DNA from: an uncultured Chromatiaceae bacterium
GTDB taxonomy: Bacteria > Pseudomonadota > Gammaproteobacteria > SZUA-140
Assembly: GCA_964605155.1 (NCBI GenBank)
Contig: CAZSAK010000012.1
Coordinates: forward strand, 16,746-80,745
Length of the DNA: 64,000 nt
Direction: 5' to 3'
Shown here: positions 1 to 64,000 of the stretch, in pieces
How the letters are laid out: the number at the start of each line of letters is the position of its first letter
Numbering within the stretch: position 1 is the stretch's first letter
The notes under the pieces: generated by a model
What the model saw: only the letters and a program-made list of their open reading frames with translations
Told to the model about the DNA's origin: nothing
Database searches by the model: none
Position numbers and translations under genes: made by a program

Positions 1-683
1 CTACGCCGTTGACCTCCGCCGCCGACATTATTGCGCTCGTGGCATTGCTGGCATTGGCGCGTTTCTTTACCGCACTTGGTGCCATGGATGTCGGCACCGC
101 TTTCGGTGGCATGGGTGCCAGCCGGGAGATGACCTTCGCCGCGTTGACGGAACCCGCATTGTTGATGAGTATATTTGTTCTCTCCATGGTGGCACACAGC
201 ACGAATATGACAGCCATGATCGATATCGTGCTTAACACTGGCCTCGGTCTGCGTCCGTCATTGGCCTTTGCCCTCGCCGCCCTGGGCCTGGTGACCATCG
301 CCGAGACAGGCCGCATTCCAGTGGACAATCCGGCCACTCATCTGGAATTGACCATGGTCCACGAGGCTATGATCCTGGAATACTCCGGACGTTACCTGGC
401 ACTTATCGAGTGGGCCAACCAGATCAAACTATTGCTGTTTGCCACCCTGATACTCAATCTGTTTTTCCCATGGGGAATGGCCGGCAGTCCCGATCCCCTC
501 TATATGGTGATCGCCGCTGTTGCATGGTTCGGCAAGCTGCTAGTGCTGTTTGTGTTACTGGCACTGTTTGAAACCTGGATGGCAAAGATGCGCATCTTTC
601 GCGTGCCGGAGTACCTTGGACTGGCATTCCTGCTGGCAATACTGGGTATGCTGACCCACTATATTCTGGAGGTTGGCGTGTAA
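1..683 (+). CDS. Hydrogenase-4/formate hydrogenlyase membrane subunit, HyfC/HycD (NuoH-like), C-terminal part. The gene is truncated by the window start.
   Basis: The ORF runs from base 9 to 683 with no upstream start inside the window. It is a hydrophobic polytopic protein. The segment LELTMVHEAMILEYSGRYLALIEWANQIKLL resembles the conserved HycD/NuoH C-terminal region. Its stop codon overlaps the start of the next gene, suggesting translational coupling. Confidence 0.6.
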   Translation, partial: TPLTSAADIIALVALLALARFFTALGAMDVGTAFGGMGASREMTFAALTEPALLMSIFVLSMVAHSTNMTAMIDIVLNTGLGLRPSLAFALAALGLVTIAETGRIPVDNPATHLELTMVHEAMILEYSGRYLALIEWANQIKLLLFATLILNLFFPWGMAGSPDPLYMVIAAVAWFGKLLVLFVLLALFETWMAKMRIFRVPEYLGLAFLLAILGMLTHYILEVGV

Positions 684-1339
684 TGCAGGTCACACTCTTG
701 CAGCAATGGGTAGGTGTTGCGGCAGCTATGATGTTACTGGTTGTATTTGCGCTGCTGGCGCAACGCCACATGCATGCCCTGCTGCGCTGGTTTGCGCTTC
801 AGGGTATTGTGCTGGCGTTGACCTCGGCGCTGGTCGCAAATGTCGCTGACGTGCCTGAGCTATATATCTCAGCAATACTTGCGCTTATCCTCAAAGGTGT
901 ACTGTTACCATGGATGTTATGGCGCATCGTGATCAATCTTGGCATGCACCGTGAAGTTGAGCCCCTGGTCAATGTATCGGTGACATTGCTGATTGGTGCC
1001 GCGCTGGTGCTGTTCTCGTTTTATGTCAGCCTGCCTATTGAAAAGCTCTCACAGCTGGTAACACGCAACACCATTGCCATTGCACTGGCATGCGTACTAC
1101 TCAGCATGCTGATGATGATCACACGCCGCAAGGCAATCACCCAGGTAGTCGGCTTTCTCGCCATGGAAAACGCCCTATTCTTCACTGCAACATCCACAAC
1201 CTATGGTATGCCGTTGCTGGTGGAGATCGGGGTGGCATTCGACGTCCTGATCGCAGCACTGGTATTTGGCCTGTTCTTCTTCCAGATCCGCAAAACGTTT
1301 GATTCGCTCAATCTCGAAGACCTGGAGGATAGACAGTGA
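683..1339 (+). CDS. Hydrogenase-4 component E-like integral membrane subunit (HyfE family)
   Basis: 218 aa, several transmembrane helices. It lies between the NuoH-like and NuoM/N-like genes, as hyfE does in hyf operons. Start and stop overlap the neighbouring genes (ATGA-type coupling). Confidence 0.55.
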   Translation: MQVTLLQQWVGVAAAMMLLVVFALLAQRHMHALLRWFALQGIVLALTSALVANVADVPELYISAILALILKGVLLPWMLWRIVINLGMHREVEPLVNVSVTLLIGAALVLFSFYVSLPIEKLSQLVTRNTIAIALACVLLSMLMMITRRKAITQVVGFLAMENALFFTATSTTYGMPLLVEIGVAFDVLIAALVFGLFFFQIRKTFDSLNLEDLEDRQ

Positions 1340-2799
1340 ATCTATTCGATCTGCTCCTGGGCGCGCCATTAATTACCAGTGTCATCATGGCGTTCATGGG
1401 TCATACCCGCAGCGCAACCAGCGTAAATATCGCCGCCAGCGCGATAGCGCTGATCACCGCACTTAGCCTTGCATACCGGGTATTACAACTGGGTTCTTTC
1501 ACCGCCCACGGCCAACTTTTCTTTCTTGATGCCTATAATGTATTTCTGCTTTCATTGACGGCCTTTGTAGCCACTACGACTGCCATCTTTTCAGGCCCGT
1601 ACATGTTGCATGAACAACAGATCGGGAGGGTAACAGCAAACCGCCTTCGCCTGTATCACTCCATGTTCCAGCTGTTTGTGTTCGGCATGTACCTCGTCCT
1701 CACCACGAATAATCTCGGTGTGATGTGGATAGCACTCGAACTTGCAACGCTGGCAACGGTACTGCTCGTGTCACTTTATCGCACTCCTGCGGCTATTGCT
1801 GCCGCCTGGAAATATTTCATTATCTGTGGCGTGGGCATAGCACTTGCCCTGTTTGGCACGATTCTTATTTTTGCAACCTCATCCGACGTACTCGGCCATG
1901 GCAACGACGCCCTGACCTGGACTTTGCTCTATGACAATGCCGGTCAACTTGCCCCACGTGTCATGACAATCGCCTTTGTGTTCCTGATCGTCGGTTACGG
2001 TACAAAAGTAGGTCTTGTACCGATGCACACCTGGTTACCGGACGCCCATGGTGAAGGACCGACCCCAATATCGGCGGTGCTCTCAGGTCTGTTGTTGAAT
2101 ATCGCGCTCTATGCCCTGGTGCGCTGCAAGACACTGGTCGATGGTGCGACCCAGGGTGACCTGGCCGGTAATCTAATGATGGGTTTCGGGATGTTGTCCG
2201 TGCTGGTGGCAGCCCTGTCACTACATCGTCAACGTGATGTCAAACGCATGTTTTCATTTTCTTCCATTGAACATATGGGCCTTATGACATTTGCCTTTGG
2301 CATCGGTACGCCGTTGGCCAATTTTGCAGGGCTGTTGCACATGACAGCACACTCGCTGGTTAAGTCAGGCATCTTCTTTACCGTCGGACATGCGGCACAG
2401 GCCATGGGGACTCAACAGATGATCAATATTCGCGGACTGGTGAGCCATCATCCCGGCATTGGCTGGGGATTGTTGATCGGCACCGTGGCGATTGCTGGTT
2501 TCCCACCCTTCGGAGTTTTTACCAGTGAATTCCTGTTATTTACTGCGGCATTACATACCCATCCATGGGTCGTTGTCCCATTGTTACTGGGACTGGTAGT
2601 GGCATTCGCCGGACTGTTCCGCCACGTGCAGCCGATGGCATTCGGCGTGGTGCCTGACAACGCCGCGTCAATCAAAATCAACATGCTGCCCGTCTATGTT
2701 CATCTCGGTCTGGCATTGATATTGGGGCTTGCCCTTCCGCCTTTTCTGGCCGACTGGTACCAAACCGCCGCCTACCTGTTGCACGGTACTGCGCGATGA
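1336..2799 (+). CDS. NuoM/NuoN-family proton-pumping antiporter-like subunit (HyfF/HyfB-like)
   Basis: 487 aa polytopic protein. It carries the complex I antiporter-subunit signature WLPDAHGEGPTPISAVLSG, followed by a TM-rich region. Its coding frame overlaps the following gene. Confidence 0.8.
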   Translation: MNLFDLLLGAPLITSVIMAFMGHTRSATSVNIAASAIALITALSLAYRVLQLGSFTAHGQLFFLDAYNVFLLSLTAFVATTTAIFSGPYMLHEQQIGRVTANRLRLYHSMFQLFVFGMYLVLTTNNLGVMWIALELATLATVLLVSLYRTPAAIAAAWKYFIICGVGIALALFGTILIFATSSDVLGHGNDALTWTLLYDNAGQLAPRVMTIAFVFLIVGYGTKVGLVPMHTWLPDAHGEGPTPISAVLSGLLLNIALYALVRCKTLVDGATQGDLAGNLMMGFGMLSVLVAALSLHRQRDVKRMFSFSSIEHMGLMTFAFGIGTPLANFAGLLHMTAHSLVKSGIFFTVGHAAQAMGTQQMINIRGLVSHHPGIGWGLLIGTVAIAGFPPFGVFTSEFLLFTAALHTHPWVVVPLLLGLVVAFAGLFRHVQPMAFGVVPDNAASIKINMLPVYVHLGLALILGLALPPFLADWYQTAAYLLHGTAR

Positions 2800-4361
2800 T
2801 ATTCGCACTGAGTAAATTTCTGGCCACACTCCTTACCGAGGCCGATATCGCATGTAAATTATTACCCGGCCAACCACCTACTCTGTATATAACTATCGAT
2901 CAGTGGCTATTGACGGCAAAGATTGCAAGAGAGGCGAAACTTCGGCTGGCAGCACTCTGGGCAACACAGGAAAACGATGGTTATTGCGTACATGCAGCGT
3001 TTGCCCGACGGGGCCAAGGTTACGCACTGGTGCAATCATCGCTGGATGTAAATGCCGTCGGGTTTCCCAGTATAACATCACACTATGTTGCCGCGGTACG
3101 CATGGAGCGCATCATGCATGATATGTTCGGTCTCGTGCCCACAGATAATCCCGACCTGCGTCCATGGCTCAAACACGAACACTGGCCATCGCATACCTTT
3201 GCATTGCGAAAGGAATTTCCAGCTACGACTGAATTATCGCGGGCTGAAGGTCGTTATCCTTTTATTGAAGCGGAAGGTGATGGGGTCTATGAGATCCCAG
3301 TCGGCCCGGTGCATGCAGGCATTATCGAGCCGGGGCATTTTCGCTTTCTTGCCGTAGGCGAACAGATTTTAAATCTGGAAGAGCGGCTGGGTTATGTCCA
3401 CAAGGGAATCGAAAAAGGCATGGAAGGACGTGACGTGTTCAGCGCTGCACGCCTTGCAGCACGTGTCTCGGGCGACGCTACAGTCGCGCACACATGGGCC
3501 TTTTGCCAGGCCACAGAACAGGCTGCGGGGATCGAGATTCCACCACGCGCATTGACCATCCGTGCCGTCCTGTGTGAGCGCGAACGTATGGCGAATCATA
3601 TCGGGGACATTGGTGCCATCTGCAACGATGCGTCATGGATATTCATGCACATGCAGTGTCAACGCTTGCGTGAGGAACTGGCACGTATACACCGCAGGAT
3701 ATTTGGTCATCGTCTGCTGATGGACTGCGTGGTACCAGGCGGGATCAAAGACGATACGAATATTGATGATGTACAGCTACTCAGGATTCAAACACGAAAT
3801 ATCGCTGACGAGATGCTGGAGTTATATAACACCTATGAGGACCATACGCCTATCCGCGAACGGGTCATTGATTCCGGCAACATCAGGGCTACTGATGCGG
3901 TTGATCTAGGGCTGCTGGGTTACGCCGGCCGCAGTGCTGAGTTTGATACCGATGCGCGACGCGACGCAGCGTATGCGCCGTATGATCAATATCCGCCACA
4001 GGTTAAGGTATGTCGTGGTGGTGATGTGGCCGCACGCTTGTGGGTAAGGTTCCAGGAAATCCAGGAAAGTGCAAGCCTGATAGATACAATGTTGCGTAAC
4101 CTGCCTGATGGACCGATACTGACCCCATGGAAAATGCCTCAGCAGACTAGTTGCGGTTTTGCCGCCATTGAATCATGGCGCGGGGAAATTGTTCTGTGGT
4201 TACGACTTTCGCAAGATAACCTCATCGACCGTTGTTATATCCGTGACCCCTCTATGATCAACTGGCTTGGTCTGGAGCTGGCGGCACGTAAAGTTCCTGT
4301 ACCGGACTTCCCGCTCAACAACAAATCGTTCAACTGCTCATACTCCGGACACGACCTATGA
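2796..4361 (+). CDS. Group-4 [NiFe]-hydrogenase large-subunit homolog (HyfG/HycE-like, NuoC+NuoD fusion) that lacks the NiFe-binding cysteines (Ehr-type)
   Basis: 521 aa. The region ARVSGDATVAHTWAFCQATEQAAGIEIPPRALTIRAV aligns with the HycE N-terminal motif RICGICGFAHSTAYCQA...IRAI, but the Cys-x-x-Cys pair is replaced by Ser...Ala. The C-terminus IRDPSMINW stands in place of the DPCxxC motif. The gene sits between NuoM/N-like and NuoB-like subunits. Confidence 0.8.
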   Translation: MIFALSKFLATLLTEADIACKLLPGQPPTLYITIDQWLLTAKIAREAKLRLAALWATQENDGYCVHAAFARRGQGYALVQSSLDVNAVGFPSITSHYVAAVRMERIMHDMFGLVPTDNPDLRPWLKHEHWPSHTFALRKEFPATTELSRAEGRYPFIEAEGDGVYEIPVGPVHAGIIEPGHFRFLAVGEQILNLEERLGYVHKGIEKGMEGRDVFSAARLAARVSGDATVAHTWAFCQATEQAAGIEIPPRALTIRAVLCERERMANHIGDIGAICNDASWIFMHMQCQRLREELARIHRRIFGHRLLMDCVVPGGIKDDTNIDDVQLLRIQTRNIADEMLELYNTYEDHTPIRERVIDSGNIRATDAVDLGLLGYAGRSAEFDTDARRDAAYAPYDQYPPQVKVCRGGDVAARLWVRFQEIQESASLIDTMLRNLPDGPILTPWKMPQQTSCGFAAIESWRGEIVLWLRLSQDNLIDRCYIRDPSMINWLGLELAARKVPVPDFPLNNKSFNCSYSGHDL

Positions 4362-4371
4362 AGATAGAAAG

Positions 4372-4884
4372 ATGAAAATATTCCGCAAGATTGTTCATAC
4401 CGGTCTGATTACCGAACCCTTGGGATATGCGGAACAGGAGATTGAGGAACTGGGCGTCAGGTTATCGGAAATGGTATTGCACCGGTTCCGGGGATCGCTC
4501 GCCATCCGTATGGTGGATGCGGGGTCATGTAATGGTTGTGAACTGGAGATCCATGCCACTAACAATCCGTACTATGACCTTGAACGCTTCGGTGCTCACT
4601 TCGTGGCTTCACCACGCCATGCAGATATTCTGTTGGTGACGGGACCAGTAACACGCAACATGGAAATGGCGCTTAAGATGACCTATGACGCGACACCCGA
4701 TCCCAAGCTAGTGGTTGCTGTGGGCGAATGTGCGGCATGCGGCGGCGAATTCGGCTGCTCATATGCATCGCTTGGCAAAGTCAGTAATATCATACCCGTG
4801 AATATCGTTGTACACGGCTGTCCGCCGAATCCTACTGACATCATACGCGGAATCCTCGCCGCCGTGGAAACAAATACCACTTGA
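4372..4884 (+). CDS. Hydrogenase small subunit / NuoB-like [4Fe-4S] subunit (HyfI/HycG-like)
   Basis: The motifs GSCNGCE, GECAACGG and HGCPPNP match the NuoB/HycG cluster-N2 cysteine pattern. The start was chosen at MKIFRK (ATG at 4372). The six-frame ORF extends further upstream and overlaps HyfG. Confidence 0.8.
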   Translation: MKIFRKIVHTGLITEPLGYAEQEIEELGVRLSEMVLHRFRGSLAIRMVDAGSCNGCELEIHATNNPYYDLERFGAHFVASPRHADILLVTGPVTRNMEMALKMTYDATPDPKLVVAVGECAACGGEFGCSYASLGKVSNIIPVNIVVHGCPPNPTDIIRGILAAVETNTT

Positions 4885-4954
4885 TCAGTCAATGCGGGTG
4901 AGGCCTAACAACCCCCAAGTAAACTAGCGCTGAAACACGGTGTTCTTGCAAACC

Positions 4955-5536
4955 TCAGTCATGATGATGGTCTTCATCTTCACCATCGTGATTATCATCC
5001 CCATGATTCGACATCGCCCCCATCGGTGTTTCGGAATCCGCCTCGCCATGGCTATGGCCATCACTGCCATGATGATGTTCATCAAGGTTCGGTAGCGAGA
5101 TCACCCCCAGACCATGCCGGAAGACGAGTTCCGCGCCATGCCATGCGGTCGCGACGAGCAGGCCCGCCGCCAGTAAGGCGGCCGACAGAAACAGGGCACT
5201 AACCTGCCGGGGAGGCCGGTATTTGCGCCACGACCACACTGCAAGCACCGCGACAACGGCGAATGTCACCAGTGCGAGGTTACGATGTTCCAGCATCACT
5301 ACATGGGCGGGGTCATCATGCTTGACGGTATTGAATGCGTGCCATCCGGCACCAATCGTCATGATCGTCACGATAGCACCCAGCCAGAGATTCCACAGCG
5401 CCACCGTGAGCAGTTGCTGTTTCAGGCTCGCATGCATCACAAAACGCGTCAAGATCAACAATCCTACAGAACTACCAAGCAGCCCCAGTGTGAAATGGAC
5501 CAATATGGGGTGATAGTTTGGAATAATCTCGATCAT
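4955..5536 (-). CDS. Integral membrane protein, possibly DUF2231-type, with a C-terminal His/Asp-rich tail
   Basis: 193 aa. The N-terminus reads HPILVHFTLGLL and about four TM helices follow. The C-terminus reads HHHGSDGHSHGEADSE...NHGDDNHDGEDEDHHHD. The gene is convergent with the hyf-like operon. Confidence 0.55.
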   Translation of the reverse strand: MIEIIPNYHPILVHFTLGLLGSSVGLLILTRFVMHASLKQQLLTVALWNLWLGAIVTIMTIGAGWHAFNTVKHDDPAHVVMLEHRNLALVTFAVVAVLAVWSWRKYRPPRQVSALFLSAALLAAGLLVATAWHGAELVFRHGLGVISLPNLDEHHHGSDGHSHGEADSETPMGAMSNHGDDNHDGEDEDHHHD

Positions 5537-5625
5537 TTCATATACCTTGTATTCGGATCTAAGACTTGATCAAGATGAAGTATACAAGCAAAATTCTCAA
5601 TCCCGTTCATGATTACCAGATCGCA

Positions 5626-6795
5626 TTATTGGATATACCCGTACTCAATATTGAGGATAGACGATCGCTCACCGATATTATCGTTGAATTTTGCGTCCAG
5701 CGAAAACGCGATTCCGACTTGTACGGTATTATCCTCACCACCGCCATACAAGGCATCGCCATATTGCGTATGGATCAGTTCAGTCAAGATGTCGACGCCC
5801 TGGCCCAGGCGGTACACAAACGACGGCACAATACTCCACTGCGTCGCCGACGTCACATCCGGATAGTCCTTGTATCCCAGCGATAGTGATGCCTGCCATC
5901 GCGTCAACAGGTTGGGTCTTGAAGTAAAGCGCCACCCAGCCACCAAAGAGGTCGATTTCGCGCGCGCCTGATTGGCAACGTCGTTGACAGGGCCATTCAG
6001 ATCTCCTGTGGTGATGCCGTCTATACCTTCGTTGAAGATGGTTTGTACGGCCATCGACCAGTTGGCGCGGGGATCAAGGTTGAGATTCAGTTCAGCACCT
6101 GCGATGACGGCCTTCATCCACTCATCACCCGAAGTAGTGGTCACCTGCTGGGTATCCAGCAGTATACCGGCATGGCCCAGTCTCTTTACATAACGCAATT
6201 CAGCGGGCAGTTCAAATTGATAACCCGCTCCGTAACTGTCGAATCCTCCCGATGCCGGCACACCTGTATCGTCACCACGCATTCCGGTCCAGATATTGAT
6301 GCTTTGATAGCGGCGATCGACAAACCAGTCAAACGAGAAAATGCGTGCATGTATCTGATCAAACTCGGTACTTGATGATGCGTTGCCCACATGGGTATAA
6401 CTGAGCAGATCAGCATCATGCGGCGTGGGGAATTCGATCAGGGTATTCGGCAACAGGGTACGCCCGATTTGCACCTCTATATCACGGTTCCACATAAACA
6501 CATAAAATTTATGAAATCGAACCTCGTTCTCATTCTCTTCAAGGCCGATCACTCCGCCGGCAACACCCTGTTCATAGAGCCGCTTGTCAAGCCGCATCAT
6601 CAACAACGAGTCCCGTATGTTGATTTCACTGTCCCTGTCGGGATCTGAATCATGGTCGACGATATCGATCGTACTGATCACCCGGCCACCCAAGGTAATA
6701 CGCGGCACCACCTCCCGGTCGACCTCCAGGGCGAAGGCCGGCGGGATTGCGGTTATGAAAACCAGAACGAACAGGATATATCTTTTCATCAACAT
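5626..6795 (-). CDS. Outer-membrane beta-barrel protein, tentatively a CopB-like copper-resistance outer-membrane protein
   Basis: The start was chosen at MLMKRYILFVLVFITAIPPAFA, a signal peptide, with a GGAGGA ribosome-binding site 5 nt upstream. The protein is rich in alternating aromatic and polar beta-strand segments. It lies 16 bp downstream of the multicopper oxidase gene on the same strand. Confidence 0.5.
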   Translation of the reverse strand: MLMKRYILFVLVFITAIPPAFALEVDREVVPRITLGGRVISTIDIVDHDSDPDRDSEINIRDSLLMMRLDKRLYEQGVAGGVIGLEENENEVRFHKFYVFMWNRDIEVQIGRTLLPNTLIEFPTPHDADLLSYTHVGNASSSTEFDQIHARIFSFDWFVDRRYQSINIWTGMRGDDTGVPASGGFDSYGAGYQFELPAELRYVKRLGHAGILLDTQQVTTTSGDEWMKAVIAGAELNLNLDPRANWSMAVQTIFNEGIDGITTGDLNGPVNDVANQARAKSTSLVAGWRFTSRPNLLTRWQASLSLGYKDYPDVTSATQWSIVPSFVYRLGQGVDILTELIHTQYGDALYGGGEDNTVQVGIAFSLDAKFNDNIGERSSILNIEYGYIQ

Positions 6796-6811
6796 GGTGA
6801 TCCTCCGATAG

Positions 6812-8128
6812 TCACTGATCGACAGAAACAGCTGGTACATAGCTGGGTTCGAAATCCTCATACTCCAGCAGGGTAAGGGCACCGCCCGGGTATATACCGT
6901 TGTTACGCGCCTGAGTCGTTTTATGATCGTGAAACGTCCAGTATCCCGGGTTGTCACCATAGATCATGATGTCGTAGGTGCCTCCGGGTTCGACATGGAT
7001 GGTGTTGATATGCCTTGGATCGGGCAGGTCGTTACCGTCCTGCGCCACCCACCAGAAATCATGGCCATGCAGATGCATGTGATGACTCTGGCTGCTGGCG
7101 CTGATCAGGCGGAGGCGAATCCATTCACCCTGTTTAATCCCGATACGCCGGGTAGCCGGATAGGATTTACCGTTGATACCGAAGAAGTTAGGCCTGAACG
7201 GTATGCGATTACTTCGGCCTTGCAGATACGGGGGCACGTAATCATCATTCCGATACGCCTCGAGGAATGCCTGATAAGTCTTAAAGAAACCGTGGGTCAT
7301 CGGGTCAAGCATCCCCTTGGCCATCAGGAGATTGACCTGTTTCATGCCTTCCAACAGACCATTCATCTCTTCACGGGCAAAGTCAACATCCCATGACTCG
7401 AGCACCAGCGTGTATTCCCGTTCGTATGGAAAACGTTCCTTGAGGTGTTCGTTCCTGCGTTGGATGATGAAGGCGCCGTGCATACCGGTCGAAGCATGCA
7501 ATGGCGTACCCCAGTGACAATGGTACCAGCGCGTGCCGGCCGGCTTTGCCTGAAAGCGGTAGACAAAGGTCTGGCCTGGATGAACCGGATCCTGCGTGAT
7601 CATCGGCACGCCGTCCATGGTGTAGGGAACGGCAAGGCCGTGCCAGTGGATGGTGTGCATCTCTTCGGTCTTGTTGGTGAAGTTGACCTTGATCCAGTCA
7701 CCCTCGGTCACATTGAACTCGGGTCCCGGGACCTGGCCGTTAAAGACGAACATATGTACCTGTATACCCGGCAGGATTTCATGCCGGGCGATCTTCACCT
7801 CTATGGAAAACTCCTTGTACTTCACCTCGTCATCGCGCGGCGCACCTGGCGGCTCGATCGTCATGCCCGGCTCCATGTTATGGCCCGGCGTAAACATCAT
7901 GGAATGATAGTCTTCCGTCATGTCCATCGCCTGGTGATCCGCCAAGCCGTGTTGACCGTGTCCCTCCGGCATGGGGTATCCACTGCGTGCCGACAACGCA
8001 CCACCGGTAAATACCGCAGTTGCACGCAGGAAATTACGCCGTGTTATCAGCCTTCCGGATTGCTGATCCCGTCTTTTACTTCCGGCACTCACTTGATGAA
8101 GCCGTTCTTTCCCGGTGTCTTTCATCAT
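6812..8128 (-). CDS. Tat-secreted multicopper oxidase (CopA/CueO-like)
   Basis: It has a twin-arginine signal (RRNFLRATAVFTGGALSA). The copper-ligand motifs HWHG, HCHWG...H and HMHLHGHDFWW are present. Confidence 0.8.
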   Translation of the reverse strand: MMKDTGKERLHQVSAGSKRRDQQSGRLITRRNFLRATAVFTGGALSARSGYPMPEGHGQHGLADHQAMDMTEDYHSMMFTPGHNMEPGMTIEPPGAPRDDEVKYKEFSIEVKIARHEILPGIQVHMFVFNGQVPGPEFNVTEGDWIKVNFTNKTEEMHTIHWHGLAVPYTMDGVPMITQDPVHPGQTFVYRFQAKPAGTRWYHCHWGTPLHASTGMHGAFIIQRRNEHLKERFPYEREYTLVLESWDVDFAREEMNGLLEGMKQVNLLMAKGMLDPMTHGFFKTYQAFLEAYRNDDYVPPYLQGRSNRIPFRPNFFGINGKSYPATRRIGIKQGEWIRLRLISASSQSHHMHLHGHDFWWVAQDGNDLPDPRHINTIHVEPGGTYDIMIYGDNPGYWTFHDHKTTQARNNGIYPGGALTLLEYEDFEPSYVPAVSVDQ

Positions 8129-8237
8129 GACCTCCGCCTAGGAAATGTTTATTAGATATTTTCAGTGCGCGGCATCAACCGATGGATTTCCACGCTGTCT
8201 AACTGGATAGGTTATGTGTGGCGCTTGGCCACAAGGA

Positions 8238-8612
8238 TCAGGCGCTGTGGATAGGAGGTTTGATATCGACGGGAATAAAGATGCTAACGCTGTGAACGGG
8301 CAGGTTTAACAGTCGTTCATGAACAAGAGATGTAACATGTGCACCGGTGATCGAAACCATCATGTAACAATGAGAACAGGACTGACATTGTCCTGCATGA
8401 TGACTGTCGTGCGGTGAGCTGGAAAACGGATCGTGGTTGACGGGGCCGATATCGTGTTGCGCAGTCATATCATGTGACTGGTATGCATGGGGGACATTGC
8501 CCGCATGGATGGATTCCTGCACATTCAATCCGGCATGACAATTCATGACGGGCGTGATGGCGATCACCAGCACTATCAATATATGAATTGTTTTTCTGAA
8601 TCGAGGAATCAT
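8238..8612 (-). CDS. Small secreted His/Cys-rich protein, a putative periplasmic metal-binding protein
   Basis: It has a signal peptide (MIPRFRKTIHILIVLVIAITPVMNCHA). The mature part, about 100 aa, contains many His residues and a CQSCSHC motif. It lies between cbbR and the multicopper oxidase on the same strand. Confidence 0.4.
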   Translation of the reverse strand: MIPRFRKTIHILIVLVIAITPVMNCHAGLNVQESIHAGNVPHAYQSHDMTAQHDIGPVNHDPFSSSPHDSHHAGQCQSCSHCYMMVSITGAHVTSLVHERLLNLPVHSVSIFIPVDIKPPIHSA

Positions 8613-8693
8613 GATGCACACTATCTCAGCTCTGCCTACATCATCATATTCCATTGCATGGAAAGGAACAAGTCACGCTTATATTCATACGCA

Positions 8694-9608
8694 TCAATCA
8701 CCACCCGGCATATGCCACAGGGACTTGGCCTCTTTCAGGACGAAATCCTTGAATGCCTGTGTGATCGGTGAGAGGCGTTTACCCTTGCGATGAACGACAT
8801 ACCATTGGCGCATGATAGGAAACGATTCGACATCGAGCACCACCAGGTGATGGGTTTGCAATTCGAGTTCGAGAGTGTGCAGGGAGACGATGCCCAGACC
8901 CAGACCGGCCTGTACTGCCTGCTGGATGGCCTCATTACTGGTCATTACCATGCCGGTGGTAAGATGGATGCCCTTTTCATTGAAAAAACGCTCCATCGCA
9001 ATGCGAGTACCCGATACGGCTTCACGCACCACAAAGGTTTCGCCCTGCAACTCGGTCAATGGGATGTGTTTACGCCGCGCAAACGGATGATCAGGCGCCG
9101 CAATCACTACCAAAGGATTATCCATGAAGGGCTCGGCATCAAGATCAGTTCCCTCTGGTGGTTTTCCCATGATGACCAGATCGGTCTCATTGGCAGAGAG
9201 TTGCTGTAACAGATTCTCACGGTTGGTAACGTCAAGGCTGACGGTCACGCCTTTCATGCGTACATTAAAGATTGCCAGTAACCGGGTACTGAAGTAATTG
9301 GCCGTACTCGCGACCGAGACAACCAATCTGCCGCGTTTTACACCTTTCATATCCTCGATAACCGTCTCGGCCTCCGCCAGTTGCTGGGCAATCGTGCGAC
9401 TGTAATGAAACATCTCCCGACCGGCCTCGGTAAGATAGATCTTCTTGCCGAGGCGTTCGAACAACGGCAGGCCGATATTGGCTTCCAGTTGCTTGATCTG
9501 CATCGAGACGGCCGGTTGCGATAGATAGAGCTCCTCCGCCGCATGCGTATAACTCAATAATCTTGCTACAGATTCAAAGATTTTCAGCTGATGCAGGGTG
9601 ACATGCAT
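8694..9608 (-). CDS. cbbR: LysR-family transcriptional regulator of the RuBisCO operon (CbbR)
   Basis: The N-terminal helix-turn-helix reads LHQLKIFESVARLLSYTHAAEELYLSQPAVSMQIKQLE. The gene is divergently transcribed from cbbL across an AT-rich intergenic region. Confidence 0.85.
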   Translation of the reverse strand: MHVTLHQLKIFESVARLLSYTHAAEELYLSQPAVSMQIKQLEANIGLPLFERLGKKIYLTEAGREMFHYSRTIAQQLAEAETVIEDMKGVKRGRLVVSVASTANYFSTRLLAIFNVRMKGVTVSLDVTNRENLLQQLSANETDLVIMGKPPEGTDLDAEPFMDNPLVVIAAPDHPFARRKHIPLTELQGETFVVREAVSGTRIAMERFFNEKGIHLTTGMVMTSNEAIQQAVQAGLGLGIVSLHTLELELQTHHLVVLDVESFPIMRQWYVVHRKGKRLSPITQAFKDFVLKEAKSLWHMPGGD

Positions 9609-9844
9609 AATATAATTATATATAAATAAATATTTATGTTAAATATAAATTATATTTATTTTACATTATAATTTATTCCCGTATGATTTGTATCACAATA
9701 AGCCTGAGGCAGCAGGAGTTGACTATAATCAGGAATCAGGAAAGCCGTTTGGCACTGTTGACCCGCTTCACTGAATAACAAGACTTATAAATTAAAGTTG
9801 TATCGAAACCGAATACCAATCTTTTATATAGAGGAGAATTGATC
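9609..9844. promoter_or_regulatory. cbbR-cbbL divergent promoter/operator region
   Basis: Roughly 80 bp are almost pure A/T in a genome of about 50% GC. It contains the perfect 16-bp palindrome ATAAATAAATATTTAT at about 9622-9637 and several T-N11-A-like LysR motifs. A GAGGAG ribosome-binding site lies 8 nt before the cbbL ATG. Confidence 0.6.
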
Positions 9845-11263
9845 ATGGCAAAGACCTATACCGCGGGTGTCAAGGATTACCGCGAAACCTACTGGATGCC
9901 CGACTACACCCCGTCGGATACAGATATCCTGGCGTGCTTCAAAGTCACGCCACAACCCGGGGTCCCACGTGAGGAAGCTGCAGCCGCGGTAGCCGCCGAG
10001 TCATCGACCGGTACCTGGACAACGGTCTGGACCGACCTGTTGACGGACCTCGATTATTACAAGGGACGCGCCTATGCGATTGAGGATGTACCTGGTGATG
10101 ATGAATGTTTTTATGCCTTCATCGCCTATCCGATTGACCTGTTCGAAGAAGGTTCCGTCGTCAACGTATTCACTTCACTGGTCGGCAACGTATTCGGATT
10201 CAAGGCGCTGCGCAACCTGCGTCTCGAGGACGTTCGCTTCCCGATCGCCTATGTCAAAACCTGCGGTGGTCCGCCGAACGGCATACAGGTTGAACGTGAC
10301 ATCATGAATAAATATGGTCGTCCGCTGCTGGGTTGCACCATCAAACCCAAACTGGGCCTGTCTGCAAAAAACTATGGTCGTGCCGTCTATGAATGTCTGC
10401 GCGGCGGCCTGGACTTCACCAAGGATGATGAAAACGTCAATTCACAACCATTCATGCGCTGGAATCATCGTTTTGATTTTGTCATGGAGGCCATTGAAAA
10501 GGCCGAGAGGGAGACGGGTGAACGCAAGGGTCATTACCTAAATGTAACAGCACCCACACCGGAAGAGATGTACAGACGCGCAGAATATGCCAAGGAACTC
10601 GGCGCACCGATTATCATGCACGACTATATTACCGGAGGCTTCTGCGCCAACACAGGCCTGGCTAACTGGTGTCGTCAGAATGGCATGTTGCTGCATATTC
10701 ACCGCGCCATGCATGCTGTGCTCGACAGGCATCCGCGTCACGGCATCCATTTCCGGGTACTGGCCAAGATCCTGCGTCTATCAGGTGGTGATCATCTCCA
10801 CTCCGGCACCGTCGTCGGCAAGCTGGAAGGTGACCGCGAGGCGACACTGGGCTGGATCGATATCATGCGCGACAGCTTCATCAAGGAAGACCGCAGCCGC
10901 GGTATCTTCTTCGATCAGGACTGGGGTTCCATGCCCGGAGTATTGCCGGTCGCATCCGGTGGTATCCACGTATGGCATATGCCAGCGCTGGTCGCCATCT
11001 TCGGTGACGACTCCGTACTGCAATTCGGCGGCGGAACACTGGGTCACCCGTGGGGCAACGCAGCCGGTGCCGCGGCCAACCGTGTCTCGCTGGAAGCCTG
11101 TGTGGAGGCACGTAACCAGGGCCGTCAGATCGAGAAGGAAGGCAAGGAAATTCTCACCGAGGCTGCCAAACACAGTCCGGAACTCAAGATGGCGATGGAA
11201 ACCTGGAAAGAGATCAAGTTTGAATTCGATACGGTGGACAAACTGGACGTCGCCCACAAGTAA
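9845..11263 (+). CDS. cbbL: Ribulose-1,5-bisphosphate carboxylase/oxygenase large subunit, form IA
   Basis: The sequence is unmistakably RbcL: the form I N-terminus [21 protein letters not shown], the active-site stretch [20 protein letters not shown], and HRAMHAV with GGDHLHSGT. The C-terminus resembles form IA. Confidence 0.97.
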
Positions 11264-11351
11264 CAGGCAGACCATGCGCTGGTGCCTGAGTGCCAGCGCA
11301 TGGATACGACCATAACCTTTATTTACTGAAATCTATTTTGAGGATAACGAG

Positions 11352-11711
11352 ATGAGCACAATGCAAGACTACAGTTCAAGCCTGAGTGATCCGGCAAGCC
11401 GCAAGTTCGAGACCTTTTCATACCTGCCGGAGCTGGACAAGGATCAGATTCGCAAACAGGTGGAATACATAGTGAACAAGGGCTGGAATCCGGCCATCGA
11501 ACACACCGAGCCGGAAAACGCCTTCGATCACTACTGGTATATGTGGAAACTGCCAATGTTCGGCGAGACCGATGTGGATACAATACTGAACGAGGCCGAG
11601 GCCTGTCACAAAGCACATCCGGACCATCACGTACGCCTGGTCGGTTACGACAATTACAAACAGTCTCAGGGAACGGCCCTGGTAATCTTTCGTGGTCCCA
11701 TCAAGGTCTGA
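11352..11711 (+). CDS. cbbS: RuBisCO small subunit
   Basis: 119 aa and directly downstream of cbbL. It carries the characteristic FETFSYLP and [11 protein letters not shown] motifs and has a GAGGA ribosome-binding site. Confidence 0.95.
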
Positions 11712-11796
11712 TAGGCCGACCGCGTGAGGACAGGCCCTTGACTGTTGTTCGCGGTCAGGGGCTTTTTTTTATCCGTAATGTTATAACCGATGGAAT

Positions 11797-12603
11797 ATGA
11801 CTATGGACAATACTGAACAATACCGGATTCAAGAAGAACCCTATTATCTCCCTGTCGCCGACGAGGTAGAACTCTATAAAGCCGCATACGAAGCCCGCAT
11901 GCCTATGATGCTGAAGGGACCGACCGGCTGCGGCAAAACACGCTTTGTGGAATACATGGCCTGGAAACTGCAACGGCCCTTGATTACCGTGGCGTGCAAC
12001 GAGGACATGACGGCATCCGATCTGGTGGGCCGATATCTGCTGGATCCCGACGGCACTCGCTGGCAGGACGGACCACTTACCACAGCGGCTCGACTCGGTG
12101 CAATCTGTTATCTGGACGAGGTCGTCGAGGCCAGGCAGGACACCACCGTTGTTATCCATCCGCTTACCGATCATCGTCGCACGCTGCCACTTGAAAAAAA
12201 AGGTGAACTTGTCCATGCCCACGCTGATTTCCAGCTGGTGATATCCTACAATCCCGGCTATCAACATCTGATGAAGGATCTCAAACAATCCACCAAGCAA
12301 CGTTTCGGTGCCCTGGACTTTGCCTATCCCGACATTGAGGTCGAAACGAAAGTCGTCAGCCATGAAACCGGGGTGGATGAGGACACTGCGAACAAACTGG
12401 TCCAGATTGCCCATCGGGCACGCAATCTGAAAGGGCATGGTCTGGATGAAGGTCTTTCGACGCGACTACTGGTCTATGCCGGTATCCTTATCAGCAAGGG
12501 CATCGATGCCAGAACGGCATGCATGATGACACTGGTAAGGCCCATCACCGATGACCCGGATATGCGTGACACACTCGATGCGGCGGTCAGCACCTATTTC
12601 TAG
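11797..12603 (+). CDS. cbbQ: CbbQ, an AAA+ (MoxR-type) RuBisCO activase ATPase
   Basis: It has the Walker A motif [10 protein letters not shown], is 268 aa, and follows cbbS. Confidence 0.92.
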
Positions 12604-12618
12604 CCAGTTGCCTGTCTG

Positions 12619-14970
12619 ATGACCGTCAAGCTAGATGATTACCGGGACTGGCTGGAGGAGACTGATCCACATATCCGGGACACCCTCGACGGCAGCTTTG
12701 CCGAAGCGGCGCGTGTCATGTCTTCCGCTGCACTCACCCATTATCTCGATGGCGCCCGGGCGTTGTGTGAACTCGGACGTGGCACAGACCTGGTCGTTTC
12801 ATACCTGCAGGAAATGCCGACCGTCGCGAAGGAAGTGGGAGAAGATGTCATCAAGGACTGTTCCAGCGCCGCGATGAAACTCTCCTCGCTGGTCAGCGGG
12901 GAGATCATCAGCCTGATGTTCGCCAATCTGCCAGCCGCCGCCAGGCGGCTCGGTGACGCTGAATTATTGCGCAGTTTTCTCAACCTCGTCCACCAGCTCG
13001 CCTCCAAGGCGCCCCGTGGACTGAGGCCCATGATGGCCCATCTTGATGACTTGTTCACCAAGCTGACGCTGGGCGGACTGCGGCGCTGGGCCATGTGGGG
13101 TGTACAGGCGCACGGACGTGATTTTGATGCTTTGAGCGCCTACTTCAATCTGGAGTCAGCCGATAGCCAGGCCATTCTTAACAGGGAAAGACGCGGCACC
13201 CTGTTTGTGGATCATCAACGCAAACTGGGTTTTTATCTGCGCGCGCTGTGGGGCAGGAATTTCTTCCTGCGGCCGACGTCGGGGGACTATGAAAGTCGTG
13301 AAGGATACAGACCCTACATAGAATACCAGATTATCCACTTACCCGACGCGTTTGACAATGTCCACGATATACCCGGCAGTATATTGTACCGCGCCGCCGC
13401 CGCACACGCCGCCGCACATCTGGCGTATACACGGCAGGCCCTGTCGGCAGAGGCACTCAATCCCGTACAGATGTTCTTCATCGGCATGATCGAGGATGCC
13501 CGCATCGAGTCGCTGGCGATTGCGGAATTTCCCGGGCTTAAACAGCTCTGGCTGCAGTTCCATCAGGCGCTGCTCGACGCAGATACGGACAACGCCAATC
13601 ACACTGTAATTCGCCTGCTCCGGCAATGCGCACGTAGTCTTCTGGATAATAGGATCACGGACGAAACAGACCCTCTCATCGGGGAGATCTGTGATGAGTT
13701 CCAGGCAAGGGTTGCACAACAAGCCCATGACAACAGGATAAGCTGGGAACTCGGTATCGCTTTGTATAACCGGATCAAGAAGTCAGCGTCCTTGCCCTCC
13801 CTCAGGGAACTGGGATCCTCGCTGGCGCCGTACCGGGATGACAACCGCTTTAGCTGGTCGACCGAGGAACAGATATGGAATGAAGTCGAATATATCCCTG
13901 CAAGTCACCGACAGGTCAGACGCAACGTATCCATCATGGAAATGGTCAATGAACTCGATTGCGAACTTGCCGGCGACGATGCGGAGGAAATCTGGAACCT
14001 GGAGACTGAATTCTTTCGCGACGGCGATCCGGAAGATGTCAGTCTCAATCAGCTGGAGGGCAAGGAACCCGTCAGTCTGCCCTATCACTATCATGAATGG
14101 GATTATCAGGTTCAGTTACACCGTCCTGACTGGGTGACTGTACTGGAAAAGTCCCAGCCAAAGGGCGATCCCGGGGATATCGATGAGATCCTGACGGAAT
14201 ACAAGTTGCTCGCAAACCGCATCAGGCAGGTCATCAATGCCCTGCAGCCGAGAGGTTTGATACGCCAGCGTCACCAGGAAGACGGGGATGAAATCGACCT
14301 GAATGCGGCCATCAACGCCATGGTGACTCTACGTATGCATCAAATACCGGATCCCAGGGTCAATATTCGTCATATCCGCAACACCCGTGACCTTGCCGTA
14401 CTGGTATTGCTCGATCTTTCCGAATCGACCAATGAGACCCTGTCAGGCAGCGACCGCCCGGTATTACAACTGGCTCGTGAAGCAACTGCCCTGCTCGCCT
14501 GGGCGATCGACCGTATAGGGGATCCCTTTGCCATCCATGGGTTCGCATCAGACGGACGCCATGATGTGCAGTATTATCGTTTCAAGGATTTTGACTGGGC
14601 GTATGATGACCACGTCAAATCAAGGCTCGCAGGCATGCAGGGAGGTCTGTCTACCCGCATGGGCGGGGCACTGCGCCATGCGGGCAGCTACCTGTTGCAA
14701 CAACCGCAACAGAAAAAACTGATCTTGCTGGTCTCGGATGGAGAACCCGCTGACATCGATGAACGTGATCCACAATATCTGCGCCACGATACCAGGAAGG
14801 CTGTCGAAGAACTCACTACAAAAGGTGTTCTCACTTACTGCCTGACACTTGATCCGGATGCTGATGATTATGTATCACGAATCTTCGGCACCAATGCCTA
14901 TACCGTAGTCGACAATGTACAGCGTTTGCCGGAACGATTACCGTCACTTTTCATGACACTGACTAAATAA
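12619..14970 (+). CDS. cbbO: CbbO, the von Willebrand factor A domain partner of CbbQ
   Basis: 783 aa. The C-terminal VWA domain is marked by VLLDLSESTNE and LLVSDGEPADID. It follows cbbQ. Confidence 0.9.
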   Translation: MTVKLDDYRDWLEETDPHIRDTLDGSFAEAARVMSSAALTHYLDGARALCELGRGTDLVVSYLQEMPTVAKEVGEDVIKDCSSAAMKLSSLVSGEIISLMFANLPAAARRLGDAELLRSFLNLVHQLASKAPRGLRPMMAHLDDLFTKLTLGGLRRWAMWGVQAHGRDFDALSAYFNLESADSQAILNRERRGTLFVDHQRKLGFYLRALWGRNFFLRPTSGDYESREGYRPYIEYQIIHLPDAFDNVHDIPGSILYRAAAAHAAAHLAYTRQALSAEALNPVQMFFIGMIEDARIESLAIAEFPGLKQLWLQFHQALLDADTDNANHTVIRLLRQCARSLLDNRITDETDPLIGEICDEFQARVAQQAHDNRISWELGIALYNRIKKSASLPSLRELGSSLAPYRDDNRFSWSTEEQIWNEVEYIPASHRQVRRNVSIMEMVNELDCELAGDDAEEIWNLETEFFRDGDPEDVSLNQLEGKEPVSLPYHYHEWDYQVQLHRPDWVTVLEKSQPKGDPGDIDEILTEYKLLANRIRQVINALQPRGLIRQRHQEDGDEIDLNAAINAMVTLRMHQIPDPRVNIRHIRNTRDLAVLVLLDLSESTNETLSGSDRPVLQLAREATALLAWAIDRIGDPFAIHGFASDGRHDVQYYRFKDFDWAYDDHVKSRLAGMQGGLSTRMGGALRHAGSYLLQQPQQKKLILLVSDGEPADIDERDPQYLRHDTRKAVEELTTKGVLTYCLTLDPDADDYVSRIFGTNAYTVVDNVQRLPERLPSLFMTLTK

Positions 14971-15212
14971 AGTTACTGCCTTTATTGCAAGTTTCACATT
15001 GATTAGTCCAGATAAAGTTATGTTAACATACAAAAAATTATTGCGATTTATTCTGGAATGGAGTATATAAAAGTCGCCTGCGCCATTTTTTGCGGCATCT
15101 GGCATAGTGTTTTATGAGTCTTTTGATGTGTGGACTGATTCAATAATCAGCAAAACAAGAGATTGGACCCCACAACTGTTGTTATTAACTTAGCATGTAA
15201 AAGGGGGCGGAT

Positions 15213-15437
15213 ATGAAAGCGAAATTTGTCAAAGGGATGTTGGCCGGTGCCGTCGTTGCCTTTCCTCTTGGAATCAATTTCGGCAAGGACATGCCATTAA
15301 TGAGCAACCCGTTTCAGGCCAAGCCTGATATCGCCGACAGGGTTATCGAAAGGACCAATTCCTTGATTGAAGATACCAAGGGAATGATACACGCAGCCAC
15401 GGAACCCTCGGAAGACCAGCTCAAGAATAATAAATAG
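15213..15437 (+). CDS. Small hypothetical protein (74 aa)
   Basis: A strong AAGGGGG ribosome-binding site lies 7 nt upstream. The N-terminus is hydrophobic. It sits directly downstream of cbbO. Confidence 0.45.
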   Translation: MKAKFVKGMLAGAVVAFPLGINFGKDMPLMSNPFQAKPDIADRVIERTNSLIEDTKGMIHAATEPSEDQLKNNK

Positions 15438-15496
15438 GCGATCATTGGCAGAGAGCGGACTGCGAGTGACGATACAGTGGTCACCTTACCGCAGTA

Positions 15497-15910
15497 TTAC
15501 TCGATAGCGCCCACCTGATCCAGATATTTCCTTACCGCCATATACAGCAAACTGTTTTTGTCGCGGTACGAATAATCGAACAGGATCCCGATGCGGTAAT
15601 CACCGTGCGAATCGGGATCATCCTCACACCATGTGACGGTGCCGGTAACGCTGACACCGTGATCGTCTTCCTCGTAAGTAATCACCACAGTCCTGCCGGG
15701 ATCCAGATAACACTGGGTCTCAACGCCGATCCCGGACAAGGAAATATTGAAGACATTCTCTACCTCAATCAGTTCATCGCTGGCTTCAAGTGTGAAGGTG
15801 CCTTCACACTCACTCATATGCAATTCCTTGCGCTCATCTTGCCTTCTGTCAGAAACCACTCTGAATCTCCTTGTTTTTACAAACCCGCAGGGGTTCCTGT
15901 TGACCCGCAA
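15497..15910 (-). CDS. PilZ-domain (c-di-GMP-binding) protein
   Basis: It carries the RRQDER (RxxxR) motif and the NISLSG (D/NxSxxG) motif with PilZ-like spacing. Confidence 0.6.
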   Translation of the reverse strand: MRVNRNPCGFVKTRRFRVVSDRRQDERKELHMSECEGTFTLEASDELIEVENVFNISLSGIGVETQCYLDPGRTVVITYEEDDHGVSVTGTVTWCEDDPDSHGDYRIGILFDYSYRDKNSLLYMAVRKYLDQVGAIE

Positions 15911-16061
15911 ATGAAGATGATCGACGGTCGCTCTTGCGTTCGATATTTATTATATATAACAGTCAGTTAATCAAAACTATTCAAGACAATATGCCAGTCT
16001 GACGATGATATATATCGACACATTTTGCATAACTATAATCCCGAATCCTGATGAAGTTGTT

Positions 16062-16871
16062 ATGATCGATAAATCACTCCTGGTCGTCGATGACGACGAA
16101 AACAACCGCAATATCCTCTGTCGCCGTCTTGAAAAAGAGGGTTATATGGTCACTGATGCAAGCAGTGCGGTAGAGGCTCTCAACATCCTGCGTTTTGAAA
16201 AGTTCGATATGGCATTGCTTGATTTCATGTTGCCGGGCATGGACGGTTATGAATTATTACTAAGGATAAAGGCGGACTCCAATGCCCTCGATACAGCGGT
16301 CATCATGATCTCGGCTGTCAGTGATAAAGACTCTATTATCAACTGCTTAAGACTTGGCGCTAGTGATTATCTGCTCAAGCCCTATAATATGGAGATCGTC
16401 AAAGCCAGGATCCGGCGGTGCCTGGGTACGTGGCGCGGTATCAATAATGAACGAATCTGGCAGGCTGATATGCAAAATTCCAATGTGTTGATTGTCGAGG
16501 ATGATGAATTCAACCGCGATCTTCTCGAGAGGCGTATCAAACAAAGCGGCTTCAATGCAAGTTGCGCAAAAGACGGCAGAGAGGCGCTAGAAATACTCGA
16601 AAACGAGAAATTTGATCTGATGCTGCTCGATCTCATGATGCCGGGCATAGATGGCATTGAGGTTCTAAAACAGGTAAAGGTGAACAAGAAATACGCCGGG
16701 TTACCTGTCATTATGGTATCTGCCCTGGACGACTCTGAAAGCATTGCCGCCTGCATGCAACACGGTGCGACGGATTACATTACCAAGCCATTCAATGCGG
16801 TGCTGCTACGGGCACGCATCGAATCCGTGCTCAAGGAAAAACTGTTGAAGGAATCCAACTACGAAGATTAG
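16062..16871 (+). CDS. Response regulator with two tandem receiver domains and no output domain
   Basis: Two REC repeats are present (VVDDDENN...LLDFMLPGMDG...KP and IVEDDEFN...LLDLMMPGIDG...KP). The start was chosen at MIDKSLLVV. Confidence 0.8.
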   Translation: MIDKSLLVVDDDENNRNILCRRLEKEGYMVTDASSAVEALNILRFEKFDMALLDFMLPGMDGYELLLRIKADSNALDTAVIMISAVSDKDSIINCLRLGASDYLLKPYNMEIVKARIRRCLGTWRGINNERIWQADMQNSNVLIVEDDEFNRDLLERRIKQSGFNASCAKDGREALEILENEKFDLMLLDLMMPGIDGIEVLKQVKVNKKYAGLPVIMVSALDDSESIAACMQHGATDYITKPFNAVLLRARIESVLKEKLLKESNYED

Positions 16872-16905
16872 AACCGTCGCCTCAACCTATACCTGACCGG
16901 CAATC

Positions 16906-17088
16906 TCAGGTCATCGAAATCAGCAACAGCACGAACAGCACCACGATACCTATGGGTATCAAAACACCTCGCCAGTCCTTATGCTCGGCCCGTCTGCTTT
17001 GTTCCAATGCTGCCTTGAGTCCGGGACGAAACAATAAAATCAATATTAACGCCAGGACACCCAGCAGGATTTTTTCCCATAGCTCCAT
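16906..17088 (-). CDS. Small two-TM membrane protein (60 aa), hypothetical
   Basis: It is a hydrophobic ORF downstream of amtB on the same strand. It has only a weak ribosome-binding site. Confidence 0.25.
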   Translation of the reverse strand: MELWEKILLGVLALILILLFRPGLKAALEQSRRAEHKDWRGVLIPIGIVVLFVLLLISMT

Positions 17089-17168
17089 GCAGGTTTACTT
17101 CTTTATCCAGGACAAGCTGCGGCGGATCGGCAATGGTACTGAGTGCGTAATCATCGAATCCGGTGCCG

Positions 17169-18485
17169 TTATATGTTGTAGCCCGTTTCGTCGTGCAACA
17201 CCAGATCGAGCCCCTCGGTCTCCTGCTCCCTGGTAACACGCAGGCCTATCGTTGCATCAATGATCTTGAAGATCAACAGGGTCAACACTCCGCACCACAC
17301 TATGGTAGCCACAACACCGACCAGCTGATAAGTTAGTTGCCCTGCGATGGAGACACCCTCCGCCAGACCCAGCCCCCCAAGCGCCGTGGCTGCGAATACC
17401 CCTGTCAACAGGGTCCCGATAATACCGCCGATACCATGGACGGGAAATACATCGAGTGAATCGTCGATATAAAACCTACGCTTGACCAATTGGGTTGCAA
17501 AGAAACACACAACACCAGCCGTACCGCCAATAATGACGCCGCCAAGCGGCCCGACAAAACCGGAAGCCGGGGTGATGGTCCCCAGTCCGGCCACCATGCC
17601 GGTCACGATACCCAACACACTGGGTTTGCCATGTCGCAGCCACTCGCAGACCATCCAGGTCAGTGACCCGGTTGCCGCACCTAGATGGGTCACCAGCATT
17701 GCCATGCCCGCAGTGCCATCTGCCGCCAATGCACTGCCTGCATTGAATCCAAACCAGCCGACCCACAACATACAGGCGCCCGTCACGGTCATTGTCAGGT
17801 TGTGGGGCGGCATCGCTGTATTGGGAAATCCGTGGCGCTTGCCGAGTAACAGTGCAGCCACCAAGGCCGCGACACCCGCATTGATATGAACAACGGTTCC
17901 ACCTGCAAAATCCATCACACCCAAATCACCCAGCCAGCCGCCTCCCCATACCCAGTGGCATACAGGGGCATAGACGAAGGTCAGCCACAATACGCTGAAC
18001 CACAGCACCGCACTGAATTTCATGCGTTCCGCAAATCCACCCACGACAAGCGCCGGCGTGATAATGGCAAATGTCAGCTGGAACATGGCAAACACTGTTT
18101 CCGGTATATCCCCGCTGAGGCTGTCCAGGCCTACGCCCGAGAAGAATGCCTTGTCAAGACCTCCAATGAACATGTGCATGCTGCCGCCGTCACCAAAGGA
18201 CAAGCTATAGGCATAGGCAAACCACACCAGCGACATCAGACAGGTAATCGCAAAACATTGCATCAACACCGACAACACGTTCTTGTTACGTACCAGGCCC
18301 GCGTAAAATAATGCAAGGCCAGGGATCGTCATAAATAATACCAGTACAGTAGATGTCAGCATCCAGGCGGTATTCGCCATGTTCAGCACGGCCCCGGTTT
18401 CGGCCGAGGCTCCGTTTGAACACAAGATCGCCGGGATGATTAGCATGATACGGGCTATCCTATTATTTCTTGTTGCACTCGCCAT
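17169..18485 (-). CDS. amtB: Ammonium transporter
   Basis: The Amt signature LVLFMTIPGLALFYAGLVRNKNVLS is present, with about 11 TM helices. A strong AGGGGGA ribosome-binding site precedes the gene. It lies 26 bp downstream of glnK. Confidence 0.92.
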   Translation of the reverse strand: MASATRNNRIARIMLIIPAILCSNGASAETGAVLNMANTAWMLTSTVLVLFMTIPGLALFYAGLVRNKNVLSVLMQCFAITCLMSLVWFAYAYSLSFGDGGSMHMFIGGLDKAFFSGVGLDSLSGDIPETVFAMFQLTFAIITPALVVGGFAERMKFSAVLWFSVLWLTFVYAPVCHWVWGGGWLGDLGVMDFAGGTVVHINAGVAALVAALLLGKRHGFPNTAMPPHNLTMTVTGACMLWVGWFGFNAGSALAADGTAGMAMLVTHLGAATGSLTWMVCEWLRHGKPSVLGIVTGMVAGLGTITPASGFVGPLGGVIIGGTAGVVCFFATQLVKRRFYIDDSLDVFPVHGIGGIIGTLLTGVFAATALGGLGLAEGVSIAGQLTYQLVGVVATIVWCGVLTLLIFKIIDATIGLRVTREQETEGLDLVLHDETGYNI

Positions 18486-18511
18486 TGTTTTATCCCCCTT
18501 ATTTTTGGGCT

Positions 18512-18850
<339 letters not shown>

Positions 18851-19258
18851 TTATTCCTCCTGTCGGATAAATCTCTGCTTGCAGACCCCGTAAAACATCA
18901 AACTCAACGAAGTATATCGGATTTGCTACGTCGTGCTGCTGAGTAAGGGTGGAGCTGAAAACCGGCATGGTAACTATTTTATACATTGTTCCCGCCATTC
19001 GTGATGGTGATACTCCTCAACCTTCATCCGTATGTCAATAGTCTGGTCACAATCATCCCCGTCAATCCCAGAAAATGGAATATTAGAACATCAACAATTA
19101 CTTGCGCTGGGCAATGAAATGATTAATGATTAGTGTCACATTGATTTACTATTGATACATTAAACGGTAAACACTACGTACACACCCATGAACGGGTGAC
19201 AAATGCGTCCTAATCAATTACCTTTATCAAGTCCACTTAAAACGGAGATTTTCAAGCC

Positions 19259-19603
19259 ATGCTCAAACCCGTATCGATCCTCTTGCCCGTATCCATCGTG
19301 ACACTGGCTTTGGGAGGCTGCGCCAATACCAGCGAACTGGAACGTATCAGCAATGCCACCGAACAGGCACAACAGACAGCCGATGAGGCCAAAAAACTGG
19401 CACAGGATGCAATGAACGAGGCAAAGCAGGCCCGTTCACAGTCCTCTCAGGCGATGTCCACTGCCAATGATGCCCGCTCGATTGCCCAACAGGCCGGCGC
19501 GGATGCGAACGAGGCGAAGGCCAGTGCAAACGAGGCAATGAATGCTGCCGAGCGTGCCGATGAAAAGGCGGAACGGATGTTTCAAAAGTCGATGGCGAAA
19601 TAG
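19259..19603 (+). CDS. Lipoprotein with an alanine-zipper/coiled-coil repeat (Lpp-like)
   Basis: It has a lipobox (LALGGC). Repeats of A/Q/E-rich heptads are present (ANEAK...ANEAM). Confidence 0.6.
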   Translation: MLKPVSILLPVSIVTLALGGCANTSELERISNATEQAQQTADEAKKLAQDAMNEAKQARSQSSQAMSTANDARSIAQQAGADANEAKASANEAMNAAERADEKAERMFQKSMAK

Positions 19604-19640
19604 GCGATTGCCATCCCGTTATCCCTTCAGGCAGCTGCGC

Positions 19641-20939
19641 CTAGGGGATACAGTGCGACATCAAACCGTAATGATCGGCGCGTAACAATCTGCCGTTGAT
19701 GCCGATCGCCCTGGACAGCCGGTCAGTGACTTCCATTACAGATGTCTGTGTTTCGTAGGGCCCTACCAGTACATGGCAATAGCCGTCATTAGAACTGGCC
19801 TGCACGGATACCGGCAGATCCAGCGCCTCGATTCTTGCCGCGAGTTTGAAAGCATTGTCCAGTTCTCCAAAGGCGCCGATCTGTATAACCCAGCCATCGG
19901 ATAACCGATGATCGATTGACACCTCTGCGACCCGCGAGGGAATGCCTGAATGCCTTCCTGCAACCTCTACAGCCCGTTCAAGTACACCTTTTCGCTGTCC
20001 GGATGGCGTAATCGCACTGACTGTGGATAAAATCTGTTGAAGGTTGTCATGGCCTCCCACACCGGGTTCGACGATGGGGTCATGTGACTCCAGCACCAGC
20101 TCCCCGTTATGCCTGCCGATTTTATAGGGTTGATCCACCACTTCAACGCGTGTGCCCACTGCGACACGATTGAACAAATCTTCAATATCCTCCGGATACA
20201 TACGCAGGCATCCATGACTTATTCGCCTGCCAACCCCGAACGGTTTATTCGTGCCATGGATGAGAAACTTCGTTTTGTCCAGCCTTAAAGCAAATCTGCC
20301 CAAAGGATTATCCGGACCCGGCGGGACAATCTTGGGCAAGACATGTCCCTCCTTTGCATACTCTTCGAGAATCGACTCTGGTACCGTCCAGGCGGGATCG
20401 ACTATTTTGTCGATTACAGTAGTTATGCCAACCGGTGTCGACCATCCTTCCGAACCTATACCAAGAGGATATGTCACGATTTCCAGGACATCCACCTTTC
20501 CGTCTTGTTCGGGTGGTGGAAAATAATAAAGCCGCATCTCGGCAAGATTGATGATAATGCCATTGCGTGGCGCACTTGGAATAATAAACATGGTGGGTAC
20601 AACAACACGCGCACCTTCTGCAGGCAACCAGGGATCGATATCAGGATTGGCCGCCACGATCTCGTTGAAACCGAGATCGTGGCGGCGGGCGACATCGGCA
20701 AGCGTATCATCTGCCGCAATGGTAACTTCTACCAGCCGGCCTATTAGATCATCGTCTCCTTCAGAAAGGGTATATGTGGCCGCATGGCACAGCATGCCCG
20801 CCAACAACATAAAAACGGAGGTTATGGAGACGACCGTTGAGAAAACGCGCGTTCTGTAACGGGCAACTTGCAGGAATTTCAAATGACCAGTTTGTCTCGA
20901 TATGGACCACACCATGTCATTATAGCCATGGCAGAGCAT
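19641..20939 (-). CDS. L,D-transpeptidase with LysM and C-terminal SPOR domains
   Basis: The YkuD catalytic motif HGTNKPFGVGRRISHGCLRM is present. The N-terminus is LysM-like and the C-terminus is SPOR-like (GWVIQIGAF...GPYETQ). Confidence 0.8.
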   Translation of the reverse strand: MLCHGYNDMVWSISRQTGHLKFLQVARYRTRVFSTVVSITSVFMLLAGMLCHAATYTLSEGDDDLIGRLVEVTIAADDTLADVARRHDLGFNEIVAANPDIDPWLPAEGARVVVPTMFIIPSAPRNGIIINLAEMRLYYFPPPEQDGKVDVLEIVTYPLGIGSEGWSTPVGITTVIDKIVDPAWTVPESILEEYAKEGHVLPKIVPPGPDNPLGRFALRLDKTKFLIHGTNKPFGVGRRISHGCLRMYPEDIEDLFNRVAVGTRVEVVDQPYKIGRHNGELVLESHDPIVEPGVGGHDNLQQILSTVSAITPSGQRKGVLERAVEVAGRHSGIPSRVAEVSIDHRLSDGWVIQIGAFGELDNAFKLAARIEALDLPVSVQASSNDGYCHVLVGPYETQTSVMEVTDRLSRAIGINGRLLRADHYGLMSHCIP

Positions 20940-21409
20940 ATATTACGACACTCAGGCCGTTATCCATTTATTCAGATGTGCCTCGAGAGGCGATTGGACG
21001 GCCTATTAATATCCATGTGCATGGTCGCGTCGATCTGCTTGATCTTTTCGAATAACGCATCTGACTCGACAGACTTGGCGATGATCAGGATACACATCAA
21101 ATGACCGCCCTGTCCGAATTCATCCCGGGCGAAACAGCAGCGCGTCTGCCGAGACCCTTGATGAACTGGATGGCATTGGCCATATTGGATATGGCGGACG
21201 TTTCACTGATTTTCAAAGCTGATCGTTCGGGGAAGTTTTCCACATATTTTGATTTGTTCATGGATATTATACGACAACTTGTCATCACCCAGGTATACGC
21301 CCGGCAGGACAATGGACACAGAGCAGGAACCGTCATCTGAAAGAATGATTGTTTGATGTCAATATTTTTTGATCAGTAATATGGCTATCCAGTTCAGTGG
21401 GTGATTACC

Positions 21410-22264
21410 TTATTCCTGAACAAGTTCACTGCCGGAAAAACGAATACTCGATCCAGGAGACATCTTGATGGGCTGGATCCCGTGTTGCATCAGGCCAGCG
21501 TAAAATTCATCCGGGTCCTGTGTCAGTACCGGGAAGGTAGCGAAATGATGCGGAATGGCCATCTTGGCATTGACACTCACCGCCGCCCTGATCGCCATAT
21601 CAGGCTCCATACCGAAATGGCCTCCGATGTTGATCAGTGCGACGTCAGGGGCATAATGTTCACCGATCAGTTTCATGTCGGAAAAATAGGCGGTATCACC
21701 AGTATCATAGATTGTGGGACCATTCTTGATCCTGATAACGAACCCGGCGGGGTTGCCGCCATATACGATATCCGGTTGCAACTTGCCGGCATTGGGATTG
21801 TTCATGCCGCTTGAATGAATCGCCGGAGTCATGGCAACCATGACTTCACCATCCGCTATGGTTATCTCACCACCAATATTGAACAAGGTATCAAATCCCA
21901 TCTGGTCCTTCGGGTAACCGAGCAGTTTCGCCATGTTGGTACCAAGTTCGAAATTGGTAACCAGACGTGCCGAAGTTTTTCTGGCCAACGCTACCGAGTC
22001 TCCGATATGGTCGAAATGACCATGGGTAATCAGGATATAGTCGGCTTTTTTAATCGCATCCAATGGATTCTTATCATCCTTAGCCTCAGGATTCATCGGG
22101 TTACTCAGCCAGGGATCAATCATCAACACCTTGCCGGCGGGGGTTACAATCCTGAAGGCGGCATGGCCATACCATGTAAGGATCGTTTCCTTGTCACTAG
22201 CCTGTGCAGCAATTGAACTCAACAACAACAGCTGCAGGACAACCATAAGTTTCCTGATGATCAT
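21410..22264 (-). CDS. Secreted MBL-fold metallo-hydrolase
   Basis: It has a signal peptide, the MBL motif HGHFDHIGD, and downstream His/Asp ligands. Confidence 0.75.
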   Translation of the reverse strand: MIIRKLMVVLQLLLLSSIAAQASDKETILTWYGHAAFRIVTPAGKVLMIDPWLSNPMNPEAKDDKNPLDAIKKADYILITHGHFDHIGDSVALARKTSARLVTNFELGTNMAKLLGYPKDQMGFDTLFNIGGEITIADGEVMVAMTPAIHSSGMNNPNAGKLQPDIVYGGNPAGFVIRIKNGPTIYDTGDTAYFSDMKLIGEHYAPDVALINIGGHFGMEPDMAIRAAVSVNAKMAIPHHFATFPVLTQDPDEFYAGLMQHGIQPIKMSPGSSIRFSGSELVQE

Positions 22265-22360
22265 GCCGTATACCCCCTGTGAATTTGCCGGTTAGATTTC
22301 TAATCGCACTATATAACTCACACTCAAGGATATCAATATCGAGGCATTACTAGCTGTTCA

Positions 22361-22660
22361 TTATCGTATATGAAGACTCCAGCCAAAAAATGATCCATGG
22401 TGATTGTGGTGCTGACCGTGAAAGTACCCACGGTAGACATTGACAGATCCTCTGGGCGAATATTGGAAATTCCGGTAATCATTGTGTCTGTAATGCCTTG
22501 CATGTTCATGATGACGGTGTTGTTGTTGATGCCCGTGATGCTTATTCCTTGTATAACCATGGTCGTGACGTTCGCCGGCATTAGCGAACCCAGGAATGCT
22601 GATCGCAATCAGACTTAACAATATCAAGGCAAGAGCAGTATATTTATAATGAGTAGACAT
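22361..22660 (-). CDS. Small secreted histidine-rich protein
   Basis: The signal peptide is MSTHYKYTALALILLSLIAISIPGFANA. The mature part is about 25% His (HHGHQQQHRHHEHARHYRH...HGQHHNHHG). Confidence 0.45.
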   Translation of the reverse strand: MSTHYKYTALALILLSLIAISIPGFANAGERHDHGYTRNKHHGHQQQHRHHEHARHYRHNDYRNFQYSPRGSVNVYRGYFHGQHHNHHGSFFGWSLHIR

Positions 22661-22806
22661 AACACACCTCCTTCAGGCGCCAGACAAAGGAATCGTTCTT
22701 GATCATGACAATACACTTTTGCGCCTGAATGGAGCATGAACATTCCTGCTGATTGATATCAACCGTTAAATGAAAGCATTAATACAAACCGGAAGATAAG
22801 GGGATA

Positions 22807-24006
22807 TCAACACTTTACGGGTTTGACCTTGCCGGCCACTGATCTGGCACGCTCACGCGCGTCATCGACATTGTCACCGAAGGCCAATGCCACACCCATA
22901 CGGCGGCTGACGTAGGCCTCTGGCTTGCCAAAAAGCCGGATATCCGTACGCGGTACACGCAAGGCCTCATCGACGCCTTCGAAGGCAATACCCTTTTCAT
23001 CCATACCGCCGTAAATCACGGCACTGGCACCGGGAGAGCGCAGGTCCACGCATACTGGCAACCCAAGGATCGCTCTGGCATGCAGCTCGAACTCGCTCTG
23101 CACCTGGCTAACCATCGTTACCATCCCGGTATCATGGGGCCTGGGACTGACCTCGCTGAACCACACCTGGTCGTCTTTGACAAACAGCTCAACTCCGAAT
23201 ATTCCACGTCCGCCCAGATTGCCGGTGATCTCTCTGGCGATTTCCCGCGCGTACTGCAGCGCAAGATCGGACATCACATGCGGCTGCCAGCTTTCGACAT
23301 AGTCACCCTTGACCTGCACATGACCTATTGGATCACAAAAGCTGGTCTGGATCTCTCCGTGTTCATCGAGCGAACGTACCGTCAGCTGGGTAATCTCGTA
23401 ATCGAAATCGATCATCTCTTCAACGATTACCTTGCCATGTTCGACCCGGCCTCCGCTCATGGCGTATTCCCATGCCGTTTCTATCTCTTCCAGGCTGTTG
23501 ATCACGGATTGACCTTTTCCGGATGATGACATGACGGGCTTGATGATACAGGGTAATCCTGTGTGCTCAGTTATCACGCTACGCAACTCATCTATATTTT
23601 CAGCAAAGGCGTAACGTGATACGGGCAATGCCAGTTGCTCGGCGGCCAGACGACGGATCCCCTCACGGTTCATAGTCAACTGGGTCGCGCGGGCGGTCGG
23701 AATGACTTCAGCGAGACCATCGGCTTCGATTTCAGCAAGCGTATCCGTGGCAATGGCCTCGATCTCCGGCACGATGATGTGGGGTCTTTCATGCTCGATC
23801 AGCGCCCGCAAGGCGGTTGCGTCAACCATGCTGATTACGTGGGCGCGATGGGCAAGCAGGTGCCCCGGTGCGTTTGCATAGCGATCTACGGCGATGACCT
23901 CCACACCCAGACGTTGCAGTGCGATAATCACTTCCTTGCCGAGTTCACCACAACCGAGCAACATCACCCGGTTAGCGCAGGGGGACAGCGGTGTACCGAT
24001 TCTCAT
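22807..24006 (-). CDS. purT: Formate-dependent phosphoribosylglycinamide formyltransferase
   Basis: The N-terminus [14 protein letters not shown] matches PurT. The protein is 399 aa with an ATP-grasp fold. Confidence 0.88.
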
Positions 24007-24049
24007 ACGTTAGCAGGGCCTTGCGAAAGTATCTTACCCAGTTTGTTGT

Positions 24050-24784
24050 TTACTGCAGCTCTATCGACCCGGATACGGTTATTGAAATTTTGCTCATGCC
24101 GGCTTCGACAGCAGGTGCCGTCAGCTTGCTTTCCATCACCGTGGTCCTCATGAGTGGTCGTGGAGGAGGCATTGAATCCGGCGATTCAATTGCAATCCTT
24201 ACTATGCGGTAGCCCGCCGCACCGAGATTGTCTACCACAATGTCCGCACGGCTTTTAAATGCATCCAGCGCTGCGTCGATCAGTTCATTTTCGGTATCAT
24301 CCCTTTTTTGGTCTGATACACTGAAGTCCATCGATTTGACCAGCAAACGCTTCTGCAACACGCCGATCAAACGGGTTATCCCGGCGACATTGCGGCTTCT
24401 CAGTATCAGGGATTGGCTGGCGCGCCAATGATCAATGCTGTTTTCATCGTAGACGGCATGGACATAATAATTGCCCGTCATCACGTCCACGTCCTGGCTG
24501 CTACCCGCCGCTTTCAATGCCCATGCCATACTCGAATTGATCTTGTCCGCGAGCAGAGCCGGTTCTTTCCCTTCTATTTCTCTGGCAAGCGTAGCAATCA
24601 TCAGATCGTTATCGACCTCCTTCGAACGCTGGGCCTTGATGGAGACAATATCGTAGTGTTCTGTCTCGGCGATCGCTGACGTCATTGGCAACCCTGACAT
24701 GATGAACGTCCACAGCATGATCACACCACACGTTTTGTCGATGTTTATCGCCACGCGCATCTCCATCAAGTATCCCAAAAACAA
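24050..24784 (-). CDS. SIMPL-domain (DUF541) periplasmic protein
   Basis: About 240 aa with a signal peptide. The overall pattern is typical of SIMPL / 26 kDa periplasmic immunogenic proteins. Confidence 0.55.
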   Translation of the reverse strand: MFLGYLMEMRVAINIDKTCGVIMLWTFIMSGLPMTSAIAETEHYDIVSIKAQRSKEVDNDLMIATLAREIEGKEPALLADKINSSMAWALKAAGSSQDVDVMTGNYYVHAVYDENSIDHWRASQSLILRSRNVAGITRLIGVLQKRLLVKSMDFSVSDQKRDDTENELIDAALDAFKSRADIVVDNLGAAGYRIVRIAIESPDSMPPPRPLMRTTVMESKLTAPAVEAGMSKISITVSGSIELQ

Positions 24785-25023
24785 TCGGCAGGTCAGTATA
24801 ATTGCCTCATAATGTTATTATTTCCAATAACATAATAGAGGGCATCCAGTCCATGCTAGTCAGTTATTTTGACACAGGATTTATATTGAAGTCTGAGTCA
24901 ATACTACCGATATAGGCTCAAAATAGCGAACAATTTTCATGGTCGAAGGTATCGGTTTTCCACCGCTGTTAATCGGGTGGAAATTTCAGAATTCCATAGC
25001 CTTGCCGCTATTCCCTAAACAGC

Positions 25024-25461
25024 TTGAAAATAAAACAACATCAAATGAAAACAAGAATCGAAAATATTCCGAAATTAAAGACCGAACGCATGCTCATCGA
25101 TGGCAGTCGTTATAACCAGGTGAGACTGGGCTTGCTGCGGCTTGAGAATCCTCTGCGTCTCAAACTCACTGGATTGCGAGGTATGGATATCATCCTCGAC
25201 AACACCGCCTGGGTTTGTGTCGATCGAACCATGTATGATCTACCGGTACTGGCCTGGACGGATTTTGAGAAAACGGTTCGCAACGGCCTCCATGAACCGG
25301 TATACTGCCAGTTGCATTTCTATCACATCCACGCAGATCTGATCATCGAAACCGTCCTGGCGACCATGACCTCGGTACTCACCCAATTGCTTAAAAACAA
25401 AAAGCCCGGCAATTATGTGAACGTTTGTGACCTCATCAAGTCCCGGAGCTGCTCAGAGTAA
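25024..25461 (+). CDS. Hypothetical protein (145 aa)
   Basis: An ORF with no recognisable motifs. Confidence 0.35.
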   Translation: MKIKQHQMKTRIENIPKLKTERMLIDGSRYNQVRLGLLRLENPLRLKLTGLRGMDIILDNTAWVCVDRTMYDLPVLAWTDFEKTVRNGLHEPVYCQLHFYHIHADLIIETVLATMTSVLTQLLKNKKPGNYVNVCDLIKSRSCSE

Positions 25462-25498
25462 CTGCTGATTCCCGGCCGGAGACAACCAGCATCCGATA

Positions 25499-26032
25499 TT
25501 ATCCAGATTCCTCTAGCAGGTTGCGGATGTATTGCTCCATAACCCTGTATCCACCCTCACCGATTTTCATGAAGCGTATATAGCCATACTTGTCAATCAG
25601 ATACAAGGTGGGCCAAAAACGGTTATTGAACCGTTCCCAGTTGAGGAAGTCATTATCAATGAGCACTGGATAGCTGATGGCCTCACGGCTCACATACTGC
25701 CTTACATTTTCCACCTCCCGCTCGTAACTGAATTCCGGTGAATGAATTGATACTACCTCCAGGCCGGCATTATGGAACTGTTTATACCAGCCCTTGATAT
25801 AAGGTTCGACATGACGACAATTGCGGCAACCTAAGGTCCAGAATTCTACCAGCACAACCCTGCCGCGTAGATCCTGCAAACGGACCGGTCTGCTGTTCAG
25901 CCACGTATCACTGCTGATCTCCGGCGCCCTGATGTGCAGATCACCGGTATAGGCTGTACGGCTCATCAATATAATGATGGCCATGACGAGCATCAATAAA
26001 TAACGGAACATTCGTCTGCTGTTCATGGTCAT
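25499..26032 (-). CDS. Thioredoxin-fold thiol:disulfide oxidoreductase (TlpA/ResA-like)
   Basis: It has an N-terminal anchor and a redoxin CxxC motif (WTLGCRNC). Confidence 0.7.
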   Translation of the reverse strand: MTMNSRRMFRYLLMLVMAIIILMSRTAYTGDLHIRAPEISSDTWLNSRPVRLQDLRGRVVLVEFWTLGCRNCRHVEPYIKGWYKQFHNAGLEVVSIHSPEFSYEREVENVRQYVSREAISYPVLIDNDFLNWERFNNRFWPTLYLIDKYGYIRFMKIGEGGYRVMEQYIRNLLEESG

Positions 26033-26038
26033 GATCTG

Positions 26039-27526
26039 TCAGCTGACCGCAGCTACGATAGGTAACCTGAAACGGAAGGTCGAACCCGAATTGATAACAC
26101 TCTCGACCTCGATATTACTGCCGTGTAGATTGAGTATGCGTTTTGCGATTGCAAGGCCCAGTCCAGCGCCTCCCCGGAGGTCTTTACGGCTTTTATCAGC
26201 CTGATAAAAGCGGTCGAAGATGTTGGGCAGCTCTTCCTGCGGGATACCGGACCCGGTATCGCTGATCTGTACCGTTACGCTGTTTCCGTCAGGAGTCAAT
26301 ACCAGGCTGACTGTCCCGCCTTCCGGAGTATGACGCAGCGCATTTTCAATCAGATTTTCGAGCACCCGTTCGACCAGAGCGATATCCGCAGAGACAAAAG
26401 GCAACTCCTTGCCGATATTTGTAATGATATCGATGTGTTTCTTCCTCGCCTCGAGAGCGAATTTTTGCGCTACATCCTGTACGAGCTCCTCGAGACTAAA
26501 CGGTTCCCGCTTGACGACAGTTTCCTCATAATCCAGTTTAGCGAGTTCGAACAGCTCGGATACCAGTTTATTCAACTGTTCACAATGCTGGATGGCGATC
26601 CTCAGGTAATCCCGTCTTTCCTCTTCAGATAAAGCATTATCCTTTAACATCAGTGTCTCGATATATCCCTGCAGCGTGGCAAGCGGTGTACGCAGATCGT
26701 GAGAAACATTTGCCACCAGTTCCCGGCGCATGGCATCTGTTTTCTTGAGATCGTGCATCTGTTGCTTGATGCGGGAAGCCATCTGTTCGAATGTTGCTGC
26801 GAGACGTGTCACATCGTCCTCGCTTGCATGCCCCTGACCCTCAATCAGATTACGATTGTTTTCCAGATCAACCTCGTCCTTGAATACGTCCATTGCCCTG
26901 GAGAGCCTTTTCAAGCGCCCAGTCATGAAAGCGAACAATATCAGGCCAGTGATCAGTGCAAACAAAAGACTAGACAGAATCACAAGGGAACTCAGTTTGA
27001 AGATATGGCTCTCCTGCAGCTTCTGTGCGATATCATCATGTTCCTCTCCACCCAGGATGATATACAGGTATCCCTGTAACATCCCGTTTTCCATGATGCG
27101 TGCCACGGAAAAGACCTTTTTTCGATCTGGATCACGGGGATCGTCACCTAGATACGGGAAGGTCACATCCGATTGAAGATATTGCATGATCGGCCCGGTA
27201 TTGACGCGCTTTCTCTTGATCTTCTCCTCCGGAGCCGAATAGGAAATTATGTTCCCCACAGTATCAAGCAGGTATATTTCAATACTCGGGTTAAACACCA
27301 TGAGCGAATGAAACGTTTCTTTCAGTGCACTGGTATTTATCCGGCTGCCTTTCATCAACAGCTTGTCATGTACTATATGCTCAGCAAGATTACGGTTTAA
27401 TTTCTGGCTGACTTCCTGCTGATACATGTCTGCGGAATATTGGGTTATCACCACAACCAGGATACCTACCATGGTGAAAAGAAACAGGAGCACGGCTGCC
27501 AGTCTAGAATACAGAGAGTTAAACAT
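26039..27526 (-). CDS. Sensor histidine kinase (two TM helices, HAMP, HisKA, HATPase_c)
   Basis: The H-box SHDLRTPLATLQGY is present. The N and G boxes are marked by DTGSGIP and GGAGLGLAIAKRI. Confidence 0.88.
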   Translation of the reverse strand: MFNSLYSRLAAVLLFLFTMVGILVVVITQYSADMYQQEVSQKLNRNLAEHIVHDKLLMKGSRINTSALKETFHSLMVFNPSIEIYLLDTVGNIISYSAPEEKIKRKRVNTGPIMQYLQSDVTFPYLGDDPRDPDRKKVFSVARIMENGMLQGYLYIILGGEEHDDIAQKLQESHIFKLSSLVILSSLLFALITGLILFAFMTGRLKRLSRAMDVFKDEVDLENNRNLIEGQGHASEDDVTRLAATFEQMASRIKQQMHDLKKTDAMRRELVANVSHDLRTPLATLQGYIETLMLKDNALSEEERRDYLRIAIQHCEQLNKLVSELFELAKLDYEETVVKREPFSLEELVQDVAQKFALEARKKHIDIITNIGKELPFVSADIALVERVLENLIENALRHTPEGGTVSLVLTPDGNSVTVQISDTGSGIPQEELPNIFDRFYQADKSRKDLRGGAGLGLAIAKRILNLHGSNIEVESVINSGSTFRFRLPIVAAVS

Positions 27527-27534
27527 CGTCCTGA

Positions 27535-28257
27535 TCAGGTTTCCGTGAATTTATAGCCGACTCCCCACACCGTGAGAATATAGTCAGGCTGTGCCGGGTT
27601 TTCCTCGATTTTTGCCCGCAGACGATTGATATGCGAATTCACCGTATGCTCATAACCGTCATGCCCGTATCCCCAGACATAATCAAGTAACTGCGAGCGG
27701 GTATATACCCTGCCCGGATGCCTGGCGAAATACAGTAGCAACTCATATTCCTTTGCAGTCAGGTCGATATCTTTACCCCTGAGACTGACCTTGCGTTTAC
27801 CGGTATCTATAACCAGATCCTTGATACGAATAATTTCATCACCGCCTTCGGCCTTGTCAGACTTCAGGCTCTCCATACGCCTGAAGATCGCCTTTACCCG
27901 CGCGACCAGTTCCGTAATGCTGAATGGTTTTGTGACGTAGTCATCTGCACCGATCTCGAGACCCAACACCCTGTCAACCTCCGACGATTTGGACGTCAGC
28001 ATCAGGATCGGCGTATACGGAGGCTTGCTGCGTAGCCGTTTACACAGCTCCAGCCCATCCAATCCGGGCAACATCAGATCGAGAATGATCAGATCGTAGG
28101 TGTTGGCCATTGCCTTGGCGAGTCCCGCCACACCATCAAAGGCCAGCTCTGCTTGAAACGACTGATCCTTGAGATGCATCTCCAGCAGATGGGCGAGATC
28201 CTTGTTATCTTCAATGACCAGTATGGCTCGTGATATCAATACATGTTTCCTCAACAT
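27535..28257 (-). CDS. OmpR-family response regulator
   Basis: It has a REC domain (ILVIEDNKD...LDLMLPGLDG) and a winged-helix C-terminus (LTVWGVGYKF). The start was chosen at MLRKH. It lies 8 bp upstream of the kinase gene. Confidence 0.85.
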   Translation of the reverse strand: MLRKHVLISRAILVIEDNKDLAHLLEMHLKDQSFQAELAFDGVAGLAKAMANTYDLIILDLMLPGLDGLELCKRLRSKPPYTPILMLTSKSSEVDRVLGLEIGADDYVTKPFSITELVARVKAIFRRMESLKSDKAEGGDEIIRIKDLVIDTGKRKVSLRGKDIDLTAKEYELLLYFARHPGRVYTRSQLLDYVWGYGHDGYEHTVNSHINRLRAKIEENPAQPDYILTVWGVGYKFTET

Positions 28258-28526
28258 TACACGTTGTTCAGAATAAAGATTAGTTATCACAAAATCATCA
28301 CTAATGTCATTTGAAACATAGAGATATTTACCTTTGCCACACAATCTGGAAATACTGCAGGATATTTGCGCACGGCCATCATACTCTGGCAGACCGCCTT
28401 ACCCATCTTATCGGGTTGCACAAACAGAGCAAACGATTAATAATCGCTTTCTATCATCGGCACACTAAGCCACTGATTTATAAATAGCACAAGAATGCAG
28501 GGAAGGTTCATCGATGCCATGAGCAA

Positions 28527-28850
28527 TTGGAGCGCATAACCATGACAAATCCGGATTTGAGGACTTACGAAAACATGCTCGCCAGGCTGGTCTCGGAAAG
28601 CAGCAAGGAAGAACTTGCCGATTGTGCACTCCTGCTGGCAATGAATCTGGCCAACTACAAGTCCAAGTACGGGGATCTGCCGAGCGATAATTTCAGGGAT
28701 TTACTGACCACCGACATGATTGACGAGAATACCGCCAGGGTGCTCATGCAAGGTTCGGAGGAGATGATCAAGACCCTCGCCATGATTACTGGTGAAGGTG
28801 ATGCCGGCCTGGATGACGGGGAAGATGACGAAACCGAGTCTTTACACTAA
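28527..28850 (+). CDS. Acidic hypothetical protein (107 aa)
   Basis: An ORF with an acidic C-terminus. No motifs were recognised. Confidence 0.35.
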   Translation: MERITMTNPDLRTYENMLARLVSESSKEELADCALLLAMNLANYKSKYGDLPSDNFRDLLTTDMIDENTARVLMQGSEEMIKTLAMITGEGDAGLDDGEDDETESLH

Positions 28851-28887
28851 GCGGGTAAGGTAAATCAGCAGCGGGTGGTTCTTCACG

Positions 28888-29268
28888 TTACTTTTTATTC
28901 TGTTTGTTAACGATCGCCTCGCACATATTGTTGAATTCTTGATGTTGACGTTTTCGCATGGCCGCAATCTGATTACCCTGATCAAGTGACAGACGCAACG
29001 CCTGCTCGGGCGTGATCTCGTCGTTACTCATCTTGAGGTTGGCTATAACATCCTGTTGCCTGTGCATTTCAAGCAAGCGCTCCATCTCATTCTGTTGCCG
29101 TTCCCTGAGGCTCTTGAGATCCGGGTACATTTCCATCAGTGACTCTTGCGTTTCGGTCTTGCACGGATCGGCCGTGTATTTGATGGTCAGGAAATATATA
29201 CCTGTGCCCGCAACCAGCACTATAGCGGCCACAAGCCATATCCACCATTTTTTCACTGCGCTATTCAT
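28888..29268 (-). CDS. Membrane-anchored hypothetical protein
   Basis: It has an N-terminal TM helix followed by a charged helical region. Confidence 0.4.
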   Translation of the reverse strand: MNSAVKKWWIWLVAAIVLVAGTGIYFLTIKYTADPCKTETQESLMEMYPDLKSLRERQQNEMERLLEMHRQQDVIANLKMSNDEITPEQALRLSLDQGNQIAAMRKRQHQEFNNMCEAIVNKQNKK

Positions 29269-29516
29269 ATCTGACGGGCCATGAATATTATGGGTTATCT
29301 TTATTTCAAGTTTGAATACTCGCTCTTGCGAGCTGAATTAACTGTGTATAGTGGCCAATATGGATATGCAGCAAACAAACGGCGATCGGAAATGCTAGCT
29401 TTGCGAGGCAAGAATTTTAATTCCTATTTCAGACAAACCCGCCAGAGTCAGTGTTTGATACATACAGGTCAGCGTCCAGGTCCGGTTAATCCTTATTAAT
29501 GCCTGCATAGTATAAC

Positions 29517-29592
29517 TGGAGCTGGCGAAGGGAGTCGAACCCCCGACCTGCTGATTACAAATCAGCTGCTCTACCAACTGAGCTACGCCAGC
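29517..29592 (-). tRNA. tRNA-Thr (anticodon TGT)
   Basis: The reverse complement folds as a cloverleaf: GCTGGCG acceptor stem, GCTCAGTTGGTAGAGC D-arm, anticodon arm GCTGA-TTTGTAA-TCAGC, GGTTCGACTCC T-arm and a 3' CCA. Confidence 0.8.
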
Positions 29593-29637
29593 TTGTAGGC
29601 TCATATTATTTAATCTGTCAAACAAAGGCAACTCGCT

Positions 29638-30336
29638 TTAACACGCGGCTTCAAGATGTCCGACCCCATTGTAGCGCATGGTCAATTCCCGCCACATGTC
29701 CGCAGCCGGTGAAGAGGTATCGGCCTTAACGTCGATCCAGAACTCGGTGGTCACTTTAAACCTGTCTACGACAATCGGAGTGTATCCCATGGATTCAAAC
29801 TGTGCTTGACGGCGTTTTGCCCTGGGTTCCTCGCTGAATACACCAAGTGAAACCGTGTAGCGGCCATCATCCAGATGGATAACGGCAATATCCGAAATGC
29901 GCCTGGCTGTTAGCTCATCCACAGTATCCTGGACCCAAGACAATCGATTTTCGATTGCCAGTCGGACCCAATAACCGGTGTGTATTCTGTGATCCGTCTT
30001 TCTGATCGTAGTCTCCGCATCAGCCTCACGCAGGAGAGACGCCGCCTCATTGGCAATGGACATTTCCTTAAACGGTCCGACTGTATAACATTCGAATGTA
30101 ATTACCGGCGCCGTCTGCTGAGGTGGTACTTGCACGGGAACCTGGGCATTATCATGCAACTGCCGGGATGGATCCACTTGCTGGCTTTCAAGCTCATTGG
30201 CCAGTACCAGGCGATCAACGGAGTCATCAACCCTCAGTTCTTTCTTCTGCCTATCGAAAACATGTTCCTGTTGTAAATAATGCCAGGCAAAAAAAGCCAC
30301 GTTCAGCAATAGCAAAGACAAAAACAGTAATCTCAA
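29638..30336 (-). CDS. Membrane-anchored protein downstream of coaX, possibly SPOR-domain
   Basis: An N-terminal TM helix is present. The C-terminal approximately 80 aa resemble a sporulation-related repeat. It overlaps the coaX stop codon by 4 nt. Confidence 0.45.
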   Translation of the reverse strand: MRLLFLSLLLLNVAFFAWHYLQQEHVFDRQKKELRVDDSVDRLVLANELESQQVDPSRQLHDNAQVPVQVPPQQTAPVITFECYTVGPFKEMSIANEAASLLREADAETTIRKTDHRIHTGYWVRLAIENRLSWVQDTVDELTARRISDIAVIHLDDGRYTVSLGVFSEEPRAKRRQAQFESMGYTPIVVDRFKVTTEFWIDVKADTSSPAADMWRELTMRYNGVGHLEAAC

Positions 30337-31091
30337 CCGCCCGAACCTGCCATCACAGCCAGACCTTTCAGCACAAGATCCGGCTCATGTATATATGATT
30401 TCCGTAACAAGGGGATCAGCACCGCCGCGTCTCCTCCGGTTATAATACTGGTGATCTCGTCGTCGTCCATGATTAGGCTCATGTCATCGGCCACACGATC
30501 TATCAAGGCGATGCAGGCATAAAGTGCGCCGCCATGCACGGCTCCAGCCGTATCATCCGGCAGGATTGAGCTGCCATGATCACACGTCGGGGTGATTTTA
30601 GCACCGATTCCCGCGGTTCCTTCCAGCAACGCCGTTTGCATCATTGAAAACCCGGGGATGATGAGCCCGCCCTGATGCTGTCCATCGGCCGCAAGAAAAT
30701 CCAGCGTCAACGCAGTACCGCAATCAACTACACACAGAGCGCCGCTGTATTCATGTCGCGCGGCGATCAATGTCGCCCAGCGATCAACACCCAACCTGTC
30801 AGGATCGGGATAGGCGTTGATAACGCCGAATTCTGTTTGTGAAGACCTTGCATATTCGACGGTTATATCCCATTTCATCTTCACCTGGCGGTCGAATTCG
30901 CCGATAAAATCTTCACCGAGAACGTTCGCGACCAGGATCCTGTCCGGAACCGGAATATCACCCCATGTATTTTCCACCAGCGACTGCAGATTATCCTTGT
31001 CATATGCGATGGCGCCGCCGCGCGCCAGTCTTCCATTCGCCAGGGTGGCCCATTTAATCCGGCTGTTACCGGCATCCAGTAATAGAATCAC
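30333..31091 (-). CDS. coaX: Type III pantothenate kinase
   Basis: The N-terminus MILLLDAGNSRIKWA matches CoaX and the C-terminal motif GGDA is present. 252 aa. Confidence 0.88.
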   Translation of the reverse strand: MILLLDAGNSRIKWATLANGRLARGGAIAYDKDNLQSLVENTWGDIPVPDRILVANVLGEDFIGEFDRQVKMKWDITVEYARSSQTEFGVINAYPDPDRLGVDRWATLIAARHEYSGALCVVDCGTALTLDFLAADGQHQGGLIIPGFSMMQTALLEGTAGIGAKITPTCDHGSSILPDDTAGAVHGGALYACIALIDRVADDMSLIMDDDEITSIITGGDAAVLIPLLRKSYIHEPDLVLKGLAVMAGSGG

Positions 31092-31129
31092 AACGGCACG
31101 CCGTAATTGTCTGCAGGTAATTTCAAGAT

Positions 31130-32107
31130 TTATTCCATCACCTGCAGACTGATCTCGCCGGATAAAAAGCGGTGCATTTGATCATTGCTTTTAACGACCA
31201 GGGCCCCGCTTTCATCGATTCCATGACCGACGCCGTGCAATACATTTTCGTGTAACAGGACTGTGACATTTCTGCCCGTCACAACATCATACTTGCGCCA
31301 TTCATCAAGATAGGGAGACAGGCCTGATATTTCAAAATCGGTCAATACCTGCTGTATATGTTGGATCAATAGAGCACTGGCGTCATTTCTTGAAATAGTC
31401 CTACCAAGGATGGTATGTAGATCCGTCCAAGGCTGGTCCAATACCCCGGACAGACACCCGGACATATCTACATTAACGCCGATACCAACAACAACACTGC
31501 AATGGCTTGAGGATGCACCCGTCATTTCCAGCAGGATGCCGCCAACCTTGGCCTGTTTCCAAACCAGGTCGTTTGGCCATTTAAGTCCCAAGCCATCACA
31601 ACCGATCTCATTCAGTGCCCGTATCACTCCAACACCCACAGCCAGACCCAATCCGGCAAGTGCATCTGGACCCGCTGAAAATCGCCATAGCAGTGAGAGA
31701 TAGATATTACGGGCATAAGGAGAAAACCATCTTCGGCCATGACGACCTCGACCTTCATGCTGGCGCTCTGCCATGCAGACAACGCCGGAGGTACTGCCAG
31801 AGAATGCCTTATGCATCAGATAATCGTTGGTCGAACCGATCTCGTCAAAGATATCGAATTCATGTATCAATGATCTGGCATCATCGCTGATCACGTGCAG
31901 GATGCGCTCAGTCGATAATAATTCTAGCTGGCGGGGCAGTTGATAACCCCTGCCCCGCACAGCGTGAATATCGATACCAAGCCCGGCAAATCCCGCTATA
32001 TGTTTCCACACTGCGCTACGGCTGATCCCCAGGGCAGCGCCCAGCGCACTGCCGGAGTGGAATCTTCCATCAGCCAGAAGTCTCAGCAAGTTAAAACGTT
32101 GTTGCAT
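31130..32107 (-). CDS. birA: Bifunctional biotin--[acetyl-CoA-carboxylase] ligase / biotin operon repressor
   Basis: It has an N-terminal helix-turn-helix and the biotin-ligase motif RGRHGRRW, and is 325 aa. It is adjacent to coaX, as in many proteobacteria. Confidence 0.85.
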   Translation of the reverse strand: MQQRFNLLRLLADGRFHSGSALGAALGISRSAVWKHIAGFAGLGIDIHAVRGRGYQLPRQLELLSTERILHVISDDARSLIHEFDIFDEIGSTNDYLMHKAFSGSTSGVVCMAERQHEGRGRHGRRWFSPYARNIYLSLLWRFSAGPDALAGLGLAVGVGVIRALNEIGCDGLGLKWPNDLVWKQAKVGGILLEMTGASSSHCSVVVGIGVNVDMSGCLSGVLDQPWTDLHTILGRTISRNDASALLIQHIQQVLTDFEISGLSPYLDEWRKYDVVTGRNVTVLLHENVLHGVGHGIDESGALVVKSNDQMHRFLSGEISLQVME

Positions 32108-32698
32108 CTGTCATCATGTTACTGACGAAAAATGGTAGTTAACGCAACCATAGGAGATAATTATACAATCCGAATCAGGCTGGAGGGGTATATATATCAG
32201 ACACTCGATCTGAAAAAAAAACCGGCTACCCGCTGTCTGCGAGGAAGCCGGTATTAATAATGATATGATTAAAATCACTATGGGTCATCATGCCCCGTTC
32301 GAGGCAATCGAACCCCAAGTAACTAATCAAGTGGATAACAATTGTATAAATTATGATTGTTATGCCGTCAGCACATGGCATCCCGACGGTCTTGAACCCA
32401 CACTACACATTGAGTGGGATTAGAAAACCGAATAGCATTAATCAAGGTTCTGAACTTGTTTAATGTAGGGTCTACTAACGCGCGTATAATAACCGTAAGG
32501 GGTCTATCTGCTCAAGTCAGCAGAGGTTGTGGATAAGTCATTAATAAAAATTTAAATAATTTAAATCAAACAGTTAATGATAAAAGTCACCGGATATTTA
32601 TTTTCCAGCACGCGAATTTCAAGCGTCAAAAAATCTTCTCACAACAACTATATGCCCCTTAACGCATCCTGTTTTCAGTCCGATACCGGTTGCAGCAG

Positions 32699-33709
32699 TC
32701 AATGAAAAGACTGCGGGTTGTCCTGTTGGTCCATTACTCCCTGATGCCACCCGAGGATCTCGATAACTATGAGGATCCCCGCATGGACACCTATATAACC
32801 GAATTTGATGTGCTAACGACGCTTGAAGAACTGGGCCATGAGGTCAAGTTGGTGGGCATGTATGACGACCTGGCCCCGATACGAAACGCCATAGAGGAAT
32901 GGCAACCGGATATCGTTTTCAATCTGCTCGAGGAATTTGCCGGCAATCCCGCCTTTGACTATTACGTGGTCAGTTATCTGGAGATGATGAACGTTCCCTA
33001 TACAGGGTGTAATCCGCGCGGGCTCCTGCTCGCCAGGGACAAGGCCCTGTCCAAGAAACTGTTATCGTATCATCACATCAATGTCCCCGACTTCACCGTC
33101 TTTCCCAGGGACCGGTCACTCAGGAAAAGCCGGCGCAGGCAATATCCGATGATCGTCAAATCCCTGATGGAAGAAGGATCGGTCGGCATTGCCCAGGCTT
33201 CCTATGTCGAAAATGACCAACAGCTGGAAGAACGGGTGGCACTGATTCACGAAAAGACTCAGGGTGACGCCATAGCGGAACAGTATATCGATGGTCGCGA
33301 GTTATACGTTGCAGTACTCGGCAATATAAAATTGACTGTCTTTCCTATCCGGGAACTGACATTCCGCAATACCGTTAACGGCATACAGCGCATGGCGACC
33401 TACAAGGTCAAATGGGATTACAAATACCGTGACCGCTGGGGCATCGATTATCAATATGCCAGAAACCTGCCGAATGGGACGGCAGAACGCATAACAAGAC
33501 TTTGTAAATGTGCTTACAAGATACTGGATTTGAATGGCTATGCCCGGTTTGATCTGCGCCTGGGCAAGGATGGAAAGATTTATATGATCGAGGCAAATCC
33601 GAATCCCGCCATTGCACATAATGACGAATACTCCTTCGCAGCGGATAAAGCCGGGCTTGATTACCACAGCCTGATCCAGAGGATCATCAATCTGGGACTC
33701 AGGGCTTGA
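32699..33709 (+). CDS. D-alanine--D-alanine ligase-family ATP-grasp protein
   Basis: It has a Ddl-like N-domain and ATP-grasp C-terminal motifs (GYARFDLRL...IYMIEANPNP). The start was chosen at MKRLRVV. Confidence 0.65.
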   Translation, partial: SMKRLRVVLLVHYSLMPPEDLDNYEDPRMDTYITEFDVLTTLEELGHEVKLVGMYDDLAPIRNAIEEWQPDIVFNLLEEFAGNPAFDYYVVSYLEMMNVPYTGCNPRGLLLARDKALSKKLLSYHHINVPDFTVFPRDRSLRKSRRRQYPMIVKSLMEEGSVGIAQASYVENDQQLEERVALIHEKTQGDAIAEQYIDGRELYVAVLGNIKLTVFPIRELTFRNTVNGIQRMATYKVKWDYKYRDRWGIDYQYARNLPNGTAERITRLCKCAYKILDLNGYARFDLRLGKDGKIYMIEANPNPAIAHNDEYSFAADKAGLDYHSLIQRIINLGLRA

Positions 33710-34171
33710 TCAGATTACAGAGGAAGACTTGTTACTGTTTATCAGTCTCTGGGCAAGGATTGCACACAGGTTTTTAAGTATTTTTGCCACGATGGAGGGA
33801 TTCTGTCCCAACAGGAAATCGAAACGTTCCTTGCTGATCTCCAGTAAAATGGCATTGTCCTTGACTCTGGCGGTCGCTGTCCTCTGAACCTGACTGATCA
33901 CCCCGATTTCCCCGAATATGTCACCGGGCTGCATGACACATACGACCCCGCCTTTTTGGGTACGTATTTCGACCTGCCCGGACAACAGGATAAACATTTT
34001 GTCGCTGGCATCACCCTCGTTAAAGACCGTCACATTTTTTTCATAGTGACATATCTGTGAGATGGCCAGGATGTGATCATACTCATCATCCAGCAAGCCC
34101 CTGAATACCGGAAGCTTTTTCAGCGTGTTGATGGCACGGCTGCGTGATATCTGCTGTTCAAATACTCCCAC
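33710..34171 (-). CDS. Cyclic-nucleotide-binding domain protein
   Basis: The cNMP-binding signature GDIFGEIGVI...RTATARV is present. 153 aa. Confidence 0.75.
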   Translation of the reverse strand: MGVFEQQISRSRAINTLKKLPVFRGLLDDEYDHILAISQICHYEKNVTVFNEGDASDKMFILLSGQVEIRTQKGGVVCVMQPGDIFGEIGVISQVQRTATARVKDNAILLEISKERFDFLLGQNPSIVAKILKNLCAILAQRLINSNKSSSVI

Positions 34172-34280
34172 TCAAGGGCCTCTTCATGGATTGATTGTTA
34201 TAGCTGTATCGGTAAATTATTCAATTTTTTCAATCCAAGCTTGAATTTCATCACATTCTGAAAACGGTGTTGCAATGAAT

Positions 34281-34718
34281 CTACGGGTTCTCGCCGGCAT
34301 CGTTGTTCTTTCTCTTTTCAGTGTAATGCATGATATCGGTCTGCTTGGGCATCTGGATATCGCCGTCATGCACCGCACCTTCAGCGATAGCTATCGCCGG
34401 ACTGCGGATACTGCCGACAACCCGTGCTGTTGATGAAAGTTCGAGCTTGTTTTGTGCCGTGATATTTCCCCTGACCATGCCGGATATCACGATATTGTAG
34501 GCGGTTATATTCCCCTCCCAGCATCCCGTTGCGCCCAGCACCAGGGAGCCATCCAGATGACATTCCCCCTCCACCTTGCCGTAAACAATACAGTTGTCAT
34601 TGCCGGCGAGCTTACCGGTGATGTTCAACGTCTCACCGACAAGCGACGAAAACTGGCTGGTATCATCCAGAATACGGCGTTTCTTTTCTTCTTGGCCTTT
34701 CATAAGTGTTCCCGTCAC
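34281..34718 (-). CDS. Bactofilin (polymer-forming cytoskeletal protein)
   Basis: It has the repetitive beta-helical pattern LNITGKL...IVYGKVEG...LDGSLVLG...ITAYNIVISGMVRGNITA typical of DUF583. Confidence 0.75.
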   Translation of the reverse strand: MTGTLMKGQEEKKRRILDDTSQFSSLVGETLNITGKLAGNDNCIVYGKVEGECHLDGSLVLGATGCWEGNITAYNIVISGMVRGNITAQNKLELSSTARVVGSIRSPAIAIAEGAVHDGDIQMPKQTDIMHYTEKRKNNDAGENP

Positions 34719-35002
34719 CTGTCACATCTACACAGTGTGTGCCACACCAGATTCAATAGCTTCCTCCCTGGATGGCTCCTGACATCCTTGCTTGTCGCTG
34801 AATAAGTGATTGTAATTTATATCATTAGAAACGGCTTTCAACAAATCGAATGCAGCGGCTATCGCAGGTGGGTTCAAATACTGTCATTCCCGCCCCCCGG
34901 ATTGCCAATCCCGAGGCTATCTATCCATAAAGAATCAAACACATAGACCGATAAGGAGAATACGACGATTCAGCGGGATGTCCATCACGGATTTATACAG
35001 AG

Positions 35003-36799
35003 ATGAAAGTTGACGCATTCAAACCGGCCATCATCATGTTGTGCCTGTTCATGTACCAGCATGCAACATGTGCAGCGCCCGCTCAACATGAGCCGGTCAG
35101 TGACATCAGGATCCTGATCGATGTCTCAGGCAGCATGAAATGGAATGATCCCGGGAATCTACGCTCACCCGCCCTGCGGCTCGTCACAGGCCTGCTTCCC
35201 AAAGGCACCTGGTCCGGTGTATGGACCTTCGGAAAATTCGTCAACATGCTGGTTCCTTACCAGGAAGTGGACGAGGATTGGAAGGAGCACGCCAGACAGG
35301 CGGCGGCGCAACTGCATTCGAAGGGTCTATTCACCAATATTGAAGACACATTGAACAAGGCGACATGGGACTGGAATGAGCCCGCCAACAACACTGAACG
35401 AAGCATCATTCTGCTGACCGACGGATTGGTTGACATCTCCAAGGATACAGCGGAAAACAACCGTTCGCGTTCCCGTATCCTGGATGAGATCCTGCCGAGA
35501 TTACAGCAATCACAAGTAACGATTTATACCATCGCACTCTCGGGCGAGGCCGATAACGTGTTGCTGCAACAACTGGCCGCGGCAACGAATGGCTGGTATG
35601 AAAAGGCGGACACCGCAGAGACTCTGGATCGGATCTTTTTCCGCATGTTCGAAAAGGCAGCAAACCCGGAAACACTTCCGATGGTGGATAATAATGTGCT
35701 CGTTGACGACAGCATCGAGGAAGTGACGATGCTGGTATTCCGCAAGGACGATGCGAGCCAGTCACAGATCGTGGCACCCGATAAGCGGGTATTCGGAGAA
35801 GACACAGCCCCCGACAACGTCAGCTGGCATCATGAACAACGCTACGACCTGATTACAATCAAAAATCCCATGGGCGGTACCTGGCATGTCAATGCCGAGG
35901 TCGATCCTGATAACCGCGTGATGGTCGTCACCAATCTGAAGATGCTAACCACTTCACTACCAAACAATATCAGCACGGGTGATGAATACACACTCAATAT
36001 CAGTCTGACACAGGAGGGCAAGATCATCGAAAAAAAGGAATTCCTGCATTTTATCAGGGCCACACTCACACAACAGACCAAGGACAGGAAATGGGAGTGG
36101 ATGCTGCTTGACAACGGCCGTGATGAGGACGAGGTCCCGGGCGACGGTATCTATACTGTCCATCTCGACAAGACACTGACGGAAGGCGAACACACACTGA
36201 CCGTAAATGTCGACGGTACGACATTCAAGCGCGTCCATAGGCAGATTGTCAACATTTATGACAGCCCGGTAATGACTGCAATCACGCCGACTACGGATGG
36301 TTTTTCGCTTTCCGTTACACCACGTGCTGGCATGATCGATCCGGACAGCATGACTATCCACGCAATAATTACCGGCAAGGAGGGCGCCAGACACGCAATG
36401 GAAGTCCCGAGAATCAACAGCAACGAATGGCGCCTGTCGCTGGCTGATTTTTCGCAGCATAATCGCAATAGCGCTGAAATCGAGATCAGCGGTGTGCGGC
36501 CCAGCGGCAAACCCGTAAGCAGGCATATCGGACCTCTGTATTTTGGTGAGGCAAGCGATCCCGCCGTCGAAAAAGTGGCTGGGCAAGCTACAGAAACCCC
36601 GGCTTCTCACGATAACAGTAGTGATGCAAGGGAAACCGAGGTAAAAGAAATGGATGTTTCGATAAACTGGCCGTCTGTTTCCATACAGGTGCTGGTATTC
36701 AACCTGTTATTCGCCGCCGTGATCTTCTTCGGATTAAGGCTTTGGCGCAAGAACTCGATCCCGCCCGCAACTCCATGGAGTGACCTGGTCCATGAATAG
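35003..36799 (+). CDS. Secreted von Willebrand factor A domain protein with a C-terminal TM anchor
   Basis: It has a signal peptide and the MIDAS motif DVSGSMK. A hydrophobic segment lies near the C-terminus. Confidence 0.75.
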   Translation: MKVDAFKPAIIMLCLFMYQHATCAAPAQHEPVSDIRILIDVSGSMKWNDPGNLRSPALRLVTGLLPKGTWSGVWTFGKFVNMLVPYQEVDEDWKEHARQAAAQLHSKGLFTNIEDTLNKATWDWNEPANNTERSIILLTDGLVDISKDTAENNRSRSRILDEILPRLQQSQVTIYTIALSGEADNVLLQQLAAATNGWYEKADTAETLDRIFFRMFEKAANPETLPMVDNNVLVDDSIEEVTMLVFRKDDASQSQIVAPDKRVFGEDTAPDNVSWHHEQRYDLITIKNPMGGTWHVNAEVDPDNRVMVVTNLKMLTTSLPNNISTGDEYTLNISLTQEGKIIEKKEFLHFIRATLTQQTKDRKWEWMLLDNGRDEDEVPGDGIYTVHLDKTLTEGEHTLTVNVDGTTFKRVHRQIVNIYDSPVMTAITPTTDGFSLSVTPRAGMIDPDSMTIHAIITGKEGARHAMEVPRINSNEWRLSLADFSQHNRNSAEIEISGVRPSGKPVSRHIGPLYFGEASDPAVEKVAGQATETPASHDNSSDARETEVKEMDVSINWPSVSIQVLVFNLLFAAVIFFGLRLWRKNSIPPATPWSDLVHE

Positions 36800-37880
36800 T
36801 TTCTACCCCGCTACCGCCATTATACTTGCGGAAATCTGTGCTGCCTTGCTGGTGATGAACGGCAGCATGTTATTCATGATCATACGTAACAAACGCCGTA
36901 CCCGACGAGCACTGACGCAACTGACCGAGCGCTTGAAACAAAACGAATCCGATCGGCTTGTCTCGCTCAAGACAATACTCAAGGACGTCTGCCACTACTC
37001 TGAAGACAGGATCAATGAAGCATCAGCCGGTCTGATCAAGACCGAACTGGCCTTTTATCAGGCATTGATGAACGCCGTCTCATCAGGAAACACGGAATCA
37101 CTGGAAGACCTTGGCCTCAAAACGCATTCGCTTATCGACGCCTACAGTAATATGGTGCCTCAGACAGGTGCGTCCGCAGGTGATAATACACAAATGCAAG
37201 ATGCCGACGGTGCCGTCAGCGAACTGAAGACGGAGATGGCGCAACTCAGGCATGAAAATGAACGGCTTTCCACGGAGATGAATGCGATTAAGGCTGAAAT
37301 GGATGAAACCAACTCCGAGTTCACCCGTACCTTCACCAAAGGGGGCAATGAGGAAACGGATACGACTCAGAGTGACGATCAAACAACTGCTGAAGATGTC
37401 GGGATGCAGGATACGCAAACAGCAGAGGCACAAACAGCGCCGGCGCAGCCCCCTGAAGAGATAAGCACCGAGTCAGCGGTTGCCTCGGAAGGGCATGCGG
37501 CAACTTTGAAGGAAAAGGAAGGCAAGGATGATCAAATTAATGCTTCGGTTGACACGGCGGCGAGCAGGAAAGACGCCTCGTTGCACAATGAGCCCACAAT
37601 AAATGTAGATAATGAGGCTCATGAAGATGATGACGATATCCTGGATAAATCTGATATCGAACTTGAAGAAATCAATCCTGATGAAGACAACAACGCCGAA
37701 GACAAGAACGGGATGGTGTCTGACGGGAGCCCGGATCCTGAGTCTGGTATCAGACCGGGAGACAACGCAACCCAAAATACATCCGTTGACAAAGCAGAGA
37801 AAGAAGCATCAGATCACCCGGTTGCCAAAAATACTCAGGACAAGGAAAAGACTGCATCGGTAAAGGCTGAAACCGTATAA
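36780..37880 (+). CDS. Membrane-anchored coiled-coil protein with a long acidic low-complexity tail
   Basis: It has an N-terminal TM helix and a coiled-coil segment (LKTEMAQLRHENERLSTEMNAIKAEMDE). The last roughly 180 aa are rich in D, E, T and Q. It overlaps the VWA gene by 20 nt. Confidence 0.55.
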   Translation: MTWSMNSFYPATAIILAEICAALLVMNGSMLFMIIRNKRRTRRALTQLTERLKQNESDRLVSLKTILKDVCHYSEDRINEASAGLIKTELAFYQALMNAVSSGNTESLEDLGLKTHSLIDAYSNMVPQTGASAGDNTQMQDADGAVSELKTEMAQLRHENERLSTEMNAIKAEMDETNSEFTRTFTKGGNEETDTTQSDDQTTAEDVGMQDTQTAEAQTAPAQPPEEISTESAVASEGHAATLKEKEGKDDQINASVDTAASRKDASLHNEPTINVDNEAHEDDDDILDKSDIELEEINPDEDNNAEDKNGMVSDGSPDPESGIRPGDNATQNTSVDKAEKEASDHPVAKNTQDKEKTASVKAETV

Positions 37881-37994
37881 CATACTGGTCTTTACCATTA
37901 CCATCGGCCTGCCTGCTTAGCTGACCGACCGACGGCCCAAACTCCGAATAACGGCAGCACACATGACGACCCGGGGGAACGTGATGTAAACTGC

Positions 37995-39389
37995 ATGTCC
38001 ATGGCTCGTCTTCGCTTATCCGATTCCATAATAAAGAACAATGCCGATCTGATTCGTGATGATCTGCGTGTTTTGTGGCACCCGTGCACCCAGATGAAGG
38101 ACCATGAAACTCAGCCGCCGATCCCTGTCAAGCAAGGTGACGGCATTTGGCTGGAAGACTTTGATGGCAAACGCTATCTCGATGCCATCAGTTCATGGTG
38201 GGTAAACCTCTTCGGCCACAAGAATCCCCGCATCAACGCCGCCCTGCATGAACAGATAGAAACCCTGGAACATGTCATTCTTGCCGGTTTTACCCATACA
38301 CCTGTCGTTGAACTGTCACAACGGCTGGTTGAAATTACTCCGCCCGGCCTGGAACGCTGTTTTTACGCCGACAATGGCTCATCTGCAATCGAGGTCGCGC
38401 TCAAGATGAGTTATCACTACTGGCAGAACACTGGTCATACAAACAAGACGAAATTCATCACCCTGACCAACAGTTATCATGGTGAAACACTTGGCGCCCT
38501 GGCCGTCGGTAACGTGGGACTGTATAAATCCATATATGCACCGCTGTTGATGGACACCATCGATGTGCCATCGCCGGATTGTTTCAATCGGGAAACAGGC
38601 GAGAGCTGTGCAGCATATTCTAGCCGGATGTTCCAGGCCATGGAAGATACTCTCGAGCGGACACACCGGCAGGTATGTGCCGTCATCGTGGAACCTTTGG
38701 TGCAATGCGCGGGTAATATGCGGATGTACGATCCCGTCTACCTCAAACTGTTACGTGATGCATGCAATCACTATGACGTACACCTGATCGCCGATGAAAT
38801 CGCCGTTGGGTTCGGCCGCACGGGCAGCTTGTTTGCCTGTGAACAGGCCGGTATCAGCCCGGATTTCATGTGCCTGTCCAAGGGGCTCACCGGCGGCTAC
38901 CTGCCCCTCTCCGTGACATTGACGACAGATGATGTATACCAGGCTTTTTACGATGATTATCAAAGTCTCAAGGCTTTCCTTCATTCACATAGCTATACCG
39001 GCAACCCGATCAGCTGTCGTGCCGCCCTTGCATCACTGGATATCTTTCATGAAGACAACGTGATCGAGAACAATCGCGCTCTGTCGCAGCTGATGTATGA
39101 GGTCACGGCGGATCTTGCCGATCACAACCATGTCGCCGAAGTACGTCAACACGGCATGATCCTCGCAATCGAGATGATCAAGAACAAGCACAGGCGTGAG
39201 CCCTATCCGTGGCAGGAACGGCGCGGCATGCATGTATACCGCCATGCCCTTCAAAGAGGCGTATTGTTACGCCCCTTGGGCAACGTGGTCTATTTTATGC
39301 CCCCCTACATCATCTCGCCCGAACAGATCAGGTATATCGCACAGGTCGCGCGAGAAGGTATTGAACTGGCCACCGAGCGGTCCGTATGA
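37995..39389 (+). CDS. bioA: Adenosylmethionine-8-amino-7-oxononanoate aminotransferase
   Basis: It is a class III aminotransferase. The PLP-lysine region DEIAVGFGRTGSLFACE...SKGLTGGYLPLS is present. 464 aa. Confidence 0.85.
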   Translation: MSMARLRLSDSIIKNNADLIRDDLRVLWHPCTQMKDHETQPPIPVKQGDGIWLEDFDGKRYLDAISSWWVNLFGHKNPRINAALHEQIETLEHVILAGFTHTPVVELSQRLVEITPPGLERCFYADNGSSAIEVALKMSYHYWQNTGHTNKTKFITLTNSYHGETLGALAVGNVGLYKSIYAPLLMDTIDVPSPDCFNRETGESCAAYSSRMFQAMEDTLERTHRQVCAVIVEPLVQCAGNMRMYDPVYLKLLRDACNHYDVHLIADEIAVGFGRTGSLFACEQAGISPDFMCLSKGLTGGYLPLSVTLTTDDVYQAFYDDYQSLKAFLHSHSYTGNPISCRAALASLDIFHEDNVIENNRALSQLMYEVTADLADHNHVAEVRQHGMILAIEMIKNKHRREPYPWQERRGMHVYRHALQRGVLLRPLGNVVYFMPPYIISPEQIRYIAQVAREGIELATERSV

Positions 39390-39392
39390 AAC

Positions 39393-40151
39393 ATGCGCAT
39401 ACCACGGATATACACAGACTCTGACATCGCTCAGGGGATGCGTCTCAGGCTCGATAAATCCGCCGCCAATCATCTGGTACGGGTGCTGCGTCTCAAATCG
39501 GGCGCACAGCTGGTAGTATTCAATGGTCGTGGCGGGCATTTTCAGTCAGTGATAGATGACATTCACAATGGTGATGTCAGCGTCGTGATAGGCAAATACA
39601 CCCCTGATGAAACGGAGTCACCACTCAATATCATCCTGGCGCAAGGTATATCACGTGGTGAACGCATGGACTATACGATTCAGAAATCTGTCGAACTAGG
39701 TGTAAATACCATCATGCCACTGCTGACCGAGCGTTGTGGAGTTAAACTGGGTAAAGACCGGGCAGAAAAAAGATTGCGCCACTGGCGGGGTGTCATCGCT
39801 GCTGCCTGCGAACAATGCGGCCGCGATACCATACCCGATATACTGCCCGTGACCTTATTGCATAACTGGCTACAACAGCAATCCGGCGGTCATATCGGTA
39901 ATCAATCTATGACGCCTCTCAAGGTGGTGCTGGATTATCAAAGCAGCGACACATTGAAACAACACCCCAAACCGGATGGTCCGATTATCCTGCTGATCGG
40001 ACCCGAGGGGGGATTGACCGATGATGAGTTACAGTCGGCATATCACGCGGGATATACAGGTATCAGGCTTGGACCACGCATCCTGAGAACCGAAACGGCA
40101 GGTATCGCTGCAGTCACTACCTTGCAGGCGTTATGGGGAGACCTGGCCTGA
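39393..40151 (+). CDS. rsmE: 16S rRNA (uracil1498-N3)-methyltransferase
   Basis: The N-terminus is RsmE-like (MRIPRIY...HL.RVLRL) and a C-terminal SPOUT fold is present. 252 aa. Confidence 0.8.
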   Translation: MRIPRIYTDSDIAQGMRLRLDKSAANHLVRVLRLKSGAQLVVFNGRGGHFQSVIDDIHNGDVSVVIGKYTPDETESPLNIILAQGISRGERMDYTIQKSVELGVNTIMPLLTERCGVKLGKDRAEKRLRHWRGVIAAACEQCGRDTIPDILPVTLLHNWLQQQSGGHIGNQSMTPLKVVLDYQSSDTLKQHPKPDGPIILLIGPEGGLTDDELQSAYHAGYTGIRLGPRILRTETAGIAAVTTLQALWGDLA

Positions 40152-40181
40152 AGCCATCAATTACGAGGTTGATCTTTCCTG

Positions 40182-41270
40182 TCAAGTCTGGCCCGCATTC
40201 TCCCTGGTGGATTCGATTGCGCGCAGGGTGACTGCCAGATGCTCAGCCAGTAATTCCGGTGTGGCGGAGTAGGAAACCTGGCAAGCATCACGGATATATT
40301 GCGGCGTGCTAGGGAAACGACTGCTCTCGCTGTCCTGCGTCCAGACGACACCACCGTGATCCGTAATTGCATTGCAACCCTCGATGCCTGTTCTGCCGAT
40401 ACCACTGAAAACGATGGCGCCGGCATTTCTACCGTATTTTTTTGCAACCATGGTCAATATCTTGTCAATCGCCGGTGTGATGTCCGACGATGTAGACGGC
40501 GGCACAAGGTTTATCTTCCCAAGTTCATCTATCATCAGTGTTTCGTCAACGAGAGGCAATATGATCACATCTTGATGACGTATGCTATGGCCCGCCTCTG
40601 GTGGCTGCACATGGTAGCTGGTTCCTGCAGCAAAAAGTCGTGAGGCAAGGGTGACGACATTCTCGCCAAGATACTGTGCGATTATAAAACCGATGGGCAG
40701 ATCACCCGGGAGTGCGGACAAAAAACGCCTGATTGCCTCGATCCCGCCCATAGACCCTGTCAGCACCCAGACGCGTCGCGCCGGAATATCATGGTTTACG
40801 CTTCCAGCTGGCTTTGCGGTCTCCACCGCTATATGACCTACATCACCACCTTGCGATTCAGTGGCATTATGACGAGCGGGTGACTCAGGTGTCCTGTCCG
40901 AATCCTTATCAATTCTTGCGCCTCGCCGAAACAATGATGTCAGTTTGTTGGACAATTTACGACCCAGCTCCTCCTCTGTCTGACCGTTTTTCAAGGTAAC
41001 GTCGCTGTCGCTGAATACAATGGGAATATCAAGTCTCTCAAATAATGTATCCAGATATTCCTTTTGCAGCGCCTCTCCATCTTCCAGATCAACCAGTAAT
41101 ACATCAGCGCCGTTGCGAGCGAGCTGGTCCGGTAAATCCGGAACAAATGCTGTATTTAACACAACATCCAGACCTTGCCCCAGCAGAATATCGCCCAGGC
41201 CTGATCGGGTCTCACCGTTATGGTGTACGATCGCCACCTTAAGCGGTCTTGTATCAACTGTATTTAACAC
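40182..41270 (-). CDS. CheB-type chemotaxis methylesterase with a degenerate N-terminal receiver-like domain
   Basis: The C-terminal methylesterase motifs are present (VWVLTGSMGGIEAI, FSGIGRTGIEG). The N-domain has REC-like topology, but HH replaces the acidic pair. Confidence 0.75.
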   Translation of the reverse strand: MLNTVDTRPLKVAIVHHNGETRSGLGDILLGQGLDVVLNTAFVPDLPDQLARNGADVLLVDLEDGEALQKEYLDTLFERLDIPIVFSDSDVTLKNGQTEEELGRKLSNKLTSLFRRGARIDKDSDRTPESPARHNATESQGGDVGHIAVETAKPAGSVNHDIPARRVWVLTGSMGGIEAIRRFLSALPGDLPIGFIIAQYLGENVVTLASRLFAAGTSYHVQPPEAGHSIRHQDVIILPLVDETLMIDELGKINLVPPSTSSDITPAIDKILTMVAKKYGRNAGAIVFSGIGRTGIEGCNAITDHGGVVWTQDSESSRFPSTPQYIRDACQVSYSATPELLAEHLAVTLRAIESTRENAGQT

Positions 41271-41455
41271 CCCGGGGATGCCATGTCAGCAAAGTTATTT
41301 ATATAAGAGTGATTCACCCCGAAATTCCTGCTCGCTGTTTATTTTCCAGAAGTCACGGCACATTTATAGCATACCGGGGTAATTACTTAAACGTCGGGTT
41401 AAGATTGCCTGTCTGCAGGCATTGCCATTGCGCCTGCGATTATGTTAGTTCATTA

Positions 41456-43921
41456 CTATGTGATCGATAGTTGCCGGATTGCCTTCAGATTACCCACATC
41501 TTCCCCCAGTAAGGCACCGAGCTCCAGCACGAGTACCAGCCGTTTGTCACTCAGGAGTGTTGCCCCGGATATCACCTTGACCCTGTTCATCTCAGGCACA
41601 GGCTGGTTGATAATCACTTCCCTTTGTCCCTTGATCTGATCTACCTGTAATGCAATGCGCTTATTACCCATGGAGATCAATATCACGGGATACTGTGCAT
41701 CCCCGCCGGCTGTTATATCCCGCTGTTCAAACCCCAGCACCATGGCAAGATTGCGGAACTGATAGGTGTACCCCTTGTATTTATATATATGTTCATCAAG
41801 TGATCTCAACGCATCAATTTCCAGTGCGCCCAGATACAGCACATCGTCGACATTGGCCAGCGGAATGGCATATATCTCACTATCGACCTGCACGGTTAAT
41901 GCCTGCATGACGTTCAGCTCACAGGGAACGCATATTGTAAAGCTGTTGCCCGCCGCTGCAGACGTGTTATAGGTGACATCTCCACCCATGGCCTTGACGA
42001 TACGCGCAATATCGGATAACTGAATACCGGACGACTTTAAACCAGCCAGATTGCTCTCCCTGTTAAAACCGCCGTTGAACATCAGCATCGAGAGCTCGGC
42101 GATTGTAAACGGTTCTTTTTCATGTATGTATCCAAGCTCCACTGCCCTTTGCCGTAATCCGGCGGAGTCGATAGCAATGCCGTCATCACGGATATTGATG
42201 ACCAGCTCCATACCCTGTTTGGTAAATTCCAGGGTGATGGTTCCGCCCAGAGGCTTGCCTGAATTTACCCGGGACACAGCAACTTCGATTCCGTGTTCAA
42301 TACAAAAACCTATGAGACACTTCAACGGTTCGATCAGGTTATCCAGCAAGATCCTGTCCAGCCTGATATGCTGTCCGATGACATTTAAAGTGACAATCTT
42401 TGATTGTTCATCAGCTTTATGCCTGACAACATGTTCAAGCATCTTAATGCGGGATTCAATTGATACGATACGTGCCTGACGCAGTCCCGCCTTCATCGAA
42501 GCAATGATTTGCCGTTGCTGTTCGATATGCTGTCCCAGCTGATTCAGCTGTTTCAGGTTTTGGTCATGCGCTCTGTCCGATTCATCCAGGTACTCGTTCA
42601 AGAGACTGTCGTTGTCTCCGCTATTTTCACTGTTACCTGATGCCGAGGATGACCTTGCAATGCGTATATAATTGCGCAGTTGCCCGGTCTCATGCTTCAA
42701 TTCATCGATATACGACCTTAGCAGTTCATACGTTTCGTCGATTGCATGCTGCATATCATCCATCCTGTCAACATGTTCCTCCGTCCGGTCACGAATGCCC
42801 GAAGCTGGACGGTATGACGGTCGATTTTGTGTTTTATCAGGCCGACCTGGACTATGTTCGTCAGGTACGGCCGGGTGCGGATGCCTGAGCGCGATCTGTT
42901 CTCCATTGCCATCATGATCAACCCCCTGCGTCAATCCGTCCACCGGCTCGGTGAGTTGCCTGCTGATCCTGAACACCTGTTCCTCGACCGGGTTTATAGT
43001 CTCACGATGGATGTACTGATCGACGAGCGAGCTCAATTGTTCATAGGACTGATCCAACAGCTCGTTTATCTCTTCCCGATGTTGCTCATCACTACGCTGC
43101 AATAATGCAATAAGCAACTCCATACCATGACTCAACTCAACCACCTCTTCAAGTCCTGCATCCAACGCTCCTGTACTCAGGGATGCAAGAACCTTACGAA
43201 ACTCCTTGATTAATACGCCACTGTCACGTGATTTCTGCAACATATGCAACACCATCCTGCCCGACTTTATGTACTTGCCGGCAATCCGCATGAATTGTCT
43301 TCTCAGGTCATCATCCACCTTCTCCCTGCCCGTTATATCTTCGGGAGACAATGTATTTGATGTTTCTATATATGAAGGCATGAGGTCATCATGGTACCTG
43401 TTCTGATCGGACATGACTGATCGCTCGTTGGACAGACTATACGATGTCAACGATGAAGACAGTGATACAAGTCGCTTTGTATTGCTTTCTACTTCAGTCA
43501 ACAAGCTTTCCTGCTGATTCACGTCTGCAGACAGTCCTTCCAGGTAATATGACATTTCATCAAGTAAGCCGAGAAATAATCGTGATCCATCATGATCGAG
43601 AAACGCGATATCGGGACGGGCCGGGATAGCAGTGATAAACTGATTACAGGCGTTAAGGGCATTGGCGATGCGGGTAAGATTCAACATAATCATGCTGCCG
43701 GAAATCAATCTCAGGCGGTCTTGTATGTCCTGAACTTTATCGTACTCGAAATCACTCTGCAGGGACTCAAAGGAATTCTTTACCACGAAGAGCTCCTCGA
43801 GAGCCTGCTCGATAACAGGATCCATGAATTTCCTTAATATACGTTCTGAACCGGATTCATCAGAAGCATCTGTCCAAAGCATGTCCTTCATCAGCTCTTT
43901 GTAATCTTTTTCGTCCGACAT
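41456..43921 (-). CDS. CheA-type histidine kinase fused to a C-terminal CheW domain
   Basis: 821 aa. The HATPase region is marked by LIGFCIEHGIE and ITLEFTKQGMELVINIRDDGIAID. A C-terminal CheW-like block (IYAIPLANV...ILISMGNKRIALQVDQI) is present, and an N-terminal Hpt-like helix bundle. Confidence 0.8.
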   Translation of the reverse strand: MSDEKDYKELMKDMLWTDASDESGSERILRKFMDPVIEQALEELFVVKNSFESLQSDFEYDKVQDIQDRLRLISGSMIMLNLTRIANALNACNQFITAIPARPDIAFLDHDGSRLFLGLLDEMSYYLEGLSADVNQQESLLTEVESNTKRLVSLSSSLTSYSLSNERSVMSDQNRYHDDLMPSYIETSNTLSPEDITGREKVDDDLRRQFMRIAGKYIKSGRMVLHMLQKSRDSGVLIKEFRKVLASLSTGALDAGLEEVVELSHGMELLIALLQRSDEQHREEINELLDQSYEQLSSLVDQYIHRETINPVEEQVFRISRQLTEPVDGLTQGVDHDGNGEQIALRHPHPAVPDEHSPGRPDKTQNRPSYRPASGIRDRTEEHVDRMDDMQHAIDETYELLRSYIDELKHETGQLRNYIRIARSSSASGNSENSGDNDSLLNEYLDESDRAHDQNLKQLNQLGQHIEQQRQIIASMKAGLRQARIVSIESRIKMLEHVVRHKADEQSKIVTLNVIGQHIRLDRILLDNLIEPLKCLIGFCIEHGIEVAVSRVNSGKPLGGTITLEFTKQGMELVINIRDDGIAIDSAGLRQRAVELGYIHEKEPFTIAELSMLMFNGGFNRESNLAGLKSSGIQLSDIARIVKAMGGDVTYNTSAAAGNSFTICVPCELNVMQALTVQVDSEIYAIPLANVDDVLYLGALEIDALRSLDEHIYKYKGYTYQFRNLAMVLGFEQRDITAGGDAQYPVILISMGNKRIALQVDQIKGQREVIINQPVPEMNRVKVISGATLLSDKRLVLVLELGALLGEDVGNLKAIRQLSIT

Positions 43922-43943
43922 CGCGTCTTATTCCATCATGTCT

Positions 43944-46031
43944 TCAGCATTTAGGTAAATCTGCACCTGCATTTTTCCAGGAGTCTCTCAATTGTGCCGC
44001 CAGTTTTTCCAGCGATTCAACACCAGCCATGATGTCATTGACACCAGCCGACAGATCAACAATATGCTGTTGTAATGAGGCAATTCCGTCAGCTGCCTCA
44101 TTGAGGCTATTAAACTGACGTTCCAGGATAGTCACGACATTCCCTATCCTATCGATCAATGTTGCATTGTCTTCAATGGATTGCCCCTTGGAATTAGCGC
44201 CTTCCTCACCTGGCATCGTCAATACACCCAGATGCTCCTTGAACGTTGCAACATCTGCCAGTATTTTACCAATGACAGTAGCAAATTCATCGTCTAATTC
44301 AGTCAGTCGCCTGGATATACCTGTAATTCGATGGGCGTGTTGTTGTATTTCATCTGCTGCAAACAGCCCTACTGGTTCATCGTCCCCGTTCACGTGGATC
44401 GCGGTATTCAACGCAATCAGATTGATCTTCGATGCCTCGCTGCTGATCCGTCCGGCGACCCCGCTGATGTCTGGAAGATACTCGCGGATAAGCAGCATGG
44501 ACTGCTGCAAAGTGTCGACCTGGTCATCAAGGCGGGTAATCCCGCTTTCCAGCTCGCTAACCGGTGCACGGGCAGAATTCATACCGGATTGTACATATTT
44601 ATCCAGCATCCCTTTCAGGTTGATCGCTTCATCCATGCCACGTTTCATTGTATTAACTGTATCTTCAAGAGTATTTTCTGCACTGTCGGCCTGTTGGGCC
44701 AGTCCGTCACTGACTTCGACAATTGCTAATATCGATTCATGCATGCCGTTTGATACGGACAATATTTGTACTACCGTTTGATCAACATGTTCAGCATGTT
44801 TTCGCACCGGTTCGAGTGCTGTGTTGACAGCATCGTGATATGATGATGTCAGTTCTCGCCGCGGTCTGGCCTCGTAATCACCACCGGCAATATCTCCTAT
44901 TGAATCTTGGACGAAGTCAACCAGCTCCTGAGGGCTGATATTGTCCGGCCGGGAAGTACCGTTGCTGGCTATAGATATGAGTTGCAATATAATGAGTGTT
45001 ATAAAAACCAATACACCTGCGCCCAGCAATGTCCACATAAGTGGTGTGATATTGTATTGCGGTTCCGCCTTGTCGAATGCTTGCACTAATGTCCCGGTCG
45101 CCTGTATAAACGACGGTTTTATACGTATGCTGTCGCGTACCGCAAAATTCAACCTCGCCAGTTCGGGTTCCAGGTTCAGTATGCCCGTTATCGAATCGCT
45201 CACACGATGATAGATCAAGAGGATTCCGGACAGTTTATCCCTGATAGCGTCGTCACTGACCTTGAGCTGACCACTGCCAAGCATAGCTTGAAGCGTTTGC
45301 TCAAAGATCGCTGAATCTCGCCCGATGGAAGAATAGATCCGCGACCGAGTCTCATCGCCGATCATTCCGCTACGGCTGATATCATTGACCCCCTTTTCGA
45401 TACGCTGTATCAGCACCAACTGTCTTGTCGCATTATAGATATCCCGGGCGTTTGCACCATTTTTAACAAGATCTCTGGCGACCTCTTCCGACAATGACAC
45501 TATTTCCGGAATCGACAAGCTGATGTTTACGAGCAATCCTGTCAATTTTGACAATGAGTGTTCACCATTCAGTATTATGCTTATATCAGCCCTGTAGTCC
45601 TGCCAGACAACATCAACAGTTTGTAACGCAGGTGTCAGTCCGGTTCTTGAGGATATGCCTTTACCGGTAACACCTGTCCTGATGTCGCGCAATAATTGTT
45701 CGAACCGACTGGTATGTGTCCTTAGCGCGTCAATGCCCGGTTTTAAACGGTTTTTTGCAATATCTTCGATATCCATGCCAAGCTGGCCGGCTATCATTTG
45801 CTGTTGATGTATATCTTTATACAGCTGATTGTTTCGTTGGTAGCGGAGATCCGTATAAGAAAACATCACCATCATCGCAATGATCACGATCACGAATACA
45901 CCCGCAATCATGCTCAAATTTGAGCCTTCACCCTGATCTGCTACGACAGTGTTTTGTATGGACTCGGACATAAACCTTTCAAACCCTCTTGAATCAACCA
46001 TCCTGGACCATGGATCCGGTGGCGGTCTCAC
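43944..46031 (-). CDS. Methyl-accepting chemotaxis protein
   Basis: It has a TM segment and a highly conserved signalling-domain core (EASKINLIALNTAIH...GLFAADEIQQHAHRI). Confidence 0.8.
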   Translation of the reverse strand: MRPPPDPWSRMVDSRGFERFMSESIQNTVVADQGEGSNLSMIAGVFVIVIIAMMVMFSYTDLRYQRNNQLYKDIHQQQMIAGQLGMDIEDIAKNRLKPGIDALRTHTSRFEQLLRDIRTGVTGKGISSRTGLTPALQTVDVVWQDYRADISIILNGEHSLSKLTGLLVNISLSIPEIVSLSEEVARDLVKNGANARDIYNATRQLVLIQRIEKGVNDISRSGMIGDETRSRIYSSIGRDSAIFEQTLQAMLGSGQLKVSDDAIRDKLSGILLIYHRVSDSITGILNLEPELARLNFAVRDSIRIKPSFIQATGTLVQAFDKAEPQYNITPLMWTLLGAGVLVFITLIILQLISIASNGTSRPDNISPQELVDFVQDSIGDIAGGDYEARPRRELTSSYHDAVNTALEPVRKHAEHVDQTVVQILSVSNGMHESILAIVEVSDGLAQQADSAENTLEDTVNTMKRGMDEAINLKGMLDKYVQSGMNSARAPVSELESGITRLDDQVDTLQQSMLLIREYLPDISGVAGRISSEASKINLIALNTAIHVNGDDEPVGLFAADEIQQHAHRITGISRRLTELDDEFATVIGKILADVATFKEHLGVLTMPGEEGANSKGQSIEDNATLIDRIGNVVTILERQFNSLNEAADGIASLQQHIVDLSAGVNDIMAGVESLEKLAAQLRDSWKNAGADLPKC

Positions 46032-46263
46032 CTGTGACGTTTTGATTGTTATATGAATGAAGTCAGAGAGGCAGTGATACCCTTTTTCCTCACATCTTGC
46101 CGTCCAGGGCTCACCAAGAAGGGTGTATCAAACACTCATTTATCAGTGAAAACTTCTAGCTTTCCTTGTGTCGTCATCAGATGGCTGGATCTGATGACGT
46201 GTGGATTATTGTTATACTGTAATCGTTGCATGGCGCCGACTTGTTCGTACAACGGACAGTCCT

Positions 46264-46704
46264 TCAGGACGCCATCTTGTCGCTGACTATATCCTGAGCA
46301 CCCTCGTCCAGGTAGCGCGATATCACTTCAAGCAGCTCATCGCGTGTGAAGGGTTTTAGTATATAGTGACTGGCTCCGACCACACGGCCACGAACCCGGT
46401 CATACTCCCTGTCCTTTGCACCCAGCAATATCACAGGCGTCTCCTTGAACAATGGATTCTGCTTGATCACGGCACAAACCTGATAACCGTTGATTCGCGG
46501 TATCTTTACATCAAGCAGGATCAGCTGCGGACGAAATTCCACTATATGGGCCAGTGCCGCAAAGCCGTCACCGGTGGTTGCCACTTCATAGCCCGCCTTC
46601 TGCAGTAATGACCTGGTGACACACTGCATGCCAAGATTGTCATCCACGACCATAATCCTGGTTTTATCCGTCGAGTGATCGCCTGTTACATTCTTCACTG
46701 TCAA
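46264..46704 (-). CDS. Single-domain CheY-like response regulator (PilG/PilH-like)
   Basis: The REC motifs are present (IMVVDDNLG...LILLDVKIPRINGY...ILLGAKD...KP). Confidence 0.85.
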   Translation of the reverse strand: MTVKNVTGDHSTDKTRIMVVDDNLGMQCVTRSLLQKAGYEVATTGDGFAALAHIVEFRPQLILLDVKIPRINGYQVCAVIKQNPLFKETPVILLGAKDREYDRVRGRVVGASHYILKPFTRDELLEVISRYLDEGAQDIVSDKMAS

Positions 46705-46925
46705 ACCCCGAATCAGGAACGGTACCCGGCCGCTCTATTCAACACAGCAACTGATGAATATTATACAACTTATACTGTTGACGCGTGATAATATGGCAGT
46801 ATTGCAGGTAATGTCGCGGCGCACGGAATGATGTCCGATTTCAATAATTTTATTATGAAAATCATAGTATTAAATTATCATTCCAAGAGGCCACGGTGAT
46901 ATTCCGGTTTTAATCCACCCATGAC

Positions 46926-48260
46926 TTGCAGTATGGTATTGCCAGTCTAGAAAACAGGAATCCTATGAGTATCGAGCACCTTCATCCGGTCCCTCACCTG
47001 ACGACCGTATTATCCGGACCACTGCAACATATCGAGAGTCATCTGCTTGATCGGCAGGCTGCGATTGAATCCTGGTTACGTCGTGAGTGGCAAACCACGC
47101 CTCCCCCGTTTTACGCATCGGTCGATCTGCGCAATGCGGGTTTCAAGCTTGCACCGGTCGACACCAACCTGTTCCCCGCCGGATTCAATAACTTGAATCC
47201 GGCCTTCATCCCCTTGTGTATACAGGCCGTTCAATCCGCCATTGAGCGGATATGCCCGACGGCGAACCAGATCCTGCTGATACCCGAAAGTCACACCCGT
47301 AATATGTACTACCTGGAAAGTCTTGCCACTTTGCAGGACATCCTGACAAAGGCCGGTTACGAGGTCCGCATCGGCACCCTGATCGAGGATATCGAGACAC
47401 CCCATGAAATAAATCTGCCGTCAGAGCGCAGGATAGTGCTTGAAACGCCGCAGCGTAATGGTAATCTTCTTGAACTACCCGGCTTTTCTCCCTGCATGAT
47501 TCTGCTCAACAATGATCTGGCCGGAGGCCGGCCCGCAATCCTTGAGGCTCTGGAAAAACCCGTGATCCCGCCGCTGGAACTCGGCTGGTCAACGCGGCTT
47601 AAATCGAATCATTTCAAACATTACAAGGGGGTCGTCGATGAATTTGCAGGGCTTATCGACATCGATCCGTGGTTGATCGATCCCTTGTTCCTGCAGTGTG
47701 GCGAAATCGATTTTATGAAACGTGAAGGGGAAGAATGCCTGGAAACGAATGTTTCATCCCTGCTGAATTCCATTCAACGCAAATACGACGAATACAAGAT
47801 AGACAGAAAACCGTTTGTCGTCGTCAAGGCGGATGCTGGCACCTATGGTATGGGCGTGATGATGGTAAACTCGACCTCAGAGATCAAGGGTCTCAACCGT
47901 CAGCAACGTACCAAGATGGCGGCGACCAAGGGCGGCAGAACAACGACCAAGGTTATCCTGCAGGAAGGTGTCTACACTTTCGAAACCTGGGGAAGTGCAC
48001 AGTCTGTCGCCGAACCGGTGGTCTATATGATCGACCACTTCGTAGTTGGCGGATTTTACCGCGTCCATACCCGACGCAGCGCGGATGAAAACCTTAATGC
48101 CCCGGGCATGCAATTCGAACCGCTGGCCTTTGCCGAAACCTGTATCACGCCCGAACTCAAAATGGCCCCTGATGCCAATCCCAACCGGTTTTATGCCTAC
48201 GGCGTCATCGCGAGACTCGCCCTGTTGGCAGCGGCACGTGAAAAGGCCGAATTGAAGTAA
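46926..48260 (+). CDS. gshA: Glutamate--cysteine ligase (proteobacterial GshA-type)
   Basis: 444 aa and immediately upstream of gshB. The N-terminal pattern ASVDLRNAGFKLAPVDTNLFPAGFNNL is typical of this GCL family. Confidence 0.65.
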   Translation: MQYGIASLENRNPMSIEHLHPVPHLTTVLSGPLQHIESHLLDRQAAIESWLRREWQTTPPPFYASVDLRNAGFKLAPVDTNLFPAGFNNLNPAFIPLCIQAVQSAIERICPTANQILLIPESHTRNMYYLESLATLQDILTKAGYEVRIGTLIEDIETPHEINLPSERRIVLETPQRNGNLLELPGFSPCMILLNNDLAGGRPAILEALEKPVIPPLELGWSTRLKSNHFKHYKGVVDEFAGLIDIDPWLIDPLFLQCGEIDFMKREGEECLETNVSSLLNSIQRKYDEYKIDRKPFVVVKADAGTYGMGVMMVNSTSEIKGLNRQQRTKMAATKGGRTTTKVILQEGVYTFETWGSAQSVAEPVVYMIDHFVVGGFYRVHTRRSADENLNAPGMQFEPLAFAETCITPELKMAPDANPNRFYAYGVIARLALLAAAREKAELK

Positions 48261-48327
48261 GCGCGGCTGGTATCCGCCACAGTGATCGTCTATAACAATC
48301 TCCACATTCCCGTATGCCGTTCAGCCC

Positions 48328-49272
48328 ATGATTAAGCTCGGTGTCGTTATGGATCCCATCGAGTCCATCAACCCCAAAAAGGACAGTACCCTGGCGATGC
48401 TGATAGAGGCGCAGGCACGGGGTTGGCAACTCTATTATATGGAACAGCGGGATTTGTACTTGAGAGACAACCGGTCTTGTGCACATATGCAGCATTTGAC
48501 GGTGCATGATGATCCGCACAAATGGTTCGAACTATCGGTTGATGGCCACAGACCACTTGCCGATCTCGATATTATCCTGATGCGCAAGGATCCGCCGTTC
48601 GATATCGAATACATCTATACCACCCATCTGCTTGAGTTGGCCGAACGGGAGGATGTCCTGGTGGTCAACAGACCGCAGGCCTTGCGTGATGCCAATGAAA
48701 AGCTTTCCACTGCGTGGTTCCCGCAATGTACCGCACCGTGCCTGGTCACACGTGATGCCCGACAAATCAAGTCATTTATCGCTGAACAGCAGGACATCAT
48801 ATTAAAACCACTGTCCGCCATGGGCGGGGAATCCATCTTCCGGGTACGCCAGGATGAACCCAACATCAACGTGATCATCGAAGTCATGACTGAGCGCGGT
48901 AAAAAATTTGTCATGGCGCAACGCTACATACCCGAGATCAGCGAGGGCGACAAACGTATCCTGCTCATCGATGGCGAAGCTGTTCCCTATGCGCTGGCAA
49001 GGATAGCGGCACCAGGCGAGACGCGTGCCAACCTGGCGACTGGCGGTACGGGTATCGGGGTGCCGTTGAGCGAACGCCAGCAGTGGATCTGTAATGAAGT
49101 TGGTCCGAAGCTGAAGGCGATGGGCTTGATATTTGTCGGTCTAGACGTCATCGGAGACTTTCTTACCGAGATCAATGTCACCAGCCCGACATGCATACGG
49201 GAACTGGATGCACTTTACGATATGAATATCAGCGCAATCCTGTTGGATAAGATCGAGGCAAGGTTGGCATGA
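48328..49272 (+). CDS. gshB: Glutathione synthetase
   Basis: The N-terminus MIKLGVVMDPIESINPKKDS is the GshB N-domain. An ATP-grasp C-terminus is present. 314 aa. Confidence 0.9.
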   Translation: MIKLGVVMDPIESINPKKDSTLAMLIEAQARGWQLYYMEQRDLYLRDNRSCAHMQHLTVHDDPHKWFELSVDGHRPLADLDIILMRKDPPFDIEYIYTTHLLELAEREDVLVVNRPQALRDANEKLSTAWFPQCTAPCLVTRDARQIKSFIAEQQDIILKPLSAMGGESIFRVRQDEPNINVIIEVMTERGKKFVMAQRYIPEISEGDKRILLIDGEAVPYALARIAAPGETRANLATGGTGIGVPLSERQQWICNEVGPKLKAMGLIFVGLDVIGDFLTEINVTSPTCIRELDALYDMNISAILLDKIEARLA

Positions 49273-49319
49273 ATATTTCATTTTCCAATTCCTATACCGG
49301 ATTCCGGAGATATCGAAAT

Positions 49320-50378
49320 ATGTTTCAGATAATGCAAAAACTCTATCATACGGCGTTATGCGTGTGCATTGTGCTCATTGCCACGGGCTGTAGCGATAAT
49401 GAGTCGAAACTGCACCAGGCACGCCTGGTAGCCTTCGGGACTCTGGTCGATATCAGTACCTGGGGCGTCGATGATGACGTCGCGGAGCAGGCCGTTGCAG
49501 CGGTCGAATCCACCTTCAATAAAATCGATCACACCTGGCACGCCTGGCATCCCAGCGATTTGACACAGATTGACACCCAGCTGGCAAAAGGCGAGCAGGT
49601 CGAGCTGGATGCGGATAAAATAGCATTCTTCAAGAAAGCCATGCGGCTGGCCGATGCTAGTGGTGAACTTTTCAACCCGGCTATCGGCAAATTGATTGCG
49701 TTATGGGGTTTCAATCAGGATGACCGGCCTCAAGGGCCACCGCCCGATCCCGCCGCGATCACATCGTTGTTGGCACTGCACCCGAGTATGGACGATCTCA
49801 TCATTACCGATACAACCTTGAAGAGCAGCAATCCCGCCGTACGCTTCGACTTTGGTGGTTATGCCAAGGGCTACGCAATCGACCAGGCGATGGCCGTGTT
49901 GCGCGCACGTGGCATCGACAATGCCATCATCAACGCAGGGGGTGACCTGCGCGCCATCGGCGTCCATGGCGATCGTCCCTGGCGCATCGGCATCCGCCAT
50001 CCGAGAAACCCTGGTATTATCGCCTCAGTGGAAACCTCCGGCGATGAAAGCGTATTCACCTCGGGAACCTATGAGCGCTTCTTCGAATATGACGGAGTCA
50101 CTTATCACCACATCATTGACCCGCGCGATGGATATCCTGCGAAACACACGCTGTCCGTCACCATTATCTATGATGACGCCGCCACGGCAGACACCGCTGC
50201 CACGGCACTGGTCGTTGCGGGCCCTGAACTATGGCAAAAGACCGCTGCGCAAATGGGCATCACACAGGTCATGCTGATCGACGATCAGCTGACCGTTTAC
50301 ATGACCCCGGCGATGGCGAAACGTATTCACTTCGAAATCGACCCGCCCCCAAAGGTAATCATCGGTGATGTGTCATGA
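49320..50378 (+). CDS. apbE: FAD:protein FMN transferase (lipoprotein)
   Basis: It has a lipobox (LIATGC) and is an ApbE-family protein of about 350 aa. The motif YHHIIDPRDG is present. Confidence 0.8.
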   Translation: MFQIMQKLYHTALCVCIVLIATGCSDNESKLHQARLVAFGTLVDISTWGVDDDVAEQAVAAVESTFNKIDHTWHAWHPSDLTQIDTQLAKGEQVELDADKIAFFKKAMRLADASGELFNPAIGKLIALWGFNQDDRPQGPPPDPAAITSLLALHPSMDDLIITDTTLKSSNPAVRFDFGGYAKGYAIDQAMAVLRARGIDNAIINAGGDLRAIGVHGDRPWRIGIRHPRNPGIIASVETSGDESVFTSGTYERFFEYDGVTYHHIIDPRDGYPAKHTLSVTIIYDDAATADTAATALVVAGPELWQKTAAQMGITQVMLIDDQLTVYMTPAMAKRIHFEIDPPPKVIIGDVS

Positions 50379-50734
50379 CGAGAGCTGATTTTCTTGTCGC
50401 AATGCTTGCGCTAGGCATGCTGCCTTTACTATATAACAGATATTGGGAGGAGCCGGTTGAGGGCGAAGACGCCGAGATCATGGCGGGCGACGACAAGAAA
50501 CTGAAAGTTTCATTGAATACCAATCGCCGATTGAACATCGAGGGACCGCTGGGAACCAGTGTCCTCGAGGTACAGGACAGCAGAATACGTTTCGTCAGCT
50601 CCCCGTGCCGTGGCAAACAATGTATTCACAGCGGCTGGTTGCAAAACACGGGCGACTTCGCCGCCTGCTTGCCTAATCATATCAGTGTAACTGTACGCGG
50701 CAACAACCGACACTACGATGCCATCAATTTTTAA
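50375..50734 (+). CDS. Small membrane-anchored protein, possibly NusG-II/DUF1312-like
   Basis: 119 aa with an N-terminal TM helix and a CRGKQC motif. It overlaps the apbE stop codon. Confidence 0.4.
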   Translation: MTRADFLVAMLALGMLPLLYNRYWEEPVEGEDAEIMAGDDKKLKVSLNTNRRLNIEGPLGTSVLEVQDSRIRFVSSPCRGKQCIHSGWLQNTGDFAACLPNHISVTVRGNNRHYDAINF

Positions 50735-50736
50735 CA

Positions 50737-51270
50737 TTGTTTGATGATATGAGTTCAGATGCCCGGCAGATAACCATCAATCCCACCCGCGAAGATTACC
50801 GGATTGCCTGGCTGACCGCGCTCGCCATTACCATACATATCGTGGAGAGCGCCCTGCCCAGTCCTGTACCAGGCATCAAACCGGGGCTCGCCAACGTCAT
50901 CACCATCGTGGTGTTGCTGATGTACGGCTGGCCGACCGCGGCATGGGTGGCAATGCTGCGGGTCGTCGTTGGCAGCCTCGTGATAGGTACCTTCCTGACA
51001 CCAACGTTCGTGCTCAGTTTTTCGGGAGCTGTCGCCAGCATCACGGTACTGGGTATCGGCTCACTGCTGCCCGGTAAGGGCCTGGGACCCATCGGTTACA
51101 GCCTCCTCGCCGCGATGGCGCACATGGCAACCCAGTTCACAGTCGCCTACCTGCTGTTCATACCTCACCCGGGCCTGTTCAAATTATTGCCCGTGTTGAT
51201 GACGGCATCCGTCGTTTTTGGTATTGTCAGTGGACTTGTAGTCAGCGCGATTATGAATCGCATACGTTAA
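50737..51270 (+). CDS. Gx-transporter-family membrane protein (heptaprenyl-diphosphate-synthase component I-like, PF07456)
   Basis: 177 aa with about five TM helices. The composition matches this family. It is co-operonic with apbE. Confidence 0.45.
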   Translation: MFDDMSSDARQITINPTREDYRIAWLTALAITIHIVESALPSPVPGIKPGLANVITIVVLLMYGWPTAAWVAMLRVVVGSLVIGTFLTPTFVLSFSGAVASITVLGIGSLLPGKGLGPIGYSLLAAMAHMATQFTVAYLLFIPHPGLFKLLPVLMTASVVFGIVSGLVVSAIMNRIR

Positions 51271-52163
51271 TGATGGCCGCTGTTTATCCGACTCCACCCA
51301 CCACACCGACATCGACCGACCGCCTTGGTCTGACCATTTTCTTTGCGGTTATCATCCACGCCATGATCATCCTCGGGATCACCTTCAGCCCTAAAGACCG
51401 CCAGGATGACGAGAAATCCCAGACGACGATGGAGATTACCCTGGTTCACCAGAAGAGCGATCATACCCCGGAAGAGGCTGAGTTACTGGCCCAGGCCAAC
51501 CTTGAAGGTGGCGGAATCAATGAACAAAAACTCCGCCCGACCAGCCCGACTTCGCAACCGGTAAACCTGACCGACACCGGCTTGTCGGCATCCATCAGTG
51601 TTGCCGCGTCACCCAGGGAAGATCAGCAGCACACCCCGCCGGTGCTGGCACAGGAAAACCCGGCAATGCAGCAGGTACAATCGCAACAAAGGTCTCCCCA
51701 GGAAACGGAAAACCTGCCCAGCAGTTCGGAACTGGCCGCCATGAACATGAAGATTGCCAATCTGAGCGCTGAGATCGACAAATCCTTACAGGCCTATTCA
51801 CAACGCCTGAAACATCGCTATATCTCATCTCGCACACGTGAATACCGTGACGCCGCCTATCTGGATGCCTGGCGTATGAAAATAGAGCGTATCGGTAATC
51901 TCAATTATCCGGAAGAAGCCAAACGGCAAAACCTTTCGGGTAGCCTGACACTGGATGTCGCCTTGGATGCGGACGGGACCGTCCACAGTATCAACCTGCG
52001 TCGCAGTTCCGGTCACAAGGTCCTTGACGACGCGGCCATACGTATTGTCAACCTGGCCGCACCGTTTGCCCCCTTCCCGGATGAATTACGCAAGGACACC
52101 GATGTGTTGCATATCACACGGACCTGGCAGTTTCTCAGCAGTAATCAGTTCCAAACCCAATAG
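51270..52163 (+). CDS. TonB C-terminal-domain protein
   Basis: It has an N-terminal TM anchor and a Pro/Ser/Thr-rich linker. The C-terminal TonB fold motif is YPEEAKRQNLSGSLTLDVALDADGTV...VNLAAPFAPFP. Confidence 0.7.
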   Translation: MMAAVYPTPPTTPTSTDRLGLTIFFAVIIHAMIILGITFSPKDRQDDEKSQTTMEITLVHQKSDHTPEEAELLAQANLEGGGINEQKLRPTSPTSQPVNLTDTGLSASISVAASPREDQQHTPPVLAQENPAMQQVQSQQRSPQETENLPSSSELAAMNMKIANLSAEIDKSLQAYSQRLKHRYISSRTREYRDAAYLDAWRMKIERIGNLNYPEEAKRQNLSGSLTLDVALDADGTVHSINLRRSSGHKVLDDAAIRIVNLAAPFAPFPDELRKDTDVLHITRTWQFLSSNQFQTQ

Positions 52164-52357
52164 CCTTGCTTAAAGAACCCTATGTAAATCAATTGGGTAT
52201 AGTCAGGGATGGATTGAAGGCGGTTTACAAGAAGGCGTGTAAGCCGGCTTTGCCAGGTTTCATCGCGGCAAGCAGGACTATCGTGTTCATTATTCCATGC
52301 CGCTCCGTACGGGATTGCCATTGCCAAGCATGGCATATTTGAGATAGGGTTCTTTAT

Positions 52358-52921
52358 ATGGCCGAGACCATGTCCCTCACTAATCAATTCCTGATCGCAA
52401 TGCCCACCCTGCAGGATCCTAACTTCATGCGCAGCGTTACATACATCTGCGAGCATAATGAAAACGGCTGCATGGGTATCATCATCAACCGACCGCTGGA
52501 TATTACATTGGGGGAAGTATTGCGTCAGCTGGAAATCCACGTGGATGATCCCGATATCTCCCATCAACCCGTGTATCTCGGGGGGCCGGTACAGAACGAA
52601 CGCGGATTTGTGATACATCGTCCGCACGGTGACTGGGAGGCCATACTCAAGGTCACCAGTGAAATCGGAATCACCTCATCGCGCGATATCCTGGCAGCTA
52701 TCGCGGAGGGCAAGGGCCCTGAAAAGAATCTCATCGCGCTTGGATACGCCGGCTGGGGTGCGGGACAACTTGAAAGCGAGATTGCCCAGAATGCCTGGTT
52801 GAGCACACCTGCAGACAACAGCATCATCTTCGAAGCACCGTTTGATAAACGCTGGGAAGCGGCCGTCGCCCTGGCGGGAATCGATCTCAACAAACTGTCC
52901 AGCGAGATCGGCCACGCATGA
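52358..52921 (+). CDS. YqgE/AlgH-family protein (UPF0301)
   Basis: The N-terminus LTNQFLIAMPTLQDPNFMRSVTYICEHNENG matches the family. 187 aa. Confidence 0.85.
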   Translation: MAETMSLTNQFLIAMPTLQDPNFMRSVTYICEHNENGCMGIIINRPLDITLGEVLRQLEIHVDDPDISHQPVYLGGPVQNERGFVIHRPHGDWEAILKVTSEIGITSSRDILAAIAEGKGPEKNLIALGYAGWGAGQLESEIAQNAWLSTPADNSIIFEAPFDKRWEAAVALAGIDLNKLSSEIGHA

Positions 52922-53373
52922 AGCAACATCGGACCTTGCTCGGGTTTGATTACGGAACAAAGAGGATTGGAATTGCTGTTGGACAGGAACTCACCTCCTC
53001 GTCATCCCCGCTTGAAACAATCCACAACAGAAAAAACGCGCCTGACTGGACGGCGATTGAAAAGCATATCCATAACTGGCGGGCCGACGCTTTGGTGGTA
53101 GGTATACCCTTCAGTATGGACGGCACGGAACATGCGTTGACACATGCCGCAAGACGTTTCGCGGCTGCGCTTGAAAAGCGCTATCATCTGCCGGTCTATA
53201 CCGTCGACGAACGTTTAACCTCCATCGAGGCGCAACATATAATCAGGGACATGGGCACATTGCCTCACAAGCTCAAACAGAAAAAAACCCTCATCGATCA
53301 GGTTGCCGCACGACTGATCCTAGATACCTATCTCAGCCAGCGTGGCATACAACATGACAAGAAGTGTGGCTGA
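52918..53373 (+). CDS. ruvX: Holliday-junction resolvase-like nuclease YqgF/RuvX
   Basis: The sequence LLGFDYGTKRIGIAVG matches. It overlaps the yqgE stop codon, and this yqgE-ruvX synteny is conserved. Confidence 0.88.
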   Translation: MKQHRTLLGFDYGTKRIGIAVGQELTSSSSPLETIHNRKNAPDWTAIEKHIHNWRADALVVGIPFSMDGTEHALTHAARRFAAALEKRYHLPVYTVDERLTSIEAQHIIRDMGTLPHKLKQKKTLIDQVAARLILDTYLSQRGIQHDKKCG

Positions 53374-53402
53374 AACATGACCGTAAAACAGAATGAACAA
53401 TC

Positions 53403-53924
53403 GTGAATAATCGAAATTTCGATGTCGACCAGATCATTGCCAATGTGGCCGGGCAATTGAGGTCGCATCTGGAAACTCACAATATCCCTGATCCGATCAT
53501 GATCGGTATCCACACAGGCGGTGTGTGGATTGCTCAGCGTCTGCATGAGTTGCTGACAATGAAGGAACCACTGGGTACGCTGGATATATCATTCTACCGC
53601 GACGATTTCACACGGGTCGGTGTGAATCCACAGGTCAAGCCGTCGCGTCTACCGCTCAATCTGGACGACCGGTATATCATCCTCGTAGATGACGTATTAT
53701 ACACCGGCCGTACCATCAGGGCGGCGTTGAATGAAATATTCGATTACGGCAGGCCGGCCGCAATTCTGCTTGTCGTTCTGGTCGAGCGTGGCGGCCGGGA
53801 ACTGCCCATCCAGGCCGATGTGGTTGGTACCCATGTCGAGTTGACTGAAGGGCACCATATCAAACTTCAGGGGCCCGAACCTTTGAGTCTGAAAGTTATT
53901 GACATGGATATGATGGAGAAATAA
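53403..53924 (+). CDS. pyrR: Pyrimidine operon regulator / uracil phosphoribosyltransferase
   Basis: The PRPP-binding motif ILVDDVLYTGRT is present. 173 aa and upstream of pyrB. Confidence 0.85.
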   Translation: MNNRNFDVDQIIANVAGQLRSHLETHNIPDPIMIGIHTGGVWIAQRLHELLTMKEPLGTLDISFYRDDFTRVGVNPQVKPSRLPLNLDDRYIILVDDVLYTGRTIRAALNEIFDYGRPAAILLVVLVERGGRELPIQADVVGTHVELTEGHHIKLQGPEPLSLKVIDMDMMEK

Positions 53925-53948
53925 ATTCCCGGCACACGCGATCAGTCT

Positions 53949-54932
53949 ATGAATAAATCCAATATCCAGCTCAATGAACAAGGCCGATTGCGTCATTTTC
54001 TTTCTATCGAAGGACTCAGCCGCTCATTATTGACGGATATTCTGAATACCGCAGAGTCCTTTACCAGCGTTACCGAACAGTCTGTCAAGAAAGTACCTCT
54101 ATTACGCGGCAAGACCATCGTCAACCTGTTCTTCGAATCCAGTACCCGCACAAGGACCACGTTTGAGCTTGCGGCCAAGCGGCTTTCGGCGGATGTGCTA
54201 AATATCAACATCAGTGTCTCCGCAACAAGCAAGGGTGAAACCTTGCTCGATACGATCCGTAATCTCGAGGCGATGCACTGCGATATGTTCATTGTCCGTC
54301 ATCCGCTCAGCGGAGCCGCGCATTTTATCGCCCGGTTTGCCGCACCCCATATCAGCATCATCAACGCGGGCGACGGCCGTCATTCCCACCCGACCCAGGC
54401 AATGCTCGATATGTTTACCATCAGGCGGCACAAGGGTGAATTTCATAAATTGCGCGTTGCCATCGTCGGGGACATATCACATTCCCGCGTCGCGCGCTCG
54501 CAGATACACGCCCTCAATATCCTTGGTGCCGAAGAGGTCCGGATTATCGGTCCCAAGACTCTCATACCGGCAGAGGCACACACTCTCGGTGTACATGTCT
54601 TTCATGACCTGCGCGAGGGGCTGCGCGATGTCGACGTGGTGATTATGCTGCGCATACAGAAAGAGCGTATGGAAGGTGCGTTTTTACCCAGCGAACATGA
54701 GTACTTTCAACTCTATGGCCTGACAGAAAAGAAGCTTGAACTGGCCAAACCTGACATCATTGTGATGCACCCCGGACCGATCAACCGTGGCGTCGAAATC
54801 GACTCGGTCGTGGCGGACGGCTCTCGGTCCCTGATACTGCAGCAGGTTACACATGGTATTGCGGTGCGCATGGCGGTAATGTCACTTGCGATGGGGCATT
54901 CATTCAGCGATACCGAACGGGAGGGTTCCTGA
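53949..54932 (+). CDS. pyrB: Aspartate carbamoyltransferase catalytic subunit
   Basis: The carbamoyl-phosphate-binding motif STRTR is present, as are HPTQ and the C-terminal HPGP. Confidence 0.92.
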
Positions 54933-56227
54933 TGCGGATACGTATCTCCAACGGTCATGTCATCGATCCCGCAAACAACATCGATCGCGAGCAGGATATC
55001 TACATCGCCGATGGCAGGATTGTCGCCGTTGGCTCATCTCCCGACGGATTTACACCGGATAACGACATCGATGTAACCGATCACATTGTGTGTCCCGGCT
55101 TCGTGGATCTGCGGGCTCATTTCCGTGAACCGGGCCAGGAACACAAGGCGACCATTGCCAGTGAATCCCGTGCTGCGGCACGCGCCGGTGTAACCACGGT
55201 TTGCTGTCCGCCCGATACGGATCCCGTCATCGATACCCCGGCCGTTGCAAGTCTGATCCGTCGCCGTGCCGACGAGGTCGGCATGACACGCATCGTACCA
55301 CTGGGTGCCCTTACCCAAAAACTCCAGGGTCAGCAAATCAGCGAGATGAAGGCCCTTAAGGACGCAGGTTGCGTCGGTGTCAGTAATGCCATGTATCCAA
55401 TGGCGAGTCTGATTGAGTTGCGTCGTGCGATGGAATATGCGGCTACCCACGATCTGACGTTCTTCATACATGCCGAGGATGCTGCATTATCAAATCACGG
55501 CTGCGCACATGAAGGCGCGGTCGCCACGCGACTTGGCCTGCCCGGCATTCCGGAGGCCGCAGAGACCGTAGCCGTTGCCAGTTGTCTGGCGCTGATCGAA
55601 CAAATCGGAAACCGTGCCCATTTCAGCATGATAACCACCTCCCGTGCCGTACAAATGATCGCGCGCGCACAATTCGACGGATTGCCGATCACAGCGGATG
55701 TCACTGCGCATCATCTGCATTTGACTGAAATCGATATACTGGACTTTGACAGCATGTGTCACGTGCGACCGCCCTTGAGGACACAGCGCGACTGTGATGG
55801 CCTGCGCCATGGCCTGGCGAGAGGGACACTGGCGGCCGTCTGTTCCGACCATCAACCGCATGAACCGGATGCCAAGCTGGCACCTTTCAGTGCAACGGCT
55901 ACGGGCATCTCCGCACTGGAGACACTGTTGCCTCTCAGTTTACGCCTTGTCGATGACGGATTTATGCAGCTGTCCGATGTCATCGCACGGCTGACCTGCA
56001 TGCCGGCCCGGATTCTGGGGATCAACGCCGGTACACTAAGTCCTGGAGGCCCGGCGGATATCTGTATCTTTGATCCGCAACGTTACTGGACACTGACGAG
56101 ACACAATATTGTCAGTATGGGACATAATTCGCCTTTCATGGATTGGGAACTCAAGGGGCTAGTGACGCAAACACTGCTGGGGGGGAATATCGTCTTTACC
56201 AGTGACAAGGATGTGGTCAACGTATGA
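54932..56227 (+). CDS. Dihydroorotase-like protein (PyrC'-type, associated with ATCase)
   Basis: It has an amidohydrolase fold. Its stop codon overlaps the pyrB-adjacent start. The arrangement pyrR-pyrB-pyrC' is typical. Confidence 0.75.
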   Translation: MRIRISNGHVIDPANNIDREQDIYIADGRIVAVGSSPDGFTPDNDIDVTDHIVCPGFVDLRAHFREPGQEHKATIASESRAAARAGVTTVCCPPDTDPVIDTPAVASLIRRRADEVGMTRIVPLGALTQKLQGQQISEMKALKDAGCVGVSNAMYPMASLIELRRAMEYAATHDLTFFIHAEDAALSNHGCAHEGAVATRLGLPGIPEAAETVAVASCLALIEQIGNRAHFSMITTSRAVQMIARAQFDGLPITADVTAHHLHLTEIDILDFDSMCHVRPPLRTQRDCDGLRHGLARGTLAAVCSDHQPHEPDAKLAPFSATATGISALETLLPLSLRLVDDGFMQLSDVIARLTCMPARILGINAGTLSPGGPADICIFDPQRYWTLTRHNIVSMGHNSPFMDWELKGLVTQTLLGGNIVFTSDKDVVNV

Positions 56228-57105
56228 CAGGCCACCGCGATACCATCTACAGCGAGGATGCCGAGATACTTGAGCAACAATCCTATGCGGGCGATCAATA
56301 TATCATTCGGCTTCATGCCCCGTTGACCGCCGCTCACGCACGTCCAGGCAGCTTCGTGCATCTGCAGTGCAACAACATGCTGCCGATGCGCCGTCCATTA
56401 TCGATCATGCGGGCACATAAACAGGCGGGCTGGATAGAACTCATGTACCGGATCTTCGGCATGGGGACACACTTGCTCTCACAACGCATCACCGGCGAGC
56501 GTCTCAGCGTGCTTGGTCCGATCGGTAATTCATTTAACATACATCGTGAAAAAATCCGTCCCCTGTTGATCGGCGGTGGCGTTGGAATTCCACCAATGAT
56601 CTTTCTGGCGGATGAACTCCATGCCGACAAGGGCGGCTTCGAGCCATTGGTGCTGATGGGATCTGAAACTCCTTTTCCGTTCACCCCCCGCCCCTCCCAG
56701 ATCATGGTACCGGGCCTTCCAGATGGCGTTATTGCCGCCATGCCCCTGATGGAAGACTGGGGTATTGCCAGCCGCCTGGCGAGCATGCAGGGATTTGCGG
56801 GCTGCTTTGACGGCTATGTTACCGAACTGGCGCGCTCATGGCTCGAGGCGATGCCTAAGGAACAACTTTCAAAGGTCGAGGTATTTGCATGCGGGCCGCA
56901 TCCGATGCTCGAGGCCGTGGCGGTAATGGCCAGGGATTTCAACATTCCCTGTCAGATCTCCATGGAGGAGTTCATGGCATGTGCAGTAGGTGGTTGTGCG
57001 GGCTGTACGGTCAAGGTCACAACTGCGTCGGGGCCAGCCATGAAGCGGGTCTGTGTCGATGGCCCAGTGTTTGACGCCGCGTGTGTTTTTCCAGTTACGG
57101 CCTAA
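56224..57105 (+). CDS. PyrK-like FAD/NAD-binding [2Fe-2S] electron-transfer subunit (ferredoxin-NADP reductase-like)
   Basis: The FAD motif RPLSIM is present, as is the C-terminal Cys cluster CQISMEEFMACAVGGCAGC. Confidence 0.65.
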   Translation: MTGHRDTIYSEDAEILEQQSYAGDQYIIRLHAPLTAAHARPGSFVHLQCNNMLPMRRPLSIMRAHKQAGWIELMYRIFGMGTHLLSQRITGERLSVLGPIGNSFNIHREKIRPLLIGGGVGIPPMIFLADELHADKGGFEPLVLMGSETPFPFTPRPSQIMVPGLPDGVIAAMPLMEDWGIASRLASMQGFAGCFDGYVTELARSWLEAMPKEQLSKVEVFACGPHPMLEAVAVMARDFNIPCQISMEEFMACAVGGCAGCTVKVTTASGPAMKRVCVDGPVFDAACVFPVTA

Positions 57106-57163
57106 TATGATTGTACGGCCTAATATGATTGACAGCAGTGCCTGGCGGTAATTGCACGTCCAT

Positions 57164-58330
57164 TCATTTGAGCGGCTGCCGCCAGTTATCATTGCGTGGT
57201 TGGCGGTGCCCCTGTAAATCAAGCAGGGTGACTCCGTCAAGTGCAGAATAAAGGCTGGCTGCATCCTGTTTACCACCGAATCTGATCATCAACCTGACGT
57301 CATTGGGAGAATCTGCATTATGTATAGCGTCTTCCCGTGAGATCTTGCCGTTGCTGTACAGATCGTAAAGATCGTCATCGAAGGTCTTCATGCCGTACTG
57401 CGATGATTTGCGTATCACATCCTTGAGCAGATGGATATCGCCCTTTTGCAGGGTCGAGGCCACCAGGGGACTGGTGTGCAGTAGTTCGACTGCCGGACTG
57501 AGGCCAGACTGGCCAATTGTTGGTACAAGGCGCTGGGCGACAACCGCCCTCAGGTTCAGTGACAGATCCATCAATACCTGCTGGCGACGGTTGTTACCGA
57601 AAAGATTGATGATCCGTTCGATCGCCTGAACAGTGTTGTTAGCATGCAGTGTCGCCAGGCATAAATGACCGGCGTCGGCAAAGGCGATGGCATGTTCCAT
57701 CACCTCCCGTGTTCGGATTTCACCGATGACGACGACATCCGGTGCCTGGCGCAGACTGTTAACAAGGGCAGCCTCGACGGACTCTGTGTCAATGCCTATT
57801 TCACGCTGGGTAATGATACATCCCGCTGGCTCATGTACATACTCGATGGGATCCTCGATACAGACGATATGGTTGAGGCTGTTGCGGTTTCTGTGTCCAA
57901 CCAGGGCAGCCTGGGTGCTGGATTTGCCAGATCCAGTCGTCCCGGCGACAATGACCAGTCCCTGTTTGGCCATCGCCAGTTTCTTGAGCATGGGAGGCAA
58001 ACCGAGTTGTGCGAATGTCGGAATACTGGTTTCAATCCTGCGGATCACCATGCCGGTGTGATTCTGTTGTTGAAATACATTGACCCTGAAGCGCCCGATG
58101 CCCGCACGATTAATCGCGAAATTGCACTCCCTGTTGCCTTCAAACTCGTTCCGTTGATGTTTCGTCATCAGTTCGAAGACCAGCTTGCGGGTCTGCATCG
58201 CCGAAAGCCTGTTCCTGGAAATGGGCATAACGCTGCCGTTTATCTTGAGGCTGGGCGCAACACCGGAGGTCACAAACAGGTCGGAGGCCTTCTTGCTGAC
58301 CATGATTTTAAGGAGGGAATCGAGCGTCAT
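57164..58330 (-). CDS. Type IV pilus retraction ATPase (PilT/PilU family)
   Basis: It has the Walker A motif GTTGSGKSST and a PilT-type Asp/His box. 388 aa. Confidence 0.85.
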   Translation of the reverse strand: MTLDSLLKIMVSKKASDLFVTSGVAPSLKINGSVMPISRNRLSAMQTRKLVFELMTKHQRNEFEGNRECNFAINRAGIGRFRVNVFQQQNHTGMVIRRIETSIPTFAQLGLPPMLKKLAMAKQGLVIVAGTTGSGKSSTQAALVGHRNRNSLNHIVCIEDPIEYVHEPAGCIITQREIGIDTESVEAALVNSLRQAPDVVVIGEIRTREVMEHAIAFADAGHLCLATLHANNTVQAIERIINLFGNNRRQQVLMDLSLNLRAVVAQRLVPTIGQSGLSPAVELLHTSPLVASTLQKGDIHLLKDVIRKSSQYGMKTFDDDLYDLYSNGKISREDAIHNADSPNDVRLMIRFGGKQDAASLYSALDGVTLLDLQGHRQPRNDNWRQPLK

Positions 58331-58516
58331 TATTATTATGTATTATTGTATGAGCACTATGGTTATTTTAACGCTTTTTCGGGGTAATTTCCTCCCCTAA
58401 AATAAAAATATTAAAAACAATATGTAAGATTCACTTTCCCGTACCGACGGACAGTCATACGTAGCAAATGGTACCAGGCGCTCGAAAACAGCGTTTCAGA
58501 GGAGATGCAACAAGTG

Positions 58517-59974
58517 ATGAATGTGACGGGAATTACAGGCATGAAAAGACCTGAATTTGATATCTGTGTCATCGGTGGAGGTTCCGCCGGACTGGTGGTC
58601 GCTGCCGGTGGGGCGTCACTGGGAGCCAAGGTGGTCCTGGTTGAAAAAGATGCCCTGGGCGGCGATTGCCTGCATTACGGCTGCGTCCCAAGTAAGACCT
58701 TGTTGTACTCCGCCAAGGTGGCACACACGATACGTCATGCCCGACGCTACGGCATCGATTCGGCACCGCCCGCTGCGAGTATCAAGGATGTCATGCAACG
58801 CGTTGGTGATGTCATCAAGACCATCGAAGTCCACGATAGTCCAGAGCGGTTCCGGGGCATGGGTGTCGATGTCATATTCGGTGCAGGGAGGTTTGTTTCT
58901 ACCGATACCTTCCGGATAGATGACAGGGTCATATCGGCGAAGCACTTTGTCATCGCCACAGGATCCCGGCCTTCAATTCCGCCGATAGCTGGCCTCGATA
59001 CGGTCCCTTTTCTCACCAATGTCTCGGTTTTTTCGCTCGAAGAACCGGTACCGGAACTGGTTATCCTGGGAGGAGGCCCGATCGGTATTGAAATAGCCCA
59101 GGCATTCGTCCGCCTGGGTAGCAAGGTCACGGTCATACAACGCAACACACAAATACTGACAAAAGAGGATCAGGATCTCAGCGAGATTGTTAAACAGCGT
59201 CTTGAAGATGAAGGCGTTGAATTTCATCTCGGATCGACAACCCAACGTATAAGTGGCTTGGCAGGCGAGATCGAACTGACACTCGCGGCAAAAGACGGTC
59301 AACAGCGATCCATCAAGGGTACTCATCTGCTGGTAGCGACCGGTCGCAAGGCCAACAGTGAGGGACTCGGCCTGGAAAATGCGCAGGTCCGGACACAAAA
59401 CGGCCGCATCATGACGGATAATCGATTACGCACGACAAACCGTCGTATCTTCGCCTGCGGTGACATCGTAGGACCCTACCTGTTCACGCATATGGCGGAA
59501 CATCACGCCGGTGTTGTATTGCGAAATACCCTGTTTAAGCTGCCGGCCAAAATCGAGCAACGTGTCATCCCGTGGTGTACCTTTACCGATCCTGAACTGG
59601 CGCGTACAGGACTGTCAGAGACCGAAGCACAACAACTCGGCATCCGACATAAGGTCTACACGTTTCCATTCAGGGATATCGATCGTGCCCAGACTGAAGG
59701 TGAAACCGATGGAATCGCCAAGATCATCACCGACCTGAAAGGCAGATTACTGGGCGCAGCAATGGTAGGTCCCAACGCGGGTGAACTGATCCATGAATAC
59801 ATCATCGCAATCGCCAAACGCATGAAGGCATCCGACCTGTCAGGTATTATTCATATCTACCCGACGCTGGCGCAGATCAACCGCCGCGTGGCAGATGCGC
59901 GCATGAAAGAGGGCTTGACCCCGGGTGTCAGAAAATGGATCAAACGGATTTTTCGTTTACGCGGCACCTGGTGA
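58517..59974 (+). CDS. Class I pyridine-nucleotide-disulfide oxidoreductase (dihydrolipoyl-dehydrogenase / mercuric-reductase-like flavoprotein)
   Basis: It has the FAD motif ICVIGGGSAGL and the redox-active disulfide GGDCLHYGCVPSK. A C-terminal dimerisation domain with HAHPTL-like HIYPTL is present. Confidence 0.8.
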   Translation: MNVTGITGMKRPEFDICVIGGGSAGLVVAAGGASLGAKVVLVEKDALGGDCLHYGCVPSKTLLYSAKVAHTIRHARRYGIDSAPPAASIKDVMQRVGDVIKTIEVHDSPERFRGMGVDVIFGAGRFVSTDTFRIDDRVISAKHFVIATGSRPSIPPIAGLDTVPFLTNVSVFSLEEPVPELVILGGGPIGIEIAQAFVRLGSKVTVIQRNTQILTKEDQDLSEIVKQRLEDEGVEFHLGSTTQRISGLAGEIELTLAAKDGQQRSIKGTHLLVATGRKANSEGLGLENAQVRTQNGRIMTDNRLRTTNRRIFACGDIVGPYLFTHMAEHHAGVVLRNTLFKLPAKIEQRVIPWCTFTDPELARTGLSETEAQQLGIRHKVYTFPFRDIDRAQTEGETDGIAKIITDLKGRLLGAAMVGPNAGELIHEYIIAIAKRMKASDLSGIIHIYPTLAQINRRVADARMKEGLTPGVRKWIKRIFRLRGTW

Positions 59975-60272
59975 AATGCTCGAGGTTACACATAATTGAC
60001 ATGCTCATCACACCTTGCCAATCGTAACGACTCAGACTCAGGGCACATTTCTTGATCCGCAGGATGTGCAGCCGTTACACGCGGCAACTGGAATTCATTT
60101 CAACCACCATGCGCAGCTATATGCAAGATGCCGAAATATCGCATCTTGCATCCCCCTGCTCGTCGCAGCAAGCACGTAAACGCCTAGTAAATTGAAGGAA
60201 CAGAAATGGATGAACTCGATTGATTATCGGCACGGAACATGCCCCCATACGGTACTGGTTTACGGCCTGTAA

Positions 60273-61640
60273 TTAAAGGTGTTTTAATTTCTGCACCAGC
60301 TCATTGACCATCGACTGGGCGTCGCCATAGAGCATGCGGGTATTATCTTTATAGAAGAGCTCGTTTTCGATGCCGGCGAATCCCGTTCCCTTGCCACGTT
60401 TGATCACGAGAACATTTTCCGCCTGGTCTACGTTCAGGATCGGCATGCCGAAGATCGGACTGGAGGGATTGGTCTTTGCCATCGGATTGACCACATCGTT
60501 GGCGCCGATCACCAGTGCCACGTCCGCAGTGGGAAACTCGGGGTTTATCTCGTCAAGATCGAATAATTTATCATAGGGTACACCTGCCTCCGCCAGCAGC
60601 ACGTTCATATGTCCGGGCATGCGTCCTGCCACCGGGTGTATCGCAAACTTGACCTCGATACCCTTGTCATCAAGGATATCCATCAGTTCGCGGACCTTGT
60701 GCTGGGCCTGCGCAACCGCCATGCCGTAACCCGGCACGATAATCACCTTGGAGGCATAACCCATCATGATGGCAGCATCTTCAGGTTCGGTCGGTTTGAG
60801 ACTGCCGGCGATCTCGCCCTGCTCTTCCTCGACAACTGCACCGAAACTGCCGAACAGCACATTGGATAACGGGCGATTCATTGCCTTGGCCATCAGCTGT
60901 GTCAGCAGGGTACCCGCGGCACCCACGACAGTCCCGGCCACGATCATCGCCGCATTACCCAGCGCAAATCCCTCGAAACCTACGGCCATGCCGGTGAGCG
61001 CGTTATACAAGGAAATGACCACCGGCATGTCGGCACCGCCGATCGGCAGGGTCATCAAGATCCCGAAGGCCAGGGCGGCAATGAAAAACAACATGATCAA
61101 GGCGGTCGTGGTATCACTGGCGATCACACCGATACCTAGCAACACCGCCACGGCAAATACGGCGATATTAATACGCTGCTGCATGGGGAATTTGATCGGT
61201 CGTTCGCTGATCAGACGCTGTAACTTGGCGAAGGCCACCATGCTTCCGCTGAAGGCGACCGCACCGATAAGCCCGCCAAGTACCGCCAGTGAGGTCAGTC
61301 CCGTGGTTTCGATGCCCTTGCTCAATTCGACAGCGGCAATGGCTCCAGCCGCGCCACCGCCCATTCCGTTATAGATCGCAACCATCTGCGGCATGTCGGT
61401 CATTGCTACCTTTTTACCGCTGACAAACGCCACCACGGCTCCAATGGCGATGGCAAAAAACATCAGGCCAATATTATGCAGACCGGGATACAGCAGGGTG
61501 ATGCCGACGGCGATCGCCATTGCCAGACCGGCCCAGGTAATACCGCTGCGCGCGGTCGCCGGTGAACTCATGCGCTTGAGCCCCAGAATGAACAAAACGG
61601 CGGTAATAAAATAGGCCGCCTGTATCAGGTTTTCCAGCAC
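60273..61640 (-). CDS. pntB: NAD(P) transhydrogenase subunit beta
   Basis: It has a membrane N-domain and a C-terminal NADP(H)-binding dIII. 455 aa. It is directly downstream of the pntA genes. Confidence 0.9.
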   Translation of the reverse strand: MLENLIQAAYFITAVLFILGLKRMSSPATARSGITWAGLAMAIAVGITLLYPGLHNIGLMFFAIAIGAVVAFVSGKKVAMTDMPQMVAIYNGMGGGAAGAIAAVELSKGIETTGLTSLAVLGGLIGAVAFSGSMVAFAKLQRLISERPIKFPMQQRINIAVFAVAVLLGIGVIASDTTTALIMLFFIAALAFGILMTLPIGGADMPVVISLYNALTGMAVGFEGFALGNAAMIVAGTVVGAAGTLLTQLMAKAMNRPLSNVLFGSFGAVVEEEQGEIAGSLKPTEPEDAAIMMGYASKVIIVPGYGMAVAQAQHKVRELMDILDDKGIEVKFAIHPVAGRMPGHMNVLLAEAGVPYDKLFDLDEINPEFPTADVALVIGANDVVNPMAKTNPSSPIFGMPILNVDQAENVLVIKRGKGTGFAGIENELFYKDNTRMLYGDAQSMVNELVQKLKHL

Positions 61641-61643
61641 CGT

Positions 61644-61952
61644 CTAGTCGCCTCCGTCCTTTCGCCTGGCCTTTTTCTTTTCGAACATCTCCAGCATGCG
61701 TTCGGTGACCACATAACCGCCGACGGCATTGATTGCACCGAGCAATACACCAAAAAAACCAATCCCCTGTTCAAGTGGTGTCTCGGCGTGACCGAGCGCG
61801 ACCATTGCCCCCACCAGGACGATGCCATGTATAAAGTTGGAGCCTGACATCAACGGCGTATGCAGGATCACCGGCACACGGCTGATAACCTCGTAGCCGG
61901 TAAAGGCCGCCAATACAAAAATAAACAACGCCGCCCAAACGCCTTCAATCAT
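61644..61952 (-). CDS. pntAB: NAD(P) transhydrogenase subunit alpha part 2 (membrane dII)
   Basis: It is a 102-aa hydrophobic protein between pntAA and pntB. Confidence 0.85.
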   Translation of the reverse strand: MIEGVWAALFIFVLAAFTGYEVISRVPVILHTPLMSGSNFIHGIVLVGAMVALGHAETPLEQGIGFFGVLLGAINAVGGYVVTERMLEMFEKKKARRKDGGD

Positions 61953-61954
61953 GG

Positions 61955-63088
61955 TTACCCTCCTGCCACCAGTTTTTGCGTCGGTTCATGTCTGATTTGC
62001 CTGTCGTGCGTGACCACACTTGAGGCGATTATTTCATCATCCCAGTCAAGGTTCAGCGACTCGCCGTCCTTGCTGAGCAAGGAGATGAAGTTGAAGATAT
62101 TCTTGGCATACATCTCGCTGGCATGGACGGACAACATGCTGGGAACATTCTCGGGACCACAGATAATGACACCGTTATGATTGATATCCTTGCCTGCCTG
62201 AGTCAGTGCACAGTTGCCCCCGGATTCCGCGGCCAGATCGACAATGACGGCACCGGGCTTCATGTCGGCGACCATCTCCGCACTGACCAGCCGCGGCGCC
62301 TGACGACCGGGAATCTGCGCCGTGGTTATCACGACATCCGCCTCACCGACGCTCTTCCATAACATCACCTGCTCGCGCTGTTTCTCTTCATCGGTCAATT
62401 CACGTGCATAACCGCCCTCGGCCTCGGCATCGAGTTCCACCTGGAGGAATTTTGCCCCCAGGGATTCGACCTGTTCCCGGGCGGCGCGGCGCACATCGTA
62501 GGCCTCTACGATGGCCCCCAGGCGACGCGCGGTTGCGATTGCCTGCAGACCGGCAACACCGGCGCCGAGTATCAATACCTTTGCGGGACGTATGGTGCCC
62601 GCGGCCGTTGTCAACATCGGGAAAAACCGGCTGCAACGATTCGCCCCAATCAAGACGGCCTTGTAACCCGCGACGGTCGCCTGTGACGAGAGTGCATCCA
62701 TCGATTGCGCCCGGGTGATGCGCGGTATCAGTTCCATCGCAAAGCTGGTGATACCTTTATCCCTCAATCTTGTCACCTGCTCCGGGTAGCGATGCGGTTG
62801 CATAAAGCAAACCAGGACGCTGGATTCGCGGTAGGTATCGATCTCCTCATTCGTTGGTGGCTGCACCTTCAGGATGACATCCGCCTCACCCAGTGACTGA
62901 GAATCGTCAACGAGCCTGGCGTTTACAGCCTCATAGGCCCCATCCGGCTGGAAACTCTCGAGCCCTGCACCCCGTTGGATCAACACCTCAAATCCGGTTT
63001 TCGCCAGGCGGCCGGCCACTTCCGGCATGAGGGCGACGCGCCGCTCACCGGCAATCTTCTCTTTAGGCACCGCCACGCGTACGGGCAT
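61955..63088 (-). CDS. pntAA: NAD(P) transhydrogenase subunit alpha part 1 (NAD(H)-binding dI)
   Basis: It has an alanine-dehydrogenase-like fold with the Rossmann motif VLILGAGVAGLQA. 377 aa. Confidence 0.9.
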   Translation of the reverse strand: MPVRVAVPKEKIAGERRVALMPEVAGRLAKTGFEVLIQRGAGLESFQPDGAYEAVNARLVDDSQSLGEADVILKVQPPTNEEIDTYRESSVLVCFMQPHRYPEQVTRLRDKGITSFAMELIPRITRAQSMDALSSQATVAGYKAVLIGANRCSRFFPMLTTAAGTIRPAKVLILGAGVAGLQAIATARRLGAIVEAYDVRRAAREQVESLGAKFLQVELDAEAEGGYARELTDEEKQREQVMLWKSVGEADVVITTAQIPGRQAPRLVSAEMVADMKPGAVIVDLAAESGGNCALTQAGKDINHNGVIICGPENVPSMLSVHASEMYAKNIFNFISLLSKDGESLNLDWDDEIIASSVVTHDRQIRHEPTQKLVAGG

Positions 63089-63551
63089 CTGTAACTACTC
63101 CAGATATTGAATTCAGGAAAACGAGTATCGAACTACCGGATGATGATGACTAAAGCATCGCCCCAGGCTCCTGGTAGCACACCTATTACAATGTAACTAT
63201 TTGTTATTTCTGTTTTTCTAGATTGATCGAGGACGCTATCAGTCTTCGCCGCATCCATAAAAGTCCGCTATTTTACGCATAGATGGCCGGCAGCGGCAAC
63301 ATTATGAATCGTGACTACAAACCGGAGTCTGCCGAACGGCCTAACAAACATAGGGCGTTCATTTTCCCTTAAAGAAACAGGCTGTGTAAGAAGTATAGGG
63401 CTGGCACGACTGAATAAATGTACGATAAATGTATGTAGATGAAGATACATCGATATGCCTGTGGATCCCTGTCTGTGATAAAGACGGGATACTTCTTTGT
63501 TAACATCTTTGAATCATTGGCCTGACTGATACACGGATAACGATCTGCAAG

Positions 63552-64000
63552 ATGGATTCAATGCCTGACACATACAAAAGCGGCCTGAGGATATGGATAA
63601 AGCCCCTGATATTCTTGATCTTTGTCGGAGGACTCGTCGCATTCTTTGCCCTTGGCGGCGACCAATATCTGACACTCGAAACGGTAAAGACTCATCGTGA
63701 TGACATGTTGGCGTACACGCAGCAACATCGACTCCTGATGATCACTGGGGCAATCGTTGTGTATACGGTTTCGACGGCTCTCAGTATCCCGGGGGCATTG
63801 ATCCTGTCCCTGACTGTGGGTTTTTTGTTCGGACGCTGGCTCGGTACGGCCATCATCGTCGTATCTGCAACACTCGGCGCAACGCTGGTGTTCCTCGCCG
63901 CGCGTTACCTGTTTGCAGAAGCCGCGCAACGACGGGTGGGTAATATGGCCCGAAAGATCATCGCAGGTTTTCATGCTAACGCCTTCAACTACCTGATGTT
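63552..64000 (+). CDS. DedA/TVP38-family membrane protein, N-terminal part (truncated by the window end)
   Basis: The plus-strand frame runs without a stop from ATG 63552 (or 63561) to the window end. It translates as MPDTYKSGLRIWIKPLIFLIFVGG...LTLETVK...LLMITGAIVVYTVSTALSIPGALILSLTVGFLFGRWLGT, a hydrophobic TVP38-like pattern. The antisense 138-aa ORF over the same bases is compositionally odd. Confidence 0.45.
   Translation, partial: MDSMPDTYKSGLRIWIKPLIFLIFVGGLVAFFALGGDQYLTLETVKTHRDDMLAYTQQHRLLMITGAIVVYTVSTALSIPGALILSLTVGFLFGRWLGTAIIVVSATLGATLVFLAARYLFAEAAQRRVGNMARKIIAGFHANAFNYLM

What the first reader, a model, noticed from the sequence alone, without database searches (positions are those of the whole stretch)
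1..8128. A NiFe-less Hyf/Ehr membrane complex lies next to the RuBisCO (cbbR-cbbLSQO) locus and may serve as an energy-coupled inorganic-carbon or redox module
The hyfC-hyfE-hyfF-hyfG'-hyfI-like operon ends about 4.7 kb from cbbR. The cbb operon is of the CbbQ/CbbO (non-carboxysomal form IAq) type, and no carboxysome shell or carbonic-anhydrase genes are visible downstream. Complex-I-like modules with NuoL/M/N antiporter-like subunits are the engines of cyanobacterial NDH-1 CO2-uptake complexes, and the DAB DIC pumps also pair a NuoL/MnhA-like antiporter subunit with a carbonic-anhydrase-like subunit. By analogy, an Ehr complex placed beside RuBisCO could be an undescribed CO2-hydration or Ci-uptake system, or an ion-translocating module that feeds reductant to CO2 fixation. 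The operon also lacks a HycF/NuoI-like 2x[4Fe-4S] subunit between the large and small subunits, which is unusual for hyf/hyc operons. Upstream partners such as HyfA/B, an FdhF-like protein or a CupA/DabA-like protein may lie just outside the window.
Basis: inference. Interest (0 to 1): 0.7.

Follow-up and report, generated by a model that had tools for sequence, protein, structure and literature searches.

The report
Ehr/Hyq complex beside RuBisCO genes
This is an ordinary member of the already described, nickel-iron-free "Ehr/Hyq" family of complex-I-like membrane enzymes, and comparison with about 95 related loci gives no good evidence that its position near the RuBisCO genes reflects a role in carbon uptake.

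Summary
Window 1-4884 carries five genes of a hyfBCEFGI-type operon, followed by four genes on the opposite strand, then cbbR and cbbLSQO (form IA RuBisCO). There are no carboxysome, carbonic-anhydrase, DabA or CupA genes anywhere in the 64 kb.

A contig identical to the window start shows that only the HyfB/NuoL-like gene and the start of hyfC lie outside the window. Upstream of them is a 512-bp spacer and a divergent glycogen phosphorylase gene. There is no HyfA, FdhF, CupA or DabA.

The six-gene architecture defines the known Ehr (Geobacter ehrABCDLS) and Hyq (Azorhizobium hyqBCEFGI) family. Its features are:
- No HycF/NuoI-like subunit.
- All four NiFe cysteines replaced: Ser, Ser/Thr/Ala, Ser and Gly in 89 orthologues.
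- Four invariant cysteines for one [4Fe-4S] cluster in the small subunit.

Linkage to cbb is patchy:
- It is present in one relative with an 80%-identical large subunit.
- It is absent in seven other close relatives.
- It is not seen within the 3.4 kb available downstream in a 98%-identical strain.
- It occurs in 2 of 80 species-level loci, each arranged differently.

The family is common in organisms reported not to use the Calvin cycle (Methylobacter, Geobacter, Nitrospira, Nitrospina). The carbon-pump idea is therefore not supported. A generic redox-coupled ion-translocating role, with unknown substrate, remains the best reading.

The parts
1..683 (+). EhrB/HyfC/HyqC-like NuoH-type membrane subunit. 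Its 5' end is cut by the window edge. The full gene (315 aa) starts 265 nt before window position 1, and the EhrA/HyfB-like gene (669-672 aa) precedes it.
   Evidence: PF00146 NADHdh, E = 3.7e-22. L089 is 100% identical to window 1-1531 and supplies the missing 5' part and the upstream gene. That upstream gene passes the NCBIfam 'hydrogenase 4 subunit B' cut-off.
683..1339 (+). EhrC/HyfE/HyqE-like membrane subunit (218 aa)
   Evidence: NCBIfam NF008556 'hydrogenase 4 membrane subunit', E = 1e-24, below the curated cut-off. Conserved at this position in the related loci.
1336..2799 (+). EhrD/HyfF/HyqF-like antiporter-type subunit (487 aa, NuoM/N class)
   Evidence: PF00361, E = 1.2e-51. NCBIfam 'hydrogenase 4 subunit F', 718 bits against a cut-off of 543. 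The alignment to E. coli NuoM keeps the TM7 Lys and TM12 Glu, and the alignment to P. furiosus MbsH keeps the TM5 Glu. The TM8 Lys is Asn.
2796..4361 (+). EhrL/HyqG-like large subunit (521 aa), a NuoC-NuoD fusion homologous to HycE. All four NiFe cysteine ligands are replaced.
   Evidence: PF00329 + PF00346 + a weak PF00374 hit. Best solved relative is HycE, 7z0s_E, E = 1e-58. Ligand positions are S225, A228, S515 and G518, and these replacements hold across 89 orthologues.
4372..4884 (+). EhrS/HyqI-like NuoB-type small subunit (170 aa) with four cysteines for one [4Fe-4S] cluster
   Evidence: PF01058, E = 3.3e-31. Cys54, 57, 121 and 151 (numbered in the 171-aa translation of 4369-4884) are invariant in 81 orthologues. 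Gene start taken from the call on L001.
4955..5536 (-). DUF2231 membrane protein with a His/Asp-rich C-terminal tail, convergent with the Ehr operon. Not part of the complex.
   Evidence: PF09990, E = 6e-17. Found after Ehr only in the window's own clade (L085, L087, L090, L093, L099) and not in the 80 species-level loci.
5626..6795 (-). 389-aa protein with a signal-peptide-like N-terminus and no family match. Part of a strain-variable cassette.
   Evidence: No Pfam or NCBIfam hit. Gene limits from L001. Absent from L085 and L099.
6812..8128 (-). Multicopper oxidase with a twin-arginine signal (437-438 aa). Part of the strain-variable cassette.
   Evidence: PF07732 and PF07731. The sequence contains RRNFLRATAV.
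8238..8654 (-). Small His/Cys-rich protein with no family match
8694..9608 (-). cbbR, a LysR-type regulator divergent from cbbL
   Evidence: PF03466 + PF00126. Best NCBIfam match is CbbR, E = 2.7e-83, below the equivalog cut-off.
9609..9844 (.). AT-rich (28% G+C) cbbR-cbbL intergenic region with divergent promoter-like sites
9845..14970 (+). cbbL-cbbS-cbbQ-cbbO: form IA RuBisCO with the CbbQ/CbbO activase pair and no carboxysome genes
   Evidence: Pfam hits to RuBisCO_large, RuBisCO_small, AAA_5 + CbbQ_C, and VWA. The best solved relatives of CbbL are form IA enzymes.

Best explanation
Window 1-4884, together with about 2.3 kb just outside the window, is a self-contained six-gene operon. It encodes an Ehr/Hyq-type complex, which is a minimal relative of complex I and of the group 4 hydrogenases.

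Shown here:
- Two antiporter-like subunits (EhrA/HyfB-like and EhrD/HyfF-like).
- A NuoH-like subunit and a HyfE-like subunit.
- A NuoCD-like large subunit with no NiFe site.
- A NuoB-like small subunit carrying a single [4Fe-4S] cluster.

Inferred:
- The lone cluster passes electrons between a cytoplasmic low-potential carrier and a substrate bound in the very strongly conserved pocket that replaces the NiFe site. The carrier (ferredoxin- or flavodoxin-like) would dock where NuoI/HycF sits in larger relatives. The pocket lies at the interface of the large, small and NuoH-like subunits.
- That reaction is coupled to proton or sodium movement through the antiporter-like subunits.
- In an aerobic autotroph the reaction would probably run in reverse, using the ion gradient to make low-potential reductant.
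- The substrate is unknown.

The position next to cbbR-cbbLSQO is a lineage-restricted juxtaposition of separate transcription units. The two are separated by a DUF2231 gene and a strain-variable metal-homeostasis cassette. There is no evidence for a carbon-uptake machine.
For: Family identity:
- Domain content and gene order.
- The six-gene order is conserved in 64 of 70 loci from Zetaproteobacteria, Methylococcales, Nitrospirota, Geobacter/Geomonas, Rhizobiales, Burkholderiales and Acidithiobacillus.
- NiFe ligands are replaced in all 89 orthologues, while GPVHAGIIEPGHFRF and the C-terminal NKS-x-N-x-SYSG-x-DL are nearly invariant.
- The four EhrS cysteines are invariant.
- The antiporter TM5 Glu, TM7 Lys and TM12 Glu are kept.
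- Published descriptions match: Ehr (PMC6349859, PMC10284858, PMC12342949, PMC7894505), A. ferrooxidans hyfBCEFGI with a non-hydrogenase catalytic subunit (PMC7735108), and Azorhizobium Hyq (PMC2650096, PMC3357923).

Stand-alone unit:
- No recurrent redox or carbonic-anhydrase partner appears in the two nearest ORFs on either side in about 60-70 loci.
- In the window's own genome the upstream neighbour is a divergent glycogen phosphorylase gene.

No specific cbb link:
- Synteny data.
- The TNA-N7-TNA motif is 3-10 times rarer upstream of ehrA than in the cbbR-cbbL spacer, and the two regions share no significant motif.
Against: - One relative (L099, large subunit 80% identical) keeps Ehr-DUF2231-cbbR-cbbL, with only 746 nt between the Ehr operon and cbbR.
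- Two unrelated lineages, an Ectothiorhodospiraceae MAG (metagenome-assembled genome) and an Acidithiobacillus MAG, also have cbbQ/O within 10 kb. My rough estimate of the chance expectation is about 0.4 loci, so 2 of 80 is a weak excess (about p = 0.07). A loose functional association with CbbQ/O-type RuBisCO cannot be excluded.
- The electron-transfer mechanism is inferred, not shown.
- The complex I quinone ligands are not conserved: Nqo4 His38 aligns with Ile177 and Tyr87 with Gly226. Quinone may therefore not be the partner.
- For Azorhizobium Hyq the authors report H2 uptake and evolution phenotypes (PMC3357923). My reading does not explain them.
Confidence: 0.75

Rival explanations
1. 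One reading: the Ehr complex is an energy-coupled CO2-hydration or inorganic-carbon uptake system serving the neighbouring non-carboxysomal RuBisCO, by analogy with the cyanobacterial CO2-uptake form of NDH-1 (NDH-1MS, with CupA) or with DabAB.
For: - Adjacency to cbbR-cbbLSQO in the window and in L099.
- cbbQ/O within 10 kb in L030 and L057.
- No carboxysome or carbonic anhydrase in the 64 kb, so another carbon-concentrating device would be useful.
- SulP-family anion transporters sit directly upstream of Ehr in about 10 Methylococcales loci. They are below the cut-off for every specific SulP subfamily, BicA included.
Against: - No DabA (DUF2309), CupA/ChpXY or any carbonic-anhydrase family was found in the window, upstream in L089, or recurrently in the flanks of related loci.
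- The family is widespread in organisms which, to my knowledge, do not use the Calvin cycle: Methylobacter, Geobacter/Geomonas, Nitrospirota and Nitrospina.
- Seven of eight close relatives with enough flanking sequence lack the linkage, and a 98%-identical strain diverges straight after DUF2231.
- The units are separate, with opposite-strand genes between them.
- The invariant Fe-S cysteines point to redox chemistry, which DAB does not use.
Confidence: 0.05
2. In this lineage the Ehr complex is functionally tied to the Calvin cycle as a reductant or energy module. For example, it could use the ion gradient to produce low-potential electrons, or it could balance redox when RuBisCO is active, with loose co-localisation for co-regulation.
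For: - Conserved Ehr-DUF2231-cbbR-cbbL order in L099.
- A weak excess of cbbQ/O near Ehr in two other lineages.
- Many hosts of the family oxidise high-potential donors and need reverse electron flow: nitrite and iron oxidisers such as Nitrospina, Nitrospirota and Zetaproteobacteria.
Against: - Linkage is absent in most relatives and is broken by strain-variable cassettes.
- No shared regulatory motif was found.
- The Calvin cycle needs NAD(P)H and ATP, not ferredoxin (established biochemistry).
Confidence: 0.1
3. It is a true, unconventional hydrogenase, the 'endo-hydrogenase' proposed for Azorhizobium Hyq. In that model it oxidises or evolves H2 at the cytoplasmic face and exchanges electrons with quinone.
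For: - The gene set is the same as hyqBCEFGI.
- Deleting hyq slows diazotrophic growth, and H2 evolution at below 1 uM O2 was attributed to Hyq (PMC2650096, PMC3357923).
- The proton-pathway loop shared with HycE (EPGH) is invariant.
Against: - All four Ni-Fe cysteines are missing in 89 of 89 orthologues.
- The Hyq authors themselves call a NiFe site 'uncertain, if not unlikely' (PMC3357923).
- Ehr expression was not raised by H2 in Nitrospira moscoviensis (PMC12342949).
- The A. ferrooxidans subunits were not detected during growth on H2 (PMC7735108).
- No hyp maturation genes are in the 64 kb.
- The three cysteines said to be conserved in HyqG are not conserved family-wide: position 508 is Asn in the window protein and position 514 is Cys in only 39 of 89.
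Confidence: 0.07
4. It is a redox-silent or redox-regulated Mrp-like cation/proton antiporter, in which the large and small subunits are only a structural or sensory cap.
For: - Two Mrp/Nuo antiporter-like subunits dominate the complex.
- No electron-input module is encoded nearby.
Against: The four Fe-S cysteines and the pocket residues of the large subunit are invariant across phyla. That degree of conservation argues for catalysis rather than a relic.
Confidence: 0.05

Closest known systems
Ehr (Ech/energy-converting hydrogenase-related) complex, ehrA-D, ehrL, ehrS of Geobacter sulfurreducens (GSU0739-45), and the Ehr complexes reported in Nitrospira, Sulfobacillus, Margulisbacteria and others
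   Same: - Same six subunit types: NuoL-like, NuoH-like, HyfE-like, NuoM/N-like, a large subunit without CxxC motifs, and a NuoB-like small subunit.
- No NuoI/HycF-like subunit.
- Function unknown in the literature (PMC7894505, PMC10284858, PMC12342949, PMC4378227).
- Geobacter and Geomonas loci (L072, L032) share the gene order, 46% large-subunit identity and the replacement motifs.
   Different: - The host is an uncultured gammaproteobacterial autotroph.
- The large subunit clusters most closely (63-70% identity among named sequences) with Nitrospina/Nitrospinota sequences, then with Zetaproteobacteria at 52-57%.
- It lies beside a cbb locus.
Hyq 'endo-hydrogenase', hyqRBCEFGI of Azorhizobium caulinodans (AZC_4355-4360)
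   Same: - Identical structural gene order B-C-E-F-G-I.
- HyqG is a NuoC::D fusion lacking both CxxC motifs.
- HyqI has four conserved cysteines (PMC2650096, PMC3357923).
- Xanthobacteraceae, Bradyrhizobium and Rhodopseudomonas loci are in the same family.
   Different: - There is no hyqR-type regulator upstream in the window lineage.
- No nif context is visible.
- The HyqG cysteines described as conserved are only partly present.
- Identity to the Xanthobacter large subunit is 44%.
E. coli formate hydrogenlyase and hydrogenase-4 (Hyc/Hyf), group 4a [NiFe] hydrogenases
   Same: - Best solved homologue of the large subunit is HycE, 7z0s_E, E = 1e-58.
- The membrane subunits pass or approach the NCBIfam 'hydrogenase 4 subunit B/F/E' models.
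   Different: - No NiFe ligands.
- No HycF/HyfH, HyfA, HyfD or FdhF.
- No maturation protease or hyp genes nearby.
DAB (DabA/DabB) and cyanobacterial NDH-1MS (CupA/ChpY) inorganic-carbon pumps
   Same: They use a PF00361 antiporter-like subunit, and for NDH-1MS a complex-I-like scaffold. This is from my own knowledge of Desmarais et al. 2019 and Schuller et al. 2020, which I did not re-read here.
   Different: - The zinc-containing carbonic-anhydrase-like subunit that does the CO2 chemistry (DabA or CupA) is absent.
- Ehr instead has a redox module.
Pyrococcus furiosus MBS/Mbx (membrane-bound sulfane reductase)
   Same: - It is a NiFe-less descendant of a group 4 hydrogenase.
- Its antiporter-like subunit (6u8y_H) is the best solved match to EhrD.
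   Different: - MBS has 13 subunits, including a NuoI-like ferredoxin-type subunit and an Mrp module.
- Its large subunit matches EhrL only weakly (6u8y_L, E = 1e-14).

Membership tests
Ehr/Hyq complexes | Six-gene operon in the order NuoL-like, NuoH-like, HyfE-like, NuoM/N-like, large subunit, small subunit | tested here: met
   The window carries C-E-F-G-I. L089, identical in the overlap, supplies the B gene. The order is conserved in 64 of 70 related loci.
Ehr/Hyq complexes | Large subunit homologous to group 4 hydrogenase large subunits but lacking both CxxC NiFe-binding motifs | tested here: met
   S225, A228, S515 and G518 align with the HycE cysteines. The same holds in 89 orthologues.
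Ehr/Hyq complexes | NuoB-like small subunit keeping four cysteines for one [4Fe-4S] cluster | tested here: met
   Cys54, 57, 121 and 151 are invariant in 81 orthologues.
Ehr/Hyq complexes | Direct orthology to the named reference operons (GSU0739-45, AZC_4355-60) | tested here: inconclusive
   The reference sequences themselves were not available. Loci from the same genera or families (Geobacter sp., Geomonas, Xanthobacter flavus) share the order, the motifs and 44-46% large-subunit identity.
Group 4 [NiFe] hydrogenase (Hyf/Hyc formate hydrogenlyase) | RxCGxCxxxH and DPCxxCxxH/R motifs that bind the Ni-Fe centre | tested here: not met
Group 4 [NiFe] hydrogenase (Hyf/Hyc formate hydrogenlyase) | 2x[4Fe-4S] HycF/HyfH subunit, HyfA/HycB, and an FdhF partner | tested here: not met
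   A 10-nt gap separates the large- and small-subunit genes. The upstream neighbour is glycogen phosphorylase. No such family appears recurrently in the flanks.
DAB inorganic-carbon pump | DabA (DUF2309, beta-carbonic-anhydrase-like) encoded next to the PF00361 subunit | tested here: not met
   No such hit among the window ORFs, in the L089 upstream region or in the flank census.
Cyanobacterial NDH-1MS/MS' CO2-uptake complex | CupA/CupB (ChpY/X) subunit attached to a specialised NdhD/NdhF pair on an NDH-1 core | tested here: not met
   No ChpXY family hit. There are only six subunits, with no NdhA-K-type core beyond NuoH, NuoB and NuoCD homologues.
Respiratory complex I | NuoEFG input module, NuoI, NuoA/J/K, and the quinone ligands His38 and Tyr87 (Nqo4 numbering) | tested here: not met
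   The subunits are absent. In the ungapped alignment to 2fug_4, His38 aligns with Ile177 and Tyr87 with Gly226.
Form IAq RuBisCO locus | Form IA cbbL-cbbS followed by cbbQ-cbbO, with no carboxysome genes and a divergent cbbR | tested here: met

The most novel reading that the evidence does not exclude
In a subset of autotrophs with CbbQ/O-type (non-carboxysomal) form IA RuBisCO, the Ehr complex may have been recruited to support CO2 fixation. The candidates are the window clade, an Ectothiorhodospiraceae MAG and an Acidithiobacillus MAG. The complex could act as a gradient-driven source of low-potential reductant or, less likely, as part of an undescribed inorganic-carbon uptake route. That would give the first physiological handle on a family whose function has been unknown since 2005.
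Probability: 0.1. Interest if true: 0.7.

Novelty: new member of a known kind. Interest (0 to 1): 0.3.

Why it matters
Ehr/Hyq complexes are widespread and still have no assigned function. About half of Nitrospirales genomes carry one (PMC12342949). The truncated genome scan here returned at least 597 confirmed matches, and the 80 loci kept include nitrite oxidisers, iron oxidisers, methanotrophs, rhizobia and Geobacter. A real tie to RuBisCO would have been a useful clue.

The comparative evidence says this locus does not provide that clue. The linkage is patchy, and the subunit needed for CO2 hydration is missing.

What the analysis does add:
- Family-wide replacement motifs for the lost NiFe site: R-V-S-G-D-[STA]-T-V-A-[HY] and a C-terminal N-K-S-x-N-x-S-Y-S-G-x-D-L.
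- An invariant GPVHAGIIEPGHFRF loop.
- Four invariant Fe-S cysteines.

Together these argue that the complex is an active redox enzyme with an unknown substrate rather than a decayed hydrogenase.

Tried and rejected
- The exact-sequence look-up of the large subunit returned only a 7-kb contig with no upstream extension. The look-up of EhrD found nothing. The look-up of EhrC succeeded.
- The metagenome scan with the single protein gave only 4 loci.
Its best hit was only 52-53% identical, so the nearest genomes, including Nitrospina at 63%, were not returned.
- The first literature search was swamped by 'electronic health record' papers.
- I searched for a shared CbbR-type motif between the ehrA upstream region and the cbbR-cbbL spacer. 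One shared 11-mer was found, which is not above shuffled controls (mean 0.31). This test is uninformative rather than negative.
- The SulP transporters next to Ehr in Methylococcales were considered as support for bicarbonate transport. I rejected this because they are confined to one order and fall far below the BicA, DauA and SulP cut-offs.
- The three cysteines described as conserved in HyqG (PMC3357923) were considered as an alternative metal site. They are not conserved family-wide.
- I did not run structure prediction. The tools return no coordinates, so pocket geometry could not have been measured.
- My crude ORF caller produced spurious antisense ORFs in high-GC loci (clusters 5 and 7). 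These were ignored.

Full report
**What is in the window**

ORF listing and Pfam/NCBIfam scans show five co-directional, tightly packed genes at 1-4884:
- a NuoH/HyfC-like gene running off the window start (1-683)
- a HyfE-like gene (683-1339)
- a HyfF/NuoM-like antiporter-type gene (1336-2799)
- a 521-aa NuoC-NuoD fusion homologous to HycE (2796-4361)
- a NuoB/HycG-like gene (4372-4884)

Four minus-strand genes follow:
- DUF2231 with a His-rich tail (4955-5536)
- a 389-aa secreted protein with no family match (5626-6795)
- a multicopper oxidase with a twin-arginine signal (6812-8128)
- a small His/Cys-rich protein (8238-8654)

Then come cbbR (8694-9608, minus strand) and cbbL, cbbS, cbbQ and cbbO (9845-14970). 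Among solved structures, CbbL is closest to the form IA enzyme of Halothiobacillus neapolitanus.

After cbbO come a PilZ gene, a response regulator and amtB-glnK. Pfam scans of the non-overlapping ORFs of at least 150 aa across the remaining 64 kb found housekeeping genes only. They found no BMC shell, CsoS, carbonic-anhydrase, DUF2309/DabA or ChpXY/CupA families. One caveat applies: coordinates 4955-8128 are not part of the complex.

**The NiFe site is gone, but the protein is not decayed**

The HMMER alignment to E. coli HycE (7z0s_E, E = 1e-58) places RVSGDATVAH opposite RVCGICGFAH. It places the C-terminal NCSYSG opposite DPCYSC.

I extracted 89 orthologous large subunits from the fetched loci. 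The four ligand positions are Ser (88/89), Ser/Thr/Ala, Ser (87/89) and Gly (88/89). None is ever Cys. In the same set the loop GPVHAGIIEPGHFRF is essentially invariant, and so is the C-terminal N-K-S-x-N-x-S-Y-S-G-x-D-L.

The small subunit keeps four invariant cysteines in 81 orthologues, which is the signature of one [4Fe-4S] cluster. The complex I quinone ligands are not kept: in the ungapped alignment to T. thermophilus Nqo4, His38 aligns with Ile177 and Tyr87 with Gly226. EhrD keeps the TM5 Glu, TM7 Lys and TM12 Glu of NuoM-type subunits but has Asn at the TM8 Lys position.

**What lies upstream of the window**

An exact-sequence look-up of the HyfE-like protein returned contigs from several sequencing runs. 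L089 comes from the same sample as L001, which is 99.99% identical to window 1512-8521. L089 is 100% identical to window 1-1531 and extends 3.9 kb further.

The extension holds the missing 265 nt of hyfC and a 669-672-aa HyfB/NuoL-like gene. That gene passes the NCBIfam 'hydrogenase 4 subunit B' cut-off. Beyond it are a 512-bp AT-rich spacer with no plausible ORF and a divergent glycogen phosphorylase gene. In L086 an acetate kinase gene follows the phosphorylase gene.

**The family**

A word-indexed search of 5.8 billion proteins found full-length relatives of the large subunit at 52-94% identity. Among those that carry an organism name, the closest are Nitrospinae/Nitrospina gracilis (62-70%), followed by Mariprofundus and other Zetaproteobacteria (52-57%).

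I examined the 80 loci kept. They come from:
- Zetaproteobacteria, Methylococcales and Nitrospirota
- Geobacter and Geomonas
- Chromatiales and other sulfur oxidisers
- Burkholderiales and Acidithiobacillus
- many Rhizobiales

tblastn with the window proteins shows the order C-E-F-G-I in essentially all of these loci. A HyfB-like gene sits directly upstream of HyfC in 64 of 70 loci, and the other six are cut by a contig end. The gap between the large- and small-subunit genes has a median of 17 nt, which leaves no room for a HycF/NuoI gene.

This is the architecture published as:
- Ehr (ehrA-D, L, S) in Geobacter (PMC7894505)
- the 'non-hydrogenase' hyfBCEFGI cluster of Acidithiobacillus ferrooxidans (PMC7735108)
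- hyqRBCEFGI in Azorhizobium caulinodans (PMC2650096, PMC3357923)

Reviews and genome papers state that the function of Ehr is unknown (PMC6349859, PMC10284858, PMC12342949, PMC10432482, PMC4378227).

**Is the link to cbb conserved?**

Close relatives:

| Locus | Large-subunit identity | What follows the Ehr operon |
|---|---|---|
| L099 | 80% | DUF2231, then cbbR (86%) and cbbL (95%); 746 nt from Ehr to cbbR; no multicopper-oxidase cassette |
| L085 | 98% (nucleotide level) | Diverges exactly at the end of DUF2231 (window 5537) into NfeD, YHS and a P-type ATPase |
| L083 | 84% | Peroxiredoxin and a pyridine-nucleotide disulfide oxidoreductase |
| L084, L094 | 71-73% | A metalloprotease |
| L098 | 71% | A GerE-type regulator and an ABC transporter |
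| L100 | 66% | Multicopper oxidase, two cytochromes c and a NirK-like gene |
| L101 | 64% | Tad pilus genes |
| L102 | 63% | Unrelated genes |

One of eight close relatives with enough flanking sequence therefore keeps the linkage.

Among the 80 species-level loci only two have cbb genes within 10 kb:
- L057 (Acidithiobacillus MAG) has cbbQ-cbbO upstream on the same strand. An XRE-cupin regulator gene lies in between.
- L030 (Ectothiorhodospiraceae MAG) has cbbO about 4 kb downstream, convergent with the Ehr operon.

The three arrangements all differ. I made a rough chance estimate, assuming about 40 Calvin-cycle genomes with about 1.5 cbb loci each and a target of about 25 kb in 3.5 Mb. That predicts about 0.4 loci, so observing 2 is a weak excess (about p = 0.07). 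This is my own estimate, not a tool result.

From general knowledge, many hosts of the family do not use the Calvin cycle at all: Methylobacter, Geobacter, Nitrospira and Nitrospina.

**Flanking genes across the family**

I scanned the two nearest ORFs on each side of the operon against Pfam, 104 upstream and 116 downstream. Few families recurred:
- SulP transporters: 12 ORFs, all in Methylococcales.
- XRE-type HTH regulators: 8 ORFs, some with a cupin domain, matching the position of hyqR.
- DUF2490: 7 ORFs, from the same methanotroph clade.

No formate dehydrogenase, NuoEF, ferredoxin, carbonic-anhydrase, DabA or RuBisCO family appeared among the 25 most frequent families listed on either side. 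The SulP proteins fall far below the BicA, DauA and SulP cut-offs.

**Regulation**

The cbbR-cbbL spacer is 28% G+C. It has divergent promoter-like sites and 2.1-2.7 TNA-N7-TNA motifs per 100 nt. The ehrA upstream regions have 0.2-0.8 per 100 nt. The single 11-mer shared by the two regions is not above shuffled controls. This is weak evidence against shared CbbR control.

**Host**

Window proteins occur on an 81.8-kb NCBI contig. The best named relatives of the PntB protein are 'MAG: Gammaproteobacteria bacterium' at 76-80% identity. The host is therefore an uncultured gammaproteobacterial autotroph.

**Most likely mechanism**

Shown:
- A six-subunit complex-I-like membrane complex.
- Two antiporter-like subunits with most of their charged transmembrane residues intact.
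- One Fe-S cluster.
- A strongly constrained pocket in place of the NiFe site.

Inferred:
- The single cluster sits where NuoB's cluster N2 sits. Because there is no NuoI/HycF subunit, it is reachable by a soluble low-potential carrier.
- It exchanges electrons with a substrate in the pocket.
- This exchange is coupled to ion movement.
- In aerobic lithoautotrophs the useful direction would be gradient-driven production of low-potential reductant.

The Azorhizobium data would also fit a role in low-potential electron supply: hyq belongs to the nif regulon, and its deletion slows growth only when the cells are fixing N2 (PMC2650096). The authors themselves interpret the data as H2 recycling. 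I put about 0.4-0.5 on this mechanistic reading, about 0.95 on family membership and about 0.85-0.9 on 'not a carbon pump'.

**Verdict**

- The locus is a correctly recognised, intact and ordinary member of a known but functionally unsolved family.
- Its neighbourhood with cbbLSQO is shared by one close relative and echoed loosely in two distant lineages.
- The linkage is absent in most relatives and interrupted by strain-variable metal-homeostasis genes.
- No subunit able to hydrate CO2 accompanies it.

Interest is modest. The residual novel reading, a link between Ehr and CbbQ/O-type RuBisCO, deserves a genome-wide co-localisation test before any experiment.

Noticed in passing
window 5537-8654; L085 9958-13372; L099 8179-8310: The stretch between DUF2231 and cbbR is a strain-variable metal-homeostasis slot. 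In the window it holds a 389-aa secreted protein, a twin-arginine multicopper oxidase and a small His/Cys-rich protein. In a 98%-identical strain it holds NfeD, YHS and a heavy-metal-type P-type ATPase. In L099 it is empty. The break point falls exactly at the end of the DUF2231 gene.
   Followed up: partly
window 6812-8128; L100 8568-11841; L057 12035-13702: Multicopper oxidase genes lie just downstream of the Ehr operon in three separate lineages. In L100 the set is a multicopper oxidase, two cytochromes c and a NirK-like protein, which resembles the ncgABC-nirK cluster of Nitrosomonas (from memory). This may be coincidence.
   Followed up: no
L005, L009, L011-L015, L027, L031, L053, about 2.7-4.7 kb in locus coordinates: SulP-family anion transporters, sometimes two in tandem, sit directly upstream of the Ehr operon and on the same strand in Methylococcales. 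A DUF2490 gene is directly downstream in many of the same loci. The SulP proteins are below the cut-off for the BicA, DauA and sulfate-permease models.
   Followed up: partly
L094 4390-4929, L098 4393-4932, L101 4387-4926, L002 4253-4807, L004 4167-4724, L057 4302-4847: An XRE-type HTH plus cupin regulator (about 180 aa) lies immediately upstream of ehrA in many lineages. Its stop overlaps the ehrA start in L094, L098 and L101. Rhizobiales have a shorter HTH_3 ORF in the same place, which matches the position of hyqR. The window lineage has no such gene in its 512-bp spacer.
   Followed up: partly
window 2796-4361 (residues 170-184 and 505-521): The large subunit's loop GPVHAGIIEPGHFRF is identical in 87 or more of 89 orthologues from several phyla, and the extreme C-terminus N-K-S-x-N-x-S-Y-S-G-x-D-L is nearly so. 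This is far stronger conservation than expected for a dead active site. The three cysteines reported as invariant in HyqG are not invariant: position 508 is Asn here, and position 514 is Cys in only 39 of 89.
   Followed up: yes
window 1336-2799 (around residue 253): In the antiporter-like EhrD subunit the TM8 lysine of NuoM (K265 in E. coli) aligns with Asn. The TM5 Glu, TM7 Lys and TM12 Glu are kept.
   Followed up: no
window 9839-9847: The mechanical ORF for cbbL starts at TTG 9839. An in-frame ATG at 9845, preceded by AGAGGAG, is the more likely start.
   Followed up: no
window 17169-18850; L083 811-2436; L094 2869-4065: amtB (with glnK in the window and in L083) lies near the Ehr operon in several members of this clade. 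It is upstream in L083 and L094, and in the window it is 12 kb downstream, beyond the cbb genes. This suggests local rearrangement around the cbb locus.
   Followed up: no
window 36780-37880 and 43944-46031: Two sizeable ORFs (366 and 695 aa) have no Pfam match. The second sits next to CheA-like and CheB-like genes.
   Followed up: no

Follow-up and report, generated by a model that had tools for sequence, protein, structure and literature searches.

The Ehr class of membrane complexes has been known for about 20 years; it was reportedly named (for Ech-hydrogenase-related) by Coppi (2005), and is said to have been surveyed by Marreiros et al. (2013). A further hydrogenase-derived system is the sulfane-sulfur reductase MBS of Pyrococcus furiosus (formerly Mbx, PDB 6U8Y), where H2 chemistry has been replaced by another substrate at the same site; it has a 13-subunit Mrp-type architecture with a NuoI-like subunit, and its MbsL keeps some cysteines. 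Six-gene hyfBCEFGI/Ehr clusters have been described without an assigned function (PMC7735108, PMC5596200, PMC2864759, PMC10284858, PMC12342949), under the name Ehr or as non-hydrogenase hyfBCEFGI (PMC7735108, PMC10284858, PMC12342949, PMC7894505, PMC2864759), and the function of Ehr was still given as unknown in 2025 (PMC12342949).

The operon studied here shares features with each of the closest described systems. Judged by its described subunit set, the Geobacter sulfurreducens Ehr (GSU0739-45) matches our operon: its membrane proteins are NuoL-, NuoH-, HyfE- and antiporter-like, the large subunit has no NiFe ligands, the small subunit is NuoB-like and no further Fe-S subunit is present (PMC7894505). 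Our subfamily, for its part, has a conserved Cys514 in the large subunit, and those of its members with a name are autotrophs that oxidise nitrite or iron. In Nitrospira, Acidithiobacillus ferrooxidans and Cupriavidus metallidurans/H16 the hyfBCEFGI clusters have the same six-gene order, and their large subunit is likewise classed as non-hydrogenase (PMC5596200, PMC7735108, PMC2864759, PMC12342949); these probably belong to the wider Cys-less clade and not to the subfamily of the query. The best sequence and fold match is E. coli hydrogenase 3/4 (HycE/HyfG, formate hydrogenlyase, PDB 7Z0S), with which the large subunit has the NuoC-NuoD fusion and an 'EPGHFR' loop with a conserved Glu in common, and Hyf has orthologues of the HyfB, C, E, F, G and I proteins of our operon. 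However, the query is 28-30% identical, is without all four NiFe cysteines and the 32-residue C-terminal extension of Hyc/Hyf, and its operon lacks HyfA, HyfD, HyfH/HycF and HyfJ. The complex I Q-module (NuoCD/Nqo4 and NuoB/Nqo6) also has no NiFe site and carries an N2-type [4Fe-4S] cluster in the NuoB homologue, NuoCD ends directly after the ...D-x motif as the query does, and the Ehr clade has the Asp325 and Pro560 states of NuoCD (fold TM 0.78). In contrast to complex I, the query lacks the Tyr273 and His quinone ligands, scores 169.9 with NuoD models (far under the cutoff of 360), and none of NuoA, I, J, E, F and G is encoded in its operon.

Layout of the operon

Positions 1-4884 of the window (the whole 64-kb stretch of DNA that was analysed) are the 3' part of a six-gene Ehr ('hyfBCEFGI', energy-converting-hydrogenase-related) operon in the order hyfB-C-E-F-G-I, with the gene for the HyfB-like subunit outside the window:

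1..683, + strand: HyfC/HycD/NuoH-like membrane subunit, 3' two-thirds, truncated by the window start (315 aa in relatives; Pfam NADHdh, E 3.7e-22)
683..1339, + strand: small HyfE-like protein of the membrane part, 218 aa (87.6 bits with NCBIfam NF008556 'hydrogenase 4 membrane subunit', under the cutoff of 136; operon position conserved)
1336..2799, + strand: antiporter-type subunit resembling HyfF, 487 aa (718 bits with NF005045 'hydrogenase 4 subunit F', whose cutoff is 543)
2796..4361, + strand: large subunit EhrL, NuoC+NuoD fusion, HycE/HyfG homologue without NiFe ligands, 521 aa
4372..4884, + strand: small subunit EhrS, NuoB/HycG-like, 170 aa (Pfam Oxidored_q6, E 3e-31; NF005012, 120 bits against a cutoff of 116)

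The conserved position of the HyfE-like gene was seen in the relative loci L002, L004, L010 and L012, and the channel residues E135, K224, H339, K343 and E398 of the HyfF-like subunit are conserved. The reading frames of ehrL and ehrS are both real. The ATG of ehrL overlaps the stop codon of the hyfF-like gene as ATGA. EhrS begins with the ATG at 4372, in line with how the gene is called in relative locus L006; a TTG at 4267 was rejected.

The same six genes form an operon in Nitrospina gracilis, Ca. Nitronauta and metagenomic relatives, and in Mariprofundus with one additional seventh gene upstream, while the flanking genes are not conserved across the compared relatives. No HycF/NuoI-like two-cluster Fe-S subunit is encoded in the operon, none of the compared relative operons (Nitrospina gracilis, Ca. 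Nitronauta, Mariprofundus and metagenomic) contains a Fer4-type gene, and no ORF of more than 60 aa in the whole 64-kb window has a CxxCxxCxxxC motif. There is no electron-donor gene near the operon, and no hyp or fdhF gene among the window ORFs scanned. The host is an uncultured autotroph that resembles Gammaproteobacteria and carries RuBisCO; in the window the operon lies about 5 kb from a cbbR-cbbLSQO RuBisCO cluster.

Ligand positions in the large and small subunits

The sequence-only reading had proposed that the 521-aa HycE/HyfG-like protein has lost all four NiFe-ligating cysteines while its NuoB-like partner keeps the Fe-S ligands, and both parts hold. The ligand positions were taken from a phmmer alignment to PDB 7z0s_E and two MAFFT alignments, which all agree and have no gaps around either motif (L1 and L2):

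3462..3491, + strand: vestigial L1, R223-VSGDATVA-H232 (Cys to Ser225, Cys to Ala228, plus the clade-specific Asp227)
4245..4262, + strand: 'DPSMIN', D484-N489, a complex-I-like RxPSxxN motif about 30 residues upstream of the true L2
4326..4358, + strand: vestigial L2, S511-FNCSYSGHD-L521, at the extreme C-terminus (Cys to Ser515, Cys to Gly518)
4528..4542, + strand: CNGCE, cysteines 1-2 of the [4Fe-4S] site (aligned with HycG 'CNGCE' and NuoB 'SCCYVE')
4723..4746, + strand: GECAACGG, third cluster cysteine (C120, invariant across the family, HycG, HyfI and NuoB)
4816..4827, + strand: GCPP, fourth cluster cysteine (G149-C150-P151-P152, invariant)

At L1 the L1 cysteines of the RVCGICGFAH found in HycE and HyfG are replaced by Ser and Ala, as had been read. 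When aligned with E. coli HycE and HyfG, the NiFe columns are without Cys; only the register of L2 was wrong, as 'DPSMIN' had been taken for the C-terminal DPCxxC but aligns with 'AATYAN' of HycE and 'TPSFAH' of E. coli NuoCD. The true L2 is formed by the last 11 residues (SFNCSYSGHDL before the stop, versus SLDPCYSCTDR with C531 and C534 in HycE), and thus the L2 cysteines correspond to Ser515 and Gly518. With Ser, Ala, Ser and Gly at the four ligand sites, the large subunit is predicted to be unable to hold an NiFe(CN)2CO centre and is not expected to produce or consume H2, in agreement with the earlier prediction that the complex cannot make H2.

In EhrS the CNGCE (residues 53-57; present in 7/7 family loci), GECAACGG (118-125) and GCPP (149-152) motifs line up with the cysteines that hold the cluster in HycG, HyfI and NuoB, and all four cysteines predicted to bind the proximal [4Fe-4S] cluster are retained. 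The large subunit appears to have kept the group-4-hydrogenase/NuoCD (HycE) fold: its best PDB sequence match is HycE (E 1e-58), and the AF2 model (pLDDT 80.8, pTM 0.86) has HycE (7z0s_E) as best fold match with a TM of 0.83.

Conservation and phylogeny of the Cys-less clade

The NiFe-site substitutions are common to all 120 closest homologues listed, and the L1 Cys pair is missing from 83 of 103 representative clusters, so the loss of cysteines is not a chance pattern. The closest homologues with taxon names are from Nitrospinota and Zetaproteobacteria. The subfamily of the query (at least 51% identity) reads 'SFNCSYSG' at L2, whereas the wider Cys-less clade (32-48% identical to the query; Burkholderia, Falsiroseomonas, Thermodesulfovibrio and Binatia) reads 'SFNLSYSG'; the literature adds Geobacter, Cupriavidus and Nitrospira to the hosts. 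The residue that differs is Cys514, one residue before the first lost L2 cysteine, which is present in all 120 closest homologues listed and invariant in the 42-sequence subfamily alignment, versus Leu in 67 of the 83 wider Cys-less representatives.

The former NiFe pocket is well conserved, at 76-98% versus 37% for the median column; within L1 of the 83 Cys-less representative clusters this is 76% for S225, 93% for G226 and 88% for D227. The Cys-less clade has gained Asp227 and has the complex I state at D278 (NuoCD D325) and at P485 of 'DPSMIN', which matches NuoCD P560 and is one of six positions separating Cys-less from Cys-bearing relatives. The dN/dS ratios range from 0.06 to 0.09 (EhrL 0.085, EhrS 0.074, HyfF-like 0.057, the latter versus L004). 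In a tree made by neighbour-joining only, the query belongs to a clade that contains no hydrogenases and is separate from the Cys-bearing relatives, as the sequence-only reading had anticipated; this clade holds 90 of the 95 Cys-less sequences and has at least 35 members in every one of 100 bootstrap replicates, although exact monophyly of all Cys-less sequences has a low bootstrap (14/100).

These results support the assignment to Ehr, since all defining features of such a complex were found in this operon, namely the hydrogenase-like fold, loss of the four ligands, the NuoB-like [4Fe-4S] cysteines, membrane subunits in the same predicted operon and placement in a hydrogenase-free clade. We give a probability of roughly 0.8 to this explanation, an Ehr operon with membrane subunits and a two-protein peripheral arm that is not a hydrogenase, and found nothing that speaks against the Ehr identification itself.

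Possible functions of the complex

As a tentative mechanism, possible but held at well under even odds, Ehr may be a reversible ion-coupled oxidoreductase built around the single [4Fe-4S] cluster, with a soluble donor and a pocket acceptor. The membrane part would consist of three or four complex-I/Mrp-type subunits (HyfB-like, HyfC/NuoH-like, HyfE-like, HyfF-like). A soluble ferredoxin- or flavodoxin-type carrier of low potential would dock at the HycF/NuoI location and exchange electrons with the cluster, which would serve an acceptor, most likely a membrane quinone, in the remodelled and strongly conserved pocket (Ser225, Asp227, His232, Asp278, Cys514, Ser515, Tyr516 and Glu178) where the large, small and NuoH-like subunits meet, and turnover would be coupled to H+ or cation movement via the HyfC, E, F and B subunits. 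This proposal is weakened by the missing complex I quinone ligands (Gly226 at NuoCD Tyr273, and Pro179 aligned with the NuoCD His), by the remodelling of the acidic loop between TM5 and TM6 in the NuoH-like subunit, which has lost two Glu and gained 3 aa by insertion ('PVDNPATHLELTMVHEAMILEYSG' versus HycD 'PFDLAEAEQEL---QEGPLSEYSG', aligned with HycD, HyfC and NuoH), by the lack of a donor gene nearby and by the diverse physiologies of the hosts.

The missing quinone ligands also fit a different reading, which we consider unlikely, in which the complex is a redox-gated or redox-independent Mrp-like cation/proton antiporter with the peripheral arm as a structural or regulatory remnant, the [4Fe-4S] cluster only as redox sensor and no turnover in the pocket. 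The absence of both a donor module and a HycF/NuoI relay, the intact antiporter residues and the unrelated energy metabolisms of the clade hosts are in line with this, but more drift would be expected of a mere scaffold: the pocket ranks with the best-conserved regions of the large subunit and gained the clade-specific Asp227, the large and small subunits have just as low a dN/dS as the membrane subunit, and the four cluster cysteines are all kept. Quite improbable is thiol or sulfur redox chemistry beside the cluster via Cys514, as in Pyrococcus MBS or ferredoxin:thioredoxin reductase. Conservation of this residue in the Nitrospinota/Zetaproteobacteria/gammaproteobacterial subfamily, next to a former NiFe ligand, single pocket cysteines elsewhere in some relatives, and the peroxiredoxin-glutaredoxin hybrid and pyridine-nucleotide disulfide oxidoreductase that follow the operon on the same strand in L004 and L005 are suggestive, but the prevalence of Leu means that Cys514 cannot explain the whole class, a single cysteine offers no redox-active pair, the Prx-Grx neighbourhood is absent from the window and from L002, L010, L011 and L012, and the match to MbsL (6u8y_L, E 1e-14) is far weaker than that to HycE.

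The nearness of the RuBisCO cluster raised the very improbable option of a module for CO2 hydration or carbon concentration, comparable to the cyanobacterial NDH-1 that carries Cup proteins, against which stand the lack of cbb genes within 10 kb in L002, L004, L010, L011 and L012, the absence of CupA-, DabA- and carbonic-anhydrase-like genes from the operon, and the occurrence of clade members in heterotrophs. It is barely credible that EhrL is a genuine [NiFe]-hydrogenase of an unusual, group 4f-like kind with other metal ligands, or that the cysteine loss is an alignment artefact: while Pfam NiFeSe_Hases matches residues 203-269 (E 3e-8), public annotations read 'hydrogenase large subunit' and the nearest Cys-bearing relatives are 32-37% identical with the same domain layout, their 'RxCGxC...ELCYACxDR' motifs fall in the exact columns of 'RVSGDA...NCSYSGHDL' in the query, in keeping with the three alignments, which are free of gaps around L1 and L2. 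Furthermore, the homologous subunit of the A. ferrooxidans hyfBCEFGI cluster is non-hydrogenase by HydDB (PMC7735108), and H2 does not induce Ehr expression in N. moscoviensis (PMC12342949). Finally, a functionless, decaying remnant of a formate hydrogenlyase operon was suggested by the absence of hyfA, D, H and J compared to E. coli hyfABCDEFGHIJ and by the likeness to an 'incomplete hyf operon' drawn in the Cupriavidus genome paper (PMC2864759), but is effectively refuted by the low dN/dS; the ORFs are also intact, of constant length across phyla and with overlapping start and stop codons, the six-gene set recurs in several phyla (in Mariprofundus with its extra gene), and all Ehr subunits were detected in the Geobacter proteome (PMC7894505).

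The operon in the window is thus one more copy of the widespread and well-known Ehr/hyfBCEFGI class, a relative of hydrogenases and complex I, and the distribution of this class over very different physiologies, including heterotrophs, points to no single substrate.

The operon and its large subunit

The window opens with five closely packed + strand genes, whose start and stop codons either share bases (ATGA at 2796-2799) or are separated by 10 nt:

1-683, + strand, NuoH/HycD-like gene (hyfC'), truncated by the window edge
683-1339, + strand, HyfE-like gene
1336-2799, + strand, HyfF-like antiporter-type gene (NF005045, 718 bits, over the cutoff)
2796-4361, + strand, NuoC-NuoD fusion, HycE/HyfG-like, 521 aa (large subunit)
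4372 (ATG)-4884, + strand, NuoB/HycG-like gene, 170 aa (small subunit)

The membrane subunits hyfC', hyfE and hyfF are encoded together with the large and small subunits, and the next gene after the operon, encoding a DUF2231 protein, is on the opposite strand. A scan of 4300-5700 for terminators and promoters found none, so that the end of the operon was inferred from the strand switch at 4955 only. No Hyp maturation or endopeptidase genes were seen among the window ORFs scanned (part of the ORFs, in 64 kb of the genome), and the ferredoxin motif CxxCxxCxxxC was absent from every ORF >60 aa in a six-frame scan of the 64-kb window.

The large subunit contains the Pfam domains Complex1_30kDa, Complex1_49kDa and NiFeSe_Hases, and matches E. 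coli HycE with an E-value of 1.2e-58. The best fold match of its AF2 model (pLDDT 80.8, pTM 0.86) is likewise HycE (7z0s_E, TM 0.83), followed by E. coli NuoCD (0.78), and no solved structure closer than HycE was found in this comparison. Alignments place the four former NiFe-ligating cysteines at S225, A228, S515 and G518. The N-terminal motif (L1) reads RVSGDATVAH where both HycE and HyfG have RVCGICGFAH, so that the sequence-only reading of this motif, with Cys replaced by Ser (Ser225) and Ala (Ala228), is borne out. The same reading had taken 'DPSMIN' (residues 484-489; 4245-4262) for the C-terminal motif (L2), but this is the wrong register: the segment aligns with AATYAN of HycE and TPSFAH of E. 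coli NuoCD, and is a complex-I-like RxPSxxN motif. The true L2 motif is formed by the last 11 residues, SFNCSYSGHDL* versus SLDPCYSCTDR in HycE, giving Ser515 and Gly518. The nearest Cys-bearing relatives have ELCYACxDR in the very columns where the query has NCSYSGHDL, with no gaps, and therefore all four ligands are truly absent; the conclusion of the earlier reading was right, although one of its two motif assignments was wrong. With no conserved Cys pairs at the NiFe positions in the alignment to HycE and HyfG, the large subunit is predicted to be unable to coordinate a NiFe centre in the canonical manner. We also considered the missing C-terminal extension as a mark of non-maturation, and rejected this since the nearest Cys-bearing relatives likewise end in ...DR.

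The NiFe cysteine substitutions are common to all 120 closest homologues listed (51-94% identity), which all have S-x-S-G at the four positions. A further cysteine, Cys514, had escaped the sequence-only reading and directly precedes the lost L2 ligand. It is invariant in the 42-sequence subfamily alignment and present in 120/120 of the closest homologues listed, whereas this position is Leu in 67 of the 83 representatives of the wider Cys-less clade.

Phylogenetic placement, operon conservation and host

Searching 1.84 billion cluster representatives exhaustively with HMMER yielded 6376 relatives, and motif statistics were obtained from the 103 full-length representatives within the best 150 of these. 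The L1 Cys pair is missing in 83 of the 103, and all four cysteines are kept in 17/103; the Cys-less consensus is R[VI]SGD[ST]xV[AG]H ... SFNLSYSGxDL. In a tree made by neighbour-joining only, without curated HydDB references and with NuoCD as root, the Cys-bearing sequences together with HycE and HyfG form a basal grade, while the query is located outside these, in a clade free of hydrogenases that takes in 90 of the 95 Cys-less sequences, as expected from the earlier reading. Over 100 bootstraps the size of this clade was at least 35 members, with a median of 80, and the subfamily of the query was recovered in 96/100 replicates. Strict monophyly of all Cys-less sequences had little support (14/100), as the position of five divergent 'SG[TL]' sequences is unstable. 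Some relatives retain between one and three of the NiFe cysteines (P0133, P0135, P0136 and P0223 with CSxG, P0185 with CCCA, P0171 with CCCD and P0198 with CCTG), and this partial retention suggests that the cysteines may have been lost stepwise or repeatedly along the transition from hydrogenase to energy-converting hydrogenase-related (Ehr) complex. The named Cys-bearing neighbours are from anaerobic lineages or uncultured MAGs (Desulfotomaculum, Planctomycetota, Vampirovibrionales/Melainabacteria). We rejected the possibility that all of the Cys-less clade is confined to lithoautotrophs, as its named members include Burkholderia, Falsiroseomonas, Thermodesulfovibrio and Binatia.

Among the closest homologues listed, the taxon-named matches comprise five from Nitrospinota, including Nitrospina gracilis and Ca. 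Nitronauta litoralis, and 14 from Zetaproteobacteria/Mariprofundaceae. Contigs were searched with the large subunit alone as a single-sequence query, for which an alignment query would have had greater reach, and this gave one locus (L001), from a Gammaproteobacteria MAG with 66% identity. The operon in N. gracilis, Ca. Nitronauta and two metagenomic contigs has the order hyfB(660-672 aa)-hyfC(315)-hyfE(218)-hyfF(487)-hyfG(521)-hyfI(170), and the complete hyfBCEFGI operon is found at loci L002 and L012 (both Nitrospinota), L004 (an 84%-identical relative) and L005. Mariprofundus sp. EBB-1 (L010) has hyfBCEFGI and a seventh gene of 710 aa (2741-4873) upstream of hyfB, which encodes a second antiporter-like (PF00361) subunit and is itself preceded by a Cupin/HTH regulator.

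The flanking genes differ in every lineage. At L004 and L005 a peroxiredoxin-glutaredoxin hybrid and a pyridine-nucleotide disulfide oxidoreductase (12329-14523) are located 240 bp 3' of the operon on the same strand, an arrangement not seen at the other loci. The two Nitrospinota loci have a gene for an HTH_17+PTS_EIIA_2 regulator immediately upstream of the operon (L002 4155-4835, L012 4156-4842), and a gene for an Nfu/NifU-type Fe-S carrier within a few kb (L002 1730-2341, L012 14040-14681). In the window itself, a three-gene block on the - strand (4955-8128) separates the Ehr operon from a RuBisCO cluster, with an ordinary chromosomal context beyond:

4955-5536, - strand, DUF2231 membrane protein
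5626-6795, - strand, 389-aa protein with no Pfam/NCBIfam match
6812-8125, - strand, multicopper oxidase, 437 aa, with weak matches, below threshold, to models of CopA, NirK and rusticyanin
8694-9608, - strand, cbbR-like LysR regulator, divergent from cbbL
9839-11263, opposite to cbbR, cbbL (RuBisCO operon)
11352-11711, opposite to cbbR, cbbS (RuBisCO operon)
11797-12603, opposite to cbbR, cbbQ (activase gene)
12619-14970, opposite to cbbR, cbbO (activase gene)
17169-18485, - strand, Amt ammonium transporter
46926-48260, + strand, GshA-type glutamate-cysteine ligase
60273-61640, - strand, PntB transhydrogenase beta subunit

The host is an uncultured Gammaproteobacteria-like organism, whose PurT has no more than 77% identity to any named match (Gammaproteobacteria MAGs, Sulfuricaulis, Thioalkalivibrio), and its form I RuBisCO operon, which includes the CbbQ/O activase genes, marks it as a Calvin-cycle autotroph. 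A link between the Ehr operon and the adjacent RuBisCO cluster was rejected, because this neighbourhood is not conserved at the L002, L004, L010, L011 and L012 loci. Elsewhere in the window (41456-46031, - strand), an 821-aa CheA-like kinase (HATPase_c + CheW) adjoins a 695-aa protein for which no credible Pfam match was found.

Iron-sulfur content and the former NiFe pocket

The CNGCE, GECAACGG and GCPP motifs of the small subunit, described as kept in the sequence-only reading, do align with the cysteines of HycG, HyfI and NuoB. CNGCE/CNACE and GCPP are kept in 7/7 family loci, and the middle motif with the third cysteine was matched by regular expression in 6/7, with Mariprofundus (L010) as the miss; the complex is predicted to retain one [4Fe-4S] site. 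The NuoI-like subunit with two [4Fe-4S] clusters (HycF/HyfH/EchF/MbhN) was found in no operon of any locus examined, and there was no HycF/NuoI-like, HyfA-like or HycB-like Fe-S gene at any locus compared. A gene for such a subunit may lie elsewhere in the genome.

The complex is under strong purifying selection: compared with the 84%-identical relative, HyfF has a dN/dS of 0.057, and the large and small subunits have values of 0.085 and 0.074, respectively. The former NiFe pocket has not decayed but has been remodelled, with Ser-Gly-Asp and Asn-x-Ser-Tyr-Ser-Gly conserved: in the Cys-less representatives conservation is 76% for S225, 93% for G226 and 88% for D227 on the N-terminal side, and 83% for S515, 82% for Y516, 89% for G518 and 98% for D520 on the C-terminal side, against 37% for the median column. 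The hydrogenase-type Glu178 in the 'EPGHFR' loop is conserved in 93%. Six positions discriminate Cys-less from Cys-bearing relatives (S225, D227, S515, G518, D278 and P485), and two of these are in the complex-I state, namely D278 (nt 3627-3629; D325 of NuoCD) and P485 (P560 of NuoCD), which at the sequence level would constitute a 'missing link' trait. We take D325 of NuoCD to be the Asp which in complex I forms a pair with the His of the quinone site, and regard this as a lead. The complex-I quinone ligands are not present, with Gly226 at the position of NuoCD Y273 (Nqo4 Y87) and Pro179 at that of the NuoCD His.

Relation to known systems and possible function

The locus shows every testable feature of the Ehr complexes, including operon context and tree position, in agreement with the sequence-only interpretation. 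It shares with these the group-4/NuoD-like large subunit, the absence of the L1/L2 CxxC NiFe cysteines, the NuoB-like small subunit with [4Fe-4S] cysteines, the co-encoding with NuoH-like and Mrp/NuoL-M-N-like membrane subunits, and the separation from Cys-bearing group-4 hydrogenases and complex I (neighbour-joining only). In contrast, the group 4 [NiFe]-hydrogenases (Hyc, Hyf, Ech, Mbh, Coo, 4f) are characterised by L1 RxCGxCxxxH and L2 [DE][PL]CxxCxx[HR], neither of which is present in the query, and have a NuoI-like subunit in the complex. Complex I (NuoD/Nqo4) has a quinone-ligating Tyr and a beta1-beta2 loop His, both missing here, and the query scores far below the cutoffs of the NuoD models (169.9 vs 360 for NF004739, 134.5 vs 459 for TIGR01962). 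The match to the MBS/Mbx sulfane reductase (6u8y_L, E 1.3e-14) is much weaker than that to HycE, and MBS/Mbx has a 13-subunit Mrp-type operon with the NuoI-like MbsN, whereas the Ehr operon has six genes and no NuoI-like gene. The locus adds an ordinary further member to a known class, but no new principle.

The Ehr class was reportedly named for Geobacter by Coppi in 2005, and is said to have been surveyed by Marreiros et al. in 2013. The six-gene 'hyfBCEFGI' cluster was remarked on in Cupriavidus in 2010 (PMC2864759) and in Nitrospira (PMC5596200; PMC10284858), while the homologous subunit of A. ferrooxidans falls in the non-hydrogenase class of HydDB (PMC7735108). In Geobacter all Ehr subunits are expressed, with higher abundance on formate (PMC7894505), and according to a 2025 survey the function of Ehr is still unknown and its expression is unresponsive to H2 (PMC12342949). 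The hyfBCEFGI cluster is not mentioned in the Nitrospina gracilis genome paper, and our literature search found no paper joining Zetaproteobacteria with hyf, nor any combining 'hydrogenase-related', cryo-EM, complex I and 'antiporter-like'.

The reading we tentatively prefer, with a probability of roughly 0.3, is that the complex works reversibly as an ion-coupled oxidoreductase. A soluble carrier of low potential would dock directly on the small and large subunits, replacing the missing NuoI-like relay, and its electrons would pass via the single cluster to or from an acceptor in the remodelled polar pocket, for which a quinone seems most plausible. The canonical ion-channel residues E135/K224/H339/K343/E398 of HyfF are kept, and the TM5-6 loop of the NuoH-like subunit is altered. 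The chief rival, a redox-gated Mrp-like antiporter, is somewhat less probable than the oxidoreductase. We give little weight to the ideas that Cys514 takes part in sulfur or thiol chemistry, that the complex is a cryptic hydrogenase or a dead remnant, or that it serves in carbon concentration.

The Cys514 subfamily could be a pmf-driven reverse-electron-transport module, passing electrons from the quinol pool to a ferredoxin-type carrier via the single [4Fe-4S] cluster, a proposal that we consider rather a long shot. The taxon names of this subfamily so far are only those of nitrite-oxidising Nitrospinota, iron-oxidising Zetaproteobacteria and gammaproteobacterial autotroph MAGs. If true, such a module would give low-potential reductant to organisms living on high-potential electron donors.

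In evolutionary terms, Ehr complexes are seen as linking energy-converting hydrogenases to complex I. They occur widely in bacteria of environmental importance, among them nitrifiers, iron oxidisers, Geobacter and Burkholderia, but we know of no substrate, structure or phenotype for them. The picture is sharpened here by a remodelled pocket with two complex-I-state signature positions, a single Fe-S cluster without a relay subunit, and a lithoautotroph-associated subfamily with an additional pocket cysteine, and all of these are concrete targets for mutagenesis and structure determination. The result also corrects the annotation, in that Ehr genes should not be taken to indicate H2 or formate metabolism when metagenomes are surveyed.
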